A stretch of DNA of 64,000 nucleotides, from the IMG/VR virus record IMGVR_UViG_3300042542_004122, positions 8,162-72,161 of that record. The stretch is one strand, 5' to 3'. The translations under genes and the position numbers were made by a program. Under the pieces are notes generated by a model. It had not been told where the DNA came from, ran no database searches, and worked only from the letters and a program-made list of their open reading frames with translations. This stretch comes from a virus. Below are positions 1 to 64,000 of the stretch, piece by piece; position 1 is the stretch's first letter, and the number at the start of each line of letters is the position of its first letter.

Positions 1-532
1 GAGTTAGCGTATTATGCGTAGGTTCATAGCCATAGTTGCAGTATTTAACAAGACGGCCTAGGATCTTATCAGAATGCTTGAGCTTGTTAATAGTTAAGGT
101 CTTAGTGTAGACATCTGAGACGGTCCAAAACCCAAAGGTGAACTCGTCTTTGTCAGGAGTGTAAGCACCCTGAGTTACCGTGAAATCGAAACTCTGGATA
201 ACATCATTTTCGTCGACGTATATCTGTTCCATTATTTGGACATCTATACCATTACCGTTAAAGGTGCGACTCCACTCAGTGTGGGCAACTTCTTTAAAAC
301 CTGAACTGATAAGAGCAGTTGCTAGCTCCGTCTTATCCTGTTGGGAAAAAGTATAGATATCAATGTCTCCATCAATATCCTTCTTACCTTCTAGGAGAGA
401 GCGAACGGCTCCACCGGCTACACAGAAATTACCGACAAAAAGAAATACAGGAAGCTTCTTAAGAAGAGAATGCTGCCAATCATAGACATGAGGCAGTCTC
501 TTAGCGATATCTTTTAGGTTAATTTTGATCAT
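1..532 (-). CDS. tRNA nucleotidyltransferase / poly(A) polymerase-like head domain (runs off window edge)
   Basis: Not in the ORF track. Hand translation from ATG at 532 gives MIKINLKD...CVAGGAVRSLLEGKKDIDGDIDIY...IQSFDFTV, i.e. the GGAVR..DxD and DFT motifs of class II nucleotidyltransferases. Confidence 0.7.
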   Translation of the reverse strand, partial: MIKINLKDIAKRLPHVYDWQHSLLKKLPVFLFVGNFCVAGGAVRSLLEGKKDIDGDIDIYTFSQQDKTELATALISSGFKEVAHTEWSRTFNGNGIDVQIMEQIYVDENDVIQSFDFTVTQGAYTPDKDEFTFGFWTVSDVYTKTLTINKLKHSDKILGRLVKYCNYGYEPTHNTLT

Positions 533-634
533 AGGCTATTATCTCATAGTAAAAGGCCCCAGTCTACAAAATTCTTAATGTAGACTAGAGCCTTCCTACG
601 TGGGTAGCGATATAATGCAGTACGAAATACTGGA

Positions 635-1312
635 TTAATCTTCACGCCGCTGACCCAGGAGTTGTAAGAGATGGATGAATATATTGATAAAGTCTAGGTA
701 GAGCGTAAGAGCCCCGAAGATGCTGCTACGAGCCTGAGAACTGAATCCATAGACTAATCCACTTGAGTAGTATTCTTCTGATAATCTTTGAGTATCATAG
801 GCAGTAAGACCTGTGAAGATTAGGACTGCTAGTACAGAGACGATCCAGCTAAGCATAGAAGAACCTAGGAACAGGTTGACTACGGATGCCACTACGATAC
901 CGATTAGGCCTATAAAGAGAAACCCTCCTAGAGAGGTTAAGTCCCTCTTAGTAGAGTATCCATAGAGGCTTGCTGCTGCGAAAACGCTAGTAGAGATTAA
1001 GAGCACTTGAACTATGCTGCCTAGGGTGAAGATTAAGAAGATTGAACTTAGGCTTAAACCCGTAGCGGTTGCATAGAGATAGAATACTAGGTGTGCAACT
1101 GTCTCAGACATCCTATCCATGAAATTTAAGGCTAAGACGAATGCTAGGGGTAGGAAAGCTAAGACGATATTAAAACTACCTAGTGTGGCTACCCAAGGAG
1201 CGGCTACCCAGGCGGTTAGCGCTGTAACTAGGAGCGCAGTGGTCATCTTGTTGTAGACGCCGATGAGATATGACCTAAGACCCTCATCTACGGTTTGTGT
1301 AATTGTATTCAT
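635..1312 (-). CDS. Bax inhibitor-1/YccA family membrane protein
   Basis: About 7 hydrophobic segments, YDTQ and GALTLYLDFINIF motifs. Start moved to MNTITQ behind a GAGGG RBS. Confidence 0.9.
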   Translation of the reverse strand: MNTITQTVDEGLRSYLIGVYNKMTTALLVTALTAWVAAPWVATLGSFNIVLAFLPLAFVLALNFMDRMSETVAHLVFYLYATATGLSLSSIFLIFTLGSIVQVLLISTSVFAAASLYGYSTKRDLTSLGGFLFIGLIGIVVASVVNLFLGSSMLSWIVSVLAVLIFTGLTAYDTQRLSEEYYSSGLVYGFSSQARSSIFGALTLYLDFINIFIHLLQLLGQRRED

Positions 1313-1343
1313 TTTTCCCTCTAACGCGTAGAGTCCGGCAGCG

Positions 1344-1505
1344 TTAGCTACCAGACTCTTCATCCTCTCTAGACATGAGCTTATCAAGATCTTCTCGGCT
1401 GATCCAAAAGATTTGGCTGTCTACCTTGACTTGAGCATAACTGTCGTCAATGTGAACAACTTGTCCTTTGTTGCCTTCTACCTTGATATCTTTAAAAATT
1501 TGCAC
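1344..1505 (-). CDS. small hypothetical protein (53 aa)
   Basis: Hand translation from GTG: MQIFKDIKVEGNKGQVVHIDDSYAQVKVDSQIFWISREDLDKLMSREDEESGS. Fills the gap between co-oriented genes. Confidence 0.55.
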   Translation of the reverse strand: MQIFKDIKVEGNKGQVVHIDDSYAQVKVDSQIFWISREDLDKLMSREDEESGS

Positions 1506-1683
1506 GTTGGTAATACCTTAGCTTCTCTTTCTGATACTCACTTAGGTTTTTATATCCCTGCATACGAAGATGCTGAGATACTTCCCACTCTGCGCGGGCC
1601 ATTTTAGCTTCTGTAAAGGCTGCGTTAACCTTTACTAGTGTTGCCCAGATAGCCTTTGCTACTCTGGTTATATACTTATACAT
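1492..1683 (-). CDS. small hypothetical protein (weakly DUF1127-like)
   Basis: AAGGAG RBS upstream; 63-aa basic helical protein. Confidence 0.6.
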   Translation of the reverse strand: MYKYITRVAKAIWATLVKVNAAFTEAKMARAEWEVSQHLRMQGYKNLSEYQKEKLRYYQRANF

Positions 1684-1698
1684 TATTACTCCTTTGTC

Positions 1699-2004
1699 TC
1701 ACCTTTCGGCTGAGACTTTCTTCCTCAAGGGAATTACCTCGTGGCAATGTTCACGATATAGTCTAGGTAGATCCCTGGGACACTCGACGTCAGCTTTCCA
1801 AACTGGGGCTAGGCGCTTAGCTTTCAAGGCTGTTGCGACTAGTCTACCCATTTCATACTGCATCTGACTAGAAAAATCTAAGAGGTCATATCCTTTAGCC
1901 CACGGGAGACCTAGATATGCGTGCTGGTAACCTATCTTAAAAGGGTAGTTACCTTTGAAATAATTTCGATCAGCTTTTACAAGCCTGACTTTACTGTTGA
2001 ACAT
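1699..2004 (-). CDS. hypothetical protein (probably leaderless)
   Basis: 101-aa ORF; ATG lies 6 nt after a TATAAT box. Confidence 0.7.
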   Translation of the reverse strand: MFNSKVRLVKADRNYFKGNYPFKIGYQHAYLGLPWAKGYDLLDFSSQMQYEMGRLVATALKAKRLAPVWKADVECPRDLPRLYREHCHEVIPLRKKVSAER

Positions 2005-2010
2005 TTTTAT

Positions 2011-2039
2011 ATTATATCTTTTTTAGGTATAATAAGCAA
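2011..2039 (-). promoter_or_regulatory. sigma70-type promoter TTGCTT-N17-TATAAT
   Basis: Read directly; the same TTGCT(A/T)-N17 architecture recurs across the window. Confidence 0.75.
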
Positions 2040-2057
2040 GAACTATATAAAAACAAA

Positions 2058-2131
2058 TGGCGACCTTAGAGAGAATTGAACTCTCGACACCTGTTAGACA
2101 GACAGGGATTTTACCACTAAACTATAAGGCC
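2058..2131 (-). tRNA. tRNA-Asp(GTC)
   Basis: Cloverleaf, anticodon arm CCTGT-CTGTCTA-ACAGG, encoded CCA. Confidence 0.9.
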
Positions 2132-2132
2132 T

Positions 2133-2208
2133 TGGTGTCCCGAGTCAGACTCGAACTGACAGAAAACGATTTTTGAGAACGTCGCGTTTACCTTTTCGCC
2201 ATCGGGAC
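2133..2208 (-). tRNA. tRNA-Leu(CAA), short variable arm
   Basis: Anticodon loop CTCAAAA, Leu-type D-arm, 3' ACCA, no long V-arm. Confidence 0.8.
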
Positions 2209-2210
2209 AT

Positions 2211-2241
2211 AAAAAAGGGACGAGATTACTCTCGTCCCCTT
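2211..2241 (-). terminator. rho-independent terminator
   Basis: GGGACGAG-AGTAAT-CTCGTCCC followed by T6 on the minus strand. Confidence 0.8.
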
Positions 2242-2261
2242 AGTATGGACTGAGAATTATC

Positions 2262-2708
2262 TCAGAACTTTAGAGCAATACCAGCGGTAACGCTCTCTCT
2301 AAGATCGTTGTTATCAACGGAGTTGACCCTACGATAACGTAGATCTAGGTCTAGAGTCTTAGTTAGTTCGGTACGAACTCCAGCTCCTAGGACATAGAGA
2401 GGCTTACTATCTAGAGACTCTAGATCAGCCCCTAGACCTACTAGAACATAGGGAGTAATCCCAGTTGTAGGAATAGTAGCCTGAGGCATTACATGACCGT
2501 AAAGGTTATGCACCTTGCTGTCGACACGATACTCATAAGCACCCTCTACACGAAGATTCTTATTTAGATCTGTTCCAACAGCTAGGCCTAGGGTATTTTC
2601 CCTAGCTCCCTCTACCTGAGTTCCTAGATTACCAGCAACATATACGTCACCAGCTAGGGCAGAACTTGCAGCTAGAGAAGCTACAAGCGCGATTACATAC
2701 TTATTCAT
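2262..2708 (-). CDS. outer-membrane beta-barrel protein (OmpA/Opa-like)
   Basis: Signal peptide, amphipathic beta strands, LRVEG, PYVLVGLG, C-terminal Phe. Confidence 0.8.
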   Translation of the reverse strand: MNKYVIALVASLAASSALAGDVYVAGNLGTQVEGARENTLGLAVGTDLNKNLRVEGAYEYRVDSKVHNLYGHVMPQATIPTTGITPYVLVGLGADLESLDSKPLYVLGAGVRTELTKTLDLDLRYRRVNSVDNNDLRESVTAGIALKF

Positions 2709-2730
2709 TTATTTTTTCTTTCTCCTGATT

Positions 2731-2805
2731 TGGAAGCCCTGACCGGATTTGCACCGGCGTTGACGCCTTGAGAGGGCGTTATCCTAACTACTAGATGACA
2801 GGGCC
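2731..2805 (-). tRNA. tRNA-Glu(CTC)
   Basis: Anticodon arm ACGCC-CTCTCAA-GGCGT, CCA end. Confidence 0.85.
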
Positions 2806-2809
2806 GTTT

Positions 2810-2901
2810 TGGTGGAGGCTACTCGACTTGCACAAGTTGTCCGGACTACCCCTACTGTTTAAGGACGCCCGTTTTACAGACGGGTGTAGGGAATAGCCTC
2901 C
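2810..2901 (-). tRNA. atypical D-armless tRNA-Tyr(GTA)-like RNA with V-loop pseudoknot
   Basis: Acceptor GGAGGCT/AGCCTCC plus ACCA; anticodon arm CCCGT-CTGTAAA-ACGGG; T-arm ACTTG-TGCAAGT-CGAGT. No D hairpin, and CCCTAC is complementary to GTAGGG in the 30-nt variable region. Confidence 0.75.
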
Positions 2902-2912
2902 ATGTTATTTAC

Positions 2913-2941
2913 ATTTTATCAAAAGCTTAACCATATAGCAA
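2913..2941 (-). promoter_or_regulatory. promoter TTGCTA-N17-TAAAAT for the Tyr-like RNA
   Basis: Read directly, just upstream of the RNA. Confidence 0.6.
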
Positions 2942-2942
2942 C

Positions 2943-3362
2943 TTATTTTTTATCTAAGTTAGACCAGTTAAGTATTTGATCTAAGGTCGTCGAGTATAAA
3001 CCATATTTTGTTACTAGTTTATGAACTCTAGGGGCGATGGTATGTCTGAATAACATCTCCTCTTTGCGACTTTTTTCGACTAGAGAATAAGGTTTACCGG
3101 CAATATAAGCTCTCGCTAATTCCGTTGCGCGAGATTCATTTCTGACATCCCATCTACGATGGGTTATCAACCCTAATCGTTTAATATGCAGACCATATAG
3201 TTCACGATGTTTTTTATATACTGTATCGGAATGAAGGTCTTCAGTTATTTGATGATAGACCTTATAGTGGTCGATCTGTTTTTTAAGCTTGCGCTCTTCT
3301 CGTTTAATAATGCTAGGCTCAAACGCAAGATGCTTAGCTTTAATTTTTAGTTCTATACTCAT
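2943..3362 (-). CDS. basic hypothetical protein, possible RNA-binding partner
   Basis: 139 aa, K/R/H-rich (LKIKAKHL...HRRWDVRNESRATELARAYIAGKPY); GAGGAG RBS. Confidence 0.85.
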   Translation of the reverse strand: MSIELKIKAKHLAFEPSIIKREERKLKKQIDHYKVYHQITEDLHSDTVYKKHRELYGLHIKRLGLITHRRWDVRNESRATELARAYIAGKPYSLVEKSRKEEMLFRHTIAPRVHKLVTKYGLYSTTLDQILNWSNLDKK

Positions 3363-3377
3363 AGAATCTCCTCTTTT

Positions 3378-3443
3378 TTATAGTTTATAGTTGGAAAAGA
3401 GAAGATTAGGAGGCCCTCTGGCCTAGGCTGTCTGCTTAAACAT
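3378..3443 (-). promoter_or_regulatory. amber-interrupted leader peptide / translational attenuator (MFKQTA*ARGPPNLLFSNYKL*)
   Basis: GAGGA RBS and ATG at 3443; in-frame TAG at 3423-3425; RGPP codons; AATCTTCTCTTTT can pair with AAAAGAGGAGATT over the downstream SD. Confidence 0.7.
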
Positions 3444-3456
3444 GTTTCCTCAAATT

Positions 3457-3530
3457 TGGTGCCTCTCAGGGGATTTGAACCCCTCTACTCCGTTTTAGAG
3501 ACGGTCGCATAGCCACTCTGCCAGAGAGAC
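3457..3530 (-). tRNA. amber suppressor tRNA (anticodon CTA)
   Basis: GTCTCTC/GAGAGGC acceptor plus ACCA, D-arm GGCAGAGTGGCTATGC, anticodon arm CCGT-CTCTAAA-ACGG, T-arm AGGGG-TTCAAAT-CCCCT. Confidence 0.85.
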
Positions 3531-3540
3531 GTATTTAAAT

Positions 3541-3616
3541 TGGCTCCCCCGGTTCGATTCGAACGAACGACATTCTGATTAACAGTCAGATGCAACTACC
3601 GCTGTGCTACAGGGGA
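3541..3616 (-). tRNA. tRNA-Asn(GTT)
   Basis: Cloverleaf, loop CTGTTAA, CCA. Confidence 0.9.
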
Positions 3617-3623
3617 ATATAAA

Positions 3624-3698
3624 TGGAGCGGACGATGGGGATCGAACCCACGACATACACGTTGGCAACGTGCAACTCTACCGCTGAGCTACGTCCGC
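3624..3698 (-). tRNA. tRNA-Gly(GCC)
   Basis: Cloverleaf, loop TTGCCAA, CCA. Confidence 0.92.
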
Positions 3699-3699
3699 A

Positions 3700-4212
3700 T
3701 TAATTTTGTGGTAAAAGAGAAGTAGGAGGACCTAAAGTAGTCTGCCCCCACCTATCTGATGGCCACATAGGAAGAACTGTTTGAGGTTTAGACTTTGCTT
3801 TAATAAGCGCAGCCATTTCCTTATATCCATCCGCAGTAGGATGAATACCGTCCTTACCTAATTTAACTGTCTCAATTAGTGTATCACTAAACATTGTTGA
3901 CAAAGATTGCACAACATAGTTAGCTTCCTTATTACAGAATATATCATTACAAGGAGGATTAATCCAAATAATATTTGAAGATTTAATCTTATCTCGTACA
4001 GATAGAATTTGCAATAACTGTTCTTGTAGAGTTAACCCTTTATCATTTGTTCCTAGGCTAACTACTACAGTAGCAGCTTTTAGATCTACATGACCGAAGG
4101 TTTTACTCCAGTTAGAACTACTAATACCAACAACACTATAATTTTTACATTCAGGATAAGCCATACTTATCCCTTTGGCAATACTATCGCCTAGAATAAT
4201 GCATTCTAACAT
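3700..4212 (-). CDS. SGNH/GDSL hydrolase
   Basis: LGDS, LGTND and DGIHP blocks. Start moved to MLEC because the track's extension overlaps tRNA-Gly. Confidence 0.85.
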   Translation of the reverse strand: MLECIILGDSIAKGISMAYPECKNYSVVGISSSNWSKTFGHVDLKAATVVVSLGTNDKGLTLQEQLLQILSVRDKIKSSNIIWINPPCNDIFCNKEANYVVQSLSTMFSDTLIETVKLGKDGIHPTADGYKEMAALIKAKSKPQTVLPMWPSDRWGQTTLGPPTSLLPQN

Positions 4213-4215
4213 AAT

Positions 4216-4289
4216 TGGAGCGGAGTACGAGATTCGAACTCGTTTAGCCAGCTTGGAAGGCTGGAGCACAACCTATATGCCAACTCCGC
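4216..4289 (-). tRNA. tRNA-Gly(TCC)
   Basis: Cloverleaf, loop CTTCCAA, CCA. Confidence 0.9.
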
Positions 4290-4298
4290 GTAATACGC

Positions 4299-4333
4299 TT
4301 AAATATGTAGTAAGATACCTACTACATATTTAA
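4299..4333. repeat. 14-bp inverted repeat between tRNAs
   Basis: TTAAATATGTAGTA-N7-TACTACATATTTAA. Confidence 0.8.
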
Positions 4334-4339
4334 AAGTAT

Positions 4340-4413
4340 TGGCTGGGGAAGATGGATTCGAACCACCGTAGACGGTACCAAAGACCGCCGTCCTACCGCT
4401 AGACGATTCCCCA
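4340..4413 (-). tRNA. tRNA-Gln(TTG)
   Basis: Cloverleaf, loop CTTTGGT, CCA. Confidence 0.9.
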
Positions 4414-4419
4414 ATAAAC

Positions 4420-4493
4420 TGGTTGACCTTTATGGACTCGAACCACAACTAGCCGGTTCAGAGCCGGATGTCCTACCATTAGACGAAAGGTCA
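4420..4493 (-). tRNA. tRNA-Gln(CTG)
   Basis: Cloverleaf, loop CTCTGAA, CCA. Confidence 0.9.
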
Positions 4494-4644
4494 ATATAGC
4501 TAGCTATCACGTCTTAGCTAGCACTGTCAGTATTTCGACTTGTCGCGACAAGTATCTGACTATTGACTGAAAAACCTTCTTTCTGGAAAATACAGCCCAA
4601 CACTATGTTGGTCTCAATAATGAAAAATAAGGTTAGTCAGTCGG

Positions 4645-4722
4645 TATACACACAAGCGTGACTCCAACACGCATTTTCGAGTTAAAGGCTCGACGTCCTA
4701 TGGTTAGACGACAGTGTGTATA
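4645..4722 (-). ncRNA. degenerate tRNA-like element (loop CCTTTAA, no CCA)
   Basis: Gln-like D-arm, TCGAG/CTCGA anticodon stem, GCGTG/CACGC T-stem, extended TATACACAC/GTGTGTATA stem. Confidence 0.5.
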
Positions 4723-4723
4723 T

Positions 4724-4798
4724 TGGTGGACCCTAAGAGATTTGAACTCTTAACCCCCGCCGTGCAAAGGCGATGCTCTCCCGTTGAGCTAAGGGCCC
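4724..4798 (-). tRNA. tRNA-Ala(TGC)
   Basis: Cloverleaf with G3:U70, loop TTTGCAC, CCA. Confidence 0.92.
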
Positions 4799-4804
4799 TT
4801 TATA

Positions 4805-4944
4805 TTAGAACGATTCTGAGTAGAATAGGCCGGCTCAGACTAGGCGCTAGATCCGCGCATACCGCGGTGGAGGTGGAGGTGGGTGGGTATGCGATCGTTC
4901 AACTGTATTGCTGAACCTCACGTATCGGTTCGAATGTCTTCTAG
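4805..4944 (-). ncRNA. candidate structured sRNA with anti-Shine-Dalgarno loop
   Basis: Several hairpins, including GCATACC-(CACCCACCTCCACCTCCACCGC)-GGTATGC; no convincing ORF. Confidence 0.5.
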
Positions 4945-4990
4945 AATTACGACTTTGGGCTTAAGGGCTAGTATCTAGATAGAACGTAGA

Positions 4991-5155
4991 TCAGTGCTGG
5001 AACTGAGGGCGGTGACGCACCAGGGTGCACTTGTAATGGACGGGTCGAGACTCCTCTAGAGCGTAGACCTTATCGAGAAACAGCTGAGCCTCGGCGAGGC
5101 TATCAAACTTACGGAGCTGCTTCATATTCTTAATTGTATCTGCAATCTTCATCAT
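4991..5155 (-). CDS. small hypothetical protein (54 aa, leaderless)
   Basis: MMKIADTIKNMKQLRKFDSLAEAQLFLDKVY...; ATG 6 nt after TTGCTA-N17-TATAAT (5162-5190). Confidence 0.55.
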   Translation of the reverse strand: MMKIADTIKNMKQLRKFDSLAEAQLFLDKVYALEESRPVHYKCTLVRHRPQFQH

Positions 5156-5199
5156 GTATACATTATACGAAACTTTTGGGTAGATAGCAAATTTATTGT

Positions 5200-5364
5200 T
5201 TAATTGTGCCGGACTGCTACTACACCGGCTTTCATCTCATAGCCATTAATTTTCTTAGCGGGCCAAGGACGAAAACGTCTCCATTTAGGATTTTTTAGAT
5301 CCTGCGTAGATGCGTAATATTCTTTAGGGAACTTTTTTAGTTGAATAACTGTTTCTTCGGTCAT
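5200..5364 (-). CDS. small hypothetical protein (54 aa)
   Basis: Hand translation MTEETVIQLKKFPKEYY...; start overlaps the upstream stop. Confidence 0.5.
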   Translation of the reverse strand: MTEETVIQLKKFPKEYYASTQDLKNPKWRRFRPWPAKKINGYEMKAGVVAVRHN

Positions 5365-5591
5365 TAGATTCCAATCACTTTATTAGCCATTTCTCTTGCC
5401 TTTTGGCGGTGTAGGCTTATATCACTGCCAAGATATACATAATTAGACTTATGCATAGGCATAATCTGTTTACTACGAGCTTGCGCTTTTAAGCGAGCTT
5501 GATGTTCTCCGCAACTAAGACAAATAGTTATCCCGAGAGCAAATCTGCCCTCGGGATATTCATCTCCACAATCTTCGCAATATGCAATCAT
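5364..5591 (-). CDS. DksA/TraR-type C4 zinc-finger protein
   Basis: CEDCGDEYPEGR...ICLSC motif. Confidence 0.75.
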   Translation of the reverse strand: MIAYCEDCGDEYPEGRFALGITICLSCGEHQARLKAQARSKQIMPMHKSNYVYLGSDISLHRQKAREMANKVIGI

Positions 5592-5631
5592 AAATATATT
5601 ATAGTATATTTAAGACTAATCATCAAAAAGA

Positions 5632-5835
5632 TTACTTAAATTTTTCGTATGAATAATCACTTACAGTCACATCGTAAGGTTTAGTGCTAACAACACCAAC
5701 TTCTTCTGAGTGACCTATGGCTTTAAGGAAGTCGTTAAACTTATCTACCATGTAACCAAGATTAGGAGATCTAAAAGATAAGGTGATTTCGTTGTCGTCA
5801 TCGTCTGAATAGTTAAAATTAATTCTAGGGTTCAT
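5632..5835 (-). CDS. hypothetical protein
   Basis: 67-aa ORF in a co-oriented run. Confidence 0.65.
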   Translation of the reverse strand: MNPRINFNYSDDDDNEITLSFRSPNLGYMVDKFNDFLKAIGHSEEVGVVSTKPYDVTVSDYSYEKFK

Positions 5836-6113
5836 GGTAGCTCTTCTATAGTAGTAAAACCACTTCTCATTACTTGTTCATCGTTCCAATTCTTTAGATA
5901 ATCATTATCTTCCTTAAAGAGCTTAATAGCATCTTTTTTAGAGATAACCCTAGAAGATGTTATAACATCTCCTAAGTGTTTTTGAGAAAATTCTTTTGCT
6001 TGTTCCATAGTTACAGTATCTTCTGCCCAAGAAGTTTTACCTTCTGGTACTTCTACTAGATATCTCATGCGATGTTGAGATATTGTTTCAACAAGTATAA
6101 ATTCAGTTTTCAT
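5832..6113 (-). CDS. hypothetical phage protein
   Basis: 93-aa ORF with a leaderless-type promoter upstream. Confidence 0.75.
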   Translation of the reverse strand: MKTEFILVETISQHRMRYLVEVPEGKTSWAEDTVTMEQAKEFSQKHLGDVITSSRVISKKDAIKLFKEDNDYLKNWNDEQVMRSGFTTIEELP

Positions 6114-6189
6114 ATAATAATGATATCAAAAAAATAAACAGCTAGCTATTAAAAAATAGCTAGCTGTTGTATCAAGTGGTAATTAATTT

Positions 6190-7215
6190 TTACTTCATTG
6201 GTGTTAGTGTAAGAGCATTTTTACGCACAAGTTCTCTCTGTGTTTTCGTCAATGGCACTAGACCCTTTTTTTCAAGGTATCCATTCTCAGCCATGGAACG
6301 ATCTGAAACATACTCAGCTATGAAATCTCTAATGCCAGGAATAACTTCAGCATGAGCATTCTTGACATAGACAAACAAGGAACGAGCGACTGGATATTTC
6401 TGTGTAGAGATATTTTCAAACTCTGGCTCTACCTCATCAATCTTTAATCCAATAAGCTTGTCTACGTTTTCTTCCAAGAACGAGTATCCAAAGACTCCAA
6501 TAATTAGATTGTTCTTGTTAGAAACCAGTCTCTGAACAATTAGATTATCATTTTCACCCGCCTCAATGAATTTGCCATCTTCACGAATTGAAGAGCAGGC
6601 AGCTTGCTTCTGTCTTGCATCCTGCAGAGACTTGATTTCATCGAAACTCTTGCAGCCATGATCCATTACCATTTCAACAAATGCATCGCGCGTCCCAGAA
6701 GTTGGAGGAGGACCCATGACTTCAATTGGAGCGTTTGGTAGTTTAGGATCAATCTCATTCCATTTCTGGTAGAAATTATTTACAAGCTTACCGTCCTTTG
6801 GCACCTGACGAGCCAAAGCAAGCCAAACGTGTTCGCGTGTCAAACTAAAAGGCTTTACATCCTTGCGAACCGCAAATACGATGCCATCATATCCAATCAT
6901 TACTTCAGTAATGCTCGTTACACCATTTTTGGCGCAAAGTTCAATTTCTGATTTTGTGATCGGACGAGACGCATTTGAAATGTCTGGGTGTTGTGTTCCT
7001 ATACCTGCACAAAACAGACGAAATCCACCACCCGTTCCAGTAGATTCTACAATAGGCGCCTTCAGACCTGATGTTCGACTGAAATTTTCAGCAACCGTTG
7101 TAGTAAATGGAAAAACTGTCGATGATCCAACAGCACGAATTTGATCTCTTGCGTTTTGTGCATATGCCGTAGTACTAATTAATAAAATTGTAGTAGCTGT
7201 GATTAGTAATTTCAA
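6190..7215 (-). CDS. pstS: phosphate ABC transporter substrate-binding protein
   Basis: Signal peptide, GSSTVFP, STGTGGG, GPPPTSGTRDAF, YPVARSLFVYVK. Confidence 0.95.
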   Translation of the reverse strand: MKLLITATTILLISTTAYAQNARDQIRAVGSSTVFPFTTTVAENFSRTSGLKAPIVESTGTGGGFRLFCAGIGTQHPDISNASRPITKSEIELCAKNGVTSITEVMIGYDGIVFAVRKDVKPFSLTREHVWLALARQVPKDGKLVNNFYQKWNEIDPKLPNAPIEVMGPPPTSGTRDAFVEMVMDHGCKSFDEIKSLQDARQKQAACSSIREDGKFIEAGENDNLIVQRLVSNKNNLIIGVFGYSFLEENVDKLIGLKIDEVEPEFENISTQKYPVARSLFVYVKNAHAEVIPGIRDFIAEYVSDRSMAENGYLEKKGLVPLTKTQRELVRKNALTLTPMK

Positions 7216-7240
7216 TGTAATCTCCTTCTTAAGATAATGT

Positions 7241-7274
7241 ATTATAGCATAAAATTATTACAGGAATATTACAA
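7241..7274 (-). promoter_or_regulatory. Pho box plus -10 element upstream of pstS
   Basis: TTGTAAT-ATTC-CTGTAAT (11-bp period), then 10 nt, then TATAAT; matches PhoB promoter geometry. Confidence 0.75.
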
Positions 7275-7440
7275 ATTGAGATTTTAACTAGGATATCTAT
7301 CCATTTCTTCTAGCAAAATTATTGCTTCTTGTTTAGTTATATTAAATTCTCGCATGACCATTTCCAAAAAATCAGGTCTGCCTTGCACGAGATCGTAGTC
7401 TAGCTGTCTCCATGCTTGGTGCATCAATCTAACTCTGTCT

Positions 7441-7692
7441 TCAGCCGACATAACTATTACCTAAAGAGTTTAGAATAGACCTAAGTTTATCATGCTCTTT
7501 GCAAAGAGTCTCTAGATCTATATAGCTTCCATCTTCTAAACAATAAGCATACTTTATCTGATATCTAAGCTGCCCTATTTGTTTTTCGAGAAATTCTATC
7601 TCTCCTACTACATTTTCTAAGGACTGTTGGCTATCGCGAATAGCAATTGCTAATTCAGTAATTCTATTTTTTAGGGTAGCTTCTCTTATCAT
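7441..7692 (-). CDS. hypothetical coiled-coil protein
   Basis: 83-aa ORF coupled to the upstream gene. Confidence 0.6.
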   Translation of the reverse strand: MIREATLKNRITELAIAIRDSQQSLENVVGEIEFLEKQIGQLRYQIKYAYCLEDGSYIDLETLCKEHDKLRSILNSLGNSYVG

Positions 7693-8210
7693 AGTTCGCT
7701 CATTGCTAACTTGGTAAAATCAGTGGCCTGCTTGCAAAACTCTTCCCTGAGAGGCTCTTGATCTGGCAGAGTAGAGTTAAGAAATTGCTTGCGTATCTTT
7801 CTATAAATGGTTTTAAAAATCTCACCATGAGGAGTGTCCCTAAAGTAATTAACCTTATACAGATAGAACTGACTAGCATGGGCTATCTCGTGACACAGAA
7901 TCATCTTTAGACCGTCCATCTTGTTATCTGTAAAAAATCCACCGATATCAGGATCTTTATCAAATGACTTATACTCATGAACTCTATATGCTTTTACAGA
8001 TGAGTAACTACTGCCGTATCGCTGCATAGCGATATTAATACCAGGGCCAGAAGAATACATTCCGCCTCGAGAAGTAACTCGATGTGGAGACCAATCAAAT
8101 TCAACCTTAGTCAGTTTAAATCCTTTCCAGACTCCGCCCTGAGAAATAGTCCAATCCTCAATATCTTTGATATACTGACGAGCTTTATCTTCACAAACTA
8201 TCTTTAGCAT
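7689..8210 (-). CDS. SprT-like zinc metalloprotease
   Basis: HEIAH followed by PHGEIFK; leaderless ATG 6 nt after the -10 box. Confidence 0.75.
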   Translation of the reverse strand: MLKIVCEDKARQYIKDIEDWTISQGGVWKGFKLTKVEFDWSPHRVTSRGGMYSSGPGINIAMQRYGSSYSSVKAYRVHEYKSFDKDPDIGGFFTDNKMDGLKMILCHEIAHASQFYLYKVNYFRDTPHGEIFKTIYRKIRKQFLNSTLPDQEPLREEFCKQATDFTKLAMSEL

Positions 8211-8252
8211 AGACACATTATCTCACATACAGAGTAATTTAGCAAGTTAAAA

Positions 8253-8570
8253 CTAAATACTAAAAGACTTCCCACACCCACATCCAGCTTTTTGATTCGG
8301 GTTTTTAAGTTTCAAACCGCTGCTTCCAATAGTCTGTTCGTAATCTAACTCTGTCCCAGCTACATATAGTAAACTCATACTGTCTACAAAAAACTTACAA
8401 GTTAAAAGATCTATCTCAAAGTCATCAGGTTCTGCACTATCTACAAATTCATAGTTATACACAAAACCAGAACATCCTCCGCCCTTGACTTCTAATTTAA
8501 CCGCCTGCTTATTGTTTTCTTTGCATAGATACCTAATATAATCTCTAGCGATGGGAGTTAAGCTAAACAT
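8253..8570 (-). CDS. iscA: IscA/HesB A-type Fe-S carrier
   Basis: GGGCSG and NPNQKAGCGCGKSF. Confidence 0.9.
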   Translation of the reverse strand: MFSLTPIARDYIRYLCKENNKQAVKLEVKGGGCSGFVYNYEFVDSAEPDDFEIDLLTCKFFVDSMSLLYVAGTELDYEQTIGSSGLKLKNPNQKAGCGCGKSFSI

Positions 8571-10056
8571 TTTGTTTTTTGTAAATTGTATTGCCTACTA
8601 CCAACACATCTATGTCTGTTGATTTAAATAAGTTCATGGCATTCTCAATCCAGCCTGCTATAGGTTTTCCTGCTTCGTTAAGGCTTGTGTTTAATAATAA
8701 AGGGCACCCCGATAGTTCATGGAAAACTTCTAACAATTTTCTAAAAGCATAGTCAAACGATTCATTGACAGTTTGAGCGCGACAAGTTCCGTCGACATGA
8801 GTTATAGCTTGTAAATTATCTTTTTGTGTTGTGCCTAGATAAAGCATATACGGATTTTCAAAATCTAGATCAAAATATTCTTTGCCATACTCTTGCAAAA
8901 CACTAGCTCCAAAAGGTCTGTAGTACTCTCTATTTTTAACCCTATTAATTATATCTTTTCCATTTTTAATTCTTGGGTCCATTAGTATAGATCTGTGCCC
9001 TAATGCTCGTGGACCTATCTCACCATGTCCTTGATACCATGCAACAATTTTACCTTCATTTAAAAATTTAGCTGTTTGATATATGGTATCAATAGTAGGT
9101 TGGCTATGTGGAGACTGATCAGACTGCATGAATGGATATCTAGACATATTAAACTTAGGTAAATTTTTTGATTGTCTAAATAGTTCAAGTGTTCCAAAAG
9201 TTAATCCCTCATCGCTGCAATGTGGATATATTATGAGATTGGGGTATTTTTTCTTTAACAACGTATTCCAAACAACATTTTGTGCTACTCCACCTGAATA
9301 GCCTATTCTCTCATGCGGTTTGAAATGTTTTTCAAAAAATTCTAGTAGTAATTCGCCTATTCTAAAATGAATAGTGTGAGCAATATCTAATTTTTGTTGC
9401 AGAGGTAATGTTCTATCAACAAAATATAAATGATCGTCAGATGCAACTGTCCATTTCCAAGGTCTGTCTTTACGCATACCTTTAACTGCAGTGCTAGTAT
9501 AGTTCATGTTGTACTTTAAAAGATTTTCATAATGTTTCAAATTTAATCTACCATAACTTTGCCAACCCATAAGTTTACCCGCAAGATCAAGGCCATGACC
9601 TTCAATATCTAAATAATTTGCTATTATCCCCAAACCGTCGCCAAAACTTACGCCAGAATTAGAGGTAAGTATTTGGCTTATAATTTTATCATCTCTAAAA
9701 ATGCTACACCAAAGATCAGCGTTATCCCCTAATCCATCAACTACTACATGAGCATCTATTTTTTCTTTTTCTAATATCTCTACACTATATGCATGCTTTC
9801 TATGATGCCCTTGATACTTTTGATGTTCTGAGTAGCTAATATCTAAAAAGTTACCATTATATTTATTTTTACAATAAACAGCAATAAAATCTTGAATTTG
9901 AAATTCAACAGCGGACTTGCCAGTAATATAAAATCCAAAATGTTTATTTTGTAAAAGCCTTTCAAATTTTAAATAGCCTACTTTAGTATTAAAATAAGCT
10001 ATGGAAGCATCATGATAAGGATGTGATGCTACTATGCTTAACATAATTTCTTGCAC
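8563..10056 (-). CDS. NodU/CmcH-family carbamoyltransferase
   Basis: HDAS, HHRKHA, AGKLMG, EIGPRALGHRSIL, KNREYYRPFG, HVDGTCRAQ, LNTSLN. Confidence 0.92.
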   Translation of the reverse strand: MQEIMLSIVASHPYHDASIAYFNTKVGYLKFERLLQNKHFGFYITGKSAVEFQIQDFIAVYCKNKYNGNFLDISYSEHQKYQGHHRKHAYSVEILEKEKIDAHVVVDGLGDNADLWCSIFRDDKIISQILTSNSGVSFGDGLGIIANYLDIEGHGLDLAGKLMGWQSYGRLNLKHYENLLKYNMNYTSTAVKGMRKDRPWKWTVASDDHLYFVDRTLPLQQKLDIAHTIHFRIGELLLEFFEKHFKPHERIGYSGGVAQNVVWNTLLKKKYPNLIIYPHCSDEGLTFGTLELFRQSKNLPKFNMSRYPFMQSDQSPHSQPTIDTIYQTAKFLNEGKIVAWYQGHGEIGPRALGHRSILMDPRIKNGKDIINRVKNREYYRPFGASVLQEYGKEYFDLDFENPYMLYLGTTQKDNLQAITHVDGTCRAQTVNESFDYAFRKLLEVFHELSGCPLLLNTSLNEAGKPIAGWIENAMNLFKSTDIDVLVVGNTIYKKQNV

Positions 10057-10987
10057 AACTTAGCAATCGATTCTGAATACGAGATTCTGAGTATAAAGCT
10101 CTTAGGTGTTTACTATACTTTAGATCGTCTATCAATCTTTTCAACATTTTCAATTGAGTATTTTTATTAATTTCAGATGTTAATCCTATATATTTTAAAA
10201 AGGTATTAATGTCTGAAAGTTCTTCTTCTTTATTGATTAGTGCTAAAAACTCTCTATGAAAACCAAAAACACTGATTTCACATTTGGTAGTATAAGTATT
10301 TAGTAATTCATATAATAGCCTGTAATTTTTATCAATCCAGAATTTTTTCCAAAATGTTCTATATTGTACTTTTAGTTCTATTTCATTAATAAAATTATCT
10401 GGTAAAAGATATGAGTAGAATAAAAATTCGCAAGGTTTATCTTGATTAAGAAGAACATCAATCGCTTCTTCTATGTTTTCAATTTTATCTAGATACTTTT
10501 TTTGAACATAAAAAGGCGTATGAGGTGTTAGAAAATAGTCTAATGATTTTTTTTTAAAGTAGTTACTGTAATCATCTACACATTTTTTTGATGGAAAAAT
10601 ATCATGTGCATGTATAGGGCTAATATTACCTGAGCCAATAGTATTTTTCCAATTTGAATAGCTACTATTTCTAATAAAAAAATTCAATGGACCTAGAAGG
10701 AGGTAATCACCATCTATAAACTGAGAAACAAGTATTTTAATTCCCTGATGTCTAAACCATCCATTCTTATAAGAATTTACCTTTGCAAAATCTTTGACAC
10801 TTAAAACTTTTACAGAATTTTTGTCTTTATAATATTTCTCAATTAAAACATTCCACTTTTCAAAATCTGTATATTCATTAATAATTATCCAATGAACATA
10901 CGAATCTATAAATTTGGATATTGATTCTAGTTGAAGTTCAAAAACTTCAAAATCACGGTCACAAACAATAGTAACTATATTCAACAT
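10010..10987 (-). CDS. hypothetical glycosyltransferase-like protein
   Basis: IVCDRDF...LQLESI and GWFRHQGIKI; resembles GT-A-like phage proteins. Confidence 0.55.
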   Translation of the reverse strand: MLNIVTIVCDRDFEVFELQLESISKFIDSYVHWIIINEYTDFEKWNVLIEKYYKDKNSVKVLSVKDFAKVNSYKNGWFRHQGIKILVSQFIDGDYLLLGPLNFFIRNSSYSNWKNTIGSGNISPIHAHDIFPSKKCVDDYSNYFKKKSLDYFLTPHTPFYVQKKYLDKIENIEEAIDVLLNQDKPCEFLFYSYLLPDNFINEIELKVQYRTFWKKFWIDKNYRLLYELLNTYTTKCEISVFGFHREFLALINKEEELSDINTFLKYIGLTSEINKNTQLKMLKRLIDDLKYSKHLRALYSESRIQNRLLSCARNYVKHSSITSLS

Positions 10988-10990
10988 TCA

Positions 10991-11641
10991 TCAATCTTTA
11001 AGAGTATTAAAACTATCATCCATAACAAACTCAGTCATATAACTATCGTCTGTATACATCTTATCTTTATTTTCTACAGAATATATTGTAAGATCAATCT
11101 CATAACCTGGATTACTAGTTATAGGATCTTTCACCCAGGCATTGTCATGCCAGATAATTCTATTATTAGGATAAATGTAGTAGTTGCCCTCGTCCATTTG
11201 GAATAGGTGGCCGCACTTATGTTCTGGAGTTTCAGAGAAGTTAGTATCTAATATTGCTCTATTTTCAAAAGACCAATCGAGAGTGAACAAATATATACCT
11301 TCTCTCTTATCTCCTGTTGGGGATATAAGTTTAGCTCTTAGTCTATTTAGTCTTGCTCTAACTTGCACATCTATATAAGGACTAAAACAATCCCAATATA
11401 TATGCTCATTCAATGCTCTAACTGGAGCATCTTGCTTCCAACAAAAGGCTGTTATAGGTCTACGAGTCCAATTTACTCCATTTTCTAAAAATGCTTCAAA
11501 TAGAGGAACTCTATTCTCAATAGAAGCTACTGAGTGCATATTGCAAGGAGTATACTCCCCGTGACCTTTACGGTGATTAAACAGATATTCATTCCTAATA
11601 TAACAAGGTATAGTAGGTATATTATGATTTAAATAAGACAT
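10991..11641 (-). CDS. conserved phage hypothetical protein
   Basis: 216-aa ORF (SYLNHNIP...WDCFS...YLFTLDW...EHKCGH...PNNR). Confidence 0.8.
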   Translation of the reverse strand: MSYLNHNIPTIPCYIRNEYLFNHRKGHGEYTPCNMHSVASIENRVPLFEAFLENGVNWTRRPITAFCWKQDAPVRALNEHIYWDCFSPYIDVQVRARLNRLRAKLISPTGDKREGIYLFTLDWSFENRAILDTNFSETPEHKCGHLFQMDEGNYYIYPNNRIIWHDNAWVKDPITSNPGYEIDLTIYSVENKDKMYTDDSYMTEFVMDDSFNTLKD

Positions 11642-12081
11642 TATTCACACCAAGATTTTTTTTCCTCTCCATAATACTCTCTAGCTAGTCCAGCTGCAAT
11701 TAAAGATTTAGCTAAGTTTACATCGCCAACCATTACATCGGCATTAATTCTTCCACCAAATTTATCCCATTTAACTTTGCTAAAAGTAATAGTGGTATTA
11801 TTAGCCTTTGCAGTCTCTATTAGTTTTTTGGTGTGCTCAGTAGCTTTGACAGCTAGTGCAGCCTCAGAAGGGCACTTGGCTCTTCCACCTTTTTCTGGCG
11901 TATCTACTCCTAGAACTCTTACTTTAAGTCCTAATTCAGGAGGTAGTCTCATAGAGGCTACATCAATCTCTAAAGTATCTCCATCTACAACTCTTAAAAC
12001 TTTCCAGTCATATGATTTTGTCTGTGCAAATGCAGTTGTTGCAATAAGAACAAATGCAGTAGATAATAATAACTTTTTCAT
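11641..12081 (-). CDS. secreted thermonuclease (SNase family)
   Basis: Signal peptide, VVDGDT, VRVLGVDTPE, DKFGGR. Confidence 0.9.
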   Translation of the reverse strand: MKKLLLSTAFVLIATTAFAQTKSYDWKVLRVVDGDTLEIDVASMRLPPELGLKVRVLGVDTPEKGGRAKCPSEAALAVKATEHTKKLIETAKANNTTITFSKVKWDKFGGRINADVMVGDVNLAKSLIAAGLAREYYGEEKKSWCE

Positions 12082-12201
12082 GATTTACCTAATTTTCCTT
12101 TTTTCTTTTCTCCAGTTTCTCTAGAGATAAGACCTCTGGCTTTTAATCTAGCCTCTGCTGTAGCTCCGACTGATTCGCCTCTTTTATACTTAGATAACAT
12201 T

Positions 12202-12387
12202 TTATCCAAGTGAGATTTCATCTTTTTTCCCTGAAATCGAAGTGCCATAGATATCCTTTTTGGAGCTGTGTAAGTTGTAAGCAGATATATAATCGTAGAA
12301 CTCGTCTAAGATTTTTAACTTTTTAGCACGTTGTTCACAGTTATATGGAAATTTTAAATGAAGACCGTTACAAACTACGCAGCGCAT
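12202..12387 (-). CDS. small hypothetical protein
   Basis: 61-aa ORF with CxxC...H...C. Confidence 0.45.
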   Translation of the reverse strand: MRCVVCNGLHLKFPYNCEQRAKKLKILDEFYDYISAYNLHSSKKDIYGTSISGKKDEISLG

Positions 12388-12427
12388 AGTTAAAGCTTAT
12401 CGTAGTAAGGTCCAGTAGTCAATAATA

Positions 12428-12452
12428 AAAAAACCGGGATTTCTCCCGGTTT
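12428..12452 (-). terminator. rho-independent terminator
   Basis: AAACCGGGA-N4-TCCCGGTTT with T run. Confidence 0.7.
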
Positions 12453-12454
12453 AA

Positions 12455-12811
12455 TTAGACTCCAAGTCCTCTATATTCTTCTTTTACTCGTATATTATCA
12501 GTTTCTAACTCTCGTCGCAAAACCTCTATAGCTTTCCAAGGATCACAATTACCGCAAGTAAAGATGTCTATACTAGCGTAATTAAGTTCTGGAAACGTGT
12601 GCCAAGAAGCGTGGCTTTCTGCTAAGAGAATTACTCCGCTGCATCCTTGCGGAGAGAACTGATGATCGTGCACATGGATAATAGTTGCCCCTGTCGCATT
12701 ACAGGCCATGAGCATTGCATTTAACACATTCTCTCTAGTTAGAGCCGGAGAGTCAAACACCTCAATTAAGAGGTGTTTGCCTACGTAGTTTGTAGGATGA
12801 GAAAAACTCAT
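12455..12811 (-). CDS. speD: S-adenosylmethionine decarboxylase proenzyme
   Basis: GKHLL, FSPQGCSGVILLAESHASWHTFPE, DIFTCG. Confidence 0.9.
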   Translation of the reverse strand: MSFSHPTNYVGKHLLIEVFDSPALTRENVLNAMLMACNATGATIIHVHDHQFSPQGCSGVILLAESHASWHTFPELNYASIDIFTCGNCDPWKAIEVLRRELETDNIRVKEEYRGLGV

Positions 12812-12812
12812 C

Positions 12813-13181
12813 TTAGCAAGCCTGGCGAATGGTAAAGTCCCACTTTGCGTTCTGTGGCTCAAACCACTCACGGAAGTGAGCGACTACAGCCTCATTGTCG
12901 AACGGCTTGCAAGAAAAGATATCTAGATATCCATCGCCTGACTCATTGCACAGATGGGCAGTAATGCTTGAGGTTTCGATTGGCTGAAGTAGTGTGATAC
13001 CGCATAGATCAGGGCGATCCTTTGGACCACAATCTTCAATCCAAGGAGTGCCCATTGACTTCATGCCAATGAGTTTAAGTAGTGATTCGTTATATTGAAG
13101 AACATACGGAATGCTCTTGATTTTTTCGATGACGCAAGCGCGTGCATCAATACGTAGGTGATATCCCCAGTAGTTTGACAT
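12813..13181 (-). CDS. second SAM-decarboxylase-like pyruvoyl enzyme
   Basis: WGYHLRID, GITLLQPIETSSITAH, YLDIFSCKPF; AAGGA RBS before MSNYW. Confidence 0.8.
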   Translation of the reverse strand: MSNYWGYHLRIDARACVIEKIKSIPYVLQYNESLLKLIGMKSMGTPWIEDCGPKDRPDLCGITLLQPIETSSITAHLCNESGDGYLDIFSCKPFDNEAVVAHFREWFEPQNAKWDFTIRQAC

Positions 13182-13324
13182 AGTGGTTCCTTTCATCAAA
13201 TATTTAAATAAGATGAAGAAGCCCACTCTTCCATTCTTAATCTAGGGCTATCAGGCAGGTTTAGCTTAGCAAACTGCCAAAATGTAATATATAATACAAC
13301 TTTCTTAAGTGTTGGGCAAATATA

Positions 13325-13355
13325 AAATGCCAGCATTTGTTTAATGCTGGCATTT
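13325..13355 (-). terminator. hairpin terminator
   Basis: AAATGCCAGCATT-N5-AATGCTGGCATTT. Confidence 0.65.
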
Positions 13356-13358
13356 AAT

Positions 13359-13430
13359 TGGTGGCTTGACCTGGAATCGCACCAGAATGGCAGACTTATG
13401 AGATCCGCTCGGTTAACTAAACCTCAAGCC
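13359..13430 (-). tRNA. compact atypical tRNA(CAT), Ile2 or Met
   Basis: 72 nt; 6-bp anticodon stem GCGGAT-CTCATAA-GTCTGC, 5-nt D-loop, 3-nt V-loop, ACCA. Confidence 0.7.
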
Positions 13431-13436
13431 TTGCAT

Positions 13437-14012
13437 TTATAGCGTAGGACCGCCGACGGGGCGATTACATTCGCATAGTTGATCAGTAAGGAGTGCATCT
13501 AGAATACGTAGGGTCTCATCAGCACTACGTCCTACGTTTAGGTTATTCACCGAAACGTGCTGAATAACATCGCTAGGATCTACGATAAAAGTTGCACGGA
13601 GTGCAACACCAGAGGTAGTATCAAGAACTCCTAGCTGATAGGCTAGGCCTGTAATCTCGACATCTTCTACAGGATCTACAAATCCTTCTCGAAGAGTATC
13701 GGCAAACATCCAAGAATTAGTCTTCTTTAGATCGGGATGTGCGTTTCTCCATGCTAGCTTGCAGAACTCATTATCGGTTGATCCGATAAGAAGAACTGTA
13801 TCTCGGTCTTCAAAATCCTTATTTAGCTTATCATAAGCTACAATCTCAGTAGGGCATACAAAGGTAAAGTCTTTAGGATAAAATACTATTACTTTCCACT
13901 TACCCGGAAAACTAGTCTCATCAATATGCTCAAAAGCATCCTCACCCTCTAATACTCCTGGCTTAACGCCTTTAATATTAAATGATTCTAGCTTATCTCC
14001 AACGGTTTTCAT
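13437..14012 (-). CDS. ahpC: AhpC-type peroxiredoxin
   Basis: FYPKDFTFVCPTEI, RATFIVDP, GRSADE. Confidence 0.95.
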   Translation of the reverse strand: MKTVGDKLESFNIKGVKPGVLEGEDAFEHIDETSFPGKWKVIVFYPKDFTFVCPTEIVAYDKLNKDFEDRDTVLLIGSTDNEFCKLAWRNAHPDLKKTNSWMFADTLREGFVDPVEDVEITGLAYQLGVLDTTSGVALRATFIVDPSDVIQHVSVNNLNVGRSADETLRILDALLTDQLCECNRPVGGPTL

Positions 14013-14485
14013 TTCTTCTCACTTTCTTCTTTCAAAACATACTGTTGCATTTTATTGTGTGGTATTCCTGCAACATGAATACCAGGGGAACGTTGTCCCT
14101 TGCCGCTTTCATCAAAATAGTTTTTAAACTGTATATTGTACGGTCTAAAATCTACATTGGCGGTTTTATACGCTCCAATAGTCATAACTTCTATTGGAGA
14201 CGGATATAGTTTATCGTAAGCAGCTTTAACTACTTTCATTACAGATTCAGCTCCTTTGCTGAAACCGTAAAGATAGTAGCATTTTTCATCTTCGACTATA
14301 GACATAGCAATATCTAAGTCTTCATGATAAAGTGTTATAGGATACAATCCTCGTAATTTAGCATAATCTTCAAAAGCTGCCTGATCAAATTGGCCTTTTA
14401 AACCACGAAAACCTATGATAACACAGTCGTTAGCATAGGTTTGTAGAGGCCATATAGTTAGTATGGTTGCGATTAGTTTTTTCAT
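14009..14485 (-). CDS. secreted hypothetical protein with GxSxG motif
   Basis: Signal peptide; LYGFSKGA resembles a nucleophile elbow. Confidence 0.6.
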   Translation of the reverse strand: MKKLIATILTIWPLQTYANDCVIIGFRGLKGQFDQAAFEDYAKLRGLYPITLYHEDLDIAMSIVEDEKCYYLYGFSKGAESVMKVVKAAYDKLYPSPIEVMTIGAYKTANVDFRPYNIQFKNYFDESGKGQRSPGIHVAGIPHNKMQQYVLKEESEKK

Positions 14486-14715
14486 TTTAAAATTTGGTGT
14501 GGGCTATGCACAAGAGCGTTGCATCTTGCCATGATCTCTTTTCCAATCCCCCACACAGACTAGAACGTTCTGTCATCTCTATAAACCTTCACCAACCGAC
14601 AGCTCAGAGTGTGAATTTGTTGAGAAATTTTACATAGCCTCTTCAACAGGCTCTCCTCTAGCAGTCTTCATTGACTGACGTTACGTATCGTGTCAATCCA
14701 TCGTCTACTAGAAAC

Positions 14716-14792
14716 TGGCGCCTCTGGCAGGAGTCGAACCCACAACCGCTCGGGTAGAAACCGATTGCTCTATCCAATTGAGCTACAAAGGC
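14716..14792 (-). tRNA. tRNA-Arg(TCT)
   Basis: Cloverleaf, loop TTTCTAC, CCA. Confidence 0.9.
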
Positions 14793-14846
14793 ATTTAACT
14801 TTATGATTAATAATATCAAGTTTAGAGATAACTTGCAACTAAAAAA

Positions 14847-14920
14847 TGGCACCGGCACAAGGACTTGAACCCTGACAAACAGATTTGGAGGCTGTCGTGC
14901 TACCATTACACTATGCCGAT
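14847..14920 (-). tRNA. tRNA-Trp(CCA)
   Basis: Cloverleaf, loop CTCCAAA, GCCA end. Confidence 0.88.
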
Positions 14921-14924
14921 AATT

Positions 14925-15010
14925 TGGTGCCCGCAGCCAGACTTGAACTGGCACGCCTCTAAAGGCTACGGATTTTAAGTCCGTTGCGTCTGCCATTCCG
15001 CCATGCGGGC
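14925..15010 (-). tRNA. tRNA-Leu(TAA)
   Basis: Long V-arm, loop CTTAAAA, ACCA. Confidence 0.92.
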
Positions 15011-15015
15011 AATAT

Positions 15016-15091
15016 TGGTAGCCGTAGAAGGAGTTGCACCTACAACATCTCACTAATCAGGTGAGCGCTCTGCTAATTGAGCTATACGGCT
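15016..15091 (-). tRNA. tRNA-Ile(GAT)
   Basis: CTCAC-CTGATTA-GTGAG, ACCA. Confidence 0.88.
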
Positions 15092-15096
15092 ACAAT

Positions 15097-15190
15097 TGGT
15101 AGTCCCACCAGGATTCGAACCTGGACTGCTCTCTAATCTGGAGACAATGCCGAATATAAGTCGGGTGTTCTACCGTTAAACTATGGGACC
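15097..15190 (-). tRNA. tRNA-Ile(TAT) with long extra arm
   Basis: CCGA-CTTATAT-TCGG, then an insertion of about 23 nt before the T-arm; ACCA. Confidence 0.75.
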
Positions 15191-15199
15191 ATAAAAATA

Positions 15200-15275
15200 T
15201 GGAGGGCCCCGTCGGAGTCGAACCGACAACCTACAACTTAAAAGGATGCTGCTCTGCCAATTGAGCTAGGGGCCC
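15200..15275 (-). tRNA. tRNA-Lys(TTT)
   Basis: Cloverleaf, loop CTTTTAA, CCA. Confidence 0.88.
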
Positions 15276-15427
15276 TGATGTTACTGACAGCATTATCACA
15301 TCCTAAGTAGGTTCTAAATACTCGGTTTTATCTACATCATACTCTCGGGTCATATAGCGTACGCAACTGAATCGTGCCTTATATGGCTTGCAATAGTAGA
15401 CCGGGCATACCGAAACCGGTAAAAAAA

Positions 15428-15502
15428 TGGTGGGCCGTGACGGGATTGAACCGCCGACATTCGCCGTGTAAAGACGCTGCTCTGCCGCTGAGCTAACAGC
15501 CC
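15428..15502 (-). tRNA. tRNA-Val(TAC)
   Basis: Cloverleaf, loop TTTACAC, ACCA. Confidence 0.9.
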
Positions 15503-15577
15503 ATAAAAGCCCCTGCCGGCCCGTGAGTTTCTTTCGTGGGCAGGAACGGTATGTTTTATATCAAAAACATACAAAAC

Positions 15578-15653
15578 TGGTAGAGCGTAGGGGATTCGAA
15601 CCCCTGTTAACGGATTGAAAGCCCGCGATCCTAGGCCGCTAGACGAACGCTCC
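15578..15653 (-). tRNA. tRNA-Glu(TTC)
   Basis: Cloverleaf, loop CTTTCAA, CCA. Confidence 0.9.
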
Positions 15654-15658
15654 TCAAT

Positions 15659-15733
15659 TGGTTGCAGAGACAGGACTTGCACCTGTGGCCTTCTGGGTAT
15701 GAGCCAGACGAGCTGCTTCTGCTCCACTCTGCG
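15659..15733 (-). tRNA. initiator-type tRNA-fMet(CAT)
   Basis: C1:A72 mismatch, loop CTCATAC, ACCA. Confidence 0.85.
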
Positions 15734-15735
15734 TT

Positions 15736-15855
15736 ATGATACTTGATTGTGTGCATTTTTATGAGAATCGAACTCACTCAACTCCGAACGCGGCAGAGCT
15801 ATTTACCATTATATCGGCGTGGCCTTTGCCTTCCATGCACACAATCAAATATCAT
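15736..15855 (-). ncRNA. tRNA-like domain closed by a ~21-bp stem
   Basis: ATGATATTTGATTGTGTGCAT/ATGCACACAATCAAGTATCAT encloses D-loop-like AATGGTAA, a 6-bp hairpin and T-arm GTGAG-TTCGATT-CTCAT. Confidence 0.55.
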
Positions 15856-15999
15856 TGATACTTGTTTCCCGAATTTTACTCTCTGCGTTGTCGCCGCAGA
15901 TCCTTCATCCGACAATGTTTTTCAAAACATCAACTTATATATAATACTAAAACTTAGAGCATCTAGCAATATAAAAATGCAATTTTATACTCTAGACGC

Positions 16000-16043
16000 A
16001 AAAAATGCGATAATCTAGGTTACCCTAAACTATCGCATTTTTG
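16000..16043 (-). terminator. terminator after the giant ncRNA
   Basis: AAAAATGCGATA...TATCGCATTTTT inverted repeat. Confidence 0.7.
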
Positions 16044-16045
16044 TA

Positions 16046-16890
16046 GGAAAGCTGAGATTACACTTTCTATATTAGCACTTCAAGAGGTACCCTCTATTTG
16101 CAGTAGAGGTTTTCTTGACATCCACCAGATGCCTGCTAAGGTCACCCAGTATACCAACAGTATCGCCTTTTAAAGTCTGGCAGTAGACTTGACGTTATAC
16201 GCTACTCTATATTATACCGTCCGCTGACCTTGCGAGCCATTAAGCCTTGCGAGCTACGAATTTTTTAATATAAACTGATTTCACCTTGCGGGTTACATCA
16301 GACCAAGTTCTCTTTCGAGCTTGGTATTAGATACCTTTCACATATAACCGAGGCAGACTTTGCTTTTTTAAAACATTGACTGGATTTGAACCAGCGTCCG
16401 TTTGCTTCCAACGCAAATGCTCATCCACTGAGCTACAATAATAACCTACTGCGATGTGCTGCCTCGTTGCTCCGTATGGTTTTGACATACAAAATACAAC
16501 ACACCACGTATCTTTCGCGACGCGCGCTACTCGATCGTATTTTGCGACGATGTATAAGCATTTATAGCTTATCCACTACCGCTGATACTGCAAAAATGCC
16601 TTTAGTTGCTTAAACTTCAGACAGAGATGCTACCCTTTGTTCTACCAACTGCTAGATTGGTGTTGTAGTGAAGTCGGCACCACCCGTTACATTCCAATAA
16701 CTTAGGTTCCCCTTTCGGGCCTATAAGCTATCGTTTTCTCACTACACCTAGTTCATTGTTACCTCCGTTGCCGAAGGCTAGGAACTGGGCTTGCTTAAGT
16801 GGGCCACTCGGAGAGTGGTGCGGTTATGTAGGGATTACCGCTTTTATCACATTACTGTGACTATCCTTATGGGGCTTAAGCGCCCCAACT
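16046..16890 (-). ncRNA. GOLLD-like giant structured ncRNA (~840 nt)
   Basis: No credible ORF; GC-richer segment in a phage tRNA cluster; many GCAA/GAAA tetraloop hairpins; embedded tRNA-like domain; own promoter and terminator. Confidence 0.72.
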
Positions 16891-17089
16891 CATTATTTAT
16901 CTATAATATCAAACTTTTAAGTAACTACCAACTAAAAAATGACTTTTCTTTGTCGGTCCTCTTTAAGAGTTTTATTTTGTAGGAGAGGAGGTTTTACCTG
17001 TCTCTCCGCTTCAGTTTTTATATATTACTAAACTTTTTAGCGTTGAGCAATATAAAAATAAAAGAATTTGGTATAGTGCTATTTTTAAA

Positions 17090-17167
17090 TGGTCCGGGTA
17101 GCAGGATTTGAACCTACGACCCCTCCGCCCCAAACGGAGTGCTCTAGCCAGACTGAGCTATACCCGG
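17090..17167 (-). tRNA. tRNA-Pro(TGG)
   Basis: CTCCG-TTTGGGG-CGGAG, ACCA. Confidence 0.92.
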
Positions 17168-17177
17168 TTAAATTATG

Positions 17178-17253
17178 TGGAGGACTCGACAGGAGTTGCA
17201 CCTGCATATTACCGATTTGCAGTCGGCTGCCTAACTATTCGAACCACGAGTCC
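17178..17253 (-). tRNA. tRNA-Cys(GCA)
   Basis: Loop CTGCAAA, U73 and CCA. Confidence 0.88.
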
Positions 17254-17255
17254 GT

Positions 17256-17330
17256 TGGGGTGACTACTCGGATTTGAGCCGAGTCTGACAGAATCACAAT
17301 CTGTAGTGCTGCCATTACACTATAGCCACC
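17256..17330 (-). tRNA. tRNA-His(GTG)
   Basis: Loop TTGTGAT, encoded G-1:C73, CCA. Confidence 0.88.
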
Positions 17331-17335
17331 ATAAC

Positions 17336-17411
17336 TGGTGCCCCAGACAAGACTTGCACTTGTTTCCTTACCCTTACCAAGGGTCTGTTCAGCTATATGA
17401 ACTTCAGGGGC
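17336..17411 (-). tRNA. tRNA-Thr(GGT)
   Basis: Loop TTGGTAA, ACCA. Confidence 0.85.
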
Positions 17412-17417
17412 GTAATA

Positions 17418-17493
17418 TGGTAGGTTGTCTCTGAATCGAACAGAGTTCCTTCGCTCTTCAGGCGAATGTGTGCACCAGCTTCACCAACAACCC
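17418..17493 (-). tRNA. tRNA-Phe(GAA)
   Basis: TTCGC-CTGAAGA-GCGAA, ACCA. Confidence 0.85.
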
Positions 17494-17494
17494 A

Positions 17495-17571
17495 TGGAGT
17501 ACCTAGTAGGACTTAAACCCACAACCTCTCAGTTCGTAGCCGAGTGCTCTGTTCAATTGAGCTATAGGTAC
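17495..17571 (-). tRNA. tRNA-Arg(ACG)
   Basis: Loop CTACGAA, CCA. Confidence 0.88.
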
Positions 17572-17577
17572 AAGAAA

Positions 17578-17654
17578 TGGTAGACCTCTTCGGACTTGAA
17601 CCGAAAACCCTCAGTTTAAGAGACTGATGCTCTAACCAATTGAGCTAGAGGTCC
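17578..17654 (-). tRNA. tRNA-Lys(CTT)
   Basis: Loop CTCTTAA, ACCA. Confidence 0.9.
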
Positions 17655-17657
17655 ATA

Positions 17658-17746
17658 TGGCGGAGAGCCGGAAGTACGATTTCCATCCCTTTGCAGGCAC
17701 CCTCAGTTTAGCAAACTGTGCTAGCTCCCCGCTAGTTGGCCTCTCC
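17658..17746 (-). tRNA. tRNA-Ser(GCT), 8/4-type (allo-tRNA-like)
   Basis: 8-nt acceptor strand GGAGAGGC, 5-bp D-stem CTAGC/GCTAG, 4-bp T-stem GGAA/TTCC, long V-arm, GCCA. Confidence 0.78.
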
Positions 17747-17941
17747 AGAAATTTGTTTATAATGATGTAAACAGTATTTACGATGCTTATAGTGAATATG
17801 AGCATCATCAAAACAGTTATGAAAAGCACAAAGCTCTAGCTTGTTTTTAAACACAGCTAGAGCGTGCCCAGCGGCGTCAGCGTCTAGTTGGGTCATCCAA
17901 TCTACAAACGCGCGGCGAGCATCCTGCAATTCATCATTCAT
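17732..17941 (-). CDS. hypothetical protein (leaderless, His/Cys-rich C-terminus)
   Basis: ATG 6 nt after TTGCTT-N17-TAAGAT; 3' end overlaps tRNA-Ser. Confidence 0.6.
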   Translation of the reverse strand: MNDELQDARRAFVDWMTQLDADAAGHALAVFKNKLELCAFHNCFDDAHIHYKHRKYCLHHYKQISGEAN

Positions 17942-17990
17942 ATAGATATCTTACTACAGAAATAAGTATTAAGCAAGATAAAAATGAAAT

Positions 17991-18080
17991 TGGCGGAGTG
18001 ATGGCGGAATCGAACCCCTGGCCCGTAGGCTCCAACCGCTTTCAAGGCGGTGCTAGTATCCCCGACTAGACATGCACTCC
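17991..18080 (-). tRNA. tRNA-Ser(TGA), atypical (allo-tRNA-like)
   Basis: ACCGC-CTTGAAA-GCGGT, 5-bp D-stem CTAGT/ACTAG, long V-arm, irregular acceptor/T junction, GCCA. Confidence 0.78.
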
Positions 18081-18093
18081 AAATTCTTTGTAG

Positions 18094-18193
18094 TTAACCC
18101 ATTTGAGATATAGGTGATGGCACACGGGACATTCTGTTGGTCCCGCATAATCTTGCCACTCTGTGGCACAACGCATACATCTAAAATGGGCTA
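18094..18193 (-). ncRNA. candidate three-way-junction RNA
   Basis: Closing stem of about 18 bp plus hairpins TGCCAC/GTGGCA and GCGGGAC/GTCCCGT. Confidence 0.45.
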
Positions 18194-18213
18194 TTTGGCG
18201 ATTCATTGTAAAT

Positions 18214-18297
18214 TGGTGCGACTAGAGGGATTTGCACCCCCACCTCTCTCGAGACTAGTTCCTAAGACTAGCGCGTCTGCTGTTTCGCCATAGTCGC
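18214..18297 (-). tRNA. tRNA-Leu(TAG)
   Basis: CTAGT-CTTAGGA-ACTAG, V-arm, ACCA. Confidence 0.9.
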
Positions 18298-18303
18298 ATT
18301 ATC

Positions 18304-18378
18304 TGGTGCCCACAGAGAGGATTGAACTCCCGACCTTCGGTTTACAAAACCGCTGCACTACCGCTGTGCTATATGGGC
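18304..18378 (-). tRNA. tRNA-Thr(TGT)
   Basis: Loop TTTGTAA, ACCA. Confidence 0.92.
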
Positions 18379-18433
18379 TCGTTTAATTGTTTTTAGATTA
18401 TAAGATATTTTTTAGCAAATACCAATAAAAAAA

Positions 18434-18958
18434 TTAATGTTCCCACTCATACCAGGCAACTGATAGAGCTACAGTCGCAGTAGCTCCGGAGTGTTCAACA
18501 CTTACCATATAATTAGAGTTAGGAGCTAAGATATATTCAGGAACTCCGTCATTTTGAAGATCCCCAGAATCTGCTTTACCGAAATTATAGTGAGTAGTTA
18601 GTAGAGTTCCATTAGCACTAGCTACTGCCCCAGAATATGTAAAAGCGCGATTTGTTGTAATCTCTTCTGGGTGTCTATTAGCACATATTACCGCTGTGCC
18701 AGTTCCCTCGGATGTTAAGGTAGGATTTTCAAATATTTTTAATATTAAAGTTCCACTAGAGTTGTAACTAATAATTTTTCTAAGATGAACCGTAGTAGCA
18801 TTAGTTCTTATTAATACATTGCTAATTGCAGTTCCTACAGAACCGTAATCTACGTCTGTAACAAAAGTTTTTCCTTGGTGAACCATTTGGTGCTCAATAG
18901 TTCTATAAACCTGAATAGGCTCTAGAGAGCGTTCATAAGAATTAGTTCTTACCACCAT
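18434..18958 (-). CDS. hypothetical beta-rich protein
   Basis: GGAG RBS before MVVRTN; long ORF. Confidence 0.7.
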   Translation of the reverse strand: MVVRTNSYERSLEPIQVYRTIEHQMVHQGKTFVTDVDYGSVGTAISNVLIRTNATTVHLRKIISYNSSGTLILKIFENPTLTSEGTGTAVICANRHPEEITTNRAFTYSGAVASANGTLLTTHYNFGKADSGDLQNDGVPEYILAPNSNYMVSVEHSGATATVALSVAWYEWEH

Positions 18959-19092
18959 CTTTTTTTCTCCATAACAGCTCAAGCATTATTTCTAGCTTTT
19001 GCTGTTCGCTATACTGAGTCCAATTTTGTATCTCAGTTATAGTTCTACGACATCCTACGCATGTATTAGTTTTATAAGAGATCTTACAAACC

Positions 19093-19356
19093 TTAATGCA
19101 AGGTGTTAGTATTTTTTTCATTACGATTCATAACTTGCTTAACTCCGTTAATAAACTCTTCAGCCCAACGATTTCTAAAATCTTTCGGACCGCTATTTAT
19201 AATACTAGAGCAACAAGCTATGTGTGCAGCTAATAAGGCAGCAACTATGTAGTGAGAATCCTCTAAAGATTCAGAGGCGACCCTTGTTGCGGCCGCCTCT
19301 GTCATGCTTTGATATAGATCATCTCTTAGTTTTAAGAACTTATCAAAGTTTTCCAT
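19093..19356 (-). CDS. hypothetical protein
   Basis: 87-aa ORF overlapping the upstream gene end. Confidence 0.65.
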   Translation of the reverse strand: MENFDKFLKLRDDLYQSMTEAAATRVASESLEDSHYIVAALLAAHIACCSSIINSGPKDFRNRWAEEFINGVKQVMNRNEKNTNTLH

Positions 19357-19792
19357 CTTTTAACAATTCACCCATCCTACCACGTTTCATGGCTTCCTGC
19401 ACTCTTTTAAATTCAGATAGACGAGGATTCCACTTATTAAGTAGTAAGTCAATTTTATCAGTTTTTACAGCTTGAATAGCAGCTGCTCTTTGTAGACCAG
19501 CTTCTCCATACTGATTAAGTAATTGGGCTGCTCTAGACTCTACGTCGTTATCTTTAAGATATTTGTCGCGTAATACTTTTTCTTGAGCATTTTGTGGTCT
19601 ATCAATGATCCTAGTTCTCCAGCGAAGACTTTGAAAAAGAGAATCAAGTCTATCATACTCTGACCTATCTTTTCTAGCAAGTAGTTTATACTTCCTAGAA
19701 ACAGGTCGCGCACTAACTTTAGGACCAGTCTTCTTAGTAGATACTGCTTGTGTCTGTTTTTGATTTTTATTTTTTGCCATGTATAACTCCAA
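19343..19792 (-). CDS. basic hypothetical protein
   Basis: 149-aa ORF; the true start is probably MAKNKN after GGAG. Confidence 0.7.
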   Translation of the reverse strand: MELYMAKNKNQKQTQAVSTKKTGPKVSARPVSRKYKLLARKDRSEYDRLDSLFQSLRWRTRIIDRPQNAQEKVLRDKYLKDNDVESRAAQLLNQYGEAGLQRAAAIQAVKTDKIDLLLNKWNPRLSEFKRVQEAMKRGRMGELLKDGKL

Positions 19793-19841
19793 TAGTAGCT
19801 ATACTATCAAATAAGACAGATACAAGCAAGTATTATTATAG

Positions 19842-20021
19842 TTATTTTTGTTGTAATGCTCTAAGACTTTCAGTTGAAGTAACTGATATGAGTGTAGTAT
19901 CTGTTTCATATAAGGCGTGACATTTAAAACAAGATATTAACTCAGCAGACTCATCAGAACGTTTCCAATCTATGTTCTCATTACCACATTTAATACAGAA
20001 AGTCTTAAAGATACAAATCAC
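19842..20021 (-). CDS. small zinc-ribbon protein
   Basis: Hand translation from GTG: ...FCIKCGNE...ISCFKCHALY; 59 aa. Confidence 0.5.
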   Translation of the reverse strand: MICIFKTFCIKCGNENIDWKRSDESAELISCFKCHALYETDTTLISVTSTESLRALQQK

Positions 20022-20312
20022 TCAGTCTTCTTTAGCTATCTTAGCAGTTTTTTCTTGAGTGCGACCAAAGGCTGAGATACCTAATACTGCGCCCATAGCT
20101 AGGTGAAATAGTCCACCTTCTGCTAGAGTTAAACTTTTCCACACTGTGTGCGGTATTTTAGTTACAGCAGATAAAATACCAAAAAATACAGGAGCTAACA
20201 TAAAATCAAATAAACATATTGCCATGTAACTCCAACCCATGGCCGGTCTCCAGTATTTTTGAACCCAACTCTCAGGTGGTTTTACCTCTTTAGGTTCTGT
20301 ATCATCGCTCAT
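20022..20312 (-). CDS. holin (3TM/GTA-holin family)
   Basis: WRPAMGW...FDF...LG(I)SAFGRTQEK; lies in the lysis cassette. Confidence 0.8.
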   Translation of the reverse strand: MSDDTEPKEVKPPESWVQKYWRPAMGWSYMAICLFDFMLAPVFFGILSAVTKIPHTVWKSLTLAEGGLFHLAMGAVLGISAFGRTQEKTAKIAKED

Positions 20313-20321
20313 CTCTTTCCT

Positions 20322-20573
20322 TTAAGAAGCTGCCTGAGCTATTGCTATTAAGGCTTTTACTGCTTCTTCAATTTTTGCTTGAGTCTCTAACTCATCTGCA
20401 AATTTAGCTAAGTTTTTTTGAGAGATTAAGTCTCTTAATAGTTCTTCATGTTCTTCTTTAGAAATTAATCCTTCTTCAAACTCTCTATGATATTTAATAG
20501 CTTTATTAGCACAACTAATAACGGCAAAATCTGTGTGCCTAGATAGATTAGTTAATTCGGATATTGGGTTCAT
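20322..20573 (-). CDS. hypothetical protein
   Basis: 83-aa helical ORF. Confidence 0.65.
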   Translation of the reverse strand: MNPISELTNLSRHTDFAVISCANKAIKYHREFEEGLISKEEHEELLRDLISQKNLAKFADELETQAKIEEAVKALIAIAQAAS

Positions 20574-20959
20574 CTAGATCTCCTATTCATACTTTGTTGC
20601 ATTGTTTCTGTAGATTCCATGATGGTTTCCAGTTTTTCTTCGCAATAAGTTTTAGATACTCTAGATACAGTAAGATATCTATTATGCATAGGTTCTACTA
20701 TATTAAAAAGTTCTTTGCTCATATTATATGTAGGGTTGTTATTAGGTAGATGTTCAGAATAGTGAACTAAAGTGAGACTAAGTTCTGTCATCTGTTGAGT
20801 TTTATCTCTCATATACGACATATCGTCACAATGTTTACGAGAAAGCTGACTGATAGTTCTAATTTGAGTTACATATGAATATTCAACAGAATCAAATTTA
20901 GCAGTAAATATACAACTACTGAGAAGGAGTGTTAGAGGTATCAGACTTAATTTCTTCAT
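20570..20959 (-). CDS. lipoprotein of unknown function
   Basis: MKKLSLIPLTLLLSSC lipobox. Confidence 0.7.
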   Translation of the reverse strand: MKKLSLIPLTLLLSSCIFTAKFDSVEYSYVTQIRTISQLSRKHCDDMSYMRDKTQQMTELSLTLVHYSEHLPNNNPTYNMSKELFNIVEPMHNRYLTVSRVSKTYCEEKLETIMESTETMQQSMNRRSR

Positions 20960-21296
20960 TAGAAGTAACCTTCCTATAATATACAATTATTTCTTTCTGT
21001 TGATTGATGTAACGTCGTATCTCTTCTAAATTTAAAGCCATAGTTTCATAGTCTTTAACGCTAAAAGCTATAAATACAAAGTCATCACCGTATTTTTTCT
21101 TCCATTGTTTTAAGAAGTCATCTATATTTTCACTAGTAACTACTTTGAATTCTACATCTTCTAATTTTACAGCTCTAACAGCAGCCGGCTGCATTACAGG
21201 AACTTTAACAGGTTCCGCAGATATCTCTATCTTTTTTTCTCTAGAAAAACAGCCAGATAATAAAACAAGGCTACTTACTAGTAGTATCTTGTTCAA
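20916..21296 (-). CDS. o-spanin-like lipoprotein
   Basis: LLSGC lipobox; overlaps the i-spanin 3' end. Confidence 0.7.
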   Translation of the reverse strand: MNKILLVSSLVLLSGCFSREKKIEISAEPVKVPVMQPAAVRAVKLEDVEFKVVTSENIDDFLKQWKKKYGDDFVFIAFSVKDYETMALNLEEIRRYINQQKEIIVYYRKVTSNEEIKSDTSNTPSQ

Positions 21297-21651
21297 TCTG
21301 CCTAAAGGTTCTCTTAGTTCCATTATTAATCTTTTTTTCTGCTTCAGAAGGTCTATCTTTCAAAATCTTTTCTAGATTGTGTTTTTTTAAAAGATTAGAC
21401 AACTTAGCTTTATCTTCTTCTACCTTAGATAGATTAGATTGTAATTCATTAGCAAGTTTTGCTTGTCTAGCAAAATCTTCTTTCATAGCTTCTATAGTTT
21501 TCTTCTGTATCTCTACAGCTACTTCTAATTTAGCTACGTTCTCTTGTAAAATTTGAATAGTATTTTGACTATCTACATAGTAAATATAAAAGGCACTAGA
21601 TACGGTAACAAGAGCTATTGCTAAACCTAGCGATATTTTTCCGCCTATCAT
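21271..21651 (-). CDS. i-spanin-like protein
   Basis: N-terminal TM helix plus long coiled coil, directly after the endolysin. Confidence 0.75.
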   Translation of the reverse strand: MIGGKISLGLAIALVTVSSAFYIYYVDSQNTIQILQENVAKLEVAVEIQKKTIEAMKEDFARQAKLANELQSNLSKVEEDKAKLSNLLKKHNLEKILKDRPSEAEKKINNGTKRTFRQIEQDTTSK

Positions 21652-22115
21652 TATGCAATTAATCCTGGTTTATATACTGTCTTTCCATTTTCTTTCATAG
21701 CGGTCATAACTTTCTTCTGATTATCACCTTCTACATAAGATACATGGACCCAGCCACTATCTGGTATTCCTGGGGTATAGAATTCTAAAATTAACTGTCT
21801 AAATTCTAGGTTATTTCTAATCCATTCTGCTAATTCTGCATTAGCTATTCCGGGTATTTCAATGTCGGCAGCTTGGCCTTGGCAGTGATCTGAGGTCTTT
21901 GATCCGCCTACAGCCGCGTTAACTTCTGGATGGCGAAACCCAGAGTTAACTTTTACACCCTTGCCAAAAGCATCCCTGATAGGCTGAAGAACATTTTCAC
22001 AAAGAGCCTTTAGGTTTTCAATCTCTCTTTCTCCAGGGGTATTATCAAGTCCGTGTCTAAGGGCTGTTTCGCTCTTAACCATTTCTGATAGAGAAAAGTT
22101 TTTTGTAAGCTGCAT
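21651..22115 (-). CDS. endolysin, peptidase M15A family
   Basis: SGFR...N..VGGSKTSDH..GQAADI...WVHVSY. Confidence 0.9.
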   Translation of the reverse strand: MQLTKNFSLSEMVKSETALRHGLDNTPGEREIENLKALCENVLQPIRDAFGKGVKVNSGFRHPEVNAAVGGSKTSDHCQGQAADIEIPGIANAELAEWIRNNLEFRQLILEFYTPGIPDSGWVHVSYVEGDNQKKVMTAMKENGKTVYKPGLIA

Positions 22116-22292
22116 ATGAACTCCTTTTTAATTATTGGTAGTTTATCAAAACTTTTTTTACTAGTCAAACCAAAATCTTCCAAGTTACCTATGCAACATT
22201 AATTTTTTAGATTTACATAAGCACAGAAAAGTATTCTTTTACTATTTGTGGTATTTTTAAAAAAGTGTATAATATCTATAAAGGAGCACGTC

Positions 22293-22577
22293 ATGGAAGC
22301 AGAATTCTTTAAACTGGTTGCAGAGGTAGGATTTCCTATAGCATCATCTATAGCTGGTGGTTACTTTGTATTTCTTACTCTCAAATTCATTCTCGCAGGG
22401 GTTCAAAGCTCTGTAAAAGGTTTAAGTGGAATTATTGTTGCACTTGATAACAGAGTTAAAACAATGAACCACGATATTATCAGAATTGATGCACTAATAT
22501 CTACAGCTCTAGGAGTAAAACCAGATACAGATAGAATTGCAAGAGCGGACGGTAAAAACGACGCTAGAAAGGACTAA
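22293..22577 (+). CDS. small membrane protein
   Basis: AAGGAG RBS; VGFPIA TM segment; similar to 22764-23006. Confidence 0.75.
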   Translation: MEAEFFKLVAEVGFPIASSIAGGYFVFLTLKFILAGVQSSVKGLSGIIVALDNRVKTMNHDIIRIDALISTALGVKPDTDRIARADGKNDARKD

Positions 22578-22761
22578 GGTGTTTTACTTAGGTTATAATA
22601 TACAAATATCAAATAGCTCTCTAGTATTAGACGAAGAGTTAGTTTTAATGCCCAATCAAAATAATAGTAGGATACAACAAACTTTACCTTGGAAAGAAGG
22701 TGATAAATTTGAATTAACAGTAATTCAGGGTAATACTGTATTTAAAAAAGTGAAGGATTAA
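22537..22761 (+). CDS. hypothetical protein (AbrB-like C-terminus possible)
   Basis: LPWKEGDKFEL; start uncertain. Confidence 0.45.
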   Translation: MQERTVKTTLERTKVFYLGYNIQISNSSLVLDEELVLMPNQNNSRIQQTLPWKEGDKFELTVIQGNTVFKKVKD

Positions 22762-22763
22762 CT

Positions 22764-23006
22764 ATGGATATGGTTCAACTTATTAATAAATATGGATTTC
22801 CCATTGTTGCTGCAGGCGGTATGGGTTACCTTATTTTTTACGTTTGGAAATGGGCAACGGCAGAAATTAAACCTGTTCTATCAGAAGCTAATACTGTATT
22901 GATAGCATTAATAGATCGTGTCAGAATGTTAGATAACGATTTAATAAGACTTAATCAAAAGATTAACATAGTATTAATGCTAAAGGAAAGGAATGAAAAG
23001 CCGTAA
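22764..23006 (+). CDS. small membrane protein
   Basis: YGFPIVAA TM segment, LIDRVRMLDNDLIR. Confidence 0.75.
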   Translation: MDMVQLINKYGFPIVAAGGMGYLIFYVWKWATAEIKPVLSEANTVLIALIDRVRMLDNDLIRLNQKINIVLMLKERNEKP

Positions 23007-24885
23007 ATTATTTAAATTATTAACAACTGCAAGCTTATTAATATCAGCAATCGCTTTTTCACAAACTCTTCCTTCAGGATATGTTGGAACAGTTACTAAC
23101 AATACGCCAAATACCTGGGAAACCTATTCATATTCTTTTACACCAAATATCTCAGGAACAAACTATGTCGGTTTTGCGTTCAGACAAGATCCTGCATTCT
23201 GGACATTCGACAACGTGTCGTTAACAGAATCAGGATCTACCGTAAATCTATTGACAAACGGAGCATTCACAACTGGTGGTGCAATCAACATCACCACAAG
23301 TAATGGACCAGGAACAATTCAAGCACCAACAAATTGGGGTGTGTGGTATCAAAACGGCACGTATCCAGCAGCTGCTGGCACTTGGAACGACATCGGAGGA
23401 TCTCACGGCGGTGTTTGGTATGATGGAGCCGTCGGAACATTTGACGGTATCTATCAAGGAATTAGCCTACTAGCAGGCACAACATATACGATTACATTTG
23501 AAGTGTCTGGTAATCATGTAAGCAATGGTAGTTCTGTACAGCTTGGCATTTATGCTGGTCCATGTGCTGACACAACGATTGCTGTTGCGTCATGTACAAT
23601 ACCAAGCTCAGCTGGATTCACAACATTAGCAACACCAGCAGAAGGTGCATCTGCAGGCAATCCTACACCAACTATTGTAAGTCAAGTTGCTGGAACACCA
23701 ATCGTTTCAGAATCATCAAGCCGCGGCACTACGACAACTACTGTGTCAAACACAAGAGGAACAACAGCTTATGTTCCTACAACTACATTCACAGGCACAA
23801 GACAAGACCCAACGCTCACGGTAAATCGCAACATCACTACAGTTGCAACAACACCGATCACCACAGTAACAACGCACACAACACCTATCACAGTAGTAAC
23901 AAGCACAACACCAACTACAATTCAAACATGGAGTGACGGATCTATTACGACTGTAAACGGAACAGCAACGACCTCAACGACAGTTGTCAATGAAATATTA
24001 ACCGGGACTTCTGTGGCTAATGAAGTAGTCACCACACAAGATAATCAACTTTTCACTACTAGAATTGATCAGTTAGCAAAACTTGACAAAATTAGCACTC
24101 TTCAAAATGAAAATTCACTAGCTGATCCATTGGCAAGAAATAAAGTATTTGGTAATAAGATCATAACAAGGGGTCCTGTAAACAAGGATTCTCAAGCTTA
24201 TATTACAGGATACTCTCTTCGTTCTGGCACCAAAGACACATATAGCTACACGACAAATGTTTTTGGTATTGGGTATGAACAAAAACATAATGATTCATTA
24301 TTATTTGGCATTCAATTAAATGGTGCGGTTACAGATCTAAGCGGTGATGCGTCTTCTGGAGAACTAAAGAAGTATTCATTTGACATATTTGCTTTAAAAG
24401 TAGAAGATGATTGGATACTAAAAACAAATTTTGGTGTAGCATACAATGAGTTTGAAACATCACATTTCATGCGCGGTCTAAACTTACTGAACACAGCTTC
24501 TACAAAAGGCTATGATACTTGGTTTGTAAATAGACTTTATACGCCAGATAACTACGGATTTAGACCATTTGCAGGTTTAAAGTTTGAATACGATTATAGA
24601 GACAGTGTATTTGAAACTGGCCCAAATCTTACGGCAGTAAGACATGCTGGTAGAAGTGACTTTGAAGTTACTGGTCACGGCGGTATTAGATTTGAACAAG
24701 ACATCATTCAAGATATGACTGGTGTTATAGAGGGCATGATTGAAACCAGTAAAGCAAAATCAGCTTTTGCTGGATTCTCTTATGCTATAGACGAAAATTC
24801 TTCTATTAAGCTAAAGTATGCAATACAAGAGAAAGAAGATGTGGTAAATAACATTATTGGAGCACAGATAAGAATAATGTTCTAA
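22993..24885 (+). CDS. autotransporter-like outer-membrane protein (CBM-like passenger, Thr-rich stalk, beta-barrel)
   Basis: Signal peptide, LLTNGAF jelly-roll-like domain, T/V-rich stalk, C-terminal barrel ending in F. Confidence 0.7.
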   Translation: MKSRKLFKLLTTASLLISAIAFSQTLPSGYVGTVTNNTPNTWETYSYSFTPNISGTNYVGFAFRQDPAFWTFDNVSLTESGSTVNLLTNGAFTTGGAINITTSNGPGTIQAPTNWGVWYQNGTYPAAAGTWNDIGGSHGGVWYDGAVGTFDGIYQGISLLAGTTYTITFEVSGNHVSNGSSVQLGIYAGPCADTTIAVASCTIPSSAGFTTLATPAEGASAGNPTPTIVSQVAGTPIVSESSSRGTTTTTVSNTRGTTAYVPTTTFTGTRQDPTLTVNRNITTVATTPITTVTTHTTPITVVTSTTPTTIQTWSDGSITTVNGTATTSTTVVNEILTGTSVANEVVTTQDNQLFTTRIDQLAKLDKISTLQNENSLADPLARNKVFGNKIITRGPVNKDSQAYITGYSLRSGTKDTYSYTTNVFGIGYEQKHNDSLLFGIQLNGAVTDLSGDASSGELKKYSFDIFALKVEDDWILKTNFGVAYNEFETSHFMRGLNLLNTASTKGYDTWFVNRLYTPDNYGFRPFAGLKFEYDYRDSVFETGPNLTAVRHAGRSDFEVTGHGGIRFEQDIIQDMTGVIEGMIETSKAKSAFAGFSYAIDENSSIKLKYAIQEKEDVVNNIIGAQIRIMF

Positions 24886-24900
24886 TTAGAAAGGTATTTA

Positions 24901-25341
24901 GTGATAAATAAAAATGTATTTTTATTCGTTATATTAATGCTGAGTTACTCCGCTAAAGCTAGTGAATTAAATTTTAAATTTAAAAATCCGGCTTTTAGCG
25001 GAGTTAACTATTCTAGCCACGTATTTGCAATTGAACAACTGGAAGAGCAAAGAAAACAAAAAATAAAAGATGAACAAGAAAAAATTAGAAAAGAGTTAGA
25101 AAGTAAACTTGAACAGAGTAATCTTCAGAAGTTTTTAAGAAATGTTGAAGCTAGAATATACGCTCAAATATCTAAAGATGTTGTCGATAAGATGTTCGAC
25201 GGCACCGGATCGTCATCGGGAACCGTTGTAATAGGAGGAGCTAGCGTAAGTTTTAACAATGACGGCTCTAACATTACATTAAATGTAGTAGACGATAAAG
25301 GTAATACTACTGTTATAACTATACCTCTAGGGGCTTTTTAA
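24901..25341 (+). CDS. csgF: curli assembly CsgF-like protein
   Basis: Signal peptide followed by SELNFKFKNPAFSG; adjacent to csgG. Confidence 0.8.
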   Translation: MINKNVFLFVILMLSYSAKASELNFKFKNPAFSGVNYSSHVFAIEQLEEQRKQKIKDEQEKIRKELESKLEQSNLQKFLRNVEARIYAQISKDVVDKMFDGTGSSSGTVVIGGASVSFNNDGSNITLNVVDDKGNTTVITIPLGAF

Positions 25342-26114
25342 TGAAAAAGATTTGCTTAGTAGGTTTTTTATTGTTAACAGCATGTATACCTCCTAATGTA
25401 GAAGAGCCTATATCAATAAATGAATCTGTAGTTAAAAAACTAACTATAGTTAATAGTCCTTTATCTACAGAAGCTCCTTTTTATATAGCAGTATATCAAT
25501 TTTCAGATAAAACAGGACAGAGACGTCCAAGCGAAGTAGTAGCTCATCTAAGTAGTGCTGTTACGCAGGGAGCCGAAACTTGGCTTATAAAAGCACTTCA
25601 AGATGCTGGTAACGGTAGCTGGTTTAAAGTTGTAGAAAGAGTAGGGTTAGAAAACCTAACTAGAGAAAGACAATTAATCAGGCAAACCAGAGAACAATAC
25701 GAAGGTAAGGATGCTAAGCCACTAAGACCTTTAGTATTCGCATCTCTTATATTAGAAGGTGGAATTATAGGATATGACGTAAATACGATAAGCGGTGGAA
25801 TAGGAGCGAGATATTTAGGTATAGGTTCTTCAACACAATATAGACAGGATCAAGTAACTATAGTAATGAGACTAATTAGTGTTCAAACAGGAGAAGTGCT
25901 GCTTAACGTAGCTACAAGTAAAACCATACTTAGCTCTGCTGTAGGTATAGATGTTTTTAAATTTGTAGATGCAGGAACTCGAGCCGTAGAAATAGAAACT
26001 GGTTTAGCTACAAATGAGCCTGTAAACTATGCTGTCAGAGCAGCGATTGAAGCTGGAGTAGTAGAACTAATTCAAGAAGGTGCAAGAAAGGGGCTTTGGA
26101 GAATGTCAGAATGA
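25341..26114 (+). CDS. csgG: curli secretion channel CsgG-like lipoprotein
   Basis: LTAC lipobox, AVYQFSDKTGQRR, SSAVTQG, VVERVGLENLTRERQLIR, EGGIIGYD, NEPVNYAV. Confidence 0.92.
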   Translation: MKKICLVGFLLLTACIPPNVEEPISINESVVKKLTIVNSPLSTEAPFYIAVYQFSDKTGQRRPSEVVAHLSSAVTQGAETWLIKALQDAGNGSWFKVVERVGLENLTRERQLIRQTREQYEGKDAKPLRPLVFASLILEGGIIGYDVNTISGGIGARYLGIGSSTQYRQDQVTIVMRLISVQTGEVLLNVATSKTILSSAVGIDVFKFVDAGTRAVEIETGLATNEPVNYAVRAAIEAGVVELIQEGARKGLWRMSE

Positions 26115-26764
26115 AAAAATTATATACTATTTTAATGATCTTATTAAGCACTCATGCTTATGGACAAAGTAACGTTCTATATATAGAACAATCAGGCGCT
26201 GGATTCTCAGGTTCTATTACTCAAGATGGAGCAACTAATATAATTGGAACTTCTAGTAGTCCTTCGATAATTAACGGTACTACCAATACTATTAGTGTCA
26301 ATCAAATTGGAAATAGTAACTCTTTAGATTTTGCAGTTTATGGAGATACAAATACGATATCTATTACAAAAACAGGCGATTCCAATTCAGTTACTCTTGA
26401 AATAGGCAGTAACGGACAAGATAGTAGCACTAATGAATATACCCTAGACATTACTGGTAGTAGTAATACTATAGAATCTACTATAACTGGCGGTATAAAT
26501 ACTGTAGGTATAACAATTTTCGGAGACAGTAATAGTATTACTAATACTATATCTAGTGGTAATACAGAACTTACTCTTACCGTAACAGGTAGCACAAATA
26601 TTATAACAACTAATCAATCAGGAGCTGGAGCACATAGAATAATACATGACCATACAGGAGATACTGGAACTTTTAGTTTTAGCCAGAGTGGAACCAATGC
26701 AAAAATTATCAATATTATTACTAACGGTAATAATCAGTCAGTTACTGTATCTCAAACAGACTGA
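26111..26764 (+). CDS. curlin-like (CsgA/CsgB) repeat protein
   Basis: Signal peptide plus repeated xxQxGxxN / ITGxSN units. Confidence 0.75.
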   Translation: MKKLYTILMILLSTHAYGQSNVLYIEQSGAGFSGSITQDGATNIIGTSSSPSIINGTTNTISVNQIGNSNSLDFAVYGDTNTISITKTGDSNSVTLEIGSNGQDSSTNEYTLDITGSSNTIESTITGGINTVGITIFGDSNSITNTISSGNTELTLTVTGSTNIITTNQSGAGAHRIIHDHTGDTGTFSFSQSGTNAKIINIITNGNNQSVTVSQTD

Positions 26765-27746
26765 AGCAAGAATAGGAGATGTAACAGAGCTTAACGGACA
26801 GGCGTCTGTTACAAGAAATAAAAAAGAACAACCTATAGGCATTCGAGACGGTATCGAATCTATGGACACTATCTCTACTAAAAATTCAAAGGTTAGGATA
26901 GATTTTATTGACAAAACCCACGTTAGTGTAACTGAGCATAGTGACTTAGAAATAGATGAGTATGTTTTTGATCCTTCTAGAGATTTAGCAAAATTATCTA
27001 TGAAAGTATCTTCTGGCACTGTACAATATGCAAGCGGACTTTTAGCAAAAAAAGTAGGAGCTGTAGATGTTAGAACTCCTACTGCTTCTATAGCAGTTAG
27101 AGGTACAGAATTTTCTATGAGTGTCAATGAGTTAGGTAAAAGTTTGATTATGCTTTTACCTAACCAAGATGGAAGCACAGGAGAAATTACCGTTAGCACA
27201 GACGTTGCAAGCGTTATTCTAAATAGAAGTTATCAAGCTACTATAGTGACTAGCAGCTCTAGTCCGCCTTCAAATCCACTTATTCTTAATATGTTAGGCA
27301 GAGTAATAAATAATGATTTACTGCTGTCCATGCCGAAATCTGTAGAAACAGTTTCTAATGTCGAAAAAGAACAAGGTCCATTGGATTTTGACCTTAAATT
27401 TGTAGACGTAAATATGCTGGATAAAGATCCTCTTAAATTTGAAGAACTGAATGTAGACCTGCTAAAGTCTGATTTTTTCAATACTAGATTAAACAATATA
27501 GATTCAATTTTTGATAATTTTAGTGAACGAGATGGTCAAGTGACTGGATATAATCCAACTACACAAATTAATACAGTAGTAGAAGACACTACCGTATTAA
27601 CCCAAAGATTAGATATTTCTATATTTTCTGTAAAAGTTAATAAAGATTATGGATTAAAAATCGAATACAATGGCGATGGTATCTCTGCTGCGTTTGTAGC
27701 TGGAAATATGCAATCCAACAGTATTTTAAAGGTTAAGCAAAAATGA
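26697..27746 (+). CDS. FecR-domain protein
   Basis: IGDVTELNG, F.DKT...TEHS.L.IDEY, VRTPTASIAVRGTEF. Confidence 0.85.
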   Translation: MQKLSILLLTVIISQLLYLKQTEARIGDVTELNGQASVTRNKKEQPIGIRDGIESMDTISTKNSKVRIDFIDKTHVSVTEHSDLEIDEYVFDPSRDLAKLSMKVSSGTVQYASGLLAKKVGAVDVRTPTASIAVRGTEFSMSVNELGKSLIMLLPNQDGSTGEITVSTDVASVILNRSYQATIVTSSSSPPSNPLILNMLGRVINNDLLLSMPKSVETVSNVEKEQGPLDFDLKFVDVNMLDKDPLKFEELNVDLLKSDFFNTRLNNIDSIFDNFSERDGQVTGYNPTTQINTVVEDTTVLTQRLDISIFSVKVNKDYGLKIEYNGDGISAAFVAGNMQSNSILKVKQK

Positions 27747-29797
27747 AAAAAGTAATCATTACTTTACTAACAATCGCAATAGGTATCGGTATAAAGATAT
27801 ACGAGCCTAATATAGTAGAAATTTTAAAACTCAAAGGATTTGATCAGTTATTAACTTTAAATGATACTAAAACTAGTGAAACAGCCGTAATAATAGAAAT
27901 TGATGAGCCTACAATAGAGCAACAAGGTCAATGGCCTTGGCCAAGAGATTTAATAGCAGATGGTATTAAAAAAGCTGTAGATCATGGAGCTGAGATTGTA
28001 GTTCTATATCCGCTTTTTGCAGAAAAAGATAGATTTAATAAAGATGAAATACTTAAAGAGGTTATAACAAATAGTAAGGTCATAGGAACGCAATCTGCTT
28101 CTTTAAAAGGGAAAGGAGATCTAGTAACTAGAGGTTTTGCTATCGTAGGAAATACAGAAGAACAATGGTTTTATAGGTATCAAAACGGAATAGGTAGTAT
28201 TTCTGAAATATCTAAAACAGCTCAAGGTATGGGTATGATTACTACAGTCCCAGAACTAGATGGAGTAACTAGAAAAATACCTTTAGTGTTAATGGTTGGT
28301 GATAAGTTCTATCCTTCTTTACCTTTAGAAATAGCAAGAGTAATACATGGGGCTAAAAATTATAGAGCAAAAGTTACTGAGGCGGGATTATCTAGCATAT
28401 ATATCAATAAGAATTTTTCCATAGAACCAGATAAGCGCGGAGAGTTATGGATAGATTGGTCTTGGACCTGGCCTATTAAAAGTTGGAAAGAGGAATCTTG
28501 GGGAGACTTGACAGGTAAAATAGCTATTTTAGCTATAAACGTAGAGGGAATTACTAATACTATTGCAACCCCTGCAGGCACTAAACTAGGTCATGAAGTT
28601 AGTTTAGCTGCATGGGAAACTCTATGGAACGATAATAAAATAACTAGACCTTATTGGGCAGATTTAACTGAGCTTTTATTTTTCTGTCTGTTGATAGCAG
28701 TCAGTGCTCTCGTTGCTGATAAAGGAAATAAATTACTCGTAGGAGTATGGGGAGTAGTTATACTACTAGTTCCATTTAGTATAAGTTACTACGTCTTTAA
28801 TCAATATCAATATTTAACTGATTGGACATTTAGTTTAGTATTTGGAACACTGTTCTATGGATATGTCGTGTATTCTAGATTTGTTAAAGAGTTTAAACTA
28901 AAGCAACAAATCAAGAAACAATTCCAATCTTATCTTTCAAAGGCTCTTGTGGAAAAACTCCAGAAGAATCCAGAGCTATTAAAGCTTGGCGGAGATAGCA
29001 GAGAGCTGTCAATCATGTTCACAGACGTTCGTGGGTTTACCTCTATCAGCGAACACTATGGTGAGAATGTTCAAGGATTAACCCAAATCATGAATCGCTA
29101 TATGACAGCGATGACTGCAAAAATTCTTGAGAATGAAGGAACGCTTGATAAGTATATTGGCGATGCACAGATGGCATTTTGGAATGCGCCGCTTGATGAC
29201 AAGCAGCACGCCAAGAATGCAGTTAAAACAGCTTTAAGTATGTTAGGAGATTTAGATGAATTCAACAGAAGTATTGCGGCTGAAGGCGTCCCTCCTTTCG
29301 GCATGGGCCTTGGTATCAATACCGGTATGGTTGTTGTTGGAAATATGGGCAGCGATCAACGTTTCGATTATACTTGCCTCGGTGATGCTGTCAATCTTGC
29401 TAGTCGTCTCGAAGGACAAAGCAAACCGTATGGAGTCAAATTAGTCATTGGTTCAAAGACAGCAGAGTATGTTTCAGATGAATATTTTATATTAGAACTG
29501 GACACTATTGCGGTAAAAGGTAAAAAACAAGGAGTTAATATCTATACTGTTTTAGGCACTAATAAAGAGATAGATGATTTAGGTTTTTCTTATGCAAGAA
29601 AAGATCATAACGATATGTTAGATTATTATAGAAATAAAAACTTCACTAGTGCTACCGTATTGTGCGAAAGATTAACGAAAGCATTTAAAGGCGATATGAA
29701 ATCATACTACGAAATGATGATGGATCGTTGTCGTGAGTATACAAAAACCCCGCCACCAGCTAACTGGGACGGGGTTTACAGAGCTACTAGTAAATAG
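27743..29797 (+). CDS. CHASE2-domain class III adenylate cyclase
   Basis: GQWPWPR and DGVTRKIPL (CHASE2), TM helices, FTDVRGFT, DKYIGDA, GDAVNLASRLE. Confidence 0.92.
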   Translation: MKKVIITLLTIAIGIGIKIYEPNIVEILKLKGFDQLLTLNDTKTSETAVIIEIDEPTIEQQGQWPWPRDLIADGIKKAVDHGAEIVVLYPLFAEKDRFNKDEILKEVITNSKVIGTQSASLKGKGDLVTRGFAIVGNTEEQWFYRYQNGIGSISEISKTAQGMGMITTVPELDGVTRKIPLVLMVGDKFYPSLPLEIARVIHGAKNYRAKVTEAGLSSIYINKNFSIEPDKRGELWIDWSWTWPIKSWKEESWGDLTGKIAILAINVEGITNTIATPAGTKLGHEVSLAAWETLWNDNKITRPYWADLTELLFFCLLIAVSALVADKGNKLLVGVWGVVILLVPFSISYYVFNQYQYLTDWTFSLVFGTLFYGYVVYSRFVKEFKLKQQIKKQFQSYLSKALVEKLQKNPELLKLGGDSRELSIMFTDVRGFTSISEHYGENVQGLTQIMNRYMTAMTAKILENEGTLDKYIGDAQMAFWNAPLDDKQHAKNAVKTALSMLGDLDEFNRSIAAEGVPPFGMGLGINTGMVVVGNMGSDQRFDYTCLGDAVNLASRLEGQSKPYGVKLVIGSKTAEYVSDEYFILELDTIAVKGKKQGVNIYTVLGTNKEIDDLGFSYARKDHNDMLDYYRNKNFTSATVLCERLTKAFKGDMKSYYEMMMDRCREYTKTPPPANWDGVYRATSK

Positions 29798-29802
29798 TAG
29801 AG

Positions 29803-30051
29803 TTATTTTTTCTTTGCAGTTCTAGCTTTTTTAGCTAAATCAGCATCTGCTGTGTAATAAGTTTTACCTTTGGTAATAAAGCTATTAACTCTAGCATATG
29901 CCCATTGCTCTCTTGTAGCACCTGGACGGTGACCTGTTGCCCAAGCAGCAGCACCTCTACGATATACCTGCTCTAAAATACTTTTAGGTATTTTAGATTC
30001 TTTAGCTTTACCAGCTAAGCCTTTATCTTGTGGTTTATTTTTTAGCGCCAT
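29803..30051 (-). CDS. small basic protein (DUF5824-like)
   Basis: QVYRRGAAAWATGHRPGATREQWAYARVNSF; start moved to MALKNK. Confidence 0.7.
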   Translation of the reverse strand: MALKNKPQDKGLAGKAKESKIPKSILEQVYRRGAAAWATGHRPGATREQWAYARVNSFITKGKTYYTADADLAKKARTAKKK

Positions 30052-30277
30052 TTTTCTTACCGTAGCGTTTTTGATATGCCAAAGTATATTTACTTGGCTT
30101 AGTCTCAACGCCCTCATCTGTTTTAAAAGGTTGATAAGAGTAATTACCAGATCTAGCTTGCTCTCGTCTAGCAACTACTTCCTTAGCTCTCTCTTTTCTT
30201 GACTGACCTTTAAGGGATCCAAGATATCTTTTAATAACTCTTTTACCGTCTACAGTTTCAGCAGGAACTTTCTTCAT
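30035..30277 (-). CDS. small basic hypothetical protein
   Basis: K/R-rich, TKPSKYT..Y.KRYG. Confidence 0.65.
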   Translation of the reverse strand: MKKVPAETVDGKRVIKRYLGSLKGQSRKERAKEVVARREQARSGNYSYQPFKTDEGVETKPSKYTLAYQKRYGKKNGAKK

Positions 30278-30443
30278 TTTTTCTTCTTACGACGAACAGG
30301 TTTATAAGAACCTGTAAGAGTCTGTGCAGCCATATCTTTATCGTAGGTAGCAATATTATATTTACTGACATTAGTTGTTGGAGTTATTTCGCCTACACCT
30401 AAACTTTTGTCTACCGAAGACATACGAGGTTTTTTTGTTTTTT

Positions 30444-30791
30444 TCATTTCTTTCTCGGATTACTTAGTTTAGAGCCACCAGATCCGGCCCATAACACTTT
30501 TCTAGCCCAATAGTTAGGAGAGAATTTATCGTCTTTAGTTAGTTGTCCGCTCTTATCTCTAATTCCTGCACTACGAGTTAGATAATTCTTTCTAGCATCT
30601 GGGCTGTAGTTATGTCCATAGCCTTTTTGACCAAAATGAACTACTTTAACTTCATCCCCTTTTTTGGCTAATACCATACGTTTTTTATCTTCTTTAGTAG
30701 AAGAACGAGGTTTATTAAACCCAGGAAAGACGGTGCCTCTATATTCTATTTTACCGTCTCCAAGTCTTTTTACGTCTTTAGATGATGCCAT
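30444..30791 (-). CDS. small basic hypothetical protein
   Basis: KVVHFGQKGY...RKNYLTRS...SPNYWARKVLW. Confidence 0.75.
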   Translation of the reverse strand: MASSKDVKRLGDGKIEYRGTVFPGFNKPRSSTKEDKKRMVLAKKGDEVKVVHFGQKGYGHNYSPDARKNYLTRSAGIRDKSGQLTKDDKFSPNYWARKVLWAGSGGSKLSNPRKK

Positions 30792-30949
30792 TTTATCCTC
30801 CGGGGATTTATAGCTATAATAGCTTTTTATTACTAGAATTGTCTACTGTAAAAATATAAGATACTGTATTGGAACTAACTGATGATGCAGTAGGAAAAGT
30901 ATTGCTGACATGAGCTAGATTATTTTTTAGTATAGTTTCTATAGAATAT

Positions 30950-31162
30950 TTACCCATTTCTATAAATTATTCTACCTCTATGTAAGTCGTAAGGACTTAC
31001 TTCTACCTTCACGCTATCCCCTACAGATATTCTGATATTGTTCTTTCTAATTTTTCCATTAACGTAAGCTAGTAAGATATTCCCATTTACTTCTACTTTA
31101 AAATTTGCATTAGGTAATGCTTCTAGCACTTTACCGTCTATTTCTATTAATTCTTTAGACAT
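30950..31162 (-). CDS. infA: translation initiation factor IF-1
   Basis: [14 protein letters not shown]...[28 protein letters not shown]. Confidence 0.95.
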
Positions 31163-31331
31163 ATTTATTGTATATACTTTTAAAAGTCTCCCATTGTTTT
31201 TGGCTGAGCTGTGGATATTTACTTTGATAAACTACAAGACTTTTAATAAATGCTCTTTGAGGATCAGTTAAAGGTTTTTGTAGTAATTCTTCTTGTTGTT
31301 GTTTAGATATTCTACGAGTTTTCATTAGTCT

Positions 31332-32075
31332 TTATAAACTAACCTGTAATTTTTCGTATTGATTAATTCTATATTTTAACTCAGGGATGAAAGGTAAAGT
31401 TTGTGATTCAAATACTTGAACATCTGCGTTTTCCACAGTAATTAAAACAACTATTTTTTGTAAGTTTGTTTTAAAAATTTCATTGTGAGCGTAAGCATAT
31501 GCTGTGCACTGTATAAAATAATCTTTAATATCTTTTATCTGTTTTTTCTTTTTAGATGTTTTAAAGTCTATTACTGCCGGAATTTTATTCCACTCTCCAA
31601 ACATATCAACTCGTCCAGCATATCTCAAATGCTTAGACCAAACAGGTATTTCTTGTGCCCAAACATTAGTTACGCCTTTTTGTGTAGCCTGTATGAGATT
31701 AGTAATCATTTTCTGAGTAGTAATTTCTTCATTTAAAATATCAGTTGCCCAAGAGTTAGATCCATCCCAATATCTTTCTAGATATTTGTGCACTATCTCT
31801 CCACGATCCGTAGCAGCTTTAGATACACGCGCTGCCTCTTCTTCTCCTACTTTATCTTTCCAGCGTTGCAACCAGATATTATTAGCCGTTTTTCCTAAAA
31901 TAGTAGTGACGCTAGGAAAACTACCATCAGGTGTTTTATATAGCCTGCCTTTTTCGGTAGTTTCTGCTGTTACCTCTTTGCATACGGAATAATCAAAATT
32001 TGTCAATTTGGTTACCAAACACGTCCCATCCAGGTCTTTGCGTTCTTGCAAACATTTCCAGATATGGGCCATCAA
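31332..32075 (-). CDS. PD-(D/E)XK exonuclease (true start probably near 32006)
   Basis: PSVTTIL, RGEIVH, YAGRVD, IDFKTS, YFIQCTAYA. Confidence 0.85.
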   Translation of the reverse strand: MMAHIWKCLQERKDLDGTCLVTKLTNFDYSVCKEVTAETTEKGRLYKTPDGSFPSVTTILGKTANNIWLQRWKDKVGEEEAARVSKAATDRGEIVHKYLERYWDGSNSWATDILNEEITTQKMITNLIQATQKGVTNVWAQEIPVWSKHLRYAGRVDMFGEWNKIPAVIDFKTSKKKKQIKDIKDYFIQCTAYAYAHNEIFKTNLQKIVVLITVENADVQVFESQTLPFIPELKYRINQYEKLQVSL

Positions 32076-32592
32076 ATAGTCTTTCTATTCTGTCATAGGC
32101 TTCGTCAGGTTTTCTACTATGCTCACGTTGTTGAGATATGATTACTTGTCTAACACCTTTATCTTTACGCTCTAAAGTTTTACCTCGTCTACCGAGTAGA
32201 CATAGCTCTGCGTTAGCTCTAGTGTAATATCCTAGATTCATGCGTATATCTTTATCTACATCTAAGGCTTTAAGATTGGCTGTTTTATTAGTTTTTACCC
32301 AAGTAAATGCACAGGTTTTATATTCAAATCCCCACGCTTTCATTACTTCGAAACTTTTGTCCAAGATAGGAAAAGTTACCCACATAAATAAGATTGAGTT
32401 AGGAGCCGCAATCTTCTTAATCGGTAAATTTTTAATATCTTCCAAAGTCATAACCTTATAATCTGGACTTCTATCTCCACCAGCTTCTGAGTAGGTTTCA
32501 AATGTCCAAGGTGGATCGGCGTAAATAACCGAATACCGTTTATCTGTATTAAATATGTCTATATTCACTATTACCTCAAAGACATTAACCAT
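31993..32592 (-). CDS. MT-A70 family adenine methyltransferase
   Basis: IYADPPW, LFMWVT, WGFEYKT, HSRKP, LEMFAR. Confidence 0.9.
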   Translation of the reverse strand: MVNVFEVIVNIDIFNTDKRYSVIYADPPWTFETYSEAGGDRSPDYKVMTLEDIKNLPIKKIAAPNSILFMWVTFPILDKSFEVMKAWGFEYKTCAFTWVKTNKTANLKALDVDKDIRMNLGYYTRANAELCLLGRRGKTLERKDKGVRQVIISQQREHSRKPDEAYDRIERLFDGPYLEMFARTQRPGWDVFGNQIDKF

Positions 32593-32625
32593 AGGACTAT
32601 AAATCCCATGGCTAATATTATTATA

Positions 32626-32895
32626 CTAATCATCTTCATCTACCATCTCACTACCAGATAGCATCATATGTTTCACTGATTCAATGCCACCTATAGCCAA
32701 GATAATATCAAATTCTCCTGCTATTATGGAAAATATTTTATTATCAGATCCCATACCCACAGCAACTATACCGGATAATTTACCTTGGTCTATAAGGTTA
32801 TGTATCTCGCCTACAATTTTTAGCATCATTTCTTTGGGAGATGTGGTTCCGTCTTTTTTACTTTTTAGGTCTTGAAAATTAATAATATTATCCAT
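32626..32895 (-). CDS. hypothetical protein
   Basis: 89-aa ORF in a coupled run. Confidence 0.65.
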   Translation of the reverse strand: MDNIINFQDLKSKKDGTTSPKEMMLKIVGEIHNLIDQGKLSGIVAVGMGSDNKIFSIIAGEFDIILAIGGIESVKHMMLSGSEMVDEDD

Positions 32896-33328
32896 TATAA
32901 CAACACTCGCTTGCTAAAGTATCTACTTCTTCATTTTCTGGTATGCCAGAATGGGCAGGAACCCATTTCCATTCTATAGATATATGAGAAGATAGAAGAT
33001 CTAGCTCTTTCCAAAGGTCTTGATTTTTTACAGGCTTACGGTTAGCAGTTTTCCAACCATTCTTTTTCCAAGAGTGAATCCACTCTGTTATACCCTTTTT
33101 AAGGTATTGGCTATCAGTATTAACCTCTATAGTATCTATTTCGAGTGTTACGTTTTTAATACCTTCTATAGCTGCTCGTAGTTCCATCCTATTATTTGTA
33201 GTATTAGACTCGCGACCTATTACTATCTTAGGATCTTTATCCAAGTAGTAAATTTTAGCCGCAAACCCTCCAGGACCGGGGTTACCTTTACAGGCTCCGT
33301 CACAAAATATTATAGCTCTATTAGTCAT
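32888..33328 (-). CDS. rnhA: ribonuclease HI
   Basis: DGACKGNPGPGG, TTNNRMEL, TDSQY, KNQDLW, WVPAHSG, NEEVD. Confidence 0.95.
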   Translation of the reverse strand: MTNRAIIFCDGACKGNPGPGGFAAKIYYLDKDPKIVIGRESNTTNNRMELRAAIEGIKNVTLEIDTIEVNTDSQYLKKGITEWIHSWKKNGWKTANRKPVKNQDLWKELDLLSSHISIEWKWVPAHSGIPENEEVDTLASECCYNG

Positions 33329-33415
33329 CAAAGATACTCCAAACGGCGTGAGATACTGCAGCAAAAAGCCCAATTAAGAATGCTAAAAAAGCAATAGAGA
33401 AAATTAATCCTAATA

Positions 33416-33979
33416 CTAGTTCCATGCTATTTTAATCTCGGCTTTCCATGCAGGTAGATAATCAACCCAGGAAGGGTGATATACAGTAACAGGAAATAAT
33501 TTTCTTAGCTCTATCAACTGTTCGTGAGTAGGATGCCAAGGTTTTGTATTTGGTTTCCACTTACCTACAGGCAGATGATCTGATTTAAGATAGTTACAAG
33601 TTGGACACGCTGCAACTACATTTAGCCAATCGTCTTTGCCGCCTTTTGACAGAGGCATAACGTGGTCTCTAGTAACAGTTTCCATTGAAAGTTTAGTATT
33701 GCAGTAAGCACAATGACCCCGGTCTCTATAAAGCAAAGAGCTTTTAGTTAGCACAGGTTTTTGCGTCCTTTTAACATATTCTTTGCGAATAATTATAGAA
33801 GGCCAATTTAACTTGATGTTTGGATTTGGAGTCTTAATAGGAGTGCCATAATCAGATACTACCGAACAGGTATCGGCAAAAAGTCTTATAACCGCCTGTT
33901 TAGCACTAATTACGTGAAGTGGTAGTACACTTATAGGAGTGTAGTCCGCATTAAGAACTAATGTTTTGAATTCTGTCAT
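33416..33979 (-). CDS. HNH endonuclease
   Basis: LVLNADY, RD..CAYC, T.DHV.P.SKGG...W.NVVAAC..CN. Confidence 0.9.
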   Translation of the reverse strand: MTEFKTLVLNADYTPISVLPLHVISAKQAVIRLFADTCSVVSDYGTPIKTPNPNIKLNWPSIIIRKEYVKRTQKPVLTKSSLLYRDRGHCAYCNTKLSMETVTRDHVMPLSKGGKDDWLNVVAACPTCNYLKSDHLPVGKWKPNTKPWHPTHEQLIELRKLFPVTVYHPSWVDYLPAWKAEIKIAWN

Positions 33980-34017
33980 TTTTTCTATCTTATACTATTT
34001 TAGAGTATGGGTCAAAT

Positions 34018-34047
34018 AAAAACAGAGGGAGATTACTCTCCCTCTGT
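34018..34047 (-). terminator. rho-independent terminator
   Basis: ACAGAGGGAGA-GTAA-TCTCCCTCTGT followed by T run. Confidence 0.75.
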
Positions 34048-34092
34048 CGTTAACCGAGCCAGTCCAGCTCTTCTTCTGTGTATGGCCACATT

Positions 34093-34485
34093 TTACTTAA
34101 TTGGAAGCTTGGTTACTTTCTCTGGATTACGAGAGAAGGTAATCTTTAGCATACCATCCTTAAGCGTGACTTCATCAACTAGAAATACTGGTGAAATTGG
34201 GAATACTGTCTTAAAGGCCTTTTTAGTTAGCCCCTGATGGACCCAACGTAGGGAATTTTCTGGATAAGCTGAAGAAGGCTGAGCTTCTACAGTTAGCCTA
34301 CCGTCTACGTATTCAACTGATAGGTCATCTTTGTTATATCCAGCAACTGCCATCTCTAAGATGTAGTTACCAGTCTTATCTTCCTTATATAGATTATAAG
34401 GTAAGAAGGTTTTGGCCGAAGCTAGGTAGTCAAGCTGACCAAAAAGTGCGTCTTCAATTTGACGAATAATATCAAGTGTAGTCAT
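34093..34485 (-). CDS. small heat-shock protein (Hsp20/IbpA-like)
   Basis: PYNL, YILEMAVAGY, LKDGMLKI. Confidence 0.9.
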   Translation of the reverse strand: MTTLDIIRQIEDALFGQLDYLASAKTFLPYNLYKEDKTGNYILEMAVAGYNKDDLSVEYVDGRLTVEAQPSSAYPENSLRWVHQGLTKKAFKTVFPISPVFLVDEVTLKDGMLKITFSRNPEKVTKLPIK

Positions 34486-34493
34486 GTTTTTTT

Positions 34494-34540
34494 ATCTCCT
34501 TAAAAGCAAGATTTTATACGTCCCAAATGGCAACGTATAG
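34494..34540 (-). promoter_or_regulatory. ROSE-like RNA thermometer
   Basis: Hairpin TATACGT...ACGTATA, then ATCTTGCT-TTTA-AGGAGAT pairing UUGCU with the SD. Confidence 0.65.
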
Positions 34541-34581
34541 ATATATGTTAAGCTATCTTATGGGTAACTAGCAAATAAAAA

Positions 34582-34854
34582 TTATTCGCAAAGTTCTACA
34601 AGAGACAAGATAGCTTCGTTTTTCTCTTCTAGCTCATCTTTGTTACGCTTAAATACCGCAACAGCAGTTGCACGAGTAAGACCTGACGCAAGTCCATACT
34701 CTGTCTTGAGATACGACTGTATATCTTTGATTACATCTCTAGATGATTCAATGAGCACTAGCTGATCTACTATCTGGTTAATCTTAACCTTAAAGTCTTG
34801 TGGATCAAGGGCCTTAGGTTCTGGCTTCTTTTTCTTTTCTGTATTCTCAGTCAT
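34582..34854 (-). CDS. T4 DsbA-like dsDNA-binding protein (putative)
   Basis: 90-aa helical pattern I..SRDVIKDI...LKTEYGL. Confidence 0.55.
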   Translation of the reverse strand: MTENTEKKKKPEPKALDPQDFKVKINQIVDQLVLIESSRDVIKDIQSYLKTEYGLASGLTRATAVAVFKRNKDELEEKNEAILSLVELCE

Positions 34855-35197
34855 TTTTTATAATTTTAAATCCTTTTCTTGTTTCTTTAGGCGGACGTCT
34901 GATTACTCGCTCCGCTTCTAGCTTGGTTAGGATAGTATTAAATACTATCTTAGCATTTTGTAAAGGCTCAACATCTCTAACGTCGTGTAAGGCCTTTATG
35001 ACCATATGTTGAGCTGTAGTGATATTTGCACTACCAATTTTACTTAGCCCATCTTCTCTTGGAGAAACTAGTTCCCAAGTAAAACACTCATAGATAGCTT
35101 GCCCGTCGTTTTCAATTACATCAACAGGTTCTGATATCAGAAGCTCTTTGACAAGAGGTAGTAGCTTATCTATTATTGTTGAATGGCTGGAGACCAC
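34847..35197 (-). CDS. hypothetical protein
   Basis: 116-aa ORF. Confidence 0.6.
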   Translation of the reverse strand: MVSSHSTIIDKLLPLVKELLISEPVDVIENDGQAIYECFTWELVSPREDGLSKIGSANITTAQHMVIKALHDVRDVEPLQNAKIVFNTILTKLEAERVIRRPPKETRKGFKIIKND

Positions 35198-36006
35198 CAG
35201 GTTGTTCTTCCATCATCCAGATTGATTTTTTCTACTGGATTTCCGTATGGGTCTTGTTTTTGGCTATAGACCATAACTCCTAGTCTAGCTTTCATCATCT
35301 CATCTGGCTTACTAGGAAATTGGATGTATGTGCCATGATTAGCGTATAGATCGCTATAGTTTCGTATGGTAGCGCCGCCCATCTCATAACTATTTCTGAG
35401 CACTTGTTTGACACTGTGATACAATCTTGAAAGTTCATCTTCGTTACAGTCCTTTACTTTTTTAGATGGATTAAGTTTTGCTAAAAATAGGCTTTCGCTT
35501 TTATAGATATTACCTACTCCGGCAATGGCTTTTTGTTCCATTAGGAAGCTAACTAATGTCTTAGCTTGATTTCTTTTACATATTTCTAGCCATATAGATA
35601 AACTAGGAGGATTATTTAACATATCTGGCCCTAGTTCTTGTAACTTCTTATTCAGTTCTTTTTCTGAAAAGATTATTTTGAGAGTACCAAAATTACGCAT
35701 ATCGCAATAGAATACGCTAGTACCATCACTGAAATTGAATCTAACTCGAGCATATTTATTTGGCTCCGTTTTATAGCTACCAGTCATGCCTAAAGTAGAA
35801 AATATCCAGCTAGATTCTAGTGTCCACCAGATAAATTTACCGTGACATTGAACTGATTTAACCTGCTCAGATTTAAACTTATCTAAACCTACAATAGGAG
35901 ATTTAGTGTATCTACCTGATACAGGGCTAATTATTTCTAAAGTTTTTCTTTGAACTACAGAATTAAGTTGTGTAGTTACATGAAGTACTTCAGGACCTTC
36001 TGGCAC
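35173..36006 (-). CDS. mutM: Fpg/Nei DNA glycosylase (zincless)
   Basis: PEGPEV, HGKF, LGMTG, DMRNFG, LGPD, GVGNIYKSESLF; GRTTWW without the Cys finger. Confidence 0.9.
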   Translation of the reverse strand: MPEGPEVLHVTTQLNSVVQRKTLEIISPVSGRYTKSPIVGLDKFKSEQVKSVQCHGKFIWWTLESSWIFSTLGMTGSYKTEPNKYARVRFNFSDGTSVFYCDMRNFGTLKIIFSEKELNKKLQELGPDMLNNPPSLSIWLEICKRNQAKTLVSFLMEQKAIAGVGNIYKSESLFLAKLNPSKKVKDCNEDELSRLYHSVKQVLRNSYEMGGATIRNYSDLYANHGTYIQFPSKPDEMMKARLGVMVYSQKQDPYGNPVEKINLDDGRTTWWSPAIQQ

Positions 36007-36283
36007 TTTTTTTACCTTTCTTTTTATTTAAAAGATCTACTTTATGTTTAGCGTAATCTAATTCGCTTAGAGTTTGACAGATTGCATTAACTGTCTTTAA
36101 AAACTCTATGTAGTTAATACCAGAATCCTGATGAAAAGCTATAGTCATAAAATGAGTTTGAGTATAGTAATCTTTTCTTTTATAGAAATGAACAAATCCA
36201 TTGTCATCTCTAATCCAAGTATATCTACTATCTACGTGTTTTACATCAGAAGCAATCTTATCGAAGTTATAAGGCTCAGTCAT
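35990..36283 (-). CDS. hypothetical protein
   Basis: 97-aa ORF. Confidence 0.6.
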   Translation of the reverse strand: MTEPYNFDKIASDVKHVDSRYTWIRDDNGFVHFYKRKDYYTQTHFMTIAFHQDSGINYIEFLKTVNAICQTLSELDYAKHKVDLLNKKKGKKSARRS

Positions 36284-36331
36284 TTTTTTCTACTGAGTAA
36301 TTTATAGCTGAAAATTAACCATTTTACCAGT

Positions 36332-36652
36332 TCAATTTACTGGATTCTGGAGCGCAAGATATTCACTAAGAGACAATTCAAAATTAAGAGGCTGCGGTCT
36401 AGTTGGTACTACATCTACACCCCAGAAATCTTCTTGATACTCTTTGTTGTAATAATAGCTACTTTCAATAGAATTAAGTGTATCGCAAGCGCGTTTAACT
36501 GCTCTATTATAATTTGCTACATCAATAGGATTAACAGCCCTTGAACGAGCGCTATCAAACCATTTCATAGCCTCATTAGGATTCCAACGGCACATATTAG
36601 CTGCATCATTAACTAGACGAGCAAATGGCATATCAAGTCCGATAATTCTCAT
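36332..36652 (-). CDS. hypothetical protein
   Basis: 106-aa ORF with AAGGA RBS. Confidence 0.7.
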   Translation of the reverse strand: MRIIGLDMPFARLVNDAANMCRWNPNEAMKWFDSARSRAVNPIDVANYNRAVKRACDTLNSIESSYYYNKEYQEDFWGVDVVPTRPQPLNFELSLSEYLALQNPVN

Positions 36653-36852
36653 TATTTAGTTTCCTTCATTTTCTTTAAGAGTTTTTGTTCTTTTTTCTTT
36701 AGATAGTCCATATATACCCTTTTAATAAACAGGGCTCCAACAAACTCTCCAGACTGTTGTTTAATAAGTTCATACTCATCTAATACTTGAGTTTGACCGT
36801 GAACATCGGCCATAGTTTTAAAAAATTGTTTACCTTCTGTATAATAGCTCAT
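36652..36852 (-). CDS. hypothetical protein (leaderless)
   Basis: ATG 6 nt after TATAAT. Confidence 0.65.
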   Translation of the reverse strand: MSYYTEGKQFFKTMADVHGQTQVLDEYELIKQQSGEFVGALFIKRVYMDYLKKKEQKLLKKMKETK

Positions 36853-36858
36853 TCTATT

Positions 36859-36953
36859 ATTATAGAGTGTTTTTTAGTCTTTAGCAATAAAAAAATAAGA
36901 GATAATGGTCAAATAAAGAAATTATTTGACATTTTAAACTATTATGTTATAGT
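36859..36953. promoter_or_regulatory. divergent promoters at the strand switch
   Basis: Minus strand TTGCTA-N17-TATAAT (36859-36887); plus strand TTGACA...TATAGT (about 36926-36953). Confidence 0.65.
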
Positions 36954-37125
36954 AATTTAATGTATGCAACCCCTCAGGAACTAAAAGCCCAGGTTAGGGA
37001 TCTTAGGTCAGAAATCATAGCCGTATCTAAAGAGTTAGGCGGAGAGATTCAATACTTAAATCATCGTATTAATGAACTCCATTCTATAATAGAAGCCCAG
37101 GCGGAGGCAATTAGGAAATTGAATA

Positions 37126-37401
37126 ATGTATAATAAGTTGTACGGATTCTATCACAACGATACTCTTTTAGAGTATTTGAATGCTAGATTCAGCGAGTTA
37201 TCTGCTGTTACAAAAAATCTTGAGTATATTACCTTAGATGAAACATCTGATAAAGCTCAACTATGGGGTGTTAACGTATTTCCTACGATAATACTTAGTA
37301 AGCATGATCTTATGGGACCAATTTTACAAGGCGCATACCCAGGACATACATTATTACAGTGGTTGCAAAAGTATAACGTAGAAGTGAGTAAAGATAATTA
37401 A
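37126..37401 (+). CDS. thioredoxin-fold-like protein without CxxC
   Basis: AQLWGVNVFPTIIL motif. Confidence 0.5.
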   Translation: MYNKLYGFYHNDTLLEYLNARFSELSAVTKNLEYITLDETSDKAQLWGVNVFPTIILSKHDLMGPILQGAYPGHTLLQWLQKYNVEVSKDN

Positions 37402-37670
37402 TGAAACTATTTGTTAAACATAACGACGTAACCAAAGCGTATAAGATTTTAACTAAAAAATTAAACGATGAAGGTATTTTTAAGACTTTAAAATCTAAGG
37501 AACATTATCTTAGTAAGAGTCAGAAAATACGTGCTAAAAAGAAAATAGCCCTATCTAGGTTCAGAAAAGAACAGAAAAAGAAAAGAATGATAGAGGCTAG
37601 GCAAGAAGAGAAGTTTTTACTTTACTCTAAAAAATCAGGTAACTTTCAGCAGCCTAGAAGATACTCTTAA
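37401..37670 (+). CDS. rpsU: ribosomal protein bS21 homologue
   Basis: VKHNDVTKAYKILTKK...GIFKTLKSKEHYLSKSQKIR; basic. Confidence 0.75.
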   Translation: MKLFVKHNDVTKAYKILTKKLNDEGIFKTLKSKEHYLSKSQKIRAKKKIALSRFRKEQKKKRMIEARQEEKFLLYSKKSGNFQQPRRYS

Positions 37671-37714
37671 AAATACAAGTTGTCTCATACTTATATATTT
37701 CATATAATACATAT

Positions 37715-37978
37715 ATGAAAGCATATAAAGGAAAGTTTACAAAAAAAGACGGATCTGAGCGAAAAATGGTTTTTGCAAAGATCCTAGACATTACTAAAGT
37801 TAATGACGAGTTTATCGCAGCAAAGATCGTAGGAGATGGTAGATCCAGAAACTATGGACCCGGACAAGAACTTGTTTGGGATTTAGAGGCTGATGATTTT
37901 AGAATATTTAACTGGGAAAAAGCCGTAGAAATAGAAGAAATAACTATTTCTAAAAGTATTTTTGAAGGAGTTAAATGA
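37715..37978 (+). CDS. SH3/WYL-like hypothetical protein
   Basis: FTKKDGSERKM...VWDLEADDFRIFNW; leaderless promoter. Confidence 0.7.
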   Translation: MKAYKGKFTKKDGSERKMVFAKILDITKVNDEFIAAKIVGDGRSRNYGPGQELVWDLEADDFRIFNWEKAVEIEEITISKSIFEGVK

Positions 37979-38125
37979 CTGACGTCGATATTGTTTTAGC
38001 ACAAGCAAGAAGATTATATCATCATTATACTAATTTAGAATCTCCTAATAGACAATTCTCTAGAGTAGCTGATGATTTTGGTTCGATAGTAGAAAATTTA
38101 GAATACATTCAATCAAAATTACATA

Positions 38126-38311
38126 GTGTTTCAACTAAAACATAACTACTTTAAAGGTCAAGTCGTAGAATTTAGTTATAATTACTGGTCCATCTATAAT
38201 GAGGCTGGTAAGCTAATTCTGACTACTAAAGATAAAAAATATGCTGAGGCTAAATTGCAACAACTAAATAAGGCTTTAGCAGACAAGATCTCGTTGATAG
38301 CAGCGAAATAA
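38126..38311 (+). CDS. hypothetical protein
   Basis: 61-aa ORF; 3' end overlaps the tmRNA acceptor piece. Confidence 0.4.
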   Translation: MFQLKHNYFKGQVVEFSYNYWSIYNEAGKLILTTKDKKYAEAKLQQLNKALADKISLIAAK

Positions 38312-38556
38312 GCATACTGGACACGGGGGCAGTGCCCGTCATCTCCACCATAAATATGTCGATTAGTAAACATTGACATATTTATAATGGGGATGAATTA
38401 GGATCGACAGGTGTGTAAAGGTTGAAGTAGAGATAGGTGCGCGAGCGACCTCTAATCGCAAGAAATCAATAAATGCTAACGATAATAGCATCGAAGAGAT
38501 CCGCCTAGCGGCATAACTTCTGCGGTATGGGCTCCACCGTATTACCCAACGGGCCT
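38270..38556 (+). ncRNA. ssrA: circularly permuted two-piece tmRNA
   Basis: Acceptor piece ends ...GACACGGGGGCAGTGCCCGTCATCTCCACCA at 38350; hairpin spacer; coding piece starts GGGGATGAATTAGGATCGAC at 38389; tag ANDNSIEEIRLAA* at 38475-38516. Outer ends approximate. Confidence 0.9.
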
Positions 38557-38578
38557 ATTCCTTTTAGAAAGATTTTTA

Positions 38579-39289
38579 ATGTTTATTTATTGGAGAGTAT
38601 GCGAATTACAAAAATCTATTAGCTACGTTAATAGATGGAAAAACTATAACAAAACAGACATCTTAAAAAGATGCTGGTTATCAGTTCAGAGTAGCGTATC
38701 TCCAGACGATCAAATCTATCTAATAGAAGATAATGTAACCCATGAGACTTTAACTTGGTTAAGAGAGACGTGCAAAGCAAAGCTAAGTATCATACACGTA
38801 CCAGAACATGCATGGGAATATCATCAACATACAGTAACCTTGATAGATACGCTAGAATCCTCTGTTAAACAGTATGAGCAAGATGTTCATCTTATTTTAG
38901 AAGATGATTATCTGTTTACTCCAAACGGATTAAATACTTTTAAGTTGTCCGCTGAAAATTGGAATCAAGGATTTATAGCTCCTTACGACTATATTGATAG
39001 ATATAAAGAAATAAAACCCACTCAAGTTCTTTTAGGCCCAGATAGACATTGGCGTACAGTAGATAGTATTACTATGACTGTAGCAGCCAAAGGTTTTATC
39101 TGGGTTAAGTATTTAAAAGACTTAAAAGATGCAGCTCCTACCAGCAATGATAAAGTCTTCGATAAGATTTTATCTGAAGTGCCATGTATCTCTCCAATGC
39201 CTTCTTTATGCAGTCATCTTACCGAACATCATAATAGTCCTTACATGGATATAGAAAATATCTGGAAATATTACGAGAACAATCTATGA
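38579..39289 (+). CDS. GT-A fold glycosyltransferase
   Basis: LILEDDYL DxD-type motif. Confidence 0.75.
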   Translation: MFIYWRVCELQKSISYVNRWKNYNKTDILKRCWLSVQSSVSPDDQIYLIEDNVTHETLTWLRETCKAKLSIIHVPEHAWEYHQHTVTLIDTLESSVKQYEQDVHLILEDDYLFTPNGLNTFKLSAENWNQGFIAPYDYIDRYKEIKPTQVLLGPDRHWRTVDSITMTVAAKGFIWVKYLKDLKDAAPTSNDKVFDKILSEVPCISPMPSLCSHLTEHHNSPYMDIENIWKYYENNL

Positions 39290-40290
39290 AGATATATATA
39301 ACAGGAATAGCAGGATTTTTAGGCAGTCACTTAGCTAAGAGATTTTTAATGAAAGGCCACAAGGTATCTGGATGTGATACCCTTATAGGTGGTTATTTAG
39401 ATAATTGTCCGCAACCAGCAGATTTTAAACAGATAGATATTTTAAACTATGAAGCTCTTGTAGAGCATATGAAAGATTCAGACATAGTTATTCACACTGC
39501 TGCTCTTGCTTATGAGGGTCTATCTGTATTTAGTCCTAAACTTGTTACAGAGAACATCTACGCAGGAACTATGAGTGTTGCTACAGCAGCTATAGCTTCT
39601 AAAGCTAAACTATTATTGAACTGTAGTTCAATGGCTAGGTATGGTTTAATAGAAACTCCGTTTACAGAAAAGTCTGTATGCAATCCTATTGATCCATATG
39701 GGTTAGCTAAGTATCAAGCCGAACAAGCTATCAATTTACTTAGTGATATTCATGGCATTAAAGTAGTTCATGTGGTTCCTCATAATATAATAGGAACTCA
39801 TCAAAAATATGATGATCCGTATAGAAATGTAGTGTCTATCTTTATTAATTCGTTGCTGCAAAGCAATAAGCTCATTATATATGGAGACGGATTACAGAAA
39901 AGAAGTTTCAGTCCTGTTGTAGATTGTATAAATGCGATTATTAGAATAATCGAAAAAGAAGATATTCCAAATAAAGAAATCTTTAATATAGGACCCGAGG
40001 GCAACGAGATTACTATTAAAGACTTAGCCTATAAAGTAGCACATCTATGTGGTATTTATCCAAGTATTCAATACCTTGCTGATAGACCGCAAGAAGTAAA
40101 AAACGCATGGTGTAGTAGTGAAAAAGCTAGAATAGAGCTAAACTATGCGCCCAACACAAGTATGAACGATACCATTCAAGAAATGGTATCATGGATTCGC
40201 GGAAAGGGCGCTAAACCTTTCGATTACAAACTACCTTTAGAGATTATAAACGAGAAAACACCTAGGACATGGGTAGAAAAACTATATTAA
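39286..40290 (+). CDS. NAD-dependent epimerase/dehydratase
   Basis: ITGIAGFLG, SSMARYG, YGLAK, GDGLQKRSF. Confidence 0.92.
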   Translation: MKIYITGIAGFLGSHLAKRFLMKGHKVSGCDTLIGGYLDNCPQPADFKQIDILNYEALVEHMKDSDIVIHTAALAYEGLSVFSPKLVTENIYAGTMSVATAAIASKAKLLLNCSSMARYGLIETPFTEKSVCNPIDPYGLAKYQAEQAINLLSDIHGIKVVHVVPHNIIGTHQKYDDPYRNVVSIFINSLLQSNKLIIYGDGLQKRSFSPVVDCINAIIRIIEKEDIPNKEIFNIGPEGNEITIKDLAYKVAHLCGIYPSIQYLADRPQEVKNAWCSSEKARIELNYAPNTSMNDTIQEMVSWIRGKGAKPFDYKLPLEIINEKTPRTWVEKLY

Positions 40291-41237
40291 TATTCAACTC
40301 CCAAGCAACGGGAGATTGTCTAATAGGCACTCATGCCGCTAGGTTTATAAAACAGGCGTATCCAGATTCTCATATAATTTTTTGTGTAAGACAGAATTTG
40401 ACACTTACTACAGCTGAAAATAATAAAAACGGTATCTTTGAAGTTTTAGAAATATTGGAACTTCAAGAACATATAGATGACGTTGGTTTTATTGATTTTC
40501 AAGGTAATGTTAATACTAAAAATAATTCTCTTACCAGTTCTCCAGATATTATATATCAACAACACGGATGGTTTTCTGATTTAGGCGTCGTAAAAAGCGC
40601 ACTTACTGAGATAGCAGAAGAAATTGGTTGGAATAATATTCACACAGAAACTAAGTTCTCCGTTGGAGAAGAAGCACACAAATACAGTCAATTTACTGTA
40701 GCTACTGCTGGTCCTCTAGATTGGAATAGAAAACTAAATAAAAATCTAGACTACGGCAAAATATTTAATTACTTAAGGTCTCTAATACCTGACGTGCGTA
40801 TAATACCGCTTGGTAGAGATGTTAGTGATTCTAGCTATTTAACCTCTCTTAGAGAGTTGAATAAATGTCATATGTATTTAGGACCTATGGGTTCTATGAC
40901 AGCTATGGCAGCAGGTCTAGGAATAGATACTATAAATATATGTAGTGTTTTTCCACCTACATTTGATTCTCCAGAGTTTTATCATAGCGGAAATCATCAC
41001 AGCGTAACTGCAAAAGAAGATAAACATTGCGGAACTTATGCATGTATTAAACCTGCCTTTTATAAAAAAGAATATAGTAAGACCAAGATAGGTAATCCAG
41101 AAACTGAATATCCTTTTTGGACTAACACTTGTGGATACCGAGAAGATAAAAAATCTTGTGTAATAAATATAACAGAAGACGATATTATAGAAAAGATTGA
41201 TAAATGGTTCAAACAGTTACATTCGAAGATCAAATAG
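40269..41237 (+). CDS. GT9-like glycosyltransferase
   Basis: GDCL...IKQAYPD; C-terminal C...ITEDDI typical of heptosyltransferase-like enzymes. Confidence 0.65.
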   Translation: MGRKTILIFNSQATGDCLIGTHAARFIKQAYPDSHIIFCVRQNLTLTTAENNKNGIFEVLEILELQEHIDDVGFIDFQGNVNTKNNSLTSSPDIIYQQHGWFSDLGVVKSALTEIAEEIGWNNIHTETKFSVGEEAHKYSQFTVATAGPLDWNRKLNKNLDYGKIFNYLRSLIPDVRIIPLGRDVSDSSYLTSLRELNKCHMYLGPMGSMTAMAAGLGIDTINICSVFPPTFDSPEFYHSGNHHSVTAKEDKHCGTYACIKPAFYKKEYSKTKIGNPETEYPFWTNTCGYREDKKSCVINITEDDIIEKIDKWFKQLHSKIK

Positions 41238-41713
41238 TTCCAGAGTATATTACAAAAGGTAATCATACCAGATTCATAGAGCCTTTAGCTTTAGAAGTAT
41301 GTAAAGGTCACGGGTTAGATATAGGTTGTAATAGAGTAGAGTGGGCCTTAAAAGGCGCAGTGCCTATAGATCCAGTCATAGATCCTAATAGCCATGCGCT
41401 CTCATTACCTTTAAGATATGGCGGATGGAATTATATTTATAGTTCACATTGTCTAGAGCATATTCCTGACTACATGGAAGTCTTACGTTTTTGGACTGCA
41501 TGCCTAGCTCCGAAAGGAACTCTATTTTTATATTTACCACATCCAGATTGTAAATATTGGAGACCTTGGAAAATGCCTACTCGTAAACATTTACATCAGT
41601 TCTACCCAGAACAAATTCATGACGTTTTAAGCAGTCTTGGATATAAAAACATATTTGTAAGTGGTAGAGATTTGGCTTTTAGTTTTGCAGCATTTGGAGA
41701 AAAAAGTGAATAA
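41204..41713 (+). CDS. class I SAM methyltransferase
   Basis: GLDIGC, YSSHCLEH, LAPKG.LFLYLP. Confidence 0.85.
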   Translation: MVQTVTFEDQIVPEYITKGNHTRFIEPLALEVCKGHGLDIGCNRVEWALKGAVPIDPVIDPNSHALSLPLRYGGWNYIYSSHCLEHIPDYMEVLRFWTACLAPKGTLFLYLPHPDCKYWRPWKMPTRKHLHQFYPEQIHDVLSSLGYKNIFVSGRDLAFSFAAFGEKSE

Positions 41714-42458
41714 GGTATCTATTATAACTCCATATCTTTTTGAAGAAGAAATCAGCCACCTTAAACAAGCATCTGTTTTCTTAGATGCCGAGTTTATTTT
41801 CGAAGAAGATACTGCCAGAATAGGCTGCGATCTCATGTATCAAAAATTATGGAAAAAGGCAAATCCTAATGACGTAATTATTTTACACTCTGATATGGAT
41901 TTTTACAATGGTATTGAAAACTGGTTTAATGACTTATTAAAGTATGTTAATAAATACCCAGAAGCAGGAATGTTTGGTTGTAAACTACTATACCCTTTAA
42001 AAAATAAGAATAACCAACCACTTATTCAATGTGCTGGTGGAAAATTTTTAGAGGACGGCGCTCCAGATCATTTTGGTTCTGGTATAGATGTATTTTCTCA
42101 AAAAACATTTAAAGACGTTGAACCTGATTTAGGTCAATATGATTACGTTAGGGAAGTAGCTTGGACTACTTTTGGTGGGATATACATTCGCAGACAGCTA
42201 TTAGATCAAGTCGGAGATTTTGATCCTAGCTTTGAGTGGACATATAAAAGAGACGTTGATTATTGTTTGATGGCTAGAGATAAAGGTTGGAAGATATACC
42301 AGGTGCCTGTCCCTCTATACCATTTTGAAAGTAAAGATGTAAAGAGAATTAGGACTCAATCAAATGCAGATGCTGAGACTAGAAATATGCAAAGGCTATT
42401 AAACAAATGGAAAGGTTCAGAGTTGTATAAAACTCTCGACATTAAAATTAATGACTAA
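41661..42458 (+). CDS. GT2 glycosyltransferase (start probably GTG near 41706)
   Basis: ILHSD, GCKLLYP, VGDFD, DVDYCL...GW. Confidence 0.85.
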   Translation: MVEIWLLVLQHLEKKVNKVSIITPYLFEEEISHLKQASVFLDAEFIFEEDTARIGCDLMYQKLWKKANPNDVIILHSDMDFYNGIENWFNDLLKYVNKYPEAGMFGCKLLYPLKNKNNQPLIQCAGGKFLEDGAPDHFGSGIDVFSQKTFKDVEPDLGQYDYVREVAWTTFGGIYIRRQLLDQVGDFDPSFEWTYKRDVDYCLMARDKGWKIYQVPVPLYHFESKDVKRIRTQSNADAETRNMQRLLNKWKGSELYKTLDIKIND

Positions 42459-42711
42459 GTATATTAAAAAAGAAGAATTTGAAAAAACACTAGAAACTAC
42501 TATTGGCAAGTCTAATAAACAAGAGTCAATAATACTAGAAGCATATACTGGTTGGTTATGTGGATGGGTGCTGGCTATTTTTTCTATAGCATTCCTCTTA
42601 GCATTCGTATTATTATGCATATTACCTTTAGTTTTAGTCTTTGGACCAATTATATTACTAGAGTTATGGATTACAGGAGCACTTACCCGTGAACGAAGAA
42701 AAAACAAATAA
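42451..42711 (+). CDS. small membrane protein
   Basis: Long hydrophobic stretch. Confidence 0.6.
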   Translation: MTKYIKKEEFEKTLETTIGKSNKQESIILEAYTGWLCGWVLAIFSIAFLLAFVLLCILPLVLVFGPIILLELWITGALTRERRKNK

Positions 42712-43438
42712 ATTAATAGAATTAGCTACTAAGTCATACGAAAACTCCCAGAGAAATCTTTCAAAAATTGCTAATGACTGGAGAGTAATGGATCAATACT
42801 CAGTGTCTTCAAAGAAATTTAAAAATCTTTTAAGCAATCTGTGTAGCCTAGAAAATTGTTGTTATCTTGAATTAGGATGTTTTAGAGGCGGTACTTTAAC
42901 CGCTGCACTAATGCAAAATAAACTTTTAGCAGCTTATGCAGTAGATAACTTTACCTATAACCCGTTAGGCCAACATAAAGATCCAGAAACAGGAAAGATA
43001 TCTTCTTATAACCCTGACGGATGGCCTAATGTTAAATTGAACCTAATTGAAAATCTGGAAAAACTAAGTCTAGATAAATCAGTAAAAGTATTTATGGGAG
43101 ACTGGGATAAAATATCTCCTACATTTATTAAACATAAGCTTAACATTATACATTTAGATATACCACATAAAACTAACGATATTTTAAATTTTTATGATAA
43201 TAAGTTTGATGATGTATTTATATTAGTCGTAACTAACTATAACGAAAGAGAAATAAGAGAAGACGTAGACAAGTATATCTCTGATAAAAAATATGAGGTA
43301 AAGCACAAAATAACCACATACAGTGCTTCTAATGCAGACACCGAAGGATGGTGGAATGGCGTAAGCGTTATGGTAATTCAAAAACAAAATGAGGTTTTAA
43401 ATGAGAAAAAAGTCAGTAATCAGCCTAATCAGTTATGA
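42689..43438 (+). CDS. class I SAM methyltransferase-like protein
   Basis: YLELGCFRGGT, AVDNF, WWNG. Confidence 0.75.
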   Translation: MNEEKTNKLIELATKSYENSQRNLSKIANDWRVMDQYSVSSKKFKNLLSNLCSLENCCYLELGCFRGGTLTAALMQNKLLAAYAVDNFTYNPLGQHKDPETGKISSYNPDGWPNVKLNLIENLEKLSLDKSVKVFMGDWDKISPTFIKHKLNIIHLDIPHKTNDILNFYDNKFDDVFILVVTNYNEREIREDVDKYISDKKYEVKHKITTYSASNADTEGWWNGVSVMVIQKQNEVLNEKKVSNQPNQL

Positions 43439-44222
43439 TGCGGAATATCTTCCAGATAGTATTCTCAGCTACTATGACTATGTAGATGAAATTGTCCTTG
43501 GATTAGACGAGGATAGGATTACCTGGAGCGGTAATAAATTCTCTTTTGACGAAGCAAAACTATATTCAGCGTTAAAAGCAATAGACGTAGATAATAAAAT
43601 TTCTATAATAGAGCATAACTTTCATCACAGTAAAGTAGCATTAGAAAACGATAACTTTGAAAGAAATTATTTAAAATCTCAATGCACTAATGATTGGATT
43701 TTTAGTGTTGATGCAGATGAGACTCTGTTGAATTCTAAAGACTTTTTCTTGAAATTCTTACCGCTGGTTGAGAGATATAACAATAGTGTTGATCTGTTGT
43801 TTACATGGTTTTTACCTTATAAAGAATTTGACGATTCATATTTAGTTATTGCTAACGAAGACAATACTTGGTTTAGAGGTGATACACAAGGGTTTGTAAC
43901 ACATAAAAATAACGAATATACCTATTGTAGATGGACTAATAACAGAAAACACCTGCGCACTCCTCTAGCAGTTTTACACTGGAGTTTCTGTAGAAAAGAA
44001 ACTAAGCTAGATCAGAAATTAAATAATTTTGGACATAGCGATAAAACTGCAAAAGATCCTTTCTTTCATAATTGGAAATTGGTAAATCTAGATAACTATA
44101 CACAGTTAAGAAATTTTAAAACTAGTGGATATGGTGCTAACCAATGGGAGAAGCTAGTCAGGGTTCCTAAAAAAGAATTTCTAAATATTGCAAATCAAGA
44201 AGCTAGAAGAGTGTACACATGA
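43401..44222 (+). CDS. GT2-like glycosyltransferase
   Basis: YVDEIV, DWIFSVDADE, HWSF...KLNNFGH. Confidence 0.8.
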   Translation: MRKKSVISLISYDAEYLPDSILSYYDYVDEIVLGLDEDRITWSGNKFSFDEAKLYSALKAIDVDNKISIIEHNFHHSKVALENDNFERNYLKSQCTNDWIFSVDADETLLNSKDFFLKFLPLVERYNNSVDLLFTWFLPYKEFDDSYLVIANEDNTWFRGDTQGFVTHKNNEYTYCRWTNNRKHLRTPLAVLHWSFCRKETKLDQKLNNFGHSDKTAKDPFFHNWKLVNLDNYTQLRNFKTSGYGANQWEKLVRVPKKEFLNIANQEARRVYT

Positions 44223-45388
44223 AAGTAGAAATTGTAGGTAAATTTTTTGATAATCATAGCTTATCTATTATTAATAGATATATTGCTATTGAACTAGATA
44301 AGCTTAGTGAAACTAACGAAGTTGAAGTATGTATTACTCCAATAGATAAGTTAGATCCTTCTTTTAAAGTAGACAAAAAATTCTTAAAAAGACTAACTGA
44401 ATTATCTAAAGATAGAAACCCAGATAAAAAGGTAGATATTCAAATTAGACATACTTATCCTCCTATGTGGGTGTGGCCTAATAACCCAGAGACTAAGGTT
44501 ATTTATATTCAACCATGGGAGTTCTCTAGAGTTCCTTTTGAATGGCAGTATAAGTTTGAAACCTTTGCAGACCATGTGATAGTTCCTAGCACTTGGGTTA
44601 GAGATAGATACTTAGAAGGTGGAATAAATCCTAGCAAGATAACTGTAATTCCTAATGGGTATAACCCAGAAGTCTTTAATAAAGAAGGCGCTTTAACTTC
44701 TTTATTCGATAATAAAAAGTTTACTTTCACGTTTGTTGGGTGTGGACAGTTTAGAAAAGGTATTGATGTTTTAATAGACACCTTTAAAGAAGTATTTGTA
44801 AAAGCTGATGCTGTAAGATTGTTTATTAAAGACTCTCCGCAGATATACGGAAATAATAATCTTCTACATGAACTCACAAGAATACAATACTATAAGAGCT
44901 GTGCCGAAATAATACTCAATGATGACTCTTTATCAGAAGAGGAAATGGCTCAAATCTATCGTTCTACAGATGTATTAGTGCATCCATATAGAGGAGAAGG
45001 TTTTGGTATGCATGTGCAGGAAGCTATGGCTTGCGGAGCATTTCCATTGATTACAGGCGGAGGTCCTACAGATGATTTCGTTAATGAAGAGTGTGGCCTG
45101 AGAATAAACTCTAGCAAGAGATTAGTTAATTTTAATGATGAAAAGATATTTGCTACTAAACCCGGAGACAGCTTAACTAACATGGGCAGCCATGGATGGG
45201 TTTTAGAACCAGACGCTACAGATCTTAGAAATAAAATGCAGTATCTATATTACCATCAGGAAAAAGATAGCATATTATCGAAAGTTAATAACGCTAAGCT
45301 GTTTACATGGGAATCTGTGGCAAAAAATTATTTCCAGACATTAGCACACATAGTATTAGACACAAGAAAACCAACTAGAATAAAATAG
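44219..45388 (+). CDS. GT4 glycosyltransferase
   Basis: VIPNG, RKGIDVL, PYRGEGFGM..QEAMACG. Confidence 0.9.
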   Translation: MKVEIVGKFFDNHSLSIINRYIAIELDKLSETNEVEVCITPIDKLDPSFKVDKKFLKRLTELSKDRNPDKKVDIQIRHTYPPMWVWPNNPETKVIYIQPWEFSRVPFEWQYKFETFADHVIVPSTWVRDRYLEGGINPSKITVIPNGYNPEVFNKEGALTSLFDNKKFTFTFVGCGQFRKGIDVLIDTFKEVFVKADAVRLFIKDSPQIYGNNNLLHELTRIQYYKSCAEIILNDDSLSEEEMAQIYRSTDVLVHPYRGEGFGMHVQEAMACGAFPLITGGGPTDDFVNEECGLRINSSKRLVNFNDEKIFATKPGDSLTNMGSHGWVLEPDATDLRNKMQYLYYHQEKDSILSKVNNAKLFTWESVAKNYFQTLAHIVLDTRKPTRIK

Positions 45389-45440
45389 TTGCTTGCTTAC
45401 TACTACACAATAGTGTTATTATTCTTTTAAAGGTAAAAAA

Positions 45441-45716
45441 GTGTATTATGACGATTTAGATTTTGGCATAGCTTATATGAAATCTGACTATAGCGGTGTC
45501 AAAGTCACCATGAATTCTTTTAGAGACAGAACATATATTCATATTAGAGAATATTTATTCGACCCAGATGAAGAAGTATGGTTTCCAACTAAAAAAGGAT
45601 ATGCTTTAAATGCAAATGAAGTAGATACTGTTATTCACTTGTTAACTAAAGCTAGTAAAAAACTAAGTGCTGATTATAAACCAGATGATCAGTTAGAATT
45701 TAATTTTGAGGAGTAA
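45441..45716 (+). CDS. PC4-like ssDNA-binding protein
   Basis: FRDRTYIHIREY...WFPTKKG. Confidence 0.8.
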   Translation: MYYDDLDFGIAYMKSDYSGVKVTMNSFRDRTYIHIREYLFDPDEEVWFPTKKGYALNANEVDTVIHLLTKASKKLSADYKPDDQLEFNFEE

Positions 45717-45718
45717 TA

Positions 45719-46042
45719 ATGAGTACAAAAGCCTGGTCCGATGAAGAAGAAGCAAAGTTAAAAGACCTATATTTAACTAAAACACAAGACATAGAAGAGA
45801 TTGCACAAGAGTTTCCGCATAAAGGATATAGAAGTATTATCTCTAAACTAGTTCAGTTAAAGATTTATCAAAAGCCAGAAGAGGCTCAGCCTGATAAAAC
45901 AAAAACAGTTAAGTTGATGTTGCGAGATCTCGAAACTATGTTAGACATAGAGATAGAAGGCACTAATCTTAACAAAAAAGAAAATCTAAAAAATCTAGTA
46001 GAATCTGTAACTAGACTTTATACTTTAGCAAACGATAAATGA
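45719..46042 (+). CDS. HTH-like protein
   Basis: WSDEEE..L...IEEIA...RSIISKL. Confidence 0.65.
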   Translation: MSTKAWSDEEEAKLKDLYLTKTQDIEEIAQEFPHKGYRSIISKLVQLKIYQKPEEAQPDKTKTVKLMLRDLETMLDIEIEGTNLNKKENLKNLVESVTRLYTLANDK

Positions 46043-46611
46043 TTATAGGAATTAGCGGTAAGCTATACAGCGGCAAAGACACCCTAGCTTCTTGCCTTTT
46101 GCATGAGTTTGACGACTATGGTGTTACTTTTATGCAAAAATCTTTTGCCTTTAAGCTCAAGAAAATGGGCGCATACTTAACAAATACTCCAGAAATTTGG
46201 TGGTTTACTCAAGAAGGTAAGCAACATTATTTACCTAAATGGGACATGACCATAGGAGAATTTCAACAAAAACTAGGAACAGAAGCCATGCGAGATAATA
46301 TTCATCCAGACGGATGGGTAATAGCGTTAATGTCTGAATACTCATCTTTTGATAACTGGATAATTACAGATGTTAGATTCCCTAACGAAGCAGAAGCAAT
46401 AAAAAAAGAAGGTGGAATCCTTATTAGGATAGATGGTGACCCTTCTGACGGAAGAAAAAACTCTAAAAGAGATCTAAATCATCCAAGTGAAACATTGCTA
46501 GATAACTACGATGGTTTTGATTATAAGATACTTAATGTGCCTCCTATTGAAATGCTACAGAAGCAAGCACATACTATTGCTTTTAACTTGCTAAGATCTA
46601 GAATTTATTAA
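46039..46611 (+). CDS. deoxynucleoside monophosphate kinase
   Basis: IIGISGKLYSGKDT, LGTE..R, ITDVRFPNE, HPSE. Confidence 0.9.
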   Translation: MIIGISGKLYSGKDTLASCLLHEFDDYGVTFMQKSFAFKLKKMGAYLTNTPEIWWFTQEGKQHYLPKWDMTIGEFQQKLGTEAMRDNIHPDGWVIALMSEYSSFDNWIITDVRFPNEAEAIKKEGGILIRIDGDPSDGRKNSKRDLNHPSETLLDNYDGFDYKILNVPPIEMLQKQAHTIAFNLLRSRIY

Positions 46612-46623
46612 TATAATATAAGA

Positions 46624-48372
46624 ATGAATTACCAAGAGCTAAAAGAGCTTGTAAAAAAGCACTGTCATCTTTATTACGATGTGAATCGTCCAGAGATATC
46701 AGACCAAGAGTTTGATCGTCTATATGACACTCTAGAAGCCTTTGAAGATGCCCAGGGATGGGCAGATTATGATTCTCCTACCAAAAAAGTAGGGGGAACC
46801 AGTGGTAAGGTAAAACATAAATATAAGTTATTCTCGCTTAGGAAAGTCTATGACCAGGAAGATATTAACCCATCTTTCAAAATCAAGACCCCTAAGGTTG
46901 ATGGTGCTAATATTTCTATCATCTATGTAGATGGCAAGATGGTTCTTGCTATGACTAGAGGTGATGGTGAGTTCGGAGAAGACGTAACTCATCTGGTTAA
47001 ACATATTCAAAATGTCCCTGCAACCGTAAAATCAACCCATAAGGAATTGGTTATTAACGGAGAGTGCGTAACAGATAATGAGGTTACTAATTTTCGTAAC
47101 TATGTGTCTGGCGCTCTAGGTCTAGACTCAGCAGAAGAGTTTAAAACCAGAAACATTAAATTCATAGCCCATGATTGGCTAGGTGTAGATATTGACTATA
47201 CAGCACGAATGAGTGTTGTAAAAGCAATGGGATTTAATACCGTATTTGATACGGAATTCTGTTCTAAATATCCGCACGATGGAGAGGTATACCGACTTGA
47301 TTCTTATAAAGAAAGTGTCGAGCTAGGTTGGACCTCTAAATATCCTAGGTTTTCAGTAGCCCTTAAACCTAGAGGTCTTCTTACGGCTATTGCCGAACTA
47401 CAGAATGTAGTTTGGGTAGTAGGACGTACAGGCTCCGTAAATCCAGTAGGTATTGTTTCTCCAATCACTCTGGATGGTGCTGTCATTACTAGAGTAACTC
47501 TTCATAATATTGGTATTATCGAAGAGCACAAACTAGCTCTAGGAGACATCATTGAGATCGAAAGGGCGGGGGGAGTTATTCCTAAGTTCCTAAAAGTAAT
47601 TGATAGAACTAATACTAACTCAAAAATTACAGCCCGTCACGCAGAAGAGCAGTTAGGTATTAAAACGTATAGAAACGGACCTAAGCTTTTTTGTGAAGAT
47701 CACGAAGATCTAAGTGCCCCTAAAGCCTTAGAGCACTTTATCAAAATTATGGGTATCAAAGGGCTAGGTCCATCTAGTGTTAAAAAGATGGAACTTACTC
47801 ACCCACTAGATCTCTACAAAGATCAAAAGTGGGCTGCCTTAGGCGCTAACGGCCCCAAGATTAAGGCAGAAATTGATAAGAGTAAAAACAAACCTTACTA
47901 TATTGTCCTAGCAGCTCTAGGAATACCGCAGGTAGGGCTAACAGCTGCTAACAGTATTGTAAGTAAAATTCCGAGGTTTGATAGGCTGAGGGATATCGAG
48001 ACAGTAAAAGTTGATGGAGTAGCGGAAAAGACTATCAATAGTATTCTCAGCTGGTTAGACGTCAACGAGGAGTGGGTATCAGAGCTCCCACTAAATCTGT
48101 CTCAGGACCTTACTACGGAAGCTATCACGGCTCCAATAAAGAAGGATAAAAAGATCTGCATAACAGGTAAATTCGATCTAACTCGAGAAGAGTTAACTGA
48201 GATTTTATCTGGCTATGGTTACGATGTTAAGACATCCGTAACACGCGATCTCTATGCTCTTATTAGCGGTGGAGATTCCACTTCTAGTAAGTTCAAAAAA
48301 GCTGAACAGTACGGTATTACTATCATAGATTTTTGGACTAATAAAGAAAAGATTTTAACTGGTCAATTCTAA
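46624..48372 (+). CDS. ligA: NAD-dependent DNA ligase, single chain
   Basis: EISDQEFD, KVDG, TRGDG, VGRTG, TLHN, RAGGVIP, C-terminal BRCT. Confidence 0.95.
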   Translation: MNYQELKELVKKHCHLYYDVNRPEISDQEFDRLYDTLEAFEDAQGWADYDSPTKKVGGTSGKVKHKYKLFSLRKVYDQEDINPSFKIKTPKVDGANISIIYVDGKMVLAMTRGDGEFGEDVTHLVKHIQNVPATVKSTHKELVINGECVTDNEVTNFRNYVSGALGLDSAEEFKTRNIKFIAHDWLGVDIDYTARMSVVKAMGFNTVFDTEFCSKYPHDGEVYRLDSYKESVELGWTSKYPRFSVALKPRGLLTAIAELQNVVWVVGRTGSVNPVGIVSPITLDGAVITRVTLHNIGIIEEHKLALGDIIEIERAGGVIPKFLKVIDRTNTNSKITARHAEEQLGIKTYRNGPKLFCEDHEDLSAPKALEHFIKIMGIKGLGPSSVKKMELTHPLDLYKDQKWAALGANGPKIKAEIDKSKNKPYYIVLAALGIPQVGLTAANSIVSKIPRFDRLRDIETVKVDGVAEKTINSILSWLDVNEEWVSELPLNLSQDLTTEAITAPIKKDKKICITGKFDLTREELTEILSGYGYDVKTSVTRDLYALISGGDSTSSKFKKAEQYGITIIDFWTNKEKILTGQF

Positions 48373-48515
48373 TTTAACAAAAATTCTAAAACTACCAATT
48401 AAGAAAATTGTTTACACTTTAATCTTGCTTAGCTCTTAGATCGCTGATATAATCTGAACATAATCAATCGGGAAACATCTGATTGAAAACAAAATAAAGA
48501 GGAAAATTAAAAACA

Positions 48516-49193
48516 ATGTCAAAGTTTGAATACACTGATGAGATGGTTGCTCGTATGCAGTCACTCTGCGCAGGTGGAGTAACTGAGGAAGTTGTAGAGT
48601 CAATCTGCACTGAGTTCGAGTTCCCACGCCGTTCAGTAACCGCCAAGCTACGTAAGCTAGGTTACGACGTGCCAAAGAAGCCCGGCGCAGCTCCTATCTT
48701 CTCTCCTGAGGAGACTGAGGCACTAAAGCAGTTCCTAGTCGCTCATAGCGGACAGCACACTGCAGAAGAGATCGCTGCTAAGTTTGGTAATGGCAACTTC
48801 AATGCTCGCCAGATCAACGGTAAGGCTCTCTCACTAGAGATGACTCAGCACATCAAGCCAGCCGAGAAGAAGGTAGCTCCAAAGAGCTATTCAGTCGAGG
48901 AAGAGGCTCTTGTTCGTAAGATGGTTGAGGAGGGTGCATATCTCGAGGATATCGCTGCTCGCCTAAACAAGCCAGTCAACTCTGTTCGTGGTAAGCTTCT
49001 ATCAATGGAGCTAAAGGCCCCACAGCGTGACAAGAAGGCTACAAAGACTGACCCATATGAGGGTATCGAGGATATGGCCGACAAGACCGTAGCCGAGATC
49101 GCAGCTCACTTCGGCAAGACTGAGCGTGGTGTTCGCACCGTTCTCACTCGTCGTAAGATGGCTTGCGCTGATTACCAGCCAAAGGCTGAGTAA
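48516..49193 (+). CDS. T5 D5-like DNA-binding protein
   Basis: Tandem HTH-like repeats; follows the ligase as in T5. Confidence 0.7.
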   Translation: MSKFEYTDEMVARMQSLCAGGVTEEVVESICTEFEFPRRSVTAKLRKLGYDVPKKPGAAPIFSPEETEALKQFLVAHSGQHTAEEIAAKFGNGNFNARQINGKALSLEMTQHIKPAEKKVAPKSYSVEEEALVRKMVEEGAYLEDIAARLNKPVNSVRGKLLSMELKAPQRDKKATKTDPYEGIEDMADKTVAEIAAHFGKTERGVRTVLTRRKMACADYQPKAE

Positions 49194-49217
49194 TAACTCA
49201 AGTAAATTGAGGGGAAG

Positions 49218-49250
49218 AAGCGGTAGGTGTAACTCACCTGCCGCTTTTTT
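49218..49250 (+). terminator. rho-independent terminator
   Basis: AAGCGGTAGGTG-TAACT-CACCTGCCGCTT followed by T run. Confidence 0.8.
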
Positions 49251-49259
49251 ATTGGTGAA

Positions 49260-49577
49260 ATGGAAAAAGATTTAGAACCTTTTGAATTATTTAATGTGCC
49301 AGAAAGCACGTTAAACTATATATTATCACTTCCTGAAGAAGAAAAAACAGGCTACTTTCATTCCATAATCTCCAGATATTACGAAGATAAAGAATTAAGT
49401 AGTGAAAAATATAAAGAACTTCAGATAGCCTATAGAGCAAGTTTTATGCTAGAAAAAATATATCGAAACAATAAAGCCCTAAGAGATGGCTTTCGACCGG
49501 TGTATTCTAAGACGGGCTTAATTAGAGATTTGACTAATGATTTATATTTTATAGCTGAAAACCTACACGTTCATTAA
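49260..49577 (+). CDS. hypothetical protein
   Basis: 105-aa ORF. Confidence 0.65.
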   Translation: MEKDLEPFELFNVPESTLNYILSLPEEEKTGYFHSIISRYYEDKELSSEKYKELQIAYRASFMLEKIYRNNKALRDGFRPVYSKTGLIRDLTNDLYFIAENLHVH

Positions 49578-49620
49578 AGTTTAAGCTAGTTAAATTGTTT
49601 GAAAAACGATAATATATAGT

Positions 49621-50628
49621 ATGACTAACTTACAAGGATATTGGCTCAAAGAAGAGCCAACATACAGACTTGCAACTTGTTGTATGTTTGATAAACCGCC
49701 TTTAGATAAAATGAATATGGGCACGACTACAAAAACTAGTGCTCTTTCTAATTATCGAAAGGCTTTAGATAAAGCCGTTTACAACGCAAATAAACTTTTA
49801 GAACAGATTAAATTTCTATCTTCTCAGCCCAAAGAGCTTAGATATTGGAGAATTAGTTCTGAACTATTCCCTTGTTATACGGTAAAGGAGATACATCCAT
49901 ATTATGGAGAAATTACAGAAACACTTAAAGATATTCTGGGACGTGCTGGTGAACTCGCCATTTCTAGCGGGATTCGCCTTTCTAGCCATCCTGGTCAGTA
50001 TACTGTCCTTGGTTCAAACCGTGCTGACGTGGTTACAAACTCTATAGAAGACCTGCATTATCACGCACAGATATTTAAGTGGATGAATATACCAGCAAAA
50101 GAAGCTATTATCAACATCCATTTACAAGGTCTCTACGGAGGTAAACACTCAGACGGTATTAGTAGATTTGCTACCAATTACAGATACTTAGATGACTATA
50201 CACAAAAAGCATTGACAGTCGAAAACGAAGACAAACCTAATGGTTATGATATTGAGCACACACTAGAGCTAGCCAGTATCATACCTATTAGATGTATGCT
50301 AGACGTACATCATTACTACTGTCATCGTAAGGGTGAAGAGTATATTACTCATACGCATCCGTACTTTAAAGAATTCTTAAAAACCTGGTATCCAATTCGC
50401 CCAGCTATGCATAAAAGCCAGAGTAAAATTGGATCATCTAGAATGAATGAACATTCAGACGAGTTTCACGATGAATTCTTTGCTAGCCTAGCAGTGCCTA
50501 TGTTAGAGTATACAGACATAGAGTGTGAGCTTAAAAACAAATGGACAGGTGTTCAAAACTTTTACAACTATGTAAAAGAAGAAGAACAAATGGCCGGAGA
50601 AAATCTAAGCCTAAAAACAGTAAATTAA
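49621..50628 (+). CDS. uvsE: UV-damage endonuclease
   Basis: RISSELFP, RLSSHPGQYTVL, INIH, LTVENED, DVHH, ECELK. Confidence 0.92.
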   Translation: MTNLQGYWLKEEPTYRLATCCMFDKPPLDKMNMGTTTKTSALSNYRKALDKAVYNANKLLEQIKFLSSQPKELRYWRISSELFPCYTVKEIHPYYGEITETLKDILGRAGELAISSGIRLSSHPGQYTVLGSNRADVVTNSIEDLHYHAQIFKWMNIPAKEAIINIHLQGLYGGKHSDGISRFATNYRYLDDYTQKALTVENEDKPNGYDIEHTLELASIIPIRCMLDVHHYYCHRKGEEYITHTHPYFKEFLKTWYPIRPAMHKSQSKIGSSRMNEHSDEFHDEFFASLAVPMLEYTDIECELKNKWTGVQNFYNYVKEEEQMAGENLSLKTVN

Positions 50629-50649
50629 TTCAATACATTTCTACATATT

Positions 50650-50690
50650 AATGCGTTAGTTTCAATTCAAGTTGACTAACGCATTTTTAT
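50650..50690 (+). terminator. rho-independent terminator
   Basis: AATGCGTTAGT...ACTAACGCATT followed by T run. Confidence 0.7.
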
Positions 50691-50721
50691 TTGCTAGAAT
50701 CTATTGATATAAGGATTAAAC

Positions 50722-51486
50722 ATGGCAGTAAAAAAAGAAATACCTGAGTCTAAAATTCGACAGGTTATCTGGATGCTCAAGGCAGGTAAAACTAAAAAGG
50801 CCTGCTGCGAACATCTTGGTATTGCGTATAATACCAAGAGACTAGATACTATTATCACAGAATTCAAAGAAGGTCTTGAAAGAGAAGAACGCCTTAAGAA
50901 AGAAATTCGCTCTAAACCTATTGATGAGGCAACAAAAAAATCAATTATAGGTTCATACCTAAAAGGAGAAAGTACTTCTTCTATTGCAGAAAGTCTATAT
51001 CTAACTCCTCAGAAAATTAAACAAGTTCTTATCGAAGGTAACGTACCTATTAGAGCACGCTCAAAAAGAGGCGAGGCTAATGTAGACCATGTTATTCAAG
51101 ACCTAGATAAAAAGTTCGTCAAGGGTGAAAAAGTATTTGTTGCAAAAAATAACAGTTTTGCTATAGTAAAAGAAATATACGACGAAGAGTATTTAGAGAG
51201 ATTCGACAATGCTCATCTAAAGTCGGTAGAATTACATTCTTGGGCTAAGTTAGCTCCTGACCAAGAGCCTGTAGAGGGTATTCATTATGAATCATACTAC
51301 ATCCTTGATGACGGTAGTCAGTGGAAAAGATTCGCTGCCCAGAATTTTATTAACAGAGTCACAAAAATAATCGAAGAAACAGGAAGAGAAACTTATCTAG
51401 TATATCATATCGGTGATTATTCATATTTCGCCGAATACTATAGAAGAGATCTCTTTCCTATAGCAGGGAGTAACCCAGTTGCTTGA
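50722..51486 (+). CDS. hypothetical DNA-binding protein
   Basis: TKKACCEHLGIAYNTKRL plus a second HTH-like segment. Confidence 0.7.
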   Translation: MAVKKEIPESKIRQVIWMLKAGKTKKACCEHLGIAYNTKRLDTIITEFKEGLEREERLKKEIRSKPIDEATKKSIIGSYLKGESTSSIAESLYLTPQKIKQVLIEGNVPIRARSKRGEANVDHVIQDLDKKFVKGEKVFVAKNNSFAIVKEIYDEEYLERFDNAHLKSVELHSWAKLAPDQEPVEGIHYESYYILDDGSQWKRFAAQNFINRVTKIIEETGRETYLVYHIGDYSYFAEYYRRDLFPIAGSNPVA

Positions 51487-52849
51487 TCTACAAAAACTAA
51501 CTCTAGGTAGGCTTTTGGCTACTAGAGATAACGATTTCTATTCAAAACTTATGCCGGAATATTTCTCTGGCATGAGTCTTGTGCTATTTGATAAGATTAA
51601 AAACTTCTATAAGGCTAATCTTAGACTGCCTAGCATAGAAGAATTACTAATTGTACATAAAGATGTTGCTTTACAAGACTATATTGATACTCAGATTCTA
51701 TCTGATACTAATAAGTACGAAACTATTGCTAATGCATTTCTAGTAGGTCAGTTACAAGATCATTATGTAAGAGAAGATACTATCAGATTTCTAGACAAGT
51801 TTATGGATGATTTTGAAAACTATGAAAAAGTAGAAATCATTGATAAACTGCAAGAACACGTTTTACAACTTAATAAAGCGTCTCCATCAGTAGATGAACT
51901 ATTTGATGTAGGAGAATTAGAATTCTTTCCTAAAGGAGACGACTTTACCCTATATCCATCAGGTCTTAGTACTGAATATGATTCAGTTAATGGAGGATTT
52001 GCTCTTCAGGAACTAGTCCTTCTAGGCGGTCGTAGAGGTAGTGGAAAATCTATTATAAGTTTGAATTGCGCCTTTAATCGTTTCAAACAAGGCGCTACTG
52101 TAGCTTTCTTTACCATTGAAATGAGATACAAAGAGGTATACGATCGACTTCTATCTATAATTAGTGAAGTTCCATTTCTGGATATCTATAGAAACGAACT
52201 AAAAGAAGATCAAAAGTTAAGAATACTTCAAGCTAAGGTAAATACTTTTTATCAGCCAGAACCAGAGCTTTTAAAGCTAGTAGATGAAACTACTAGAACT
52301 AAAGACTTTGATAGGTTTGAACTAGAGATGAAAAATCGAAAGTTTCCTATGAAAGATAATAGGTTCTTTCTGATAGACGATGAAAGCTTGAATCTTTCTA
52401 GAATAGATCACTATTGTAATCTATTCAGTAGTAAATATCCTAACTTTAATATGGCTGTAGTTGACTACATCAACATCATTAAGATACCAGATCAAAAAGA
52501 CTGGAAATCTCAGATCGTATTGTCAGACAGCTTGAAATCTGTAGCAAGAAAGTATAATATAACAGTGCTTTCTCCTTTCCAGATTGATTCTTCTGGAGAA
52601 GCGCGATTTGCAAAAGGTATCTTAGATTTCGCAGACAGAGCTTTTAGCTTCATGCCTGTAGATCAGGAAAAAGATCCTAATAAACTGAAAATGTTAACCT
52701 CTAAGATAAGAAATGGTAAAACGATTAACTTTGAAGTATTCATGAACTGGCCTTGTGTTAAGATTGACCCAAGCCAGAGTAAAGTAATTAATGAACAGCT
52801 TCTACCCGGTGAGAGATACGGATCAGAAGAATCATCAAAGGATTTATAA
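51479..52849 (+). CDS. DnaB-like replicative helicase
   Basis: GGRRGSGKS, FFTIEM, VVDYIN, ARFAKGILD.AD. Confidence 0.9.
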   Translation: MLDLQKLTLGRLLATRDNDFYSKLMPEYFSGMSLVLFDKIKNFYKANLRLPSIEELLIVHKDVALQDYIDTQILSDTNKYETIANAFLVGQLQDHYVREDTIRFLDKFMDDFENYEKVEIIDKLQEHVLQLNKASPSVDELFDVGELEFFPKGDDFTLYPSGLSTEYDSVNGGFALQELVLLGGRRGSGKSIISLNCAFNRFKQGATVAFFTIEMRYKEVYDRLLSIISEVPFLDIYRNELKEDQKLRILQAKVNTFYQPEPELLKLVDETTRTKDFDRFELEMKNRKFPMKDNRFFLIDDESLNLSRIDHYCNLFSSKYPNFNMAVVDYINIIKIPDQKDWKSQIVLSDSLKSVARKYNITVLSPFQIDSSGEARFAKGILDFADRAFSFMPVDQEKDPNKLKMLTSKIRNGKTINFEVFMNWPCVKIDPSQSKVINEQLLPGERYGSEESSKDL

Positions 52850-52854
52850 AATAA

Positions 52855-53712
52855 ATGGATCTTATAACTATATTAGAAGATAGAGGAATTCCTTTTAAGA
52901 AAACAAATAATCCTTCTACTATCTTAATTAAATGCACTTCTGGTTTACACGAAGATAGAGATCCTTCACTAAGCTATAACTTAGACAAAAATGTATTTAA
53001 ATGTTGGAGTTGTGACTTTAAAGGCGGAGGATCTAAGTTTTTGCAATCTATAGGAATTGTAACTAGAGTTCCCATAGAAACTAAGCAAAGATTTAAAATT
53101 CAAAAGCTTAAACAGAAAGTTACGTCTTTTATTGAAAAAGACAATCTAAAGTTACCTAATAACAGGACAGAAGTAGATTTTCCGTTTAAAGGAATATCTG
53201 AAGAAGTATTGCAAGAATTTGGAACATTCCTAACTCACGAGATGGGAATGGAAGATTATATTTGCATACCAGTCTATCAATTTGGTAGACTAAGATTTAT
53301 AGAAGGTCGATTAAGACTTACTAGTAGTAAAAAACCGAAATACTTTCGTAGACCTATGGGAGCCTCTGTTACACAGATACTATTCCCATTAGATAAAATA
53401 GAACAAACAAAAGAAATTATATTAGTAGAAGGTATATTCGATATGTTAAATATGTGGCAGCACGGATTTAGAAATGTTCTATGTATATTTGGGACTCAAA
53501 ATTTTGGTCCTAAAAAAGTAGAACTTCTAGATCAAATAGGAATTACTAAAGTTCATCTTCTAATGGATGGAGATTCTGCTGGTATAAGAGCTGCTGCTAG
53601 TATTCAAAAACTACTAGAACTAAATAACATAGAAGTAAGAAATATAAGCTTACCTCCAGGAAGAGATCCCGGAGATCTATCAAAATATGAATTGGAACAA
53701 GCAATAAAATGA
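52855..53712 (+). CDS. DNA primase (CHC2 zinc finger + TOPRIM)
   Basis: C...HEDRDPS...CWSC; LVEGIFD; MDGDSAG; DPG. Confidence 0.9.
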   Translation: MDLITILEDRGIPFKKTNNPSTILIKCTSGLHEDRDPSLSYNLDKNVFKCWSCDFKGGGSKFLQSIGIVTRVPIETKQRFKIQKLKQKVTSFIEKDNLKLPNNRTEVDFPFKGISEEVLQEFGTFLTHEMGMEDYICIPVYQFGRLRFIEGRLRLTSSKKPKYFRRPMGASVTQILFPLDKIEQTKEIILVEGIFDMLNMWQHGFRNVLCIFGTQNFGPKKVELLDQIGITKVHLLMDGDSAGIRAAASIQKLLELNNIEVRNISLPPGRDPGDLSKYELEQAIK

Positions 53713-55958
53713 CAAAACTAGCTTTCGTATGTGCGTCTGTCGCCGATACAACTTTAGACTCATGGCTTAAAGAACTAGCACCCACATCCCTACATTCTAA
53801 GTATGATATTAAGTACCTATGCTCATCTCCTAAGGATAAGATCCTTAAGAAAGATGTAGATCTCGAAATGACAGTACTAGATACATATCCTTATATTGTA
53901 CCTGTAGGTGCCGAAGCTCTTAAGCATGTATGTGGTATGACTGGAATAACTAAATACAATGGAACCATTGTAAAAGATAAGTATATTCCATTGATGCACC
54001 CTAATATCATATCTGTTAAACCACAGAGTAGAGATGATATTGTTAAAGCCCTATCTACTATTTCTCAAATCGTAGATGGTAAATATAACGTAGTCGTAAA
54101 TGATAAGACCCATCTGTATATAGATAATGAGGAATCATATAATCAATATATGTCTTCTAGCTTTATAGATGCTAAAGAAGTAGTATGCGATATCGAAACT
54201 ACAGGTCTATCTTTTATGGACAATGACATAATCGGGGTTGCTTTTAGTACTAAACCTCACGAAGGTGTATTTATATCTATTGATATAATTCTAAAGCATA
54301 AAGAAGAAATTAAAAATCTACTTAAAACTAAAAAGGTAATATTCCATAACGGCAAATTCGATCAACAGTTCTTGAACTATCAACTAGGTTGGGAGTTTCC
54401 TGACTTTGAGGATACCATGCTTCTTCACTATTGCTTAGAAGAAGCCGTAGGCACGCATGGACTTAAGCCTCTAGCTATGAAATATACCGATCTAGGCGAC
54501 TATGAGCGCGAACTAGACGAATATAAAAAAGCTTTTTGTAGAAAAAGCAAGCTCAAGCTCGAAGATTTTAATTATGGAATGTTACCCTTAGACATCCTAG
54601 CTCCTTATGCTTGTAAGGATGCGGATGCTTCTTTTCAACTATACCTAAAATTCAAACCTCTTGTTGATAAGAATCCAAAATTTAAAAGTCTCTATGAGAC
54701 AATTCTCCTACCTGCTAGTAAATCACTAATGGTTCTAGAGAGAAACGGAGGCCCTATTGATGTATCCTTCGCCCAAACTCTTGTAGATAACTACAAAGTA
54801 GAAATTGATAAAACTCTAAAAGAGATTTATCAAGATGAAGCTGTTGCTAGATTTGAGCGTATATATGAAAAAACGTTCAATCCCAATAGCACTATGCAAC
54901 TTAGAGAACTTTTCTTTACTATTCTAAGATTAGAGCCAGTAAAGAAAACAGATTCCGGCGCTTGGTCAACAGATAAGGAAGTTCTAGAAGAACTAGATCA
55001 TCCTCTATCTAATCTAATACTAGATCTTCGTAAAAAGAAAAAGATCCAAGATACATACCTTGAAGGTATTATTAGCGGATTAAGCTCTGATAAAAGACTA
55101 CGTAGTGGTTTCAATATTCATGGAACTACCAGCGGACGTCTATCTAGCTCTGGAGTAATTAATTATCAAAATATTCCTCGAGACAATAAGGACATCAAAA
55201 AGATGTTTAAAGCCCGAGAGGGTTATAAGATAGTTCAGGGAGACTTGAAGACTGCGGAAGTGTATTACGCAGCAGTTCTCAGTAATGACGAATTCTTACA
55301 GAAAGCGTTCGTAGAAAAACTAGACTTCCACTCTTACATTGCTAAACAGATTTTCAATTTGCCGTGCAAGGTAGAAGAAGTTAAAAAACTATATCCAGAT
55401 AATAGACAGTGGGCAAAAGCAATTACATTCGGTATCATGTATCAAGCAGGGCCGGGTAAAATTGCAGAAACTGCTAACGTTACCTATCAAGAAGCTAAAA
55501 TGTTTATTAATAAATACTTTAGAGAAGCTAGTAATCTAAAGATATGGATTGATCATGCCAATGATTTCATTGCAAGCAATGCCTATATCTATAGCTTCTT
55601 CGGCAGAAAGCGCCGACTTCCAGAGAGTAAATCTCCAAATAGAGGCGTAGCAGGTCACGCAATTAGGTCTGGGGTTAACTTCTTAGTACAGAGTGTAGCG
55701 TCTGACATTAATCTTCTAGGTCTTGTAGATGCTATGAAATGGATACAAGATAACAACTATCAGAAAGAGATCATACCTTTTACCGTTGTTCACGACTCTA
55801 TAGTCGCGGAAGTAAGAGAAGATCTAGTTGATACCTGGGCTCAGAATATGCGTAAGTCTATTCAGATAGATAGAGGAATTAGTATCCCTAACTGTCCTAT
55901 TGATGTAGATTTCGAAGTAGGCAATAGCTGGGGAGAACTTGAGCCACTCAAAGTTTAA
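53709..55958 (+). CDS. polA: family A DNA polymerase with N-terminal UDG-like domain and 3'-5' exonuclease
   Basis: DIETTG, HNGKFD, YACKDAD, TTSGRLSSS, R..AKAITFGIMY, VHDS. Confidence 0.95.
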   Translation: MTKLAFVCASVADTTLDSWLKELAPTSLHSKYDIKYLCSSPKDKILKKDVDLEMTVLDTYPYIVPVGAEALKHVCGMTGITKYNGTIVKDKYIPLMHPNIISVKPQSRDDIVKALSTISQIVDGKYNVVVNDKTHLYIDNEESYNQYMSSSFIDAKEVVCDIETTGLSFMDNDIIGVAFSTKPHEGVFISIDIILKHKEEIKNLLKTKKVIFHNGKFDQQFLNYQLGWEFPDFEDTMLLHYCLEEAVGTHGLKPLAMKYTDLGDYERELDEYKKAFCRKSKLKLEDFNYGMLPLDILAPYACKDADASFQLYLKFKPLVDKNPKFKSLYETILLPASKSLMVLERNGGPIDVSFAQTLVDNYKVEIDKTLKEIYQDEAVARFERIYEKTFNPNSTMQLRELFFTILRLEPVKKTDSGAWSTDKEVLEELDHPLSNLILDLRKKKKIQDTYLEGIISGLSSDKRLRSGFNIHGTTSGRLSSSGVINYQNIPRDNKDIKKMFKAREGYKIVQGDLKTAEVYYAAVLSNDEFLQKAFVEKLDFHSYIAKQIFNLPCKVEEVKKLYPDNRQWAKAITFGIMYQAGPGKIAETANVTYQEAKMFINKYFREASNLKIWIDHANDFIASNAYIYSFFGRKRRLPESKSPNRGVAGHAIRSGVNFLVQSVASDINLLGLVDAMKWIQDNNYQKEIIPFTVVHDSIVAEVREDLVDTWAQNMRKSIQIDRGISIPNCPIDVDFEVGNSWGELEPLKV

Positions 55959-56451
55959 GGATATTGTTTTTCCTTTTTTTGCGAGAAAACATAATCCATA
56001 TTCTGTAATATACAAAAAAGATAAGGTTCTTGTTAAGGTAGATCCCCACAGTAAGGTTACGTTTATAGACAATGTAACCCCAGAAAACAAGAATCTTTCT
56101 TATTTTGAAAGATTATCTAATTTTGATACTAGAGTATCTTTTGAGTTTACTTGTAGAAATTTAACTGAACTATTGAATGCCAAAGTTTATTGGGGTGTAG
56201 ATAGTACTGGTAAAGTATTTGATTTAGTAAATAAAGAAAGATTTCCAACAAAACTAGCAAGAATTAGAAAAATTAAAGAAGGACTAATTTGGGTAAATTA
56301 TGTTAGCTATCCGTTAAAAATACATAAAACTGTAGACTTAGAAAATGCTGATTTAGACGTACTAAAAGTAATACTACTCTACATTGATTATGAATGGGTT
56401 ATCTATCAGTTTACCTATGATACAAAGATTAGTGAATACATAAACCTATGA
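55939..56451 (+). CDS. hypothetical protein between polymerase and D10 (T5-like position)
   Basis: 170-aa ORF; synteny. Confidence 0.7.
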   Translation: MSHSKFKDIVFPFFARKHNPYSVIYKKDKVLVKVDPHSKVTFIDNVTPENKNLSYFERLSNFDTRVSFEFTCRNLTELLNAKVYWGVDSTGKVFDLVNKERFPTKLARIRKIKEGLIWVNYVSYPLKIHKTVDLENADLDVLKVILLYIDYEWVIYQFTYDTKISEYINL

Positions 56452-57746
56452 AGATAAAAAACGCTACAATAAATGAAAAGTTAAGAATCTGCAAAGATGA
56501 CATAGAAGATATAAGTGATTTTGAATCTCTATATCTCTATAATTACGGAGATGAATTCTTTTCATCTATTGAAGAGATTGATAACTATTATTTAGTCCCT
56601 AGTAATTCTATATTTAAGCTAGAAGTAGAAAACTTAAAAGATGAACGCATAAAAAAAGAAATTGAACCTCTACTAGAATTTAATGGTAAATTAAGGCCTG
56701 AGCAGTTAGAAGCTATCAGGCCTTTTTTTCCAAATGGAATAGGTATGAGAGGGCTTAACTCCGGGCTACTACAGGCACCGTGTGGGTGGGGAAAGACTTT
56801 TGCAGCGTGCAATCTCATAGCAGAAGCAAGTCTTACTACTATAATTATAGTGCATACTAAGCTACTGTTCTATCAGTGGATAGAAGAATTGAAAAAGTTA
56901 ATACCAAATCAAGAAATTGGTATGATAGGCGATGGTAAGTTTAACCTTAAACCTATAACGGTTGCTATCTATAAAAGCGCCAACAATAATATAGAGGCTA
57001 TAAAGAACGAATTTTCCCTAGTGATAGTAGACGAGGCACATCTGTGCCCAGCCGAAACCTTCTCGGAAACTGTAAATAATATAAATTCTAAGTATAAGAT
57101 TGCGATTACTGCAACTCCTGCTAGAAAAGATGGTCACCATTTAGTATTACCAGATTATTTTGGAGATAAGTTAGTAGTCGCTAAAGATAGTAGAAAATTG
57201 GCAGATTGCCATTTTGAAATAGTTAAATCAGATATACCTTTTATGATATTCAATATCAATAGAGATTGGACTGCTAGGTTATCTGAACTAGGAGAAAATC
57301 CCAAGTATTTAAACTTAGTCGCAGAAAAAGCTAAAGAGAAAATAGCCGAAGGTAGATGCTTATTAATTCTGTCAGAACGAGTAGGTATGCTAAAAGAACT
57401 ATTAAAACTAATTCCAGATAGTAAACTTTTGATCGGAGAAACTCCGCAAACCGAAAGAGATAAAATACTAAACTCTGCTGGAAAAGAAGTAAAAGCTATT
57501 CTCACCACTAAGATATTTGACGAAGGAATTAGTTGTCACCGTCTAGATACAATATTTTTAACTTGTCCTAATAATAATCCTATTAAACTAGAGCAGAGAG
57601 TAGGAAGAATTATTAGGTTACATCCAGATAAAAAAGATCCACTAATCGTAGATTTTTGGCTAAAAGGACATATAGTTCAGGCACAACAATCTAAGAGAGT
57701 TCAGTGGTATCTGATCAAGGGATTTAAACCGATTGAAGCATTTTAA
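56448..57746 (+). CDS. SF2 DEAH helicase (T5 D10-like)
   Basis: APCGWGKT, DEAH, TATPARKDG, QRVGRIIR. Confidence 0.92.
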   Translation: MKIKNATINEKLRICKDDIEDISDFESLYLYNYGDEFFSSIEEIDNYYLVPSNSIFKLEVENLKDERIKKEIEPLLEFNGKLRPEQLEAIRPFFPNGIGMRGLNSGLLQAPCGWGKTFAACNLIAEASLTTIIIVHTKLLFYQWIEELKKLIPNQEIGMIGDGKFNLKPITVAIYKSANNNIEAIKNEFSLVIVDEAHLCPAETFSETVNNINSKYKIAITATPARKDGHHLVLPDYFGDKLVVAKDSRKLADCHFEIVKSDIPFMIFNINRDWTARLSELGENPKYLNLVAEKAKEKIAEGRCLLILSERVGMLKELLKLIPDSKLLIGETPQTERDKILNSAGKEVKAILTTKIFDEGISCHRLDTIFLTCPNNNPIKLEQRVGRIIRLHPDKKDPLIVDFWLKGHIVQAQQSKRVQWYLIKGFKPIEAF

Positions 57747-58221
57747 TTGGTACGAGTTAAAGTCGCGCAGTGATAATGTACCGGAAGGTATAATTACATT
57801 GACTTATGCTCTTAGTAAAGGATATAATTCAATTATAAGTTCTTCGGAGAGTTTATTGCTCTCCAGACTTAACATTGATCATATACCTCAAGTTTTATAT
57901 AGGAAAAGACATATAGTTAAAAGTCTCTTTGGGATTATTAACAACTATGTAACTACAGAACCTCAATGTTATTTAGTCAATTTCGATTGGCTAAACGATA
58001 AAGAATCTGTCTACAATAAAATTGTATATATTTATGCACTGAGTCAAAGATCCATAAATAATAAAAATTTATATATTCCAGAAACTTATCTAGATGATAA
58101 ATACTGGGATAATCCTTACTTAAAACATAAAGATCAAAAACTATGGTTCATACCAGAACTTACACATTTAAACCAATATAAAAAAGGAGAAACAACAAAT
58201 GGTAGCATGGGATCAGGCTAA
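57733..58221 (+). CDS. hypothetical protein
   Basis: 162-aa ORF. Confidence 0.65.
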   Translation: MKHFNWYELKSRSDNVPEGIITLTYALSKGYNSIISSSESLLLSRLNIDHIPQVLYRKRHIVKSLFGIINNYVTTEPQCYLVNFDWLNDKESVYNKIVYIYALSQRSINNKNLYIPETYLDDKYWDNPYLKHKDQKLWFIPELTHLNQYKKGETTNGSMGSG

Positions 58222-58843
58222 AAAAGAAACAAAAGGAGATCGCAAGGTAATCGAGCGTCTAACAATAGTAGGAGATACTAAGGTTAGATTCGTGGGAGAA
58301 GTTCTTCCTCGTTACGTTTACTGGGTAATCACTAAAGAGGGAAAGAAGATGCCGGTAGAATGCCTACAGTTCAACCGTCAGTCAGAATCTTTTGACAGTA
58401 ATGCAAAAGACCCAATGAAGGAACTACCTCCAGATATCTATTCTGAAAAGCCACAGTTCGCTTATGTCTGTAACGTACTAGACAGAAGCGATGGTAAAGT
58501 CAAGCTATTCGACGTCAAAGCAACTATTTACAAGCAAATTGTAGACTATGCTCGTAACCCAGAATATGGTAACCCCGCAGACCCAGAAAAGGGATACGAC
58601 ATCACAATCAAGAAAGAGAAGACAGGTCCTCTTCCTCAGAACGTAAAGTATACCTGTGTACCTGCTAGAACAAGCAAGGCACTGACTGCAGAAGAACGTG
58701 CTATTGAGCTTTACGAAGTATCAAAGATGTATAAGCGCCCAACTTACGAAGAGCAGAAGAAGTGGCTACTAGACAACACCATGTTGTTTAGCACTATAAC
58801 TGACAATTCTCTATCACCAGAAGGAGTAGAGGATCTTAATTAA
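58199..58843 (+). CDS. ssDNA-binding protein (T5 D11-like)
   Basis: RFVGEVLPRYVYW...G.PADP..GYDI...KTGP...NVKY, acidic tail. Confidence 0.8.
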   Translation: MVAWDQAKKETKGDRKVIERLTIVGDTKVRFVGEVLPRYVYWVITKEGKKMPVECLQFNRQSESFDSNAKDPMKELPPDIYSEKPQFAYVCNVLDRSDGKVKLFDVKATIYKQIVDYARNPEYGNPADPEKGYDITIKKEKTGPLPQNVKYTCVPARTSKALTAEERAIELYEVSKMYKRPTYEEQKKWLLDNTMLFSTITDNSLSPEGVEDLN

Positions 58844-59697
58844 TGGGTAAGGTATCAAAACTAGCAGAGATGATACCTAACGGTAAACCCTCTGTAACAC
58901 CTGACCCAAATAATCCGGGGCAGATGCACATAAACATTGAAGAACTGCAGAAACACAACCTGTTTTTTGCAACTCCATGTTATGGTGGACAGCTAACAGA
59001 TCAGTTTTTCTTATCAATGTTTAGGCTTACTCAAGCTCTAAATCATTACAAGATTAATTACAGAATCACTACTCTTAGAAATGAGAGCCTAGTGCCTAGA
59101 GCTAGAAATATCTTAACAGCAATGTTTCTAGAGAGTGATTGCTCTCACCTAATGTTCATAGATGCAGATATTGAATTCGAGCCAGATTCAGTAATCAGAA
59201 TGTTAGCAATGAATAAGCCATTAATTGCAGCAGCTTATCCTAAGAAAACAGTTGATTGGGAGAGTGTAAGAAGAGCAGCTATCGAAGGAAAAGAGGATAT
59301 CTCTAAGTACAGTGCTCAATATGCTATAAATCTTAAGTTCAAAGATCCTAGAACTAGAGAACTTAATGTAGATAACGGAGCTATAGAAGTAATGGATGCT
59401 TCTACCGGATTCTTCATGGTGCAAAGAGTTGTCTTTGACAAGATGATTCAAGCATATCCAGAACTACATTATAAAAATGATAGTTCTATTGATCCTAAGT
59501 TCAATCCATTCTGTTATTCTTTCTTCGATACTATTCATGATCCAGATGATAACAGATACTTATCAGAAGACTATACTTTCTGTCGTAGATGGCAGAAAAT
59601 AGGCGGTAAGATTTGGCTTGATCCTAGCACTAGACTAAGTCACGTAGGGGCATTCACTTTCCCTGGAGACGTGAGCAGGATATTTGACAGACGTTAA
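58843..59697 (+). CDS. GT-A-like protein
   Basis: ATPCYGG, ESLVPRARN, FIDADI, TGFFM, YLSEDYTFC..W...GG. Confidence 0.75.
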   Translation: MGKVSKLAEMIPNGKPSVTPDPNNPGQMHINIEELQKHNLFFATPCYGGQLTDQFFLSMFRLTQALNHYKINYRITTLRNESLVPRARNILTAMFLESDCSHLMFIDADIEFEPDSVIRMLAMNKPLIAAAYPKKTVDWESVRRAAIEGKEDISKYSAQYAINLKFKDPRTRELNVDNGAIEVMDASTGFFMVQRVVFDKMIQAYPELHYKNDSSIDPKFNPFCYSFFDTIHDPDDNRYLSEDYTFCRRWQKIGGKIWLDPSTRLSHVGAFTFPGDVSRIFDRR

Positions 59698-59938
59698 CCG
59701 CGTTGTGTCTCTCCGAGACAGCGTGGGAGTTCTTGTAATAATACTCCCACGTTAACCGCGTTGTGTCTCTCCGAGACAGCGTGGGAGTTCTTGTAATAAT
59801 ACTCCCACGTTAACCGCGTTATGTCTCTCCGAGACGGCGTGGGAGCTCTTGTAATAAGACACAAGACTCCCACGTATTCGTTATGTCTCTCCGAGACCTC
59901 TTAGTTGCAGCGTTCATACGTTATGCCTCTCCGAGGCA
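59691..59938. repeat. 58-bp tandem repeats of hairpin units; candidate replication origin
   Basis: Units at 59691, 59749 and 59807; core CGTT(A/G)TG(T/C)CTCTCCGAG(A/G)C at 59701, 59759, 59817, 59879 and 59919. Confidence 0.9.
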
Positions 59939-60032
59939 AGCTGAAGACGAATGTGCCATATAGGGAACCGCGGTCACATATATGCAACAACGTCTCATAC
60001 GTTATTTATAGCATATTATAGAAAGTTTTTCA

Positions 60033-60992
60033 ATGTTTAAAATCTTACACAGTGCAGATTGGCACATACTCCTACATAAGAAGAAAGTTCCTTGGGAATG
60101 GCAGTCTAATCGTTTCCAAGAGTTTTTCAACCATCTTCTTGAGCTAGAGAAGGGATGCACCGCGCACATAATCGCAGGAGATGTCTTTGATAAGAAACCA
60201 GAACCTGATGAAGTAGCTCTTTTCTTATCCTATATCCATAGGGTTAAGACTAAGACATTCATTATTCCTGGTAATCATGAGGCTACCTCTAAGGGTGAAT
60301 CTTTTTTAAAGCACTTCACTGGAGAGTATAAAATCAATAATCCCCAAGTAGAGATTATCTGCTATAACGCTGCGCGCAGCCTGGAAGGAGTTAACTTTCA
60401 GTTCTTTCCCTATGGCGAGATGCAACGAGATAACCTGCCTAGACCTCTTCCTGATCACATCCTAGTCACACACATACGTGGAGAGGTGCCTCCGCATATT
60501 ACAGCTGAGTATGATTTTGAAAGGTTACGTCCTTGGAAGCTAGTTCTTTGTGGAGACTTACATCATAACCATCAGTATCGAGATATGCCTGTGTATTATC
60601 CAGGTAGTCCGATGAATGTAAGTTTTGACCGTAATGAGGAAAGAGAATATGGTGTGAATATTGTAGAAGGAACTCTTGATGACTACAGGGTTAAGTTTGT
60701 CCCCTTAGACTTGCCTAAACTAGTTAGACGTCGTATCCGCTCCGGAGAAGAGATGACGCCTAGTGCAAGAGATCACATTGTATACGAAGTAGTTGGAAGT
60801 GTAGACGAGTTGGCGCGCGTTGAGGGGTCTGCACTCTTAGATAAGAAGATCGCGCATAGGGCAGACGAAGAGAGCACCTTAGATCTCACCGGGTTATCTC
60901 TAGTCGAAGAGCTGGAGAGTTATTTGCGTCATCAGCGAATAGAAGATGTAGAAGGTATCTCTGCCACATTTAAAAAGTTAGGAATCTCATGA
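60033..60992 (+). CDS. SbcD/Mre11-like nuclease (T5 D12-like)
   Basis: ADWH, AGDVFD, PGNHE, GDLH, YPGSP. Confidence 0.92.
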   Translation: MFKILHSADWHILLHKKKVPWEWQSNRFQEFFNHLLELEKGCTAHIIAGDVFDKKPEPDEVALFLSYIHRVKTKTFIIPGNHEATSKGESFLKHFTGEYKINNPQVEIICYNAARSLEGVNFQFFPYGEMQRDNLPRPLPDHILVTHIRGEVPPHITAEYDFERLRPWKLVLCGDLHHNHQYRDMPVYYPGSPMNVSFDRNEEREYGVNIVEGTLDDYRVKFVPLDLPKLVRRRIRSGEEMTPSARDHIVYEVVGSVDELARVEGSALLDKKIAHRADEESTLDLTGLSLVEELESYLRHQRIEDVEGISATFKKLGIS

Positions 60993-62815
60993 ATATTCAA
61001 CTTAGAAGCTTAGCATGGTCTAATATGTTTAGCTATGGCGCAGGCAATCAGCTAAACCTGGAGAGGGCTAAGATCTCTCAGCTCTCTGGCGTAAATGGTA
61101 ATGGTAAGACTAGTATTTCTCTAATCTTACAAGAGTTGCTCTACAGTAAGAACATCAAGGGTATTAAAAAAGGCGATATCCTTAATAGACATACTACTGC
61201 TCGTGGTTGGTCTGGGCAGCTTAGTTTCAAGGTAGACAAAGACCTCTATGATCTCACGGTAGAGCGTGTAGGAGATTCTAGTAAGGTCAAGCTGTTAAAA
61301 AACGGACAAGATATCTCTGAACATAAGATTCCTGATACCTATAAAAAGCTACACACTATTCTTGGTATGACTTTTGAGGTATTCTCTCAGCTAACCTATC
61401 AGAGTAGTACCGATCTCTTAGACTTCATCAAGGCTACAGATACTAATAGAAAGAAGTTCTTAATCAACCTCTTTGGGCTTGAGAAGTATCTTGAGATTGG
61501 TGACGTCTTGAAGATAAAGATGACTGATGTCGAACAAGAACACGCAACCTTACAGGGTGAACTCTCAGGAGTTAAAAAGTTTTTAGAAAGCACTACTATT
61601 ACTGATAAGAAAACGCTCATACCAGTTCCTCCTTATGACACGCAAGCAGAAACTAAGCGGGCTCATCTAAAAGTTCAGCTAGACGACTTTAACGCTCAGT
61701 GCATCAAGATTGATAAGAACCTAATGCTTATCAAGGAGCGTGATGGATTGAAATTTGATGTAAGTGTCGAAAAGCCTAGCCAAGACGTAACGCTTTCAGA
61801 CAAGATAAAAGCAGCAGATACTGCTATCACCTTAAAAACTCAGAAAGTCAAAGACCTAGAGCGTAACAAGTCTAGTATTGATACCAGTGATTCTTGCTAT
61901 GCTTGCGGTCAGAAGATTGATAACTCTAAAGGCGTAGAGTTAAAAAATCAGATAGATTTAGAGATAGGCAAACTTAACTTTGAACTAACAGAACTTAAGG
62001 CGGATCTGAAGTCGCACAGAGAGCAGGAGAATAGAGAGAGTATAGCCTATCGTAATTGGATAACTAATCAAAAAGCTATCGAGAGATTTGAACAGCTCTC
62101 ACAACTGATAGATAAGTCAATTCCCTTTGTTTACCCAGACTATGCAGCTATCAAAACAGACTACGACAATACAACAAAATATTTAAATGATTTGCAAAAC
62201 TCTATAGAAGAGGCTAATAGATATAACAATCAAGTTCATATCCACAATACTAGAGTAGAAACCCTAGTAGAGCAACGTAGAGATTTTTTAGCTAGACAAG
62301 AGTTGTTAGAGAATAGTATAATAAATCTTAAAATAAAGATTAATCATTTGAACATTCTTAAAAAAGCGTTTTCTACCTCAGGCATCGTTGCTTTTAAGCT
62401 AGAAAACCTTACTAAGCAGTTAGAGAGCACGATTAACTATTATCTCGCTGAACTCTCTGACGGACAGTTCCAGATTATCTTCAGACTCAATGGTGAAAAA
62501 CTCAATATCGTTGTTGCTAATAACGGTAAAGAAACACCCATCGAAACAGTTTCAGGTGGCGAATTTGGTAGAATTCAAACCTCTATCCTACTTGCCATAA
62601 GGAATATTTTATCTAAAATTGGTGGTAGTAAAGTAAATATACTATTCCTAGACGAAATTACAGGTGTCTTAGACGCAGCAGGAAAAGAAAGACTAGTAGA
62701 TATCTTAATGCAGGAAGATGCTAATACATTCTTTATCTCTCACGACTTTGAGCACCCACTTATCGAAAAAATTCAAATCGTAAAACAAAACAACATATCT
62801 AAAATAGGAGAATAA
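60989..62815 (+). CDS. SbcC/Rad50-like ATPase (T5 D13-like)
   Basis: GVNGNGKT, CYACGQ zinc hook, SGGE, LFLDE. Confidence 0.92.
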   Translation: MNIQLRSLAWSNMFSYGAGNQLNLERAKISQLSGVNGNGKTSISLILQELLYSKNIKGIKKGDILNRHTTARGWSGQLSFKVDKDLYDLTVERVGDSSKVKLLKNGQDISEHKIPDTYKKLHTILGMTFEVFSQLTYQSSTDLLDFIKATDTNRKKFLINLFGLEKYLEIGDVLKIKMTDVEQEHATLQGELSGVKKFLESTTITDKKTLIPVPPYDTQAETKRAHLKVQLDDFNAQCIKIDKNLMLIKERDGLKFDVSVEKPSQDVTLSDKIKAADTAITLKTQKVKDLERNKSSIDTSDSCYACGQKIDNSKGVELKNQIDLEIGKLNFELTELKADLKSHREQENRESIAYRNWITNQKAIERFEQLSQLIDKSIPFVYPDYAAIKTDYDNTTKYLNDLQNSIEEANRYNNQVHIHNTRVETLVEQRRDFLARQELLENSIINLKIKINHLNILKKAFSTSGIVAFKLENLTKQLESTINYYLAELSDGQFQIIFRLNGEKLNIVVANNGKETPIETVSGGEFGRIQTSILLAIRNILSKIGGSKVNILFLDEITGVLDAAGKERLVDILMQEDANTFFISHDFEHPLIEKIQIVKQNNISKIGE

Positions 62816-62816
62816 T

Positions 62817-64000
62817 ATGATTGCACCAGGCACAAAGCCAGTTCACTTTTATCTTAGTGAAAAATTCAAAAAAGACTTAAAAGCAGCTACAGAACAGTGG
62901 GGTTTCGGAGGTCTATCCGCCTTTACTTTCTATAGAACATACTCTAGAAAGAAAGCAAACGGAACCATGGAAACATGGGCAGACTGCGTTATCAGAGTAA
63001 TAGAAGGAATGTTTACCATTCTTAAGACTCACGCTAAGCTATCACACATTCCTTGGAATGATAAAAAGGCTGCAAAGCACGCTGAAGAAGCTGCTACTCG
63101 TATGTTTGAATTTAAATGGCTACCACCTGGACGCGGTCTATGGATGATGGGAACTCCCTTTGTGTGGGAAAAAGGCGGTGCCTGCTTAAATAACTGTGCA
63201 TTCGTTTCCACCGAGAATATCGAAACCGAGCTATCTAAGCCTTTCGCATTCCTGATGGATATGTCAATGGTTGGAGTAGGTGTAGGATTTGATACTAAGG
63301 GCGCTGATAGACTACCTGTCAACATGCCATCTGGAAAGACTGTAGAGACCGTAGTAGTAGACGATTCAAGAGAAGGATGGGTAGAAGCTATCTCTTGCCT
63401 AATCGATTCATATCTTGAGCCGGATTCTAATCCAGTAGAGATTAATACATCTCTAGTTCGTCCATACGGAGATCCTATTGCCGGATTTGGTGGAGTAGCT
63501 TCTGGACCTGAACCTCTAGAACAAGGCTTCTATGGTATTCGCGATGTTCTTGAAAAGAGAGCCATGAGCGATGATAATCTACTATCTTCTACAGATATAG
63601 TAGATATTATGAACCTAATTGGTAAAATAGTAGTCGCTGGAAATGTTCGCAGAACAGCAGAGATCGCCTTTGCAGAGCCTGACGATCAAGACTTTATTGA
63701 GATGAAGCGTTGGGATAAGTTTGGAGTAGAGACTGGCAGTATCGCTCCACCAGAGCTAAAAGCTATATCAGAAGAAGAATACGAGAGATACAATAATGAC
63801 TGGAATGCACGTGGTGAAATCGCTAAGAAATATGCTAACTATGAATGGTCTTATAAATTTGGGGGTTGGCGTTGGGCTTCTAATAATTCTCTTTTTGCCT
63901 ATGTTGGAATGGATTATACTGATGCGGCTAAGAGTATTGCAGTAAATGGTGAGCCAGGTTTTGCTTGGCTTGACAATATGCAAAAATATGGTCGTATGAA
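62817..64000 (+). CDS. nrdJ: class II (B12-dependent) ribonucleotide reductase, partial
   Basis: Not in the track because it runs off the edge. Hand translation: FYRTYSR...PPGRGLW...LNNC...GVGVGFD...DSREGW...FGGVASGP...VVAGNVRR...NGEPG. Confidence 0.92.
   Translation, partial: MIAPGTKPVHFYLSEKFKKDLKAATEQWGFGGLSAFTFYRTYSRKKANGTMETWADCVIRVIEGMFTILKTHAKLSHIPWNDKKAAKHAEEAATRMFEFKWLPPGRGLWMMGTPFVWEKGGACLNNCAFVSTENIETELSKPFAFLMDMSMVGVGVGFDTKGADRLPVNMPSGKTVETVVVDDSREGWVEAISCLIDSYLEPDSNPVEINTSLVRPYGDPIAGFGGVASGPEPLEQGFYGIRDVLEKRAMSDDNLLSSTDIVDIMNLIGKIVVAGNVRRTAEIAFAEPDDQDFIEMKRWDKFGVETGSIAPPELKAISEEEYERYNNDWNARGEIAKKYANYEWSYKFGGWRWASNNSLFAYVGMDYTDAAKSIAVNGEPGFAWLDNMQKYGRM

What the first reader, a model, noticed from the sequence alone, without database searches (positions are those of the whole stretch)
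2810..3530. Candidate new system: amber-suppressor tRNA + amber/RGPP leader attenuator + basic protein + pseudoknotted tRNA-Tyr-like RNA
Seen, in order on the minus strand: tRNA(CUA) at 3457-3530; 13 nt later a leader ORF MFKQTA-UAG-ARGPPNLLFSNYKL; an anti-SD hairpin masking the RBS of a K/R-rich 139-aa gene; then a D-armless tRNA(GUA). The two RNAs share the anticodon arm CCGTCT[C/G]TAAAACGG, differing only at the wobble base. Established: RAPP/RGPP/RAGP motifs arrest ribosomes (ApdA/ApdP, SecM), and T5-like phages use tRNA-Tyr against tRNA-cleaving defences. Inference: the protein is made only when UAG is read through. The cassette would then sense suppressor-tRNA or RF1 status and switch on a factor acting with the odd tRNA (partner, modifier or anti-defence protein). 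I know no described system with this architecture.
Basis: partly seen in the sequence, partly recalled or inferred. Interest (0 to 1): 0.93.

Follow-up and report, generated by a model that had tools for sequence, protein, structure and literature searches.

The report
Suppressor-tRNA-gated leader switch in phages
Many large aquatic phages carry a stop-codon-reading tRNA placed next to a tiny leader gene that contains that same stop codon and a ribosome-stalling Pro-Pro ending, an arrangement that most likely switches on a conserved protein of unknown function only when the phage's own tRNA is working.

Summary
tRNA(CUA) 3457-3530(-) is a good tRNA. Thirteen nt later come a leader, MFKQTA-UAG-ARGPP..., an anti-SD hairpin and the 139-aa gene.

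171 loci holding homologues collapse to 87 distinct upstream regions. 85 of these have a Shine-Dalgarno site, a short ORF, an internal stop, a few codons and Pro-Pro. 73 pair TAG with tRNA(CUA), 10 have TAG but no suppressor called in the DNA held, and 2 pair TGA with tRNA(UCA). No combination is mismatched.

Two phages with 98% identical proteins differ exactly in this pairing. The hairpin co-varies. It starts about 15 nt after the internal stop, at the second stop. The window and a complete 171-kb relative are not recoded.

Most likely, read-through by the phage suppressor moves the ribosome to a Pro-Pro stall that opens the hairpin.

The protein family has 2709 cluster representatives and no known fold or domain. 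The tRNA-Tyr-like RNA (2810-2901) is not part of the cassette, and no tRNA detector calls it.

I found no published description. First readers noted the same cassette on two other genomes.

The parts
3457..3530 (-). Amber-suppressor tRNA, anticodon CUA. It has a class I body, A73 and an encoded CCA, with anticodon loop CUCUAAA.
   Evidence: ARAGORN. Rfam RF00005 scores 48.8 bits. There are 54 distinct homologous tRNA(CUA) sequences next to the homologous gene in other phages, with changed but paired acceptor stems.
3378..3443 (-). Leader ORF MFKQTA-UAG-ARGPPNLLFSNYKL-UAA. The GAGGA Shine-Dalgarno site lies at 3451-3447, the internal TAG at 3425-3423 and the Pro-Pro codons at 3413-3408.
   Evidence: Read from the sequence. 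Leaders of the same design occur in 85 of 87 distinct upstream regions, with 43 distinct peptides in the subset.
3365..3407 (-). Anti-Shine-Dalgarno hairpin. The 5' arm is 3407-3395, starting right after the Pro-Pro codons. The 3' arm is 3377-3365 and covers the GAGGAG at 3373-3368 of the main gene.
   Evidence: MFE fold of -11.3 kcal/mol with 13 bp. Cognate arm pairing averages -13.3 kcal/mol against -7.2 for non-cognate pairs over 57 distinct loci. The SD lies inside the 3' arm in 65 of 66.
2943..3362 (-). Gated gene: a 139-aa basic, all-helical protein of an unnamed phage family. Its conserved motifs are an N-terminal LKIKxKHLAxEP..IIRxEE and HRxWDVRNExRATxLARAY.
   Evidence: 222 homologues. 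2709 cluster representatives at E<=0.001. AlphaFold2 pLDDT 90.9. No Pfam, PHROG, PADLOC, PDB or fold match.
2810..2901 (-). Neighbouring 92-nt tRNA-Tyr-like RNA with GUA in a 7-nt hairpin loop. It is NOT a conserved part of the cassette and is listed only because the finding included it.
   Evidence: Sequence read. No tRNA call. Found only in the window and in one close relative. A promoter-like site lies at 2941-2913.

Best explanation
This is a self-contained phage regulatory cassette of three linked parts: a suppressor tRNA gene, a sensor leader and a gated gene.

How it most likely works:
1. The leader mRNA, most likely co-transcribed with the tRNA, is translated from its own Shine-Dalgarno site.
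2. After about 6 codons the ribosome meets UAG (UGA in two lineages).
3. If a release factor wins, the ribosome leaves. The anti-SD hairpin, which begins about 15 nt further on, stays closed and the main gene is silent.
4. If the phage's own suppressor tRNA decodes the stop, the ribosome translates 4-5 more codons. It then stalls on [K/R/H]-Pro-Pro-stop, or on R-G/S-Pro-Pro in the window's type.
5. In that position the ribosome sits on the 5' arm of the hairpin, which frees the Shine-Dalgarno site so the roughly 125-140-aa protein is made.

Because tRNA and mRNA come from the same array, the circuit is a coherent feed-forward AND gate. It delays and thresholds the protein until the phage tRNA is processed, charged and able to out-compete the release factor.

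Shown here (by computation only): the parts, their conservation, the co-variation of the arms, the geometry and the anticodon/stop-codon match.

Inferred: stalling, hairpin opening, the ON polarity and co-transcription.

Unknown: what the protein does. My ranking is as follows.
(a) A factor that should act only once the phage's tRNA supply works, serving as a checkpoint or timer for takeover of translation.
(b) A homeostat that limits or tunes suppression.
(c) An anti-defence factor.
For: - Conservation: of 87 distinct upstream regions from 171 loci, 85 carry SD, short ORF, internal stop and Pro-Pro. One more (L041) shows TAG-KVFKPP-TAA by eye.
- Linkage: tRNA(CUA) lies 94-129 nt upstream of the gene in 22 of 23 loci of the first set.
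- Anticodon/stop match: 73 TAG with CUA, 2 TGA with UCA, 0 mismatched.
- Co-switching: L149 (CUA/TAG) and L150 (UCA/TGA) have proteins 105/107 identical. The tRNA plus leader block is swapped and identity resumes at the hairpin's 3' arm. L134 (UCA/TGA) is only 46% identical to L150, so this is a second, independent switch.
- Hairpin co-variation: cognate duplex mean -13.3 kcal/mol against -7.2 for non-cognate. 54 of 57 have z<-2 against shuffles, and 43 of 57 beat at least 95% of dissimilar non-cognates.
- Geometry, over 66 distinct xPP-stop leaders: the first paired base is a median 15 nt after the internal stop (57 of 66 within 13-19). It lies within -3..+5 of the first base of the second stop in 62 of 66. 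The SD is inside the 3' arm in 65 of 66.
- Suppression-friendly context: the base after the stop is A in 29, G in 11, C in 3 and T in 0 of 43 leaders.
- No other evident target for the tRNA: the window and a complete 170,832-bp relative read well in the standard code.
- Literature: RGPP and RAPP give robust arrest that EF-P does not relieve (abstract of PMC12992588). Poly-Pro C-termini give the weakest termination in E. coli (passage of PMC6412442).
- Engineered circuits of the same logic work: passage and figure legend of PMC6412442 section 6, and title plus start of the abstract of PMC7969014 in the listing.
- The ribosome footprint of about 12-13 nt 3' of the A-site codon is recalled knowledge.
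Against: - Nothing was measured. Stalling on such short chains (7-12 residues), hairpin opening and the polarity of the effect are inferred.
- EF-P may relieve Pro-Pro in the unknown hosts.
- The loci are related phages from similar waters, so the counts are not independent events.
- In 10 distinct regions no suppressor tRNA was called in the DNA held. One of these has a CUA-type tRNA about 2.5 kb away, and two have irregular CUA-containing anticodon loops.
- One homologue (L076) has no leader at all.
- The amino acid carried by the tRNA is unknown.
- The protein gave no functional clue by any method, so the purpose of the switch is a guess.
- Contigs from RNA libraries that cover the cassette may be DNA carry-over.
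Confidence: 0.75

Rival explanations
1. Release-factor sensor. The variable that matters in the cell is RF1/RF2 activity, for example host RF depletion, inhibition or a defence acting on termination. On this reading the tRNA is only a constant helper.
For: Read-through is always a competition between tRNA and release factor, so the leader reports their ratio. In-frame stop sensing of release-factor level is known from prfB (recalled). One complete relative encodes an ArfB-like RF-1-domain ORF. These phages also carry tmRNA genes, which points to an interest in termination and rescue.
Against: The tRNA is physically tied to the leader and was swapped together with the leader's stop codon, so the tRNA is a designed input. 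The same protein family is gated by UAG (RF1) or UGA (RF2), so no single release factor is the target.
Confidence: 0.1
2. Reverse polarity. Read-through and stalling at Pro-Pro-stop switch the gene OFF, for example through A-site mRNA cleavage, tmRNA tagging and decay of the message. Basal expression would occur when the hairpin breathes.
For: Pro-Pro before a stop provokes tmRNA tagging in E. coli (recalled, Hayes et al. 2002). The phages encode tmRNA.
Against: The 5' arm of the SD-masking hairpin starts at the stall site in 62 of 66 leaders. That is the layout of activating attenuators of the ermC/secM type. A constantly masked SD would make the gene nearly silent in the supposed ON state.
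Confidence: 0.05
3. The gated protein works with the D-armless tRNA-Tyr-like RNA as its partner, modifier or anti-defence helper.
For: The two lie next to each other in the window and share a 4-bp anticodon stem. The window's tRNAs cover 19 amino acids and lack only Tyr. tRNA-Tyr is a known target of defence nucleases (abstract of PMC13096335, listing).
Against: The RNA is absent next to the gene in every other lineage examined. Relatives carry ordinary tRNA-Tyr genes elsewhere in the array. No detector calls it a tRNA.
Confidence: 0.03
4. By-product of genome-wide TAG reassignment. The leader is just a small gene in a recoded phage.
For: Suppressor tRNAs are the hallmark of recoded phages (abstract of bioRxiv 10.1101/2021.08.26.457843, listing).
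Against: In the window, 71 ORFs of at least 100 aa cover 79% of the sequence in code 11, and 10 of them end in TAG. The only TAG-joined pair is two genes, the second with its own start. In the complete relative, 170 ORFs cover 84%, and TAG joins 3 open pairs against 10 for TAA and 6 for TGA.
Confidence: 0.02

Closest known systems
Translational attenuation by leader-peptide stalling (ermC, cat, secM-secA type)
   Same: A short upstream ORF with its own SD. A ribosome stalled at a defined site overlaps the 5' arm of a hairpin that sequesters the SD of the next gene.
   Different: The trigger is neither a drug nor a secretion defect. It is decoding of an in-frame stop codon by a dedicated tRNA encoded next door, and the stall site is reached only after read-through.
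RAPP-like arrest peptides (ApdA, ApdP, ApcA; RAPP/RGPP)
   Same: The window's leader carries R-G-P-P. PMC12992588 (abstract) reports RAPP and RGPP as robust, EF-P-refractory arrest cores found upstream of diverse genes.
   Different: Those peptides are longer, often secretory or membrane proteins that monitor protein localisation. Here the chain has 7-12 residues. Most relatives use [K/R/H]PP directly followed by a stop (32 of 43 distinct leaders), and the motif sits behind a stop codon.
TnaC / tna operon and Pro-stop termination stalling
   Same: Stalling at a C-terminal proline with a stop codon in the A site controls downstream expression (the reference list of PMC6412442 seen; otherwise recalled).
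   Different: TnaC senses free tryptophan and acts through Rho. Here there is no ligand, and control acts on translation initiation.
prfB (RF2) autoregulation and classic trp/his attenuation
   Same: A codon in a short reading frame reports the supply of a decoding factor, either a release factor or a charged tRNA.
   Different: prfB uses a frameshift inside the regulated gene itself. The trp and his leaders use sense codons and a transcription terminator. Neither uses a suppressor tRNA.
Engineered UAG-in-leader switches and suppressor-tRNA feed-forward loops
   Same: Same logic: expression of the target needs translation of a leader beyond an inserted UAG (PMC6412442 section 6 and Figure 8 legend). 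In the second case, it needs a co-induced suppressor tRNA (PMC7969014, title and start of abstract).
   Different: Those circuits are man-made. The present cassette appears to be a natural counterpart, and a widespread one.
Stop-codon-recoded phages (TAG or TGA reassigned in late genes)
   Same: A phage-encoded suppressor tRNA is thought to control the timing of gene expression.
   Different: Here there is no genome-wide recoding. The only evident target is one leader codon.

Membership tests
Leader-peptide translational attenuator (ermC/secM type) | Short upstream ORF with its own Shine-Dalgarno site | tested here: met
   Present in the window and in 85 of 87 distinct upstream regions.
Leader-peptide translational attenuator (ermC/secM type) | Hairpin that sequesters the SD of the regulated gene, with its 5' arm under the stalled ribosome | tested here: met
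   SD inside the 3' arm in 65 of 66. The 5' arm starts within -3..+5 nt of the second stop in 62 of 66. The arms co-vary.
Leader-peptide translational attenuator (ermC/secM type) | Ribosome really stalls at the site and expression responds | not testable with these tools
   This needs toeprinting and reporter assays.
RAPP-like arrest peptides (ApdA/ApdP/ApcA) | C-terminal R-A/G-P-P core | tested here: inconclusive
   The window and 3 of the other 42 distinct leaders carry RGPP, and 3 more carry RSPP (7 of 43 in all). 34 of 43 end in xPP-stop, with x = K in 14, R in 11, H in 7, I in 1 and Y in 1.
RAPP-like arrest peptides (ApdA/ApdP/ApcA) | Encoded upstream of protein-localisation genes; N-terminal secretion or membrane segment | tested here: not met
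   The leader has about 6 residues before the stop and no hydrophobic segment. The downstream gene has no Sec/YidC domain.
Stop-codon-recoded phage genome | Many in-frame TAG (or TGA) codons inside conserved genes; poor ORFs in code 11 | tested here: not met
   window; complete relative, 84% covered by ORFs of at least 100 aa in code 11.
Canonical tRNA (for the 92-nt RNA 2810-2901) | Cloverleaf recognised by tRNA covariance or heuristic models | tested here: not met
   No RF00005 match at E<=1 on 20 kb or at E<=10 on 171 nt. ARAGORN found 0 genes in 5 option sets, including mitochondrial modes.
Canonical tRNA (for the 92-nt RNA 2810-2901) | Stems supported by compensatory changes | tested here: inconclusive
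   Only one other copy exists. Its 2 differences fall in regions that are unpaired in the tRNA-like fold and are also compatible with the rival MFE fold. One C>U change in strains from RNA libraries keeps a G-U pair in the acceptor-like stem.
Functional suppressor tRNA (for 3457-3530) | Cloverleaf, CUA anticodon in a 7-nt loop with U33 and A37, conserved across relatives with paired stems | tested here: met
   and the alignment of 54 distinct sequences. Aminoacylation and its identity cannot be tested here.

The most novel reading that the evidence does not exclude
A natural 'genetic-code lock'. These phages keep a suppressor tRNA not to recode their genomes but as a dedicated trans-acting key for one sensor codon. 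The gated protein, from a family with thousands of cluster representatives and no known fold relative, is a new kind of factor that acts on translation, for example on termination, ribosome rescue or the host tRNA pool. It would be released only once the phage's own tRNA array is functional. This would explain orphan suppressor tRNAs in standard-code phages. It would also be the first natural circuit in which stop-codon suppression is the regulatory signal.
Probability: 0.5. Interest if true: 0.92.

Novelty: new variant of a known kind. Interest (0 to 1): 0.85.

Why it matters
- Suppressor tRNAs turn up in many phages that use the standard code, and their targets are usually unknown. One genome announcement says so outright (abstract of PMC9022506, listing). 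This cassette gives such a tRNA a concrete, testable target one gene away.
- It would be a natural example of a design that synthetic biologists built independently: a UAG placed in a leader, and suppressor-tRNA feed-forward gates.
- It adds a new input, stop-codon read-through by a cognate tRNA, to the known family of ribosome-arrest attenuators.
- It supplies about 40 natural short arrest leaders and two natural amber-to-opal swaps as ready-made controls.
- It flags a very large, uncharacterised phage protein family (2709 representatives at 50% identity) whose expression is tied to translation termination.
- Two cultured phages with tractable hosts carry the cassette, so it can be tested directly. 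They are Synechococcus phage BUCT-ZZ01 on S. elongatus PCC 7942 and roseophage DSS3_MAL1.

Tried and rejected
**Function of the protein**
- No Pfam or PHROG family for the window protein.
- No consistent family over 24 or 44 members in Pfam, PHROGs or PADLOC.
- The PDB profile search gave a best E of 0.73.
- Foldseek against the PDB gave 0 matches at E<=0.001.
- VIA-align wide gave a best Z of 7.6, all generic helical hairpins and below the noise level the tool states for helical models.
- The ESM Atlas gave no usable hit.
- The search for longer proteins found 1 hit (333 aa, carrying PF00867), which I take to be a fused gene call.
- I considered a HEPN-like Rx4-6H reading of the conserved RNExRAT[H] stretch and dropped it, because the His is not conserved.
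- I considered an RF1-inhibitor model and dropped it as the leading idea because of the UGA/UCA versions.
- I did not use complex prediction, because I claim no specific binding partner.

**The odd RNA**
- An exact-pattern scan of viral contigs found only the close relative plus two unrelated places.
- No Rfam family fits it.

**More distant contexts**
- The scan of bacterial genomes found 1 locus, on a 156-kb MAG contig.
- Phage NCTB is a weak homologue (33% identity, E 5e-4) with no clear Pro-Pro leader and no tRNA in the 5.3 kb held. I left it out of the counts.

**Suppressor tRNA in the 5 records where none was called**
- A strict pattern found one CUA-type site, in G001, and none in the four fragments. 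These are 4-50% complete, so this says nothing about absence.

**Expression**
- The RNA-library data are contigs, not reads. They show presence only, not starts, ends or strand.

**Literature**
- Seven searches found no description of a natural suppressor-gated leader: plus the two phage names.
- Supplementary files were not consulted.

**Rows dropped**
- L093, which has no upstream DNA.
- L107 (NCTB).
- L108, L110 and L111, which are not homologue loci.
- In one search only 29 of the 80 loci were examined, those on contigs not seen before. One search covered all of them.
Full report
**What is in the window**

The window is 64 kb of a 72-kb IMG/VR virus contig that CheckV rates 67% complete. 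It holds a large tRNA array: ARAGORN finds 28 tRNAs plus a permuted tmRNA. Rfam adds three more tRNA-like hits and a GOLLD RNA.

On the minus strand, ARAGORN calls a tRNA with anticodon CUA at 3457-3530, and Rfam scores it at 48.8 bits.

Thirteen nt downstream sit a GAGGA Shine-Dalgarno site and an ORF. It reads ATG(3443)-TTT-AAG-CAG-ACA-GCC-TAG(3425)-GCC-AGA-GGG-CCT-CCT-..., ends in TAA at 3380-3378, and translates as MFKQTA*ARGPPNLLFSNYKL*.

Directly after the two Pro codons a 13-bp hairpin forms, with arms at 3407-3395 and 3377-3365. It pairs with the GAGGAG of the 139-aa ORF at 2943-3362.

**Is it more than chance? Comparative evidence**

The 139-aa protein has no Pfam or PHROG family, but it has 222 relatives in the word-indexed search. 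An exhaustive profile search returns 2709 cluster representatives at E<=0.001, of which 1060 are at E<=1e-10. All listed hits are stand-alone proteins of about 100-180 aa.

Three scans of IMG/VR gave the loci studied:
- the single protein (23 relatives, all kept);
- alignment A1 (113 relatives, best 80 kept);
- alignment A2 of more distant members (114 relatives, best 80 kept).

I added two cultured phages and one MAG contig, which gave 171 loci in all. One (L093) has no upstream DNA, and the rest collapse to 87 distinct upstream regions.

Of these 87 regions:
- 73 have a TAG-containing leader and a tRNA(CUA) in the DNA held;
- 10 have the TAG leader but no suppressor called in the DNA held;
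- 2 have a TGA-containing leader and a tRNA(UCA);
- 1 (L041) has TAG-KVFKPP-TAA behind a longer frame, seen by eye;
- 1 (L076) has no leader, with a tRNA-Val ending 20 nt before the gene.

In the first set the tRNA(CUA) lies 94-129 nt upstream of the gene in 22 of 23 loci. In L003 it lies downstream, yet the leader MKEFFA*TYKPP* is still present.

**The leader design**

Among 43 distinct leader peptides:
- 27 have 6 codons before the internal stop, with a range of 1 to 10. Four begin with a start codon directly followed by TAG.
- 25 have 5 codons after the internal stop.
- 34 end in x-Pro-Pro directly followed by a stop, with x = K in 14, R in 11, H in 7, I in 1 and Y in 1.
- 9 have Pro-Pro followed by further codons: 4 RGPP (including the window), 3 RSPP, 1 IGPP-I-stop and 1 RPP-P-stop.

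The base after the internal stop is A in 29, G in 11, C in 3 and never T. From recalled work on context effects, a purine there favours suppression.

Variants confirm the rule rather than break it:
- L122/L123 have MSL-TAG followed by about 88 codons that end in ...EDWAPP-TAA at the hairpin.
- L149 has 13 codons between TAG and RGPP-TAA.

**Anticodon and stop codon change together**

- In L134 the tRNA 108 nt upstream has anticodon UCA, and the leader reads ATG-TTG-TGA-GTA-TAC-GCG-CCA-CCT-TAA.
- In L150 the tRNA has UCA, and the leader reads MIIFS-TGA-...-IRGPP.
- L149 has CUA and MGDNT-TAG-...-IRGPP-TAA.

The gated proteins of L149 and L150 are 105/107 identical. In the DNA alignment the tRNA and the first part of the leader are replaced as a block, and identity resumes at the 3' arm of the hairpin.

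L134's protein is only 46% identical to L150's, so the opal version arose, or was acquired, at least twice. No TAG leader sits beside a UCA tRNA, and no TGA leader beside a CUA tRNA (0 of 75 regions with both parts). This is the strongest argument that the leader's stop codon is meant to be read by the neighbouring tRNA.

**The hairpin**

I computed the duplex energy between the 24 nt that start at the Pro-Pro codons and the 24 nt before the start codon, for 57 distinct sequences.
- Cognate pairs average -13.3 kcal/mol. Pairs taken from different loci with dissimilar arms average -7.2 (sd 2.6, n = 2378).
- 54 of 57 cognates have z<-2 against 200 shuffles of the 5' arm.
- 43 of 57 beat at least 95% of dissimilar non-cognates.

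The arm sequences differ widely between lineages, for example CTTCTCTTTT/AAAAGAGGAG, TAATTGGG/CCCAATTA and TTCCGTTG/CAACGGAG. The pairing, not the sequence, is what is kept.

For 66 distinct xPP-stop leaders:
- The first paired base lies a median 15 nt after the internal stop (57 of 66 within 13-19).
- It lies within -3..+5 nt of the first base of the second stop in 62 of 66.
- The SD is inside the 3' arm in 65 of 66.
- The second stop is a median 51.5 nt (44-90) before the start codon.

A ribosome covers about 12-13 nt 3' of the first A-site base (recalled knowledge). With the internal stop in its A site it does not reach the hairpin. With the second stop in its A site it sits on the 5' arm.

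In the window's type the leader runs on through the 5' arm and ends 15 nt before the main start. Translational coupling may therefore add to the effect.

**No recoding**

- In the window, 71 ORFs of at least 100 aa cover 79% in code 11. Their stops are 34 TAA, 27 TGA and 10 TAG.
- The single TAG-joined pair of open stretches is an 89-aa ORF followed by an MT-A70-type methylase with its own start.
- A complete relative with terminal repeats (G006, 170,832 bp) has 170 non-overlapping ORFs of at least 100 aa that cover 84%. Their stops are 113 TAA, 49 TGA and 8 TAG. TAG joins 3 pairs of open stretches, against 10 for TAA and 6 for TGA.

The suppressor therefore has no evident genome-wide role.

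**The gated protein**

AlphaFold2 on a 44-sequence alignment gives pLDDT 90.9 and pTM 0.77. The model is a long helical hairpin (helices 3-36 and 53-87) plus helices 102-120 and 127-133.

The invariant residues are K6, K8, K10, H11, E15, E22, E23, H68, R69, R78, T80, R84, E96, Y120 and W133. By my reading of the model they lie at the open end of the hairpin, and the tip is variable and carries indels. That pattern suggests a specific binding or catalytic site, but no search gave a relative of known function.

The family is essentially confined to phages. There is one hit in one genome for each of 185,579 species, and that hit is on a 156-kb MAG contig.

Because the same family is gated by amber or by opal suppressors, its role is unlikely to be specific to RF1.

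**Cultured carriers and occurrence**

- Synechococcus phage BUCT-ZZ01 (ON615601) has tRNA(CUA), the leader MGGDAS*INLKPP*, the gene for UTS52135.1, and a permuted tmRNA about 500 nt further on.
- Roseophage DSS3_MAL1 (MN602268) has a 'tRNA-Pyl' (MAL1_00029), the leader MKS*IRPPP*, and the gene for QGH74798.1.

Both protein genes are annotated as hypothetical. The two papers that mention these phages (listings) do not concern this locus, judging by their titles.

The window's sequence is held by 14 lake-water DNA runs and, in part, by 6 metatranscriptome runs. Contigs from 4 RNA libraries were laid on the window. In three of them (X15-X17) contigs cover the cassette, one of them 1674 nt spanning 2608-4281. 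This shows presence, not transcription. The contig of the fourth library (X19) lacks 2974-3472, which is the 3' end of the tRNA, the leader and nearly the whole gene. The two sides share 6 letters at the joint. So a natural variant has lost the cassette as a unit.

**The odd RNA (2810-2901)**

The sequence has a 7-bp acceptor-like stem plus ACCA and a T-like arm with loop TGCAAGT. A similar loop occurs in two other tRNAs of this phage, Glu-CUC and Thr-GGU. It also has a CUGUAAA hairpin loop.

No tool calls it a tRNA. The predicted MFE fold differs from the tRNA-like fold.

It occurs only here and in the 94%-identical contig, with two substitutions that do not discriminate between the folds.

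Points in its favour:
- The window's tRNAs cover 19 amino acids and lack only Tyr.
- A promoter-like site precedes it (though the number of such sites is not above shuffles).
- Read by eye, a TCCCTAC/GTAGGGG stem stacked on the anticodon-like stem would give an arm of about the usual length.

It may be an aberrant tRNA-Tyr. It is not part of the conserved cassette.

**Comparison with what is known**

The mechanism belongs to the known kind of arrest-peptide translational attenuators. What is new is the input and the packaging: a cognate suppressor tRNA gene, a sensor stop codon and a Pro-Pro stall, carried together as a mobile module.

- RGPP and RAPP are documented as robust arrest cores (PMC12992588, abstract).
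- Poly-Pro C-termini are documented as the poorest termination context in E. coli (PMC6412442, passage).
- Engineered analogues exist (PMC6412442 section 6; PMC7969014).

Seven literature searches found no natural example. I did not see supplements.

Earlier first-reader notes of this scan describe the same cassette on two other genomes. They are unchecked notes, but the leader they quote (MKDFRL*IRPP*) is one I also found, for example in L033.

**Verdict**

The finding's core is real, conserved and, as far as I can tell, undescribed. The mechanism is well supported by comparative anatomy but untested, and the function of the gated protein is open. The tRNA-Tyr-like RNA should be treated as a separate, weaker observation.

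Noticed in passing
window 16049-16507 (-): A full-length GOLLD RNA (Rfam RF02032, 205 bits against a gathering score of 150) that encloses a tRNA-Pro(UGG) at 16371-16442, inside the phage tRNA array.
   Followed up: no
window 38258-38607 (+); L105 3385-3803; G006 10022-10413: Phage-encoded permuted (two-piece) tmRNA genes. Their tags are ANDNSIEEIRLAA, ANDETFSMALAA and ANDSVYALAA. In BUCT-ZZ01 the tmRNA lies about 500 nt after the gated gene. This may link to Pro-Pro-stop stalling or to the cost of read-through.
   Followed up: partly
window 2974-3472, in run X19: A 1464-nt contig from a metatranscriptome library joins 2973 to 3473. It skips 499 nt, namely the 3' end of tRNA(CUA), the leader and almost the whole gated gene, with 6 shared letters at the joint. 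This looks like a natural deletion variant that lost the cassette as a unit.
   Followed up: no
window 31993-32913 (-): An 89-aa ORF that ends in TAG lies in frame with a downstream MT-A70-type (DPPW) methyltransferase ORF that has its own ATG. Amber read-through would give a fusion protein. I did not check whether this is conserved.
   Followed up: partly
L122/L123 1178-1441: Here the gated leader is long: MSL-TAG, then about 88 codons ending in EDWAPP-TAA at the hairpin. A whole small protein would be made only on read-through.
   Followed up: no
L114 122-210; L118 336-412: Irregular suppressor-like tRNAs lie directly upstream of TAG leaders. ARAGORN reports a 2-letter and a 4-letter 'anticodon' (a 6-nt loop and an 8-nt loop with CCUA). 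In L114 the leader's AGGAG lies inside the 3' acceptor strand of the tRNA.
   Followed up: partly
G006:C1:164364-164648 (+): A complete 171-kb relative encodes a 132-aa open frame with an RF-1 domain (PF00472, 56 bits), the size of an ArfB-type rescue factor. It is absent from the window's contig and from three other relatives.
   Followed up: no
window 2731-2805, 17339-17411, 2810-2901 (-): Three RNAs of this phage share an unusual T-loop, TGCAA[A/G]T, with G where tRNAs normally have U55. They are tRNA-Glu(CUC), tRNA-Thr(GGU) and the odd Tyr-like RNA. A tRNA-like sequence at 4648-4718 lacks CCA.
   Followed up: no
window 635-1387, 2262-2708, 3700-4269 (-): Protein genes are interspersed in the tRNA array: a Bax1-I family membrane protein (E 2e-51), a small outer-membrane beta-barrel protein and a GDSL-type lipase/acylhydrolase.
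   Followed up: no

What the first reader, a model, noticed from the sequence alone, without database searches (positions are those of the whole stretch)
2810..2901. tRNA-Tyr-like RNA whose D-stem appears rebuilt by a pseudoknot with the variable loop
Seen: only 10 nt (ATTCCCTACA) lie between the acceptor and anticodon stems. The 30-nt variable region forms GTCC/GGAC, and its loop GTAGGGG can pair with TCCCTAC. Acceptor, A73-CCA, anticodon and T arms are intact, it has its own promoter, and it is the only Tyr-anticodon gene in this window. Inference: a topologically rewired tRNA or tRNA mimic (nuclease-resistant tRNA, decoy, or protein-assisted tRNA) that standard scanners would likely miss or call a pseudogene.
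Basis: partly seen in the sequence, partly recalled or inferred. Interest (0 to 1): 0.8.

Follow-up and report, generated by a model that had tools for sequence, protein, structure and literature searches.

The report
Rewired pseudoknotted phage tyrosine tRNA
This lake-phage gene encodes a tyrosine transfer RNA whose D arm is rebuilt by pairing with its own variable loop, one member of a widespread, unannotated phage tRNA family that standard tRNA finders miss.

Summary
Window 2901..2810 (minus strand) is a 92-nt RNA with an acceptor stem, A73-CCA, a GUA anticodon arm and a T arm. It has no D hairpin. ARAGORN and Rfam do not call it.

An architecture-only pattern search, BLAST and a covariance model recovered 41 distinct relatives. 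They come from IMG/VR contigs, metagenomes and four GenBank phage records. Three of those records are cultured phages: Pseudomonas phages Rembedalsseter and SCYZ1, and Rhizobium phage RHph_N3_2. None is annotated at the site.

Two crossing helices covary. The 5' strand CCCUAC pairs with GUAGGG in the variable region: 99.6% of cells paired, and 5 of 6 pairs change on both sides. A 3-5-bp stem, GUCC/GGAC in the window, encloses the GUAGGG strand. An eighth acceptor pair is formed in 41 of 41, giving an 8/4 acceptor/T branch.

In 32 of 34 loci no canonical tRNA-Tyr is called. Two complete phage genomes hold no other tRNA-like gene. The same scaffold also carries UCU and CCA anticodons.

It is most likely a working tRNA-Tyr. 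Escape from tRNA-cutting defences is plausible but untested. Six literature searches found no description.

The parts
2810..2901 (-). Whole 92-nt tRNA-Tyr(GUA)-like gene with encoded CCA. RNA position p corresponds to window coordinate 2902-p.
   Evidence: Sequence read. Covariance model R1 scores it 81.5 bits, E 2e-17. Not called by ARAGORN or Rfam.
2894..2901 (-). Acceptor stem 5' strand, RNA 1-8 (GGAGGCUA). The eighth position, A8, can pair with U81.
   Evidence: Pairs 1-7 and the eighth pair are formed in 99.1% of cells. The eighth pair is formed in 41 of 41 members with 5 pair types.
2886..2892 (-). 5' strand of the rebuilt D-like helix, RNA 10-16 (UCCCUAC).
   Evidence: The helix at alignment columns 11-16 with 52-57 is 99.6% paired, and 5 of 6 pairs change on both sides. 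RNAalifold also predicts it on a MAFFT alignment.
2868..2884 (-). Anticodon arm, RNA 18-34: stem CCCGU/ACGGG, loop CUGUAAA. The anticodon GUA lies at window 2875-2877.
   Evidence: Sequence. The stem is 98.5% paired and 5 of 5 pairs change on both sides.
2863..2866 (-). 5' strand of the short variable stem, RNA 36-39 (GUCC).
   Evidence: Pairs with GGAC. L261 carries GUCU/AGAC, a change on both sides. A 3-5-bp stem is found at this place in 41 of 41 members, with 21 different strand pairs.
2849..2855 (-). 3' strand of the rebuilt D-like helix, RNA 47-53 (GUAGGGG), lying inside the loop of the variable stem.
2843..2848 (-). Linker UAGUCC, RNA 54-59. It occupies the place of the family's conserved UGG-YU, which I propose stands in for the D-loop G18-G19 that contacts the T loop.
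   Evidence: G and U columns after the helix are invariant or nearly so. The D-loop role is inference only.
2839..2842 (-). 3' strand of the variable stem, RNA 60-63 (GGAC). It closes the pseudoknot.
2821..2837 (-). T arm, RNA 65-81: ACUUG-UGCAAGU-CGAGU. It reads as 5 bp, or as 4 bp if A8 takes U81.
   Evidence: Sequence. The same unusual T loop occurs in other tRNAs of this window. The inner pairs covary in the family.
2810..2820 (-). Acceptor 3' strand AGCCUCC (RNA 82-88), discriminator A89 and the encoded CCA.
2913..2941 (-). Sigma-70-like promoter TTGCTA-17 nt-TAAAAT with a TG, ending 11 nt upstream of the RNA's first base.
   Evidence: 1 site found against 0.9 expected by chance. Related hexamers are retained in the diverged flanks of L261 and L263, by my reading of the printed flanks.

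Best explanation
The gene encodes the phage's tRNA-Tyr in a non-cloverleaf architecture.

**Shown:**
- The RNA belongs to a conserved, structured family.
- The family has an 8-bp acceptor stem plus a 4-bp T stem, which keeps the usual 12-bp branch.
- It has a normal anticodon arm.
- It has no D hairpin.
- It has two crossing helices.

**Helix 1.** The strand right after the acceptor stem (CCCUAC) pairs with GUAGGG in the variable region. This makes a 6-bp helix that abuts the anticodon stem.

**Helix 2.** A 3-5-bp variable stem (GUCC/GGAC in the window) encloses that GUAGGG strand in its loop. The two helices therefore form a pseudoknot.

Compared with a class II tRNA-Tyr, the 5' strand of the D stem plus the D loop appear to have been moved into the variable loop.

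**Inferred:**
- Helix 1 stacks on the anticodon stem as the D stem normally does.
- The conserved UGG after it (UAG in the window) plays the role of G18-G19 against the T loop, so an L shape results.
- RNase P and the other usual tRNA-processing enzymes mature the RNA.
- Host TyrRS charges it, using A73, G34-U35 and the variable stem.
- It then decodes UAY codons.

**More speculative:** the rewired D and variable region makes the tRNA a poor substrate for tRNA-directed defence nucleases. The model here is the PtuAB nucleases of Septu and retron-Eco7, which cut the variable arm of tRNA-Tyr. The phage could then keep translating when host tRNA-Tyr is destroyed.

The confidence of 0.75 is for "functional decoding tRNA-Tyr with this pseudoknotted fold". 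I put the fold itself at about 0.95 and the defence-escape rationale at about 0.35-0.4.
For: **How the family was found.** A pattern that fixed only GGAG, the anticodon loop 18 nt later, and CTCCACCA, and left the D and variable regions free, returned 71 viral loci. These were L003 plus 70 others. Of the 70, 40 have the architecture, with 26 distinct sequences, and 30 are chance matches.

**Separation from ordinary tRNAs.**
- Model R1 scores the 47 family hits at 61.5 bits or more, and ordinary tRNAs at 37.7 bits or less.
- The Arg and Trp forms found later score 46.5-60.4 bits.
- One hit at 35.8 bits is ambiguous.

**Covariation on 41 distinct members.**
- 97.5% of cells are paired, against 72.2% in shuffles; 0 of 500 shuffles reached the observed value.
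- The D-like helix is 99.6% paired, and 5 of 6 pairs change on both sides.
- The eighth acceptor pair is formed in 41 of 41, with 5 pair types.
- Sliding the partners by 1-3 columns drops pairing to 36-52%.

**Checks for alignment bias.**
- The helix is seen on a structure-blind MAFFT alignment: 93.1% paired, 4 of 6 pairs with double changes.
- RNAalifold predicts it de novo.

**Variable stem.**
- It is 3-5 bp in 41 of 41 members, with 21 different strand pairs.
- On the 30-member alignment the mean best helix was 4.47 bp, against 3.71 +/- 0.15 in 2,000 shuffles, with a maximum of 4.23.

**The window's own lineage.**
- L261 has C39U with G60A, which is compensatory in GUCC/GGAC. Its other 2 changes lie in loops.
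- The RNA is 96% identical to L261 and 99% identical to L263.
- The neighbouring segments are far less conserved: flanking ORF DNA 62-87%, the upstream spacer 71-74%, and the neighbouring tRNA-Glu 80-82%.

**Gap filling.**
- ARAGORN calls no canonical tRNA-Tyr in 32 of 34 loci that hold the family's Tyr form.
- These include arrays with 19 other tRNA types: the window, L072, L082 and L105.
- 0 of 7 loci with the UCU or CCA forms have a canonical tRNA with that anticodon.

**Complete phage genomes.** In PQ464593.1 and MN988526.1 this is the only tRNA-like gene. Rfam's tRNA model finds nothing above its cut-off.

**Identity elements track the anticodon.**
- The 4 Tyr forms found without a pattern that forces the 3' end all end in ACCA.
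- The CCA-anticodon form has A1-U72 and G73.
- Both match the bacterial identity sets listed in PMC9976931 (passages read).

**T loop.** The window's odd T loop UGCAAGU also occurs in another tRNA of the window.

**Defence precedent.** Passages of PMC13096335 state that Septu and retron-Eco7 cut the variable loop or stem of E. coli tRNA-Tyr. They also state that T5 tRNA-Tyr resists because of its distinctive variable loop.
Against: - No direct evidence exists for transcription, processing, charging or decoding. RNA-library contigs cover the region but cannot show transcription.
- Thermodynamic folding of the window RNA alone prefers an 11-bp extended acceptor helix and a different hairpin. That fold scores -34.2 kcal/mol against -28.5 kcal/mol, and the pair probabilities of the proposed helices are low.
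- Constancy of GGAG, the GUA loop and CTCCACCA in 40 of the family loci was imposed by the search pattern. Those parts therefore say nothing about conservation.
- The window RNA departs from the family. It has UAG rather than UGG after the helix, an A17/C35 mismatch where most members have a pair, and a T loop with G at the position of U55.
- Two of 34 loci (L110, L278) also carry a canonical tRNA-Tyr, so the form is not always the sole Tyr tRNA.
- L083 and L137 have two mismatches in the acceptor stem.
- The 3D model (stacking, and UGG contacting the T loop) is inference. No RNA 3D tool was available.
- The defence-escape idea rests only on analogy and on the gene's solitary presence in small phages.
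- No TyrRS gene is found in the record. Charging would depend on the unidentified host's enzyme.
Confidence: 0.75

Rival explanations
1. It is a structured tRNA-like RNA that is not used for decoding. It could be a decoy or sponge for a tRNA-directed nuclease or another tRNA-binding protein. It could also be a regulatory RNA that keeps tRNA-like ends so it can be processed.
For: It is the only tRNA-like gene in two 43-45-kb phages. That fits poorly with codon supplementation. [quoted passage not shown] The core is non-canonical and charging was not tested.
Against: - The anticodon loop is fully canonical.
- Discriminator and first-pair identity elements change with the anticodon, for Tyr against Trp.
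- The RNA fills exactly the missing isoacceptor in large arrays: 32 of 34 Tyr loci and 7 of 7 Arg or Trp loci.
- The 12-bp acceptor/T branch that, per the introduction of PMC5389517, EF-Tu recognises is preserved through covariation.
Confidence: 0.15
2. It is a decaying tRNA-Tyr pseudogene. A rearrangement destroyed the D arm, and the complementarity with the variable region is a coincidence.
For: No scanner calls it. Within the single sequence the complementarity occurs in 2-3% of shuffles.
Against: - The RNA is 96-99% identical between phages whose flanks are 62-87% identical.
- Both helices covary in 41 distinct sequences from unrelated phages, including cultured ones.
- A compensatory change occurs within the window's own lineage.
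Confidence: 0.02
3. The RNA adopts the minimum-free-energy fold instead. That fold has an 11-bp helix ending in ACCA, a long hairpin over positions 31-60 and no T arm. It would act as a minihelix-type RNA rather than an L-shaped tRNA.
For: The fold has MFE -34.2 kcal/mol and z-score -2.85. Pair probabilities for positions 8-11 with 78-81 are 0.98 or higher. Three of the four changes seen in relatives (U40C, C58U, C39U) are also tolerated by this fold.
Against: - G60A in L261 breaks C31-G60 of this fold, yet it is compensated in the pseudoknot model.
- In the family the ninth acceptor pair forms in only 6 of 30 members.
- The T-arm sequence GGUUCGAUUCC is conserved in the family, and the inner T-stem pairs covary.
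- RNAalifold does not recover the long hairpin.
Confidence: 0.05
4. It is a tRNA that folds or functions only with a dedicated phage-encoded protein, such as a chaperone or a dedicated synthetase.
For: The core is unusual. The neighbouring 139-aa ORF has no Pfam family.
Against: No TyrRS-family gene is in the record. Gene neighbourhoods differ completely between family members: tRNA arrays in some, and a position next to terS in the Pseudomonas phages. Homologues of the 139-aa ORF sit beside canonical arrays that lack this RNA.
Confidence: 0.03

Closest known systems
(8/4) tRNA-Ser, (8/4) tRNA-His and allo-tRNAs, including those in tRNA clusters of alpha-proteobacterial phages (Mukai et al. 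2017, PMC5389517; abstract and passages read)
   Same: The 12-bp acceptor/T branch is split 8/4. There is a long (6-bp) D-type helix. Most members have a 6-bp anticodon stem. A variable stem is present. They occur in phage tRNA gene clusters and are missed or mis-scored by standard tools. The window also holds a probable tRNA of this allo kind with a Ser anticodon.
   Different: In allo-tRNAs the D stem is an ordinary hairpin with a tetraloop. Here its 5' strand lies in the variable loop, which creates a pseudoknot. No Tyr, Arg or Trp member and no pseudoknot is mentioned in the text I could read. The word 'pseudoknot' occurs 0 times in that paper.
Canonical bacterial-type class II tRNA-Tyr, as carried by related phages (L006-L023)
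   Same: GUA anticodon in a CUGUAAA loop, A73-CCA, a G1-C72 start and a short GCC/GGC-type variable stem. The acceptor stem is almost the same as the window's: GGAGGCA in L006 and L011 against GGAGGCU.
   Different: The canonical form has a D hairpin and a closed variable hairpin, and ARAGORN finds it. The window RNA has neither hairpin. Only the strand corresponding to the 3' half of the D stem remains in place.
D-armless mitochondrial tRNAs such as mt-tRNA-Ser(AGY) (review PMC7609411, passages read)
   Same: No D hairpin, and a short connector between the acceptor and anticodon stems.
   Different: The mitochondrial forms are reduced by loss and depend on adapted partners. Here the length is that of a full class II tRNA (86-94 nt), and the D helix is restored in trans by the variable loop.
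Plant-virus tRNA-like structures (TYMV and BMV TLS; passage in PMC9976931)
   Same: tRNA-shaped RNAs of viruses that use a pseudoknot and a non-standard backbone path. The BMV TLS has tyrosine identity.
   Different: As I recall it, the TLS pseudoknot builds the acceptor arm at the 3' end of an RNA genome, and these structures are not decoding adaptors. Here the pseudoknot is in the D and variable core of a free-standing gene that sits in tRNA arrays.
Phage T5 tRNA-Ty, which escapes PtuAB of retron-Eco7 and Septu (PMC11555353 and PMC13096335, passages read)
   Same: A phage-encoded tRNA-Tyr whose altered variable region is reported to protect it from a defence nuclease that cuts the variable arm of host tRNA-Tyr.
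   Different: I did not examine the T5 tRNA. As far as those passages describe it, it differs in its variable loop and no rewired core is mentioned. Resistance of the present family is not tested.
tRNA-like domain of tmRNA
   Same: Acceptor stem, T arm and ACCA without a D hairpin. A T-loop pattern taken from the window RNA retrieved phage tmRNA 3' ends.
   Different: The window RNA has A3-U70 rather than G3.U70 and a full anticodon arm. No Rfam tmRNA model hits it. The long linker lies on the 3' side rather than the 5' side of the long helix.

Membership tests
tRNA (cloverleaf; Rfam RF00005) | Acceptor stem with a single-stranded NCCA end | tested here: met
   Positions 1-7 pair with 82-88, followed by A-CCA. 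The stem covaries in the family.
tRNA (cloverleaf; Rfam RF00005) | Anticodon arm: 5-bp stem and 7-nt loop with U33 and a purine at position 37 | tested here: met
   CCCGU-CUGUAAA-ACGGG. The stem is 98.5% paired, with 5 of 5 pairs covarying.
tRNA (cloverleaf; Rfam RF00005) | T arm with a 7-nt T loop | tested here: met
   ACUUG-UGCAAGU-CGAGU. The loop is atypical, with G where U55 is usual, but other tRNAs of the window share it.
tRNA (cloverleaf; Rfam RF00005) | D arm as a local hairpin between the acceptor and anticodon stems | tested here: not met
   Only 10 nt lie there. The partner strand sits 30 nt downstream of the anticodon arm.
tRNA (cloverleaf; Rfam RF00005) | Reaches the family's gathering score or is called by a tRNA finder | tested here: not met
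   There is no RF00005 match even at E up to 10. ARAGORN makes no call. A relative scores 26.3 bits against a cut-off of 29.
tRNA (cloverleaf; Rfam RF00005) | Aminoacylation and decoding | not testable with these tools
   Only indirect evidence is available: gap filling in arrays and identity elements.
Bacterial tRNA-Tyr identity | A73 with G34 and U35 (set as listed in PMC9976931) | tested here: met
   A89 is the discriminator and the anticodon is GUA. The 4 Tyr forms found without a constraint on the 3' end also end in ACCA.
Bacterial tRNA-Tyr identity | Class II long variable arm as a closed hairpin | tested here: inconclusive
   A 4-bp stem, GUCC/GGAC, exists and covaries. However, its 20-nt loop is engaged in the other helix.
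(8/4) allo-type tRNAs (PMC5389517) | 8-bp acceptor stem and 4-bp T stem, 12 bp in all | tested here: met
   The eighth pair is formed in 41 of 41 members, with 5 pair types. The outer T pair of a 7/5 reading is formed in only 8 of 30. In the window RNA itself both 7/5 and 8/4 are possible, because U81 can pair with A8 or with A65.
(8/4) allo-type tRNAs (PMC5389517) | Long D stem closed by a tetraloop (hairpin) | tested here: not met
   The 6-bp helix is formed with a strand from the variable loop.
D-armless mitochondrial tRNAs | D arm replaced by a short unpaired connector with no substitute helix | tested here: not met
   The connector is paired, with covariation, to the variable region.
tmRNA tRNA-like domain | G3.U70 alanine identity, no anticodon arm, and a match to tmRNA models | tested here: not met
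   The RNA has A3-U86, which corresponds to 3:70. An anticodon arm is present. There is no tmRNA model hit at E up to 10.

The most novel reading that the evidence does not exclude
This is a general, phage-borne alternative tRNA architecture. The 5' D-stem strand and the D loop have been transposed into the variable loop. This gives a pseudoknotted core on an 8/4 acceptor/T branch.

At least three identities use it: Tyr-GUA, Arg-UCU and Trp-CCA. It remains a substrate for host synthetases, EF-Tu and the ribosome, and no annotation pipeline sees it.

On this reading it has been selected because it escapes host tRNA-directed defence nucleases that recognise or cut the D and variable region, such as PtuAB of Septu and retron-Eco7 acting on tRNA-Tyr. 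That would explain why some 43-47-kb phages carry it as their only tRNA.
Probability: 0.35. Interest if true: 0.95.

Novelty: new variant of a known kind. Interest (0 to 1): 0.86.

Why it matters
**For tRNA biology.** If these RNAs are charged and decode, the cloverleaf connectivity is not obligatory for a cytosolic-type bacterial tRNA. The same helices could then be wired in a different order through a pseudoknot. That would bear on how synthetases, RNase P, EF-Tu, modification enzymes and the ribosome read tRNA shape, and it would offer a new scaffold for orthogonal tRNA design.

**For annotation.** Phage tRNA repertoires are being under-counted. In these sequences ARAGORN made no call at any of the family sites examined, and Rfam's tRNA model scored the one relative it reported below its cut-off. 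Four GenBank phage records carry the gene with no annotation at the site.

**For phage-host conflict.** tRNA-Tyr is a documented target of Septu and retron defences. A structurally disguised tRNA-Tyr, carried alone by small phages, is a directly testable counter-defence candidate in cultured Pseudomonas and Rhizobium phage systems.

Tried and rejected
**Searches that found no family member or nothing new**
- BLAST of window 2000-5000 against GenBank phages gave only tRNA-sized hits to ordinary tRNAs.
- BLAST of L077 gave no match. BLAST of the window RNA gave one weak hit, E 0.8, in the record later confirmed through another query.
- The exact 24-mer search found only the near-identical contig L003.
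- The pattern TCCCTACA-N5-CTGTAAA gave 19 loci, of which 18 were chance matches.
- The 17-nt anticodon-arm search gave 5 loci. Four were ordinary tRNA-Tyr genes of other phages.
- The T-loop/acceptor pattern gave 21 loci. Twenty were 3' ends that look like tmRNA by my reading, with no model run on them. This raised and then dismissed a tmRNA-derived reading.
None of the 120 was a family member. This is not evidence of absence from cellular genomes.

**Relatives found through the neighbouring gene**
- Homologues of the upstream 139-aa ORF led to 23 related loci.
- ARAGORN, run on 19 of them, called canonical tRNA-Tyr genes in 12.
- Model R1, run on 22 of the 23 (the other overlaps L003), found no pseudoknotted form.

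**Expression**
- Contigs from four RNA libraries (X15-X18) cover window 2608-3215 and beyond, including the RNA. They carry one difference inside it, 2896 G>A, which is C6U and keeps a U.G pair.
- The tool states that such contigs do not show transcription and may hold DNA. I count this as no evidence either way.

**Other negatives**
- No TyrRS-family gene (PF00579) was found in the 72-kb record, which is about 67% complete.

**Literature**
- Six searches found no description of a tRNA whose D stem is formed with the variable loop.
- Two papers on non-canonical tRNAs, read as passages only, do not mention one: PMC5389517 and PMC7609411.
- The paper on phage Rembedalsseter reports no tRNA for that phage (PMC11780129, passages).
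- Supplementary Figures S2 and S3 of PMC5389517 show manually folded phage tRNA clusters. I could not see them, and they may already include such a tRNA.

**Tools and steps not available**
- I did not examine the ACAGCA-motif elements in relatives.
Full report
**What is at the site**

On the minus strand, window 2901..2810 reads as a 92-nt RNA. Its parts in order are:

| Part | RNA positions | Sequence |
|---|---|---|
| Acceptor 5' strand | 1-7 | GGAGGCU |
| Connector | 8-17 | AUUCCCUACA |
| Anticodon stem | 18-22 / 30-34 | CCCGU / ACGGG |
| Anticodon loop | 23-29 | CUGUAAA (anticodon GUA) |
| Variable region | 35-64 | 30 nt |
| T arm | 65-81 | ACUUG-UGCAAGU-CGAGU |
| Acceptor 3' strand | 82-88 | AGCCUCC |
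| 3' end | 89-92 | A-CCA |

Inside the variable region, GUCC (36-39) and GGAC (60-63) can pair. Between them, GUAGGGG (47-53) is complementary to UCCCUAC (10-16).

ARAGORN finds 28 tRNAs and a tmRNA in the window, and nothing here. Rfam finds nothing here at gathering thresholds, or at E up to 10 on 2650-3050.

A sigma-70-like site lies just upstream: TTGCTA, 17 nt, TAAAAT, with a TG. The scan found one site against 0.9 expected by chance.

Taken alone, the RNA is not convincing. The complementarity arises in 2-3% of shuffles. ViennaRNA prefers a fold with an 11-bp terminal helix, at -34.2 kcal/mol against -28.5 kcal/mol for the rewired fold.

**Context**

The window is bases 8162-72161 of a 72-kb IMG/VR virus record, about 67% complete. 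It occurs in lake-water metagenomes.

It carries:
- replication genes: family A DNA polymerase, NAD-dependent ligase and a helicase;
- a PstS-like protein and a carbamoyltransferase;
- a GOLLD RNA and a permuted tmRNA;
- tRNA arrays, all on the minus strand.

The called tRNAs cover 18 amino acids plus a CUA suppressor. Tyr and Ser are missing. The other 8.3 kb of the record has no tRNA.

**Finding relatives**

Exact-word searches found only a 98%-identical contig, L003.

Homologues of the upstream 139-aa ORF led to 23 related loci. ARAGORN, run on 19 of them, called ordinary class II tRNA-Tyr genes in 12. Some have almost the same acceptor stem as the window RNA: GGAGGCA in L006 and L011 against GGAGGCU. 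So the window gene is a relative of ordinary phage tRNA-Tyr with a different middle.

I then searched for the architecture rather than the sequence. The pattern was GGAG, then the loop CTGTAAA 16-20 nt later, which is too close for a D arm to fit, then CTCCACCA 49-65 nt later. Everything else was left free.

Of the 70 loci returned besides L003, 40 show the same layout, with 26 distinct sequences. The other 30 are chance matches.

A more specific pattern in metagenome contigs gave five more copies of the window's own type.

A covariance model, R1, built from 29 sequences separates the family from ordinary tRNAs. The 47 family hits score 61.5 bits or more, and ordinary tRNAs 37.7 bits or less. 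The Arg and Trp forms found later score 46.5-60.4 bits. One hit at 35.8 bits is ambiguous.

BLAST with family members then found four GenBank phage records with strong model hits. In none is anything annotated at the site, and ARAGORN calls none of them.

| Phage | Accession | R1 score (bits) |
|---|---|---|
| Pseudomonas phage Rembedalsseter | PQ464593.1 | 85.6 |
| Pseudomonas phage SCYZ1 | MH518298.3 | 82.1 |
| Rhizobium phage RHph_N3_2 | MN988526.1 | 74.8 |
| Marine Zobellviridae phage genome | PQ867846.1 | 55.3 |

**Structure**

On the model-based alignment of 41 distinct members, a structure with four nested helices was scored. The helices are the 8-bp acceptor stem, the D-like helix, the anticodon stem and a 4-bp T stem.
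- 97.5% of cells are paired, against 72.2% in shuffles; 0 of 500 shuffles reached the observed value.
- With partners slid by 1-3 columns, pairing falls to 36-52%.
- The D-like helix (CCCUAC/GUAGGG in the window) is 99.6% paired, and 5 of 6 pairs change on both sides. Examples from the sequences are CCCAAC/GUUGGG, CCCUGC/GCAGGG, CUACAC/GUGUAG, CCACUC/GAGUGG and CCCGCG/CGCGGG.

Because the search pattern left these positions free, this covariation was not imposed by how the sequences were found.

It is also not an alignment artefact. On a plain MAFFT alignment the helix is 93.1% paired, with 4 of 6 pairs changed on both sides. RNAalifold predicts it de novo on that alignment.

The second helix crosses the first.
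- A 3-5-bp stem is present just after the anticodon stem in 41 of 41 members, with 21 different strand pairs. Examples are UGCC/GGCA, UACCU/AGGUA, CUGCA/UGCAG, CGUC/GACG and GUCC/GGAC. Three of the Arg forms have weak 3-bp versions.
- On the 30-member alignment, the mean best helix was 4.47 bp, against 3.71 +/- 0.15 in 2,000 shuffles, with a maximum of 4.23.
- In the window's own lineage, contig L261 changes GUCC/GGAC to GUCU/AGAC. Its other two changes fall in loops.

Two refinements follow from the family.
- Position 8 pairs with the base that a 7/5 reading would give to the T stem. This pair forms in 41 of 41 members, with five pair types. The 7/5 outer T pair forms in only 8 of 30. The family therefore has the 8/4 branch described for some phage tRNAs (PMC5389517). 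In the window RNA both readings are possible.
- In most members the base after the D-like strand pairs with the base after the anticodon stem. The D-like helix and a 6-bp anticodon stem then form one continuous arm. The window has an A/C mismatch there.

**How the topology compares with a normal tRNA (inference)**

In a cloverleaf, the 3' strand of the D stem runs on into the 5' strand of the anticodon stem.

Here the 5' strand of the D-like helix sits where the D stem's 3' strand normally does. Its partner comes from the variable loop. That partner is followed by a conserved UGG (UAG in the window), then 2-3 nt, then the 3' strand of the variable stem.

The simplest description is that the D stem's 5' strand plus the D loop, with its GG, have been moved into the variable loop. 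Related canonical phage tRNA-Tyr genes have a GCC-UUAU-GGC variable hairpin and a UGGU in the D loop, which fits that origin. The helices needed for an L shape are all there. Only the connectivity differs.

**Is it functional?**

The window RNA is the best-conserved segment of its neighbourhood.

| Segment | Identity to L261 | Identity to L263 |
|---|---|---|
| The RNA (92 nt) | 96% | 99% |
| Flanking ORF DNA | 62% and 76% | 87% and 65% |
| Upstream spacer | 71% | 74% |
| Adjacent tRNA-Glu | 82% | 80% |

ARAGORN calls no canonical tRNA-Tyr in 32 of 34 loci that hold the Tyr form. These include arrays with 19 other tRNA types. Two loci have both forms.

In the complete genomes of Rembedalsseter and RHph_N3_2 it is the only tRNA-like gene.

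A scan that excluded G34 anticodons found the same scaffold with other anticodons (also 84).
- UCU: five contigs here, plus the GenBank record PQ867846.1 found by BLAST, six loci in all.
- CCA: one contig.

In 0 of those 7 loci is a canonical tRNA with that anticodon called.

The CCA form has A1-U72 and G73. The four Tyr forms found without constraint on the 3' end have A73. These are the bacterial Trp and Tyr identity sets listed in PMC9976931.

This pattern is what decoding tRNAs show, not pseudogenes. A decoy would have little reason to show it.

No direct evidence of expression was obtained. RNA-library contigs cover the site but cannot prove transcription.

**Why would phages do this? (speculative)**

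Passages of PMC13096335 and PMC11555353 state three things:
- PtuAB nucleases of Septu and retron-Eco7 deplete host tRNA-Tyr by cutting its variable arm.
- T5 and T6 counter this with their own tRNA-Tyr.
- The T5 tRNA resists because of a distinctive variable loop.

A tRNA-Tyr whose variable loop is locked into a pseudoknot with the D strand, carried as the only tRNA by 43-45-kb phages, fits that arms race. Nothing here tests it. The Arg and Trp versions suggest the advantage may not be specific to tRNA-Tyr.

**Novelty**

Six full-text searches found no description of such a tRNA. The two most relevant papers, read as passages, do not mention it (PMC5389517, PMC7609411). The Rembedalsseter paper reports no tRNA for that phage.

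The authors of PMC5389517 folded phage tRNA clusters by hand and reported only 8/4 tRNA-Ser and tRNA-His in the text.

I file this as a new variant of a known kind: a tRNA with a new, pseudoknotted connectivity.

**Verdict**

- The rewired-tRNA interpretation is supported.
- The fold is very likely, at about 0.95.
- A decoding tRNA-Tyr is likely, at about 0.75.
- Defence escape is an attractive, testable hypothesis, at about 0.35-0.4.

Cultured phage-host pairs exist for every decisive experiment.

Noticed in passing
window 17995-18080 (-): A sub-threshold Rfam tRNA-Sec-like match (36 bits, cut-off 47). It has the anticodon loop CUUGAAA (UGA, Ser) and a GCCA end, and ARAGORN does not call it. 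It is probably an allo- or 8/4-type tRNA-Ser that fills the window's missing Ser.
   Followed up: partly
window 17339-17411 (-): A tRNA found by Rfam (43 bits) but not by ARAGORN. Its anticodon is GGU (Thr), and its T loop UGCAAGU is the same unusual loop as in the Tyr RNA.
   Followed up: partly
L270 791-878; L271 7872-7957; L273 7325-7411; L275 1115-1200; L279 6418-6504; L283 6391-6478; L278 3512-3603: The same pseudoknotted 8/4 scaffold carries anticodon UCU (Arg, six loci) and CCA (Trp, one locus, with A1-U72 and G73). ARAGORN calls none of them, and none is accompanied by a canonical tRNA with that anticodon.
   Followed up: partly
window 3457-3530 (-) and loci L005-L026: A tRNA with a CUA (amber-suppressor) anticodon, which ARAGORN labels 'Pyl', lies close to the 139-aa ORF. 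A CTA tRNA was called in 19 of 19 related loci scanned. I did not examine whether these phages recode TAG.
   Followed up: no
window 16049-16507 (-): A GOLLD RNA (205 bits) sits inside the tRNA array, with a tRNA-Pro (16371-16442) within its span.
   Followed up: no
window 38258-38607 (+): A permuted, alpha-proteobacterial-type tmRNA with the tag ANDNSIEEIRLAA. The family loci L077 and L092 also carry permuted tmRNAs. This hints at alpha-proteobacterial hosts.
   Followed up: partly
window 15097-15190 (-); also L010, L011, L012, L023, L072, L082: Unusually long (92-95 nt) tRNA-Ile(UAU) genes recur in these phages.
   Followed up: no
L009 about 4440-4640, and the same place in L013, L014, L016, L017: Downstream of a tRNA-Met lie hairpins that share an ACAGCA motif. 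There is also an odd element with a CUGUAAA loop, a normal T arm and a 9-nt insert before the 3' acceptor strand. This is unexplained.
   Followed up: no
L049-L068: By my reading, twenty viral contigs end a tmRNA-like 3' domain with the T loop GUGCAAGUC and CCUCCACCA. That is the same T-loop variant as in the window's Tyr RNA. No tmRNA model was run on them.
   Followed up: no
window 27743-29797 (+); 6190-7215 (-); 8563-10056 (-): The phage carries a CHASE2-sensor adenylate/guanylate cyclase, a PstS-like phosphate-binding protein and a carbamoyltransferase as auxiliary genes.
   Followed up: no
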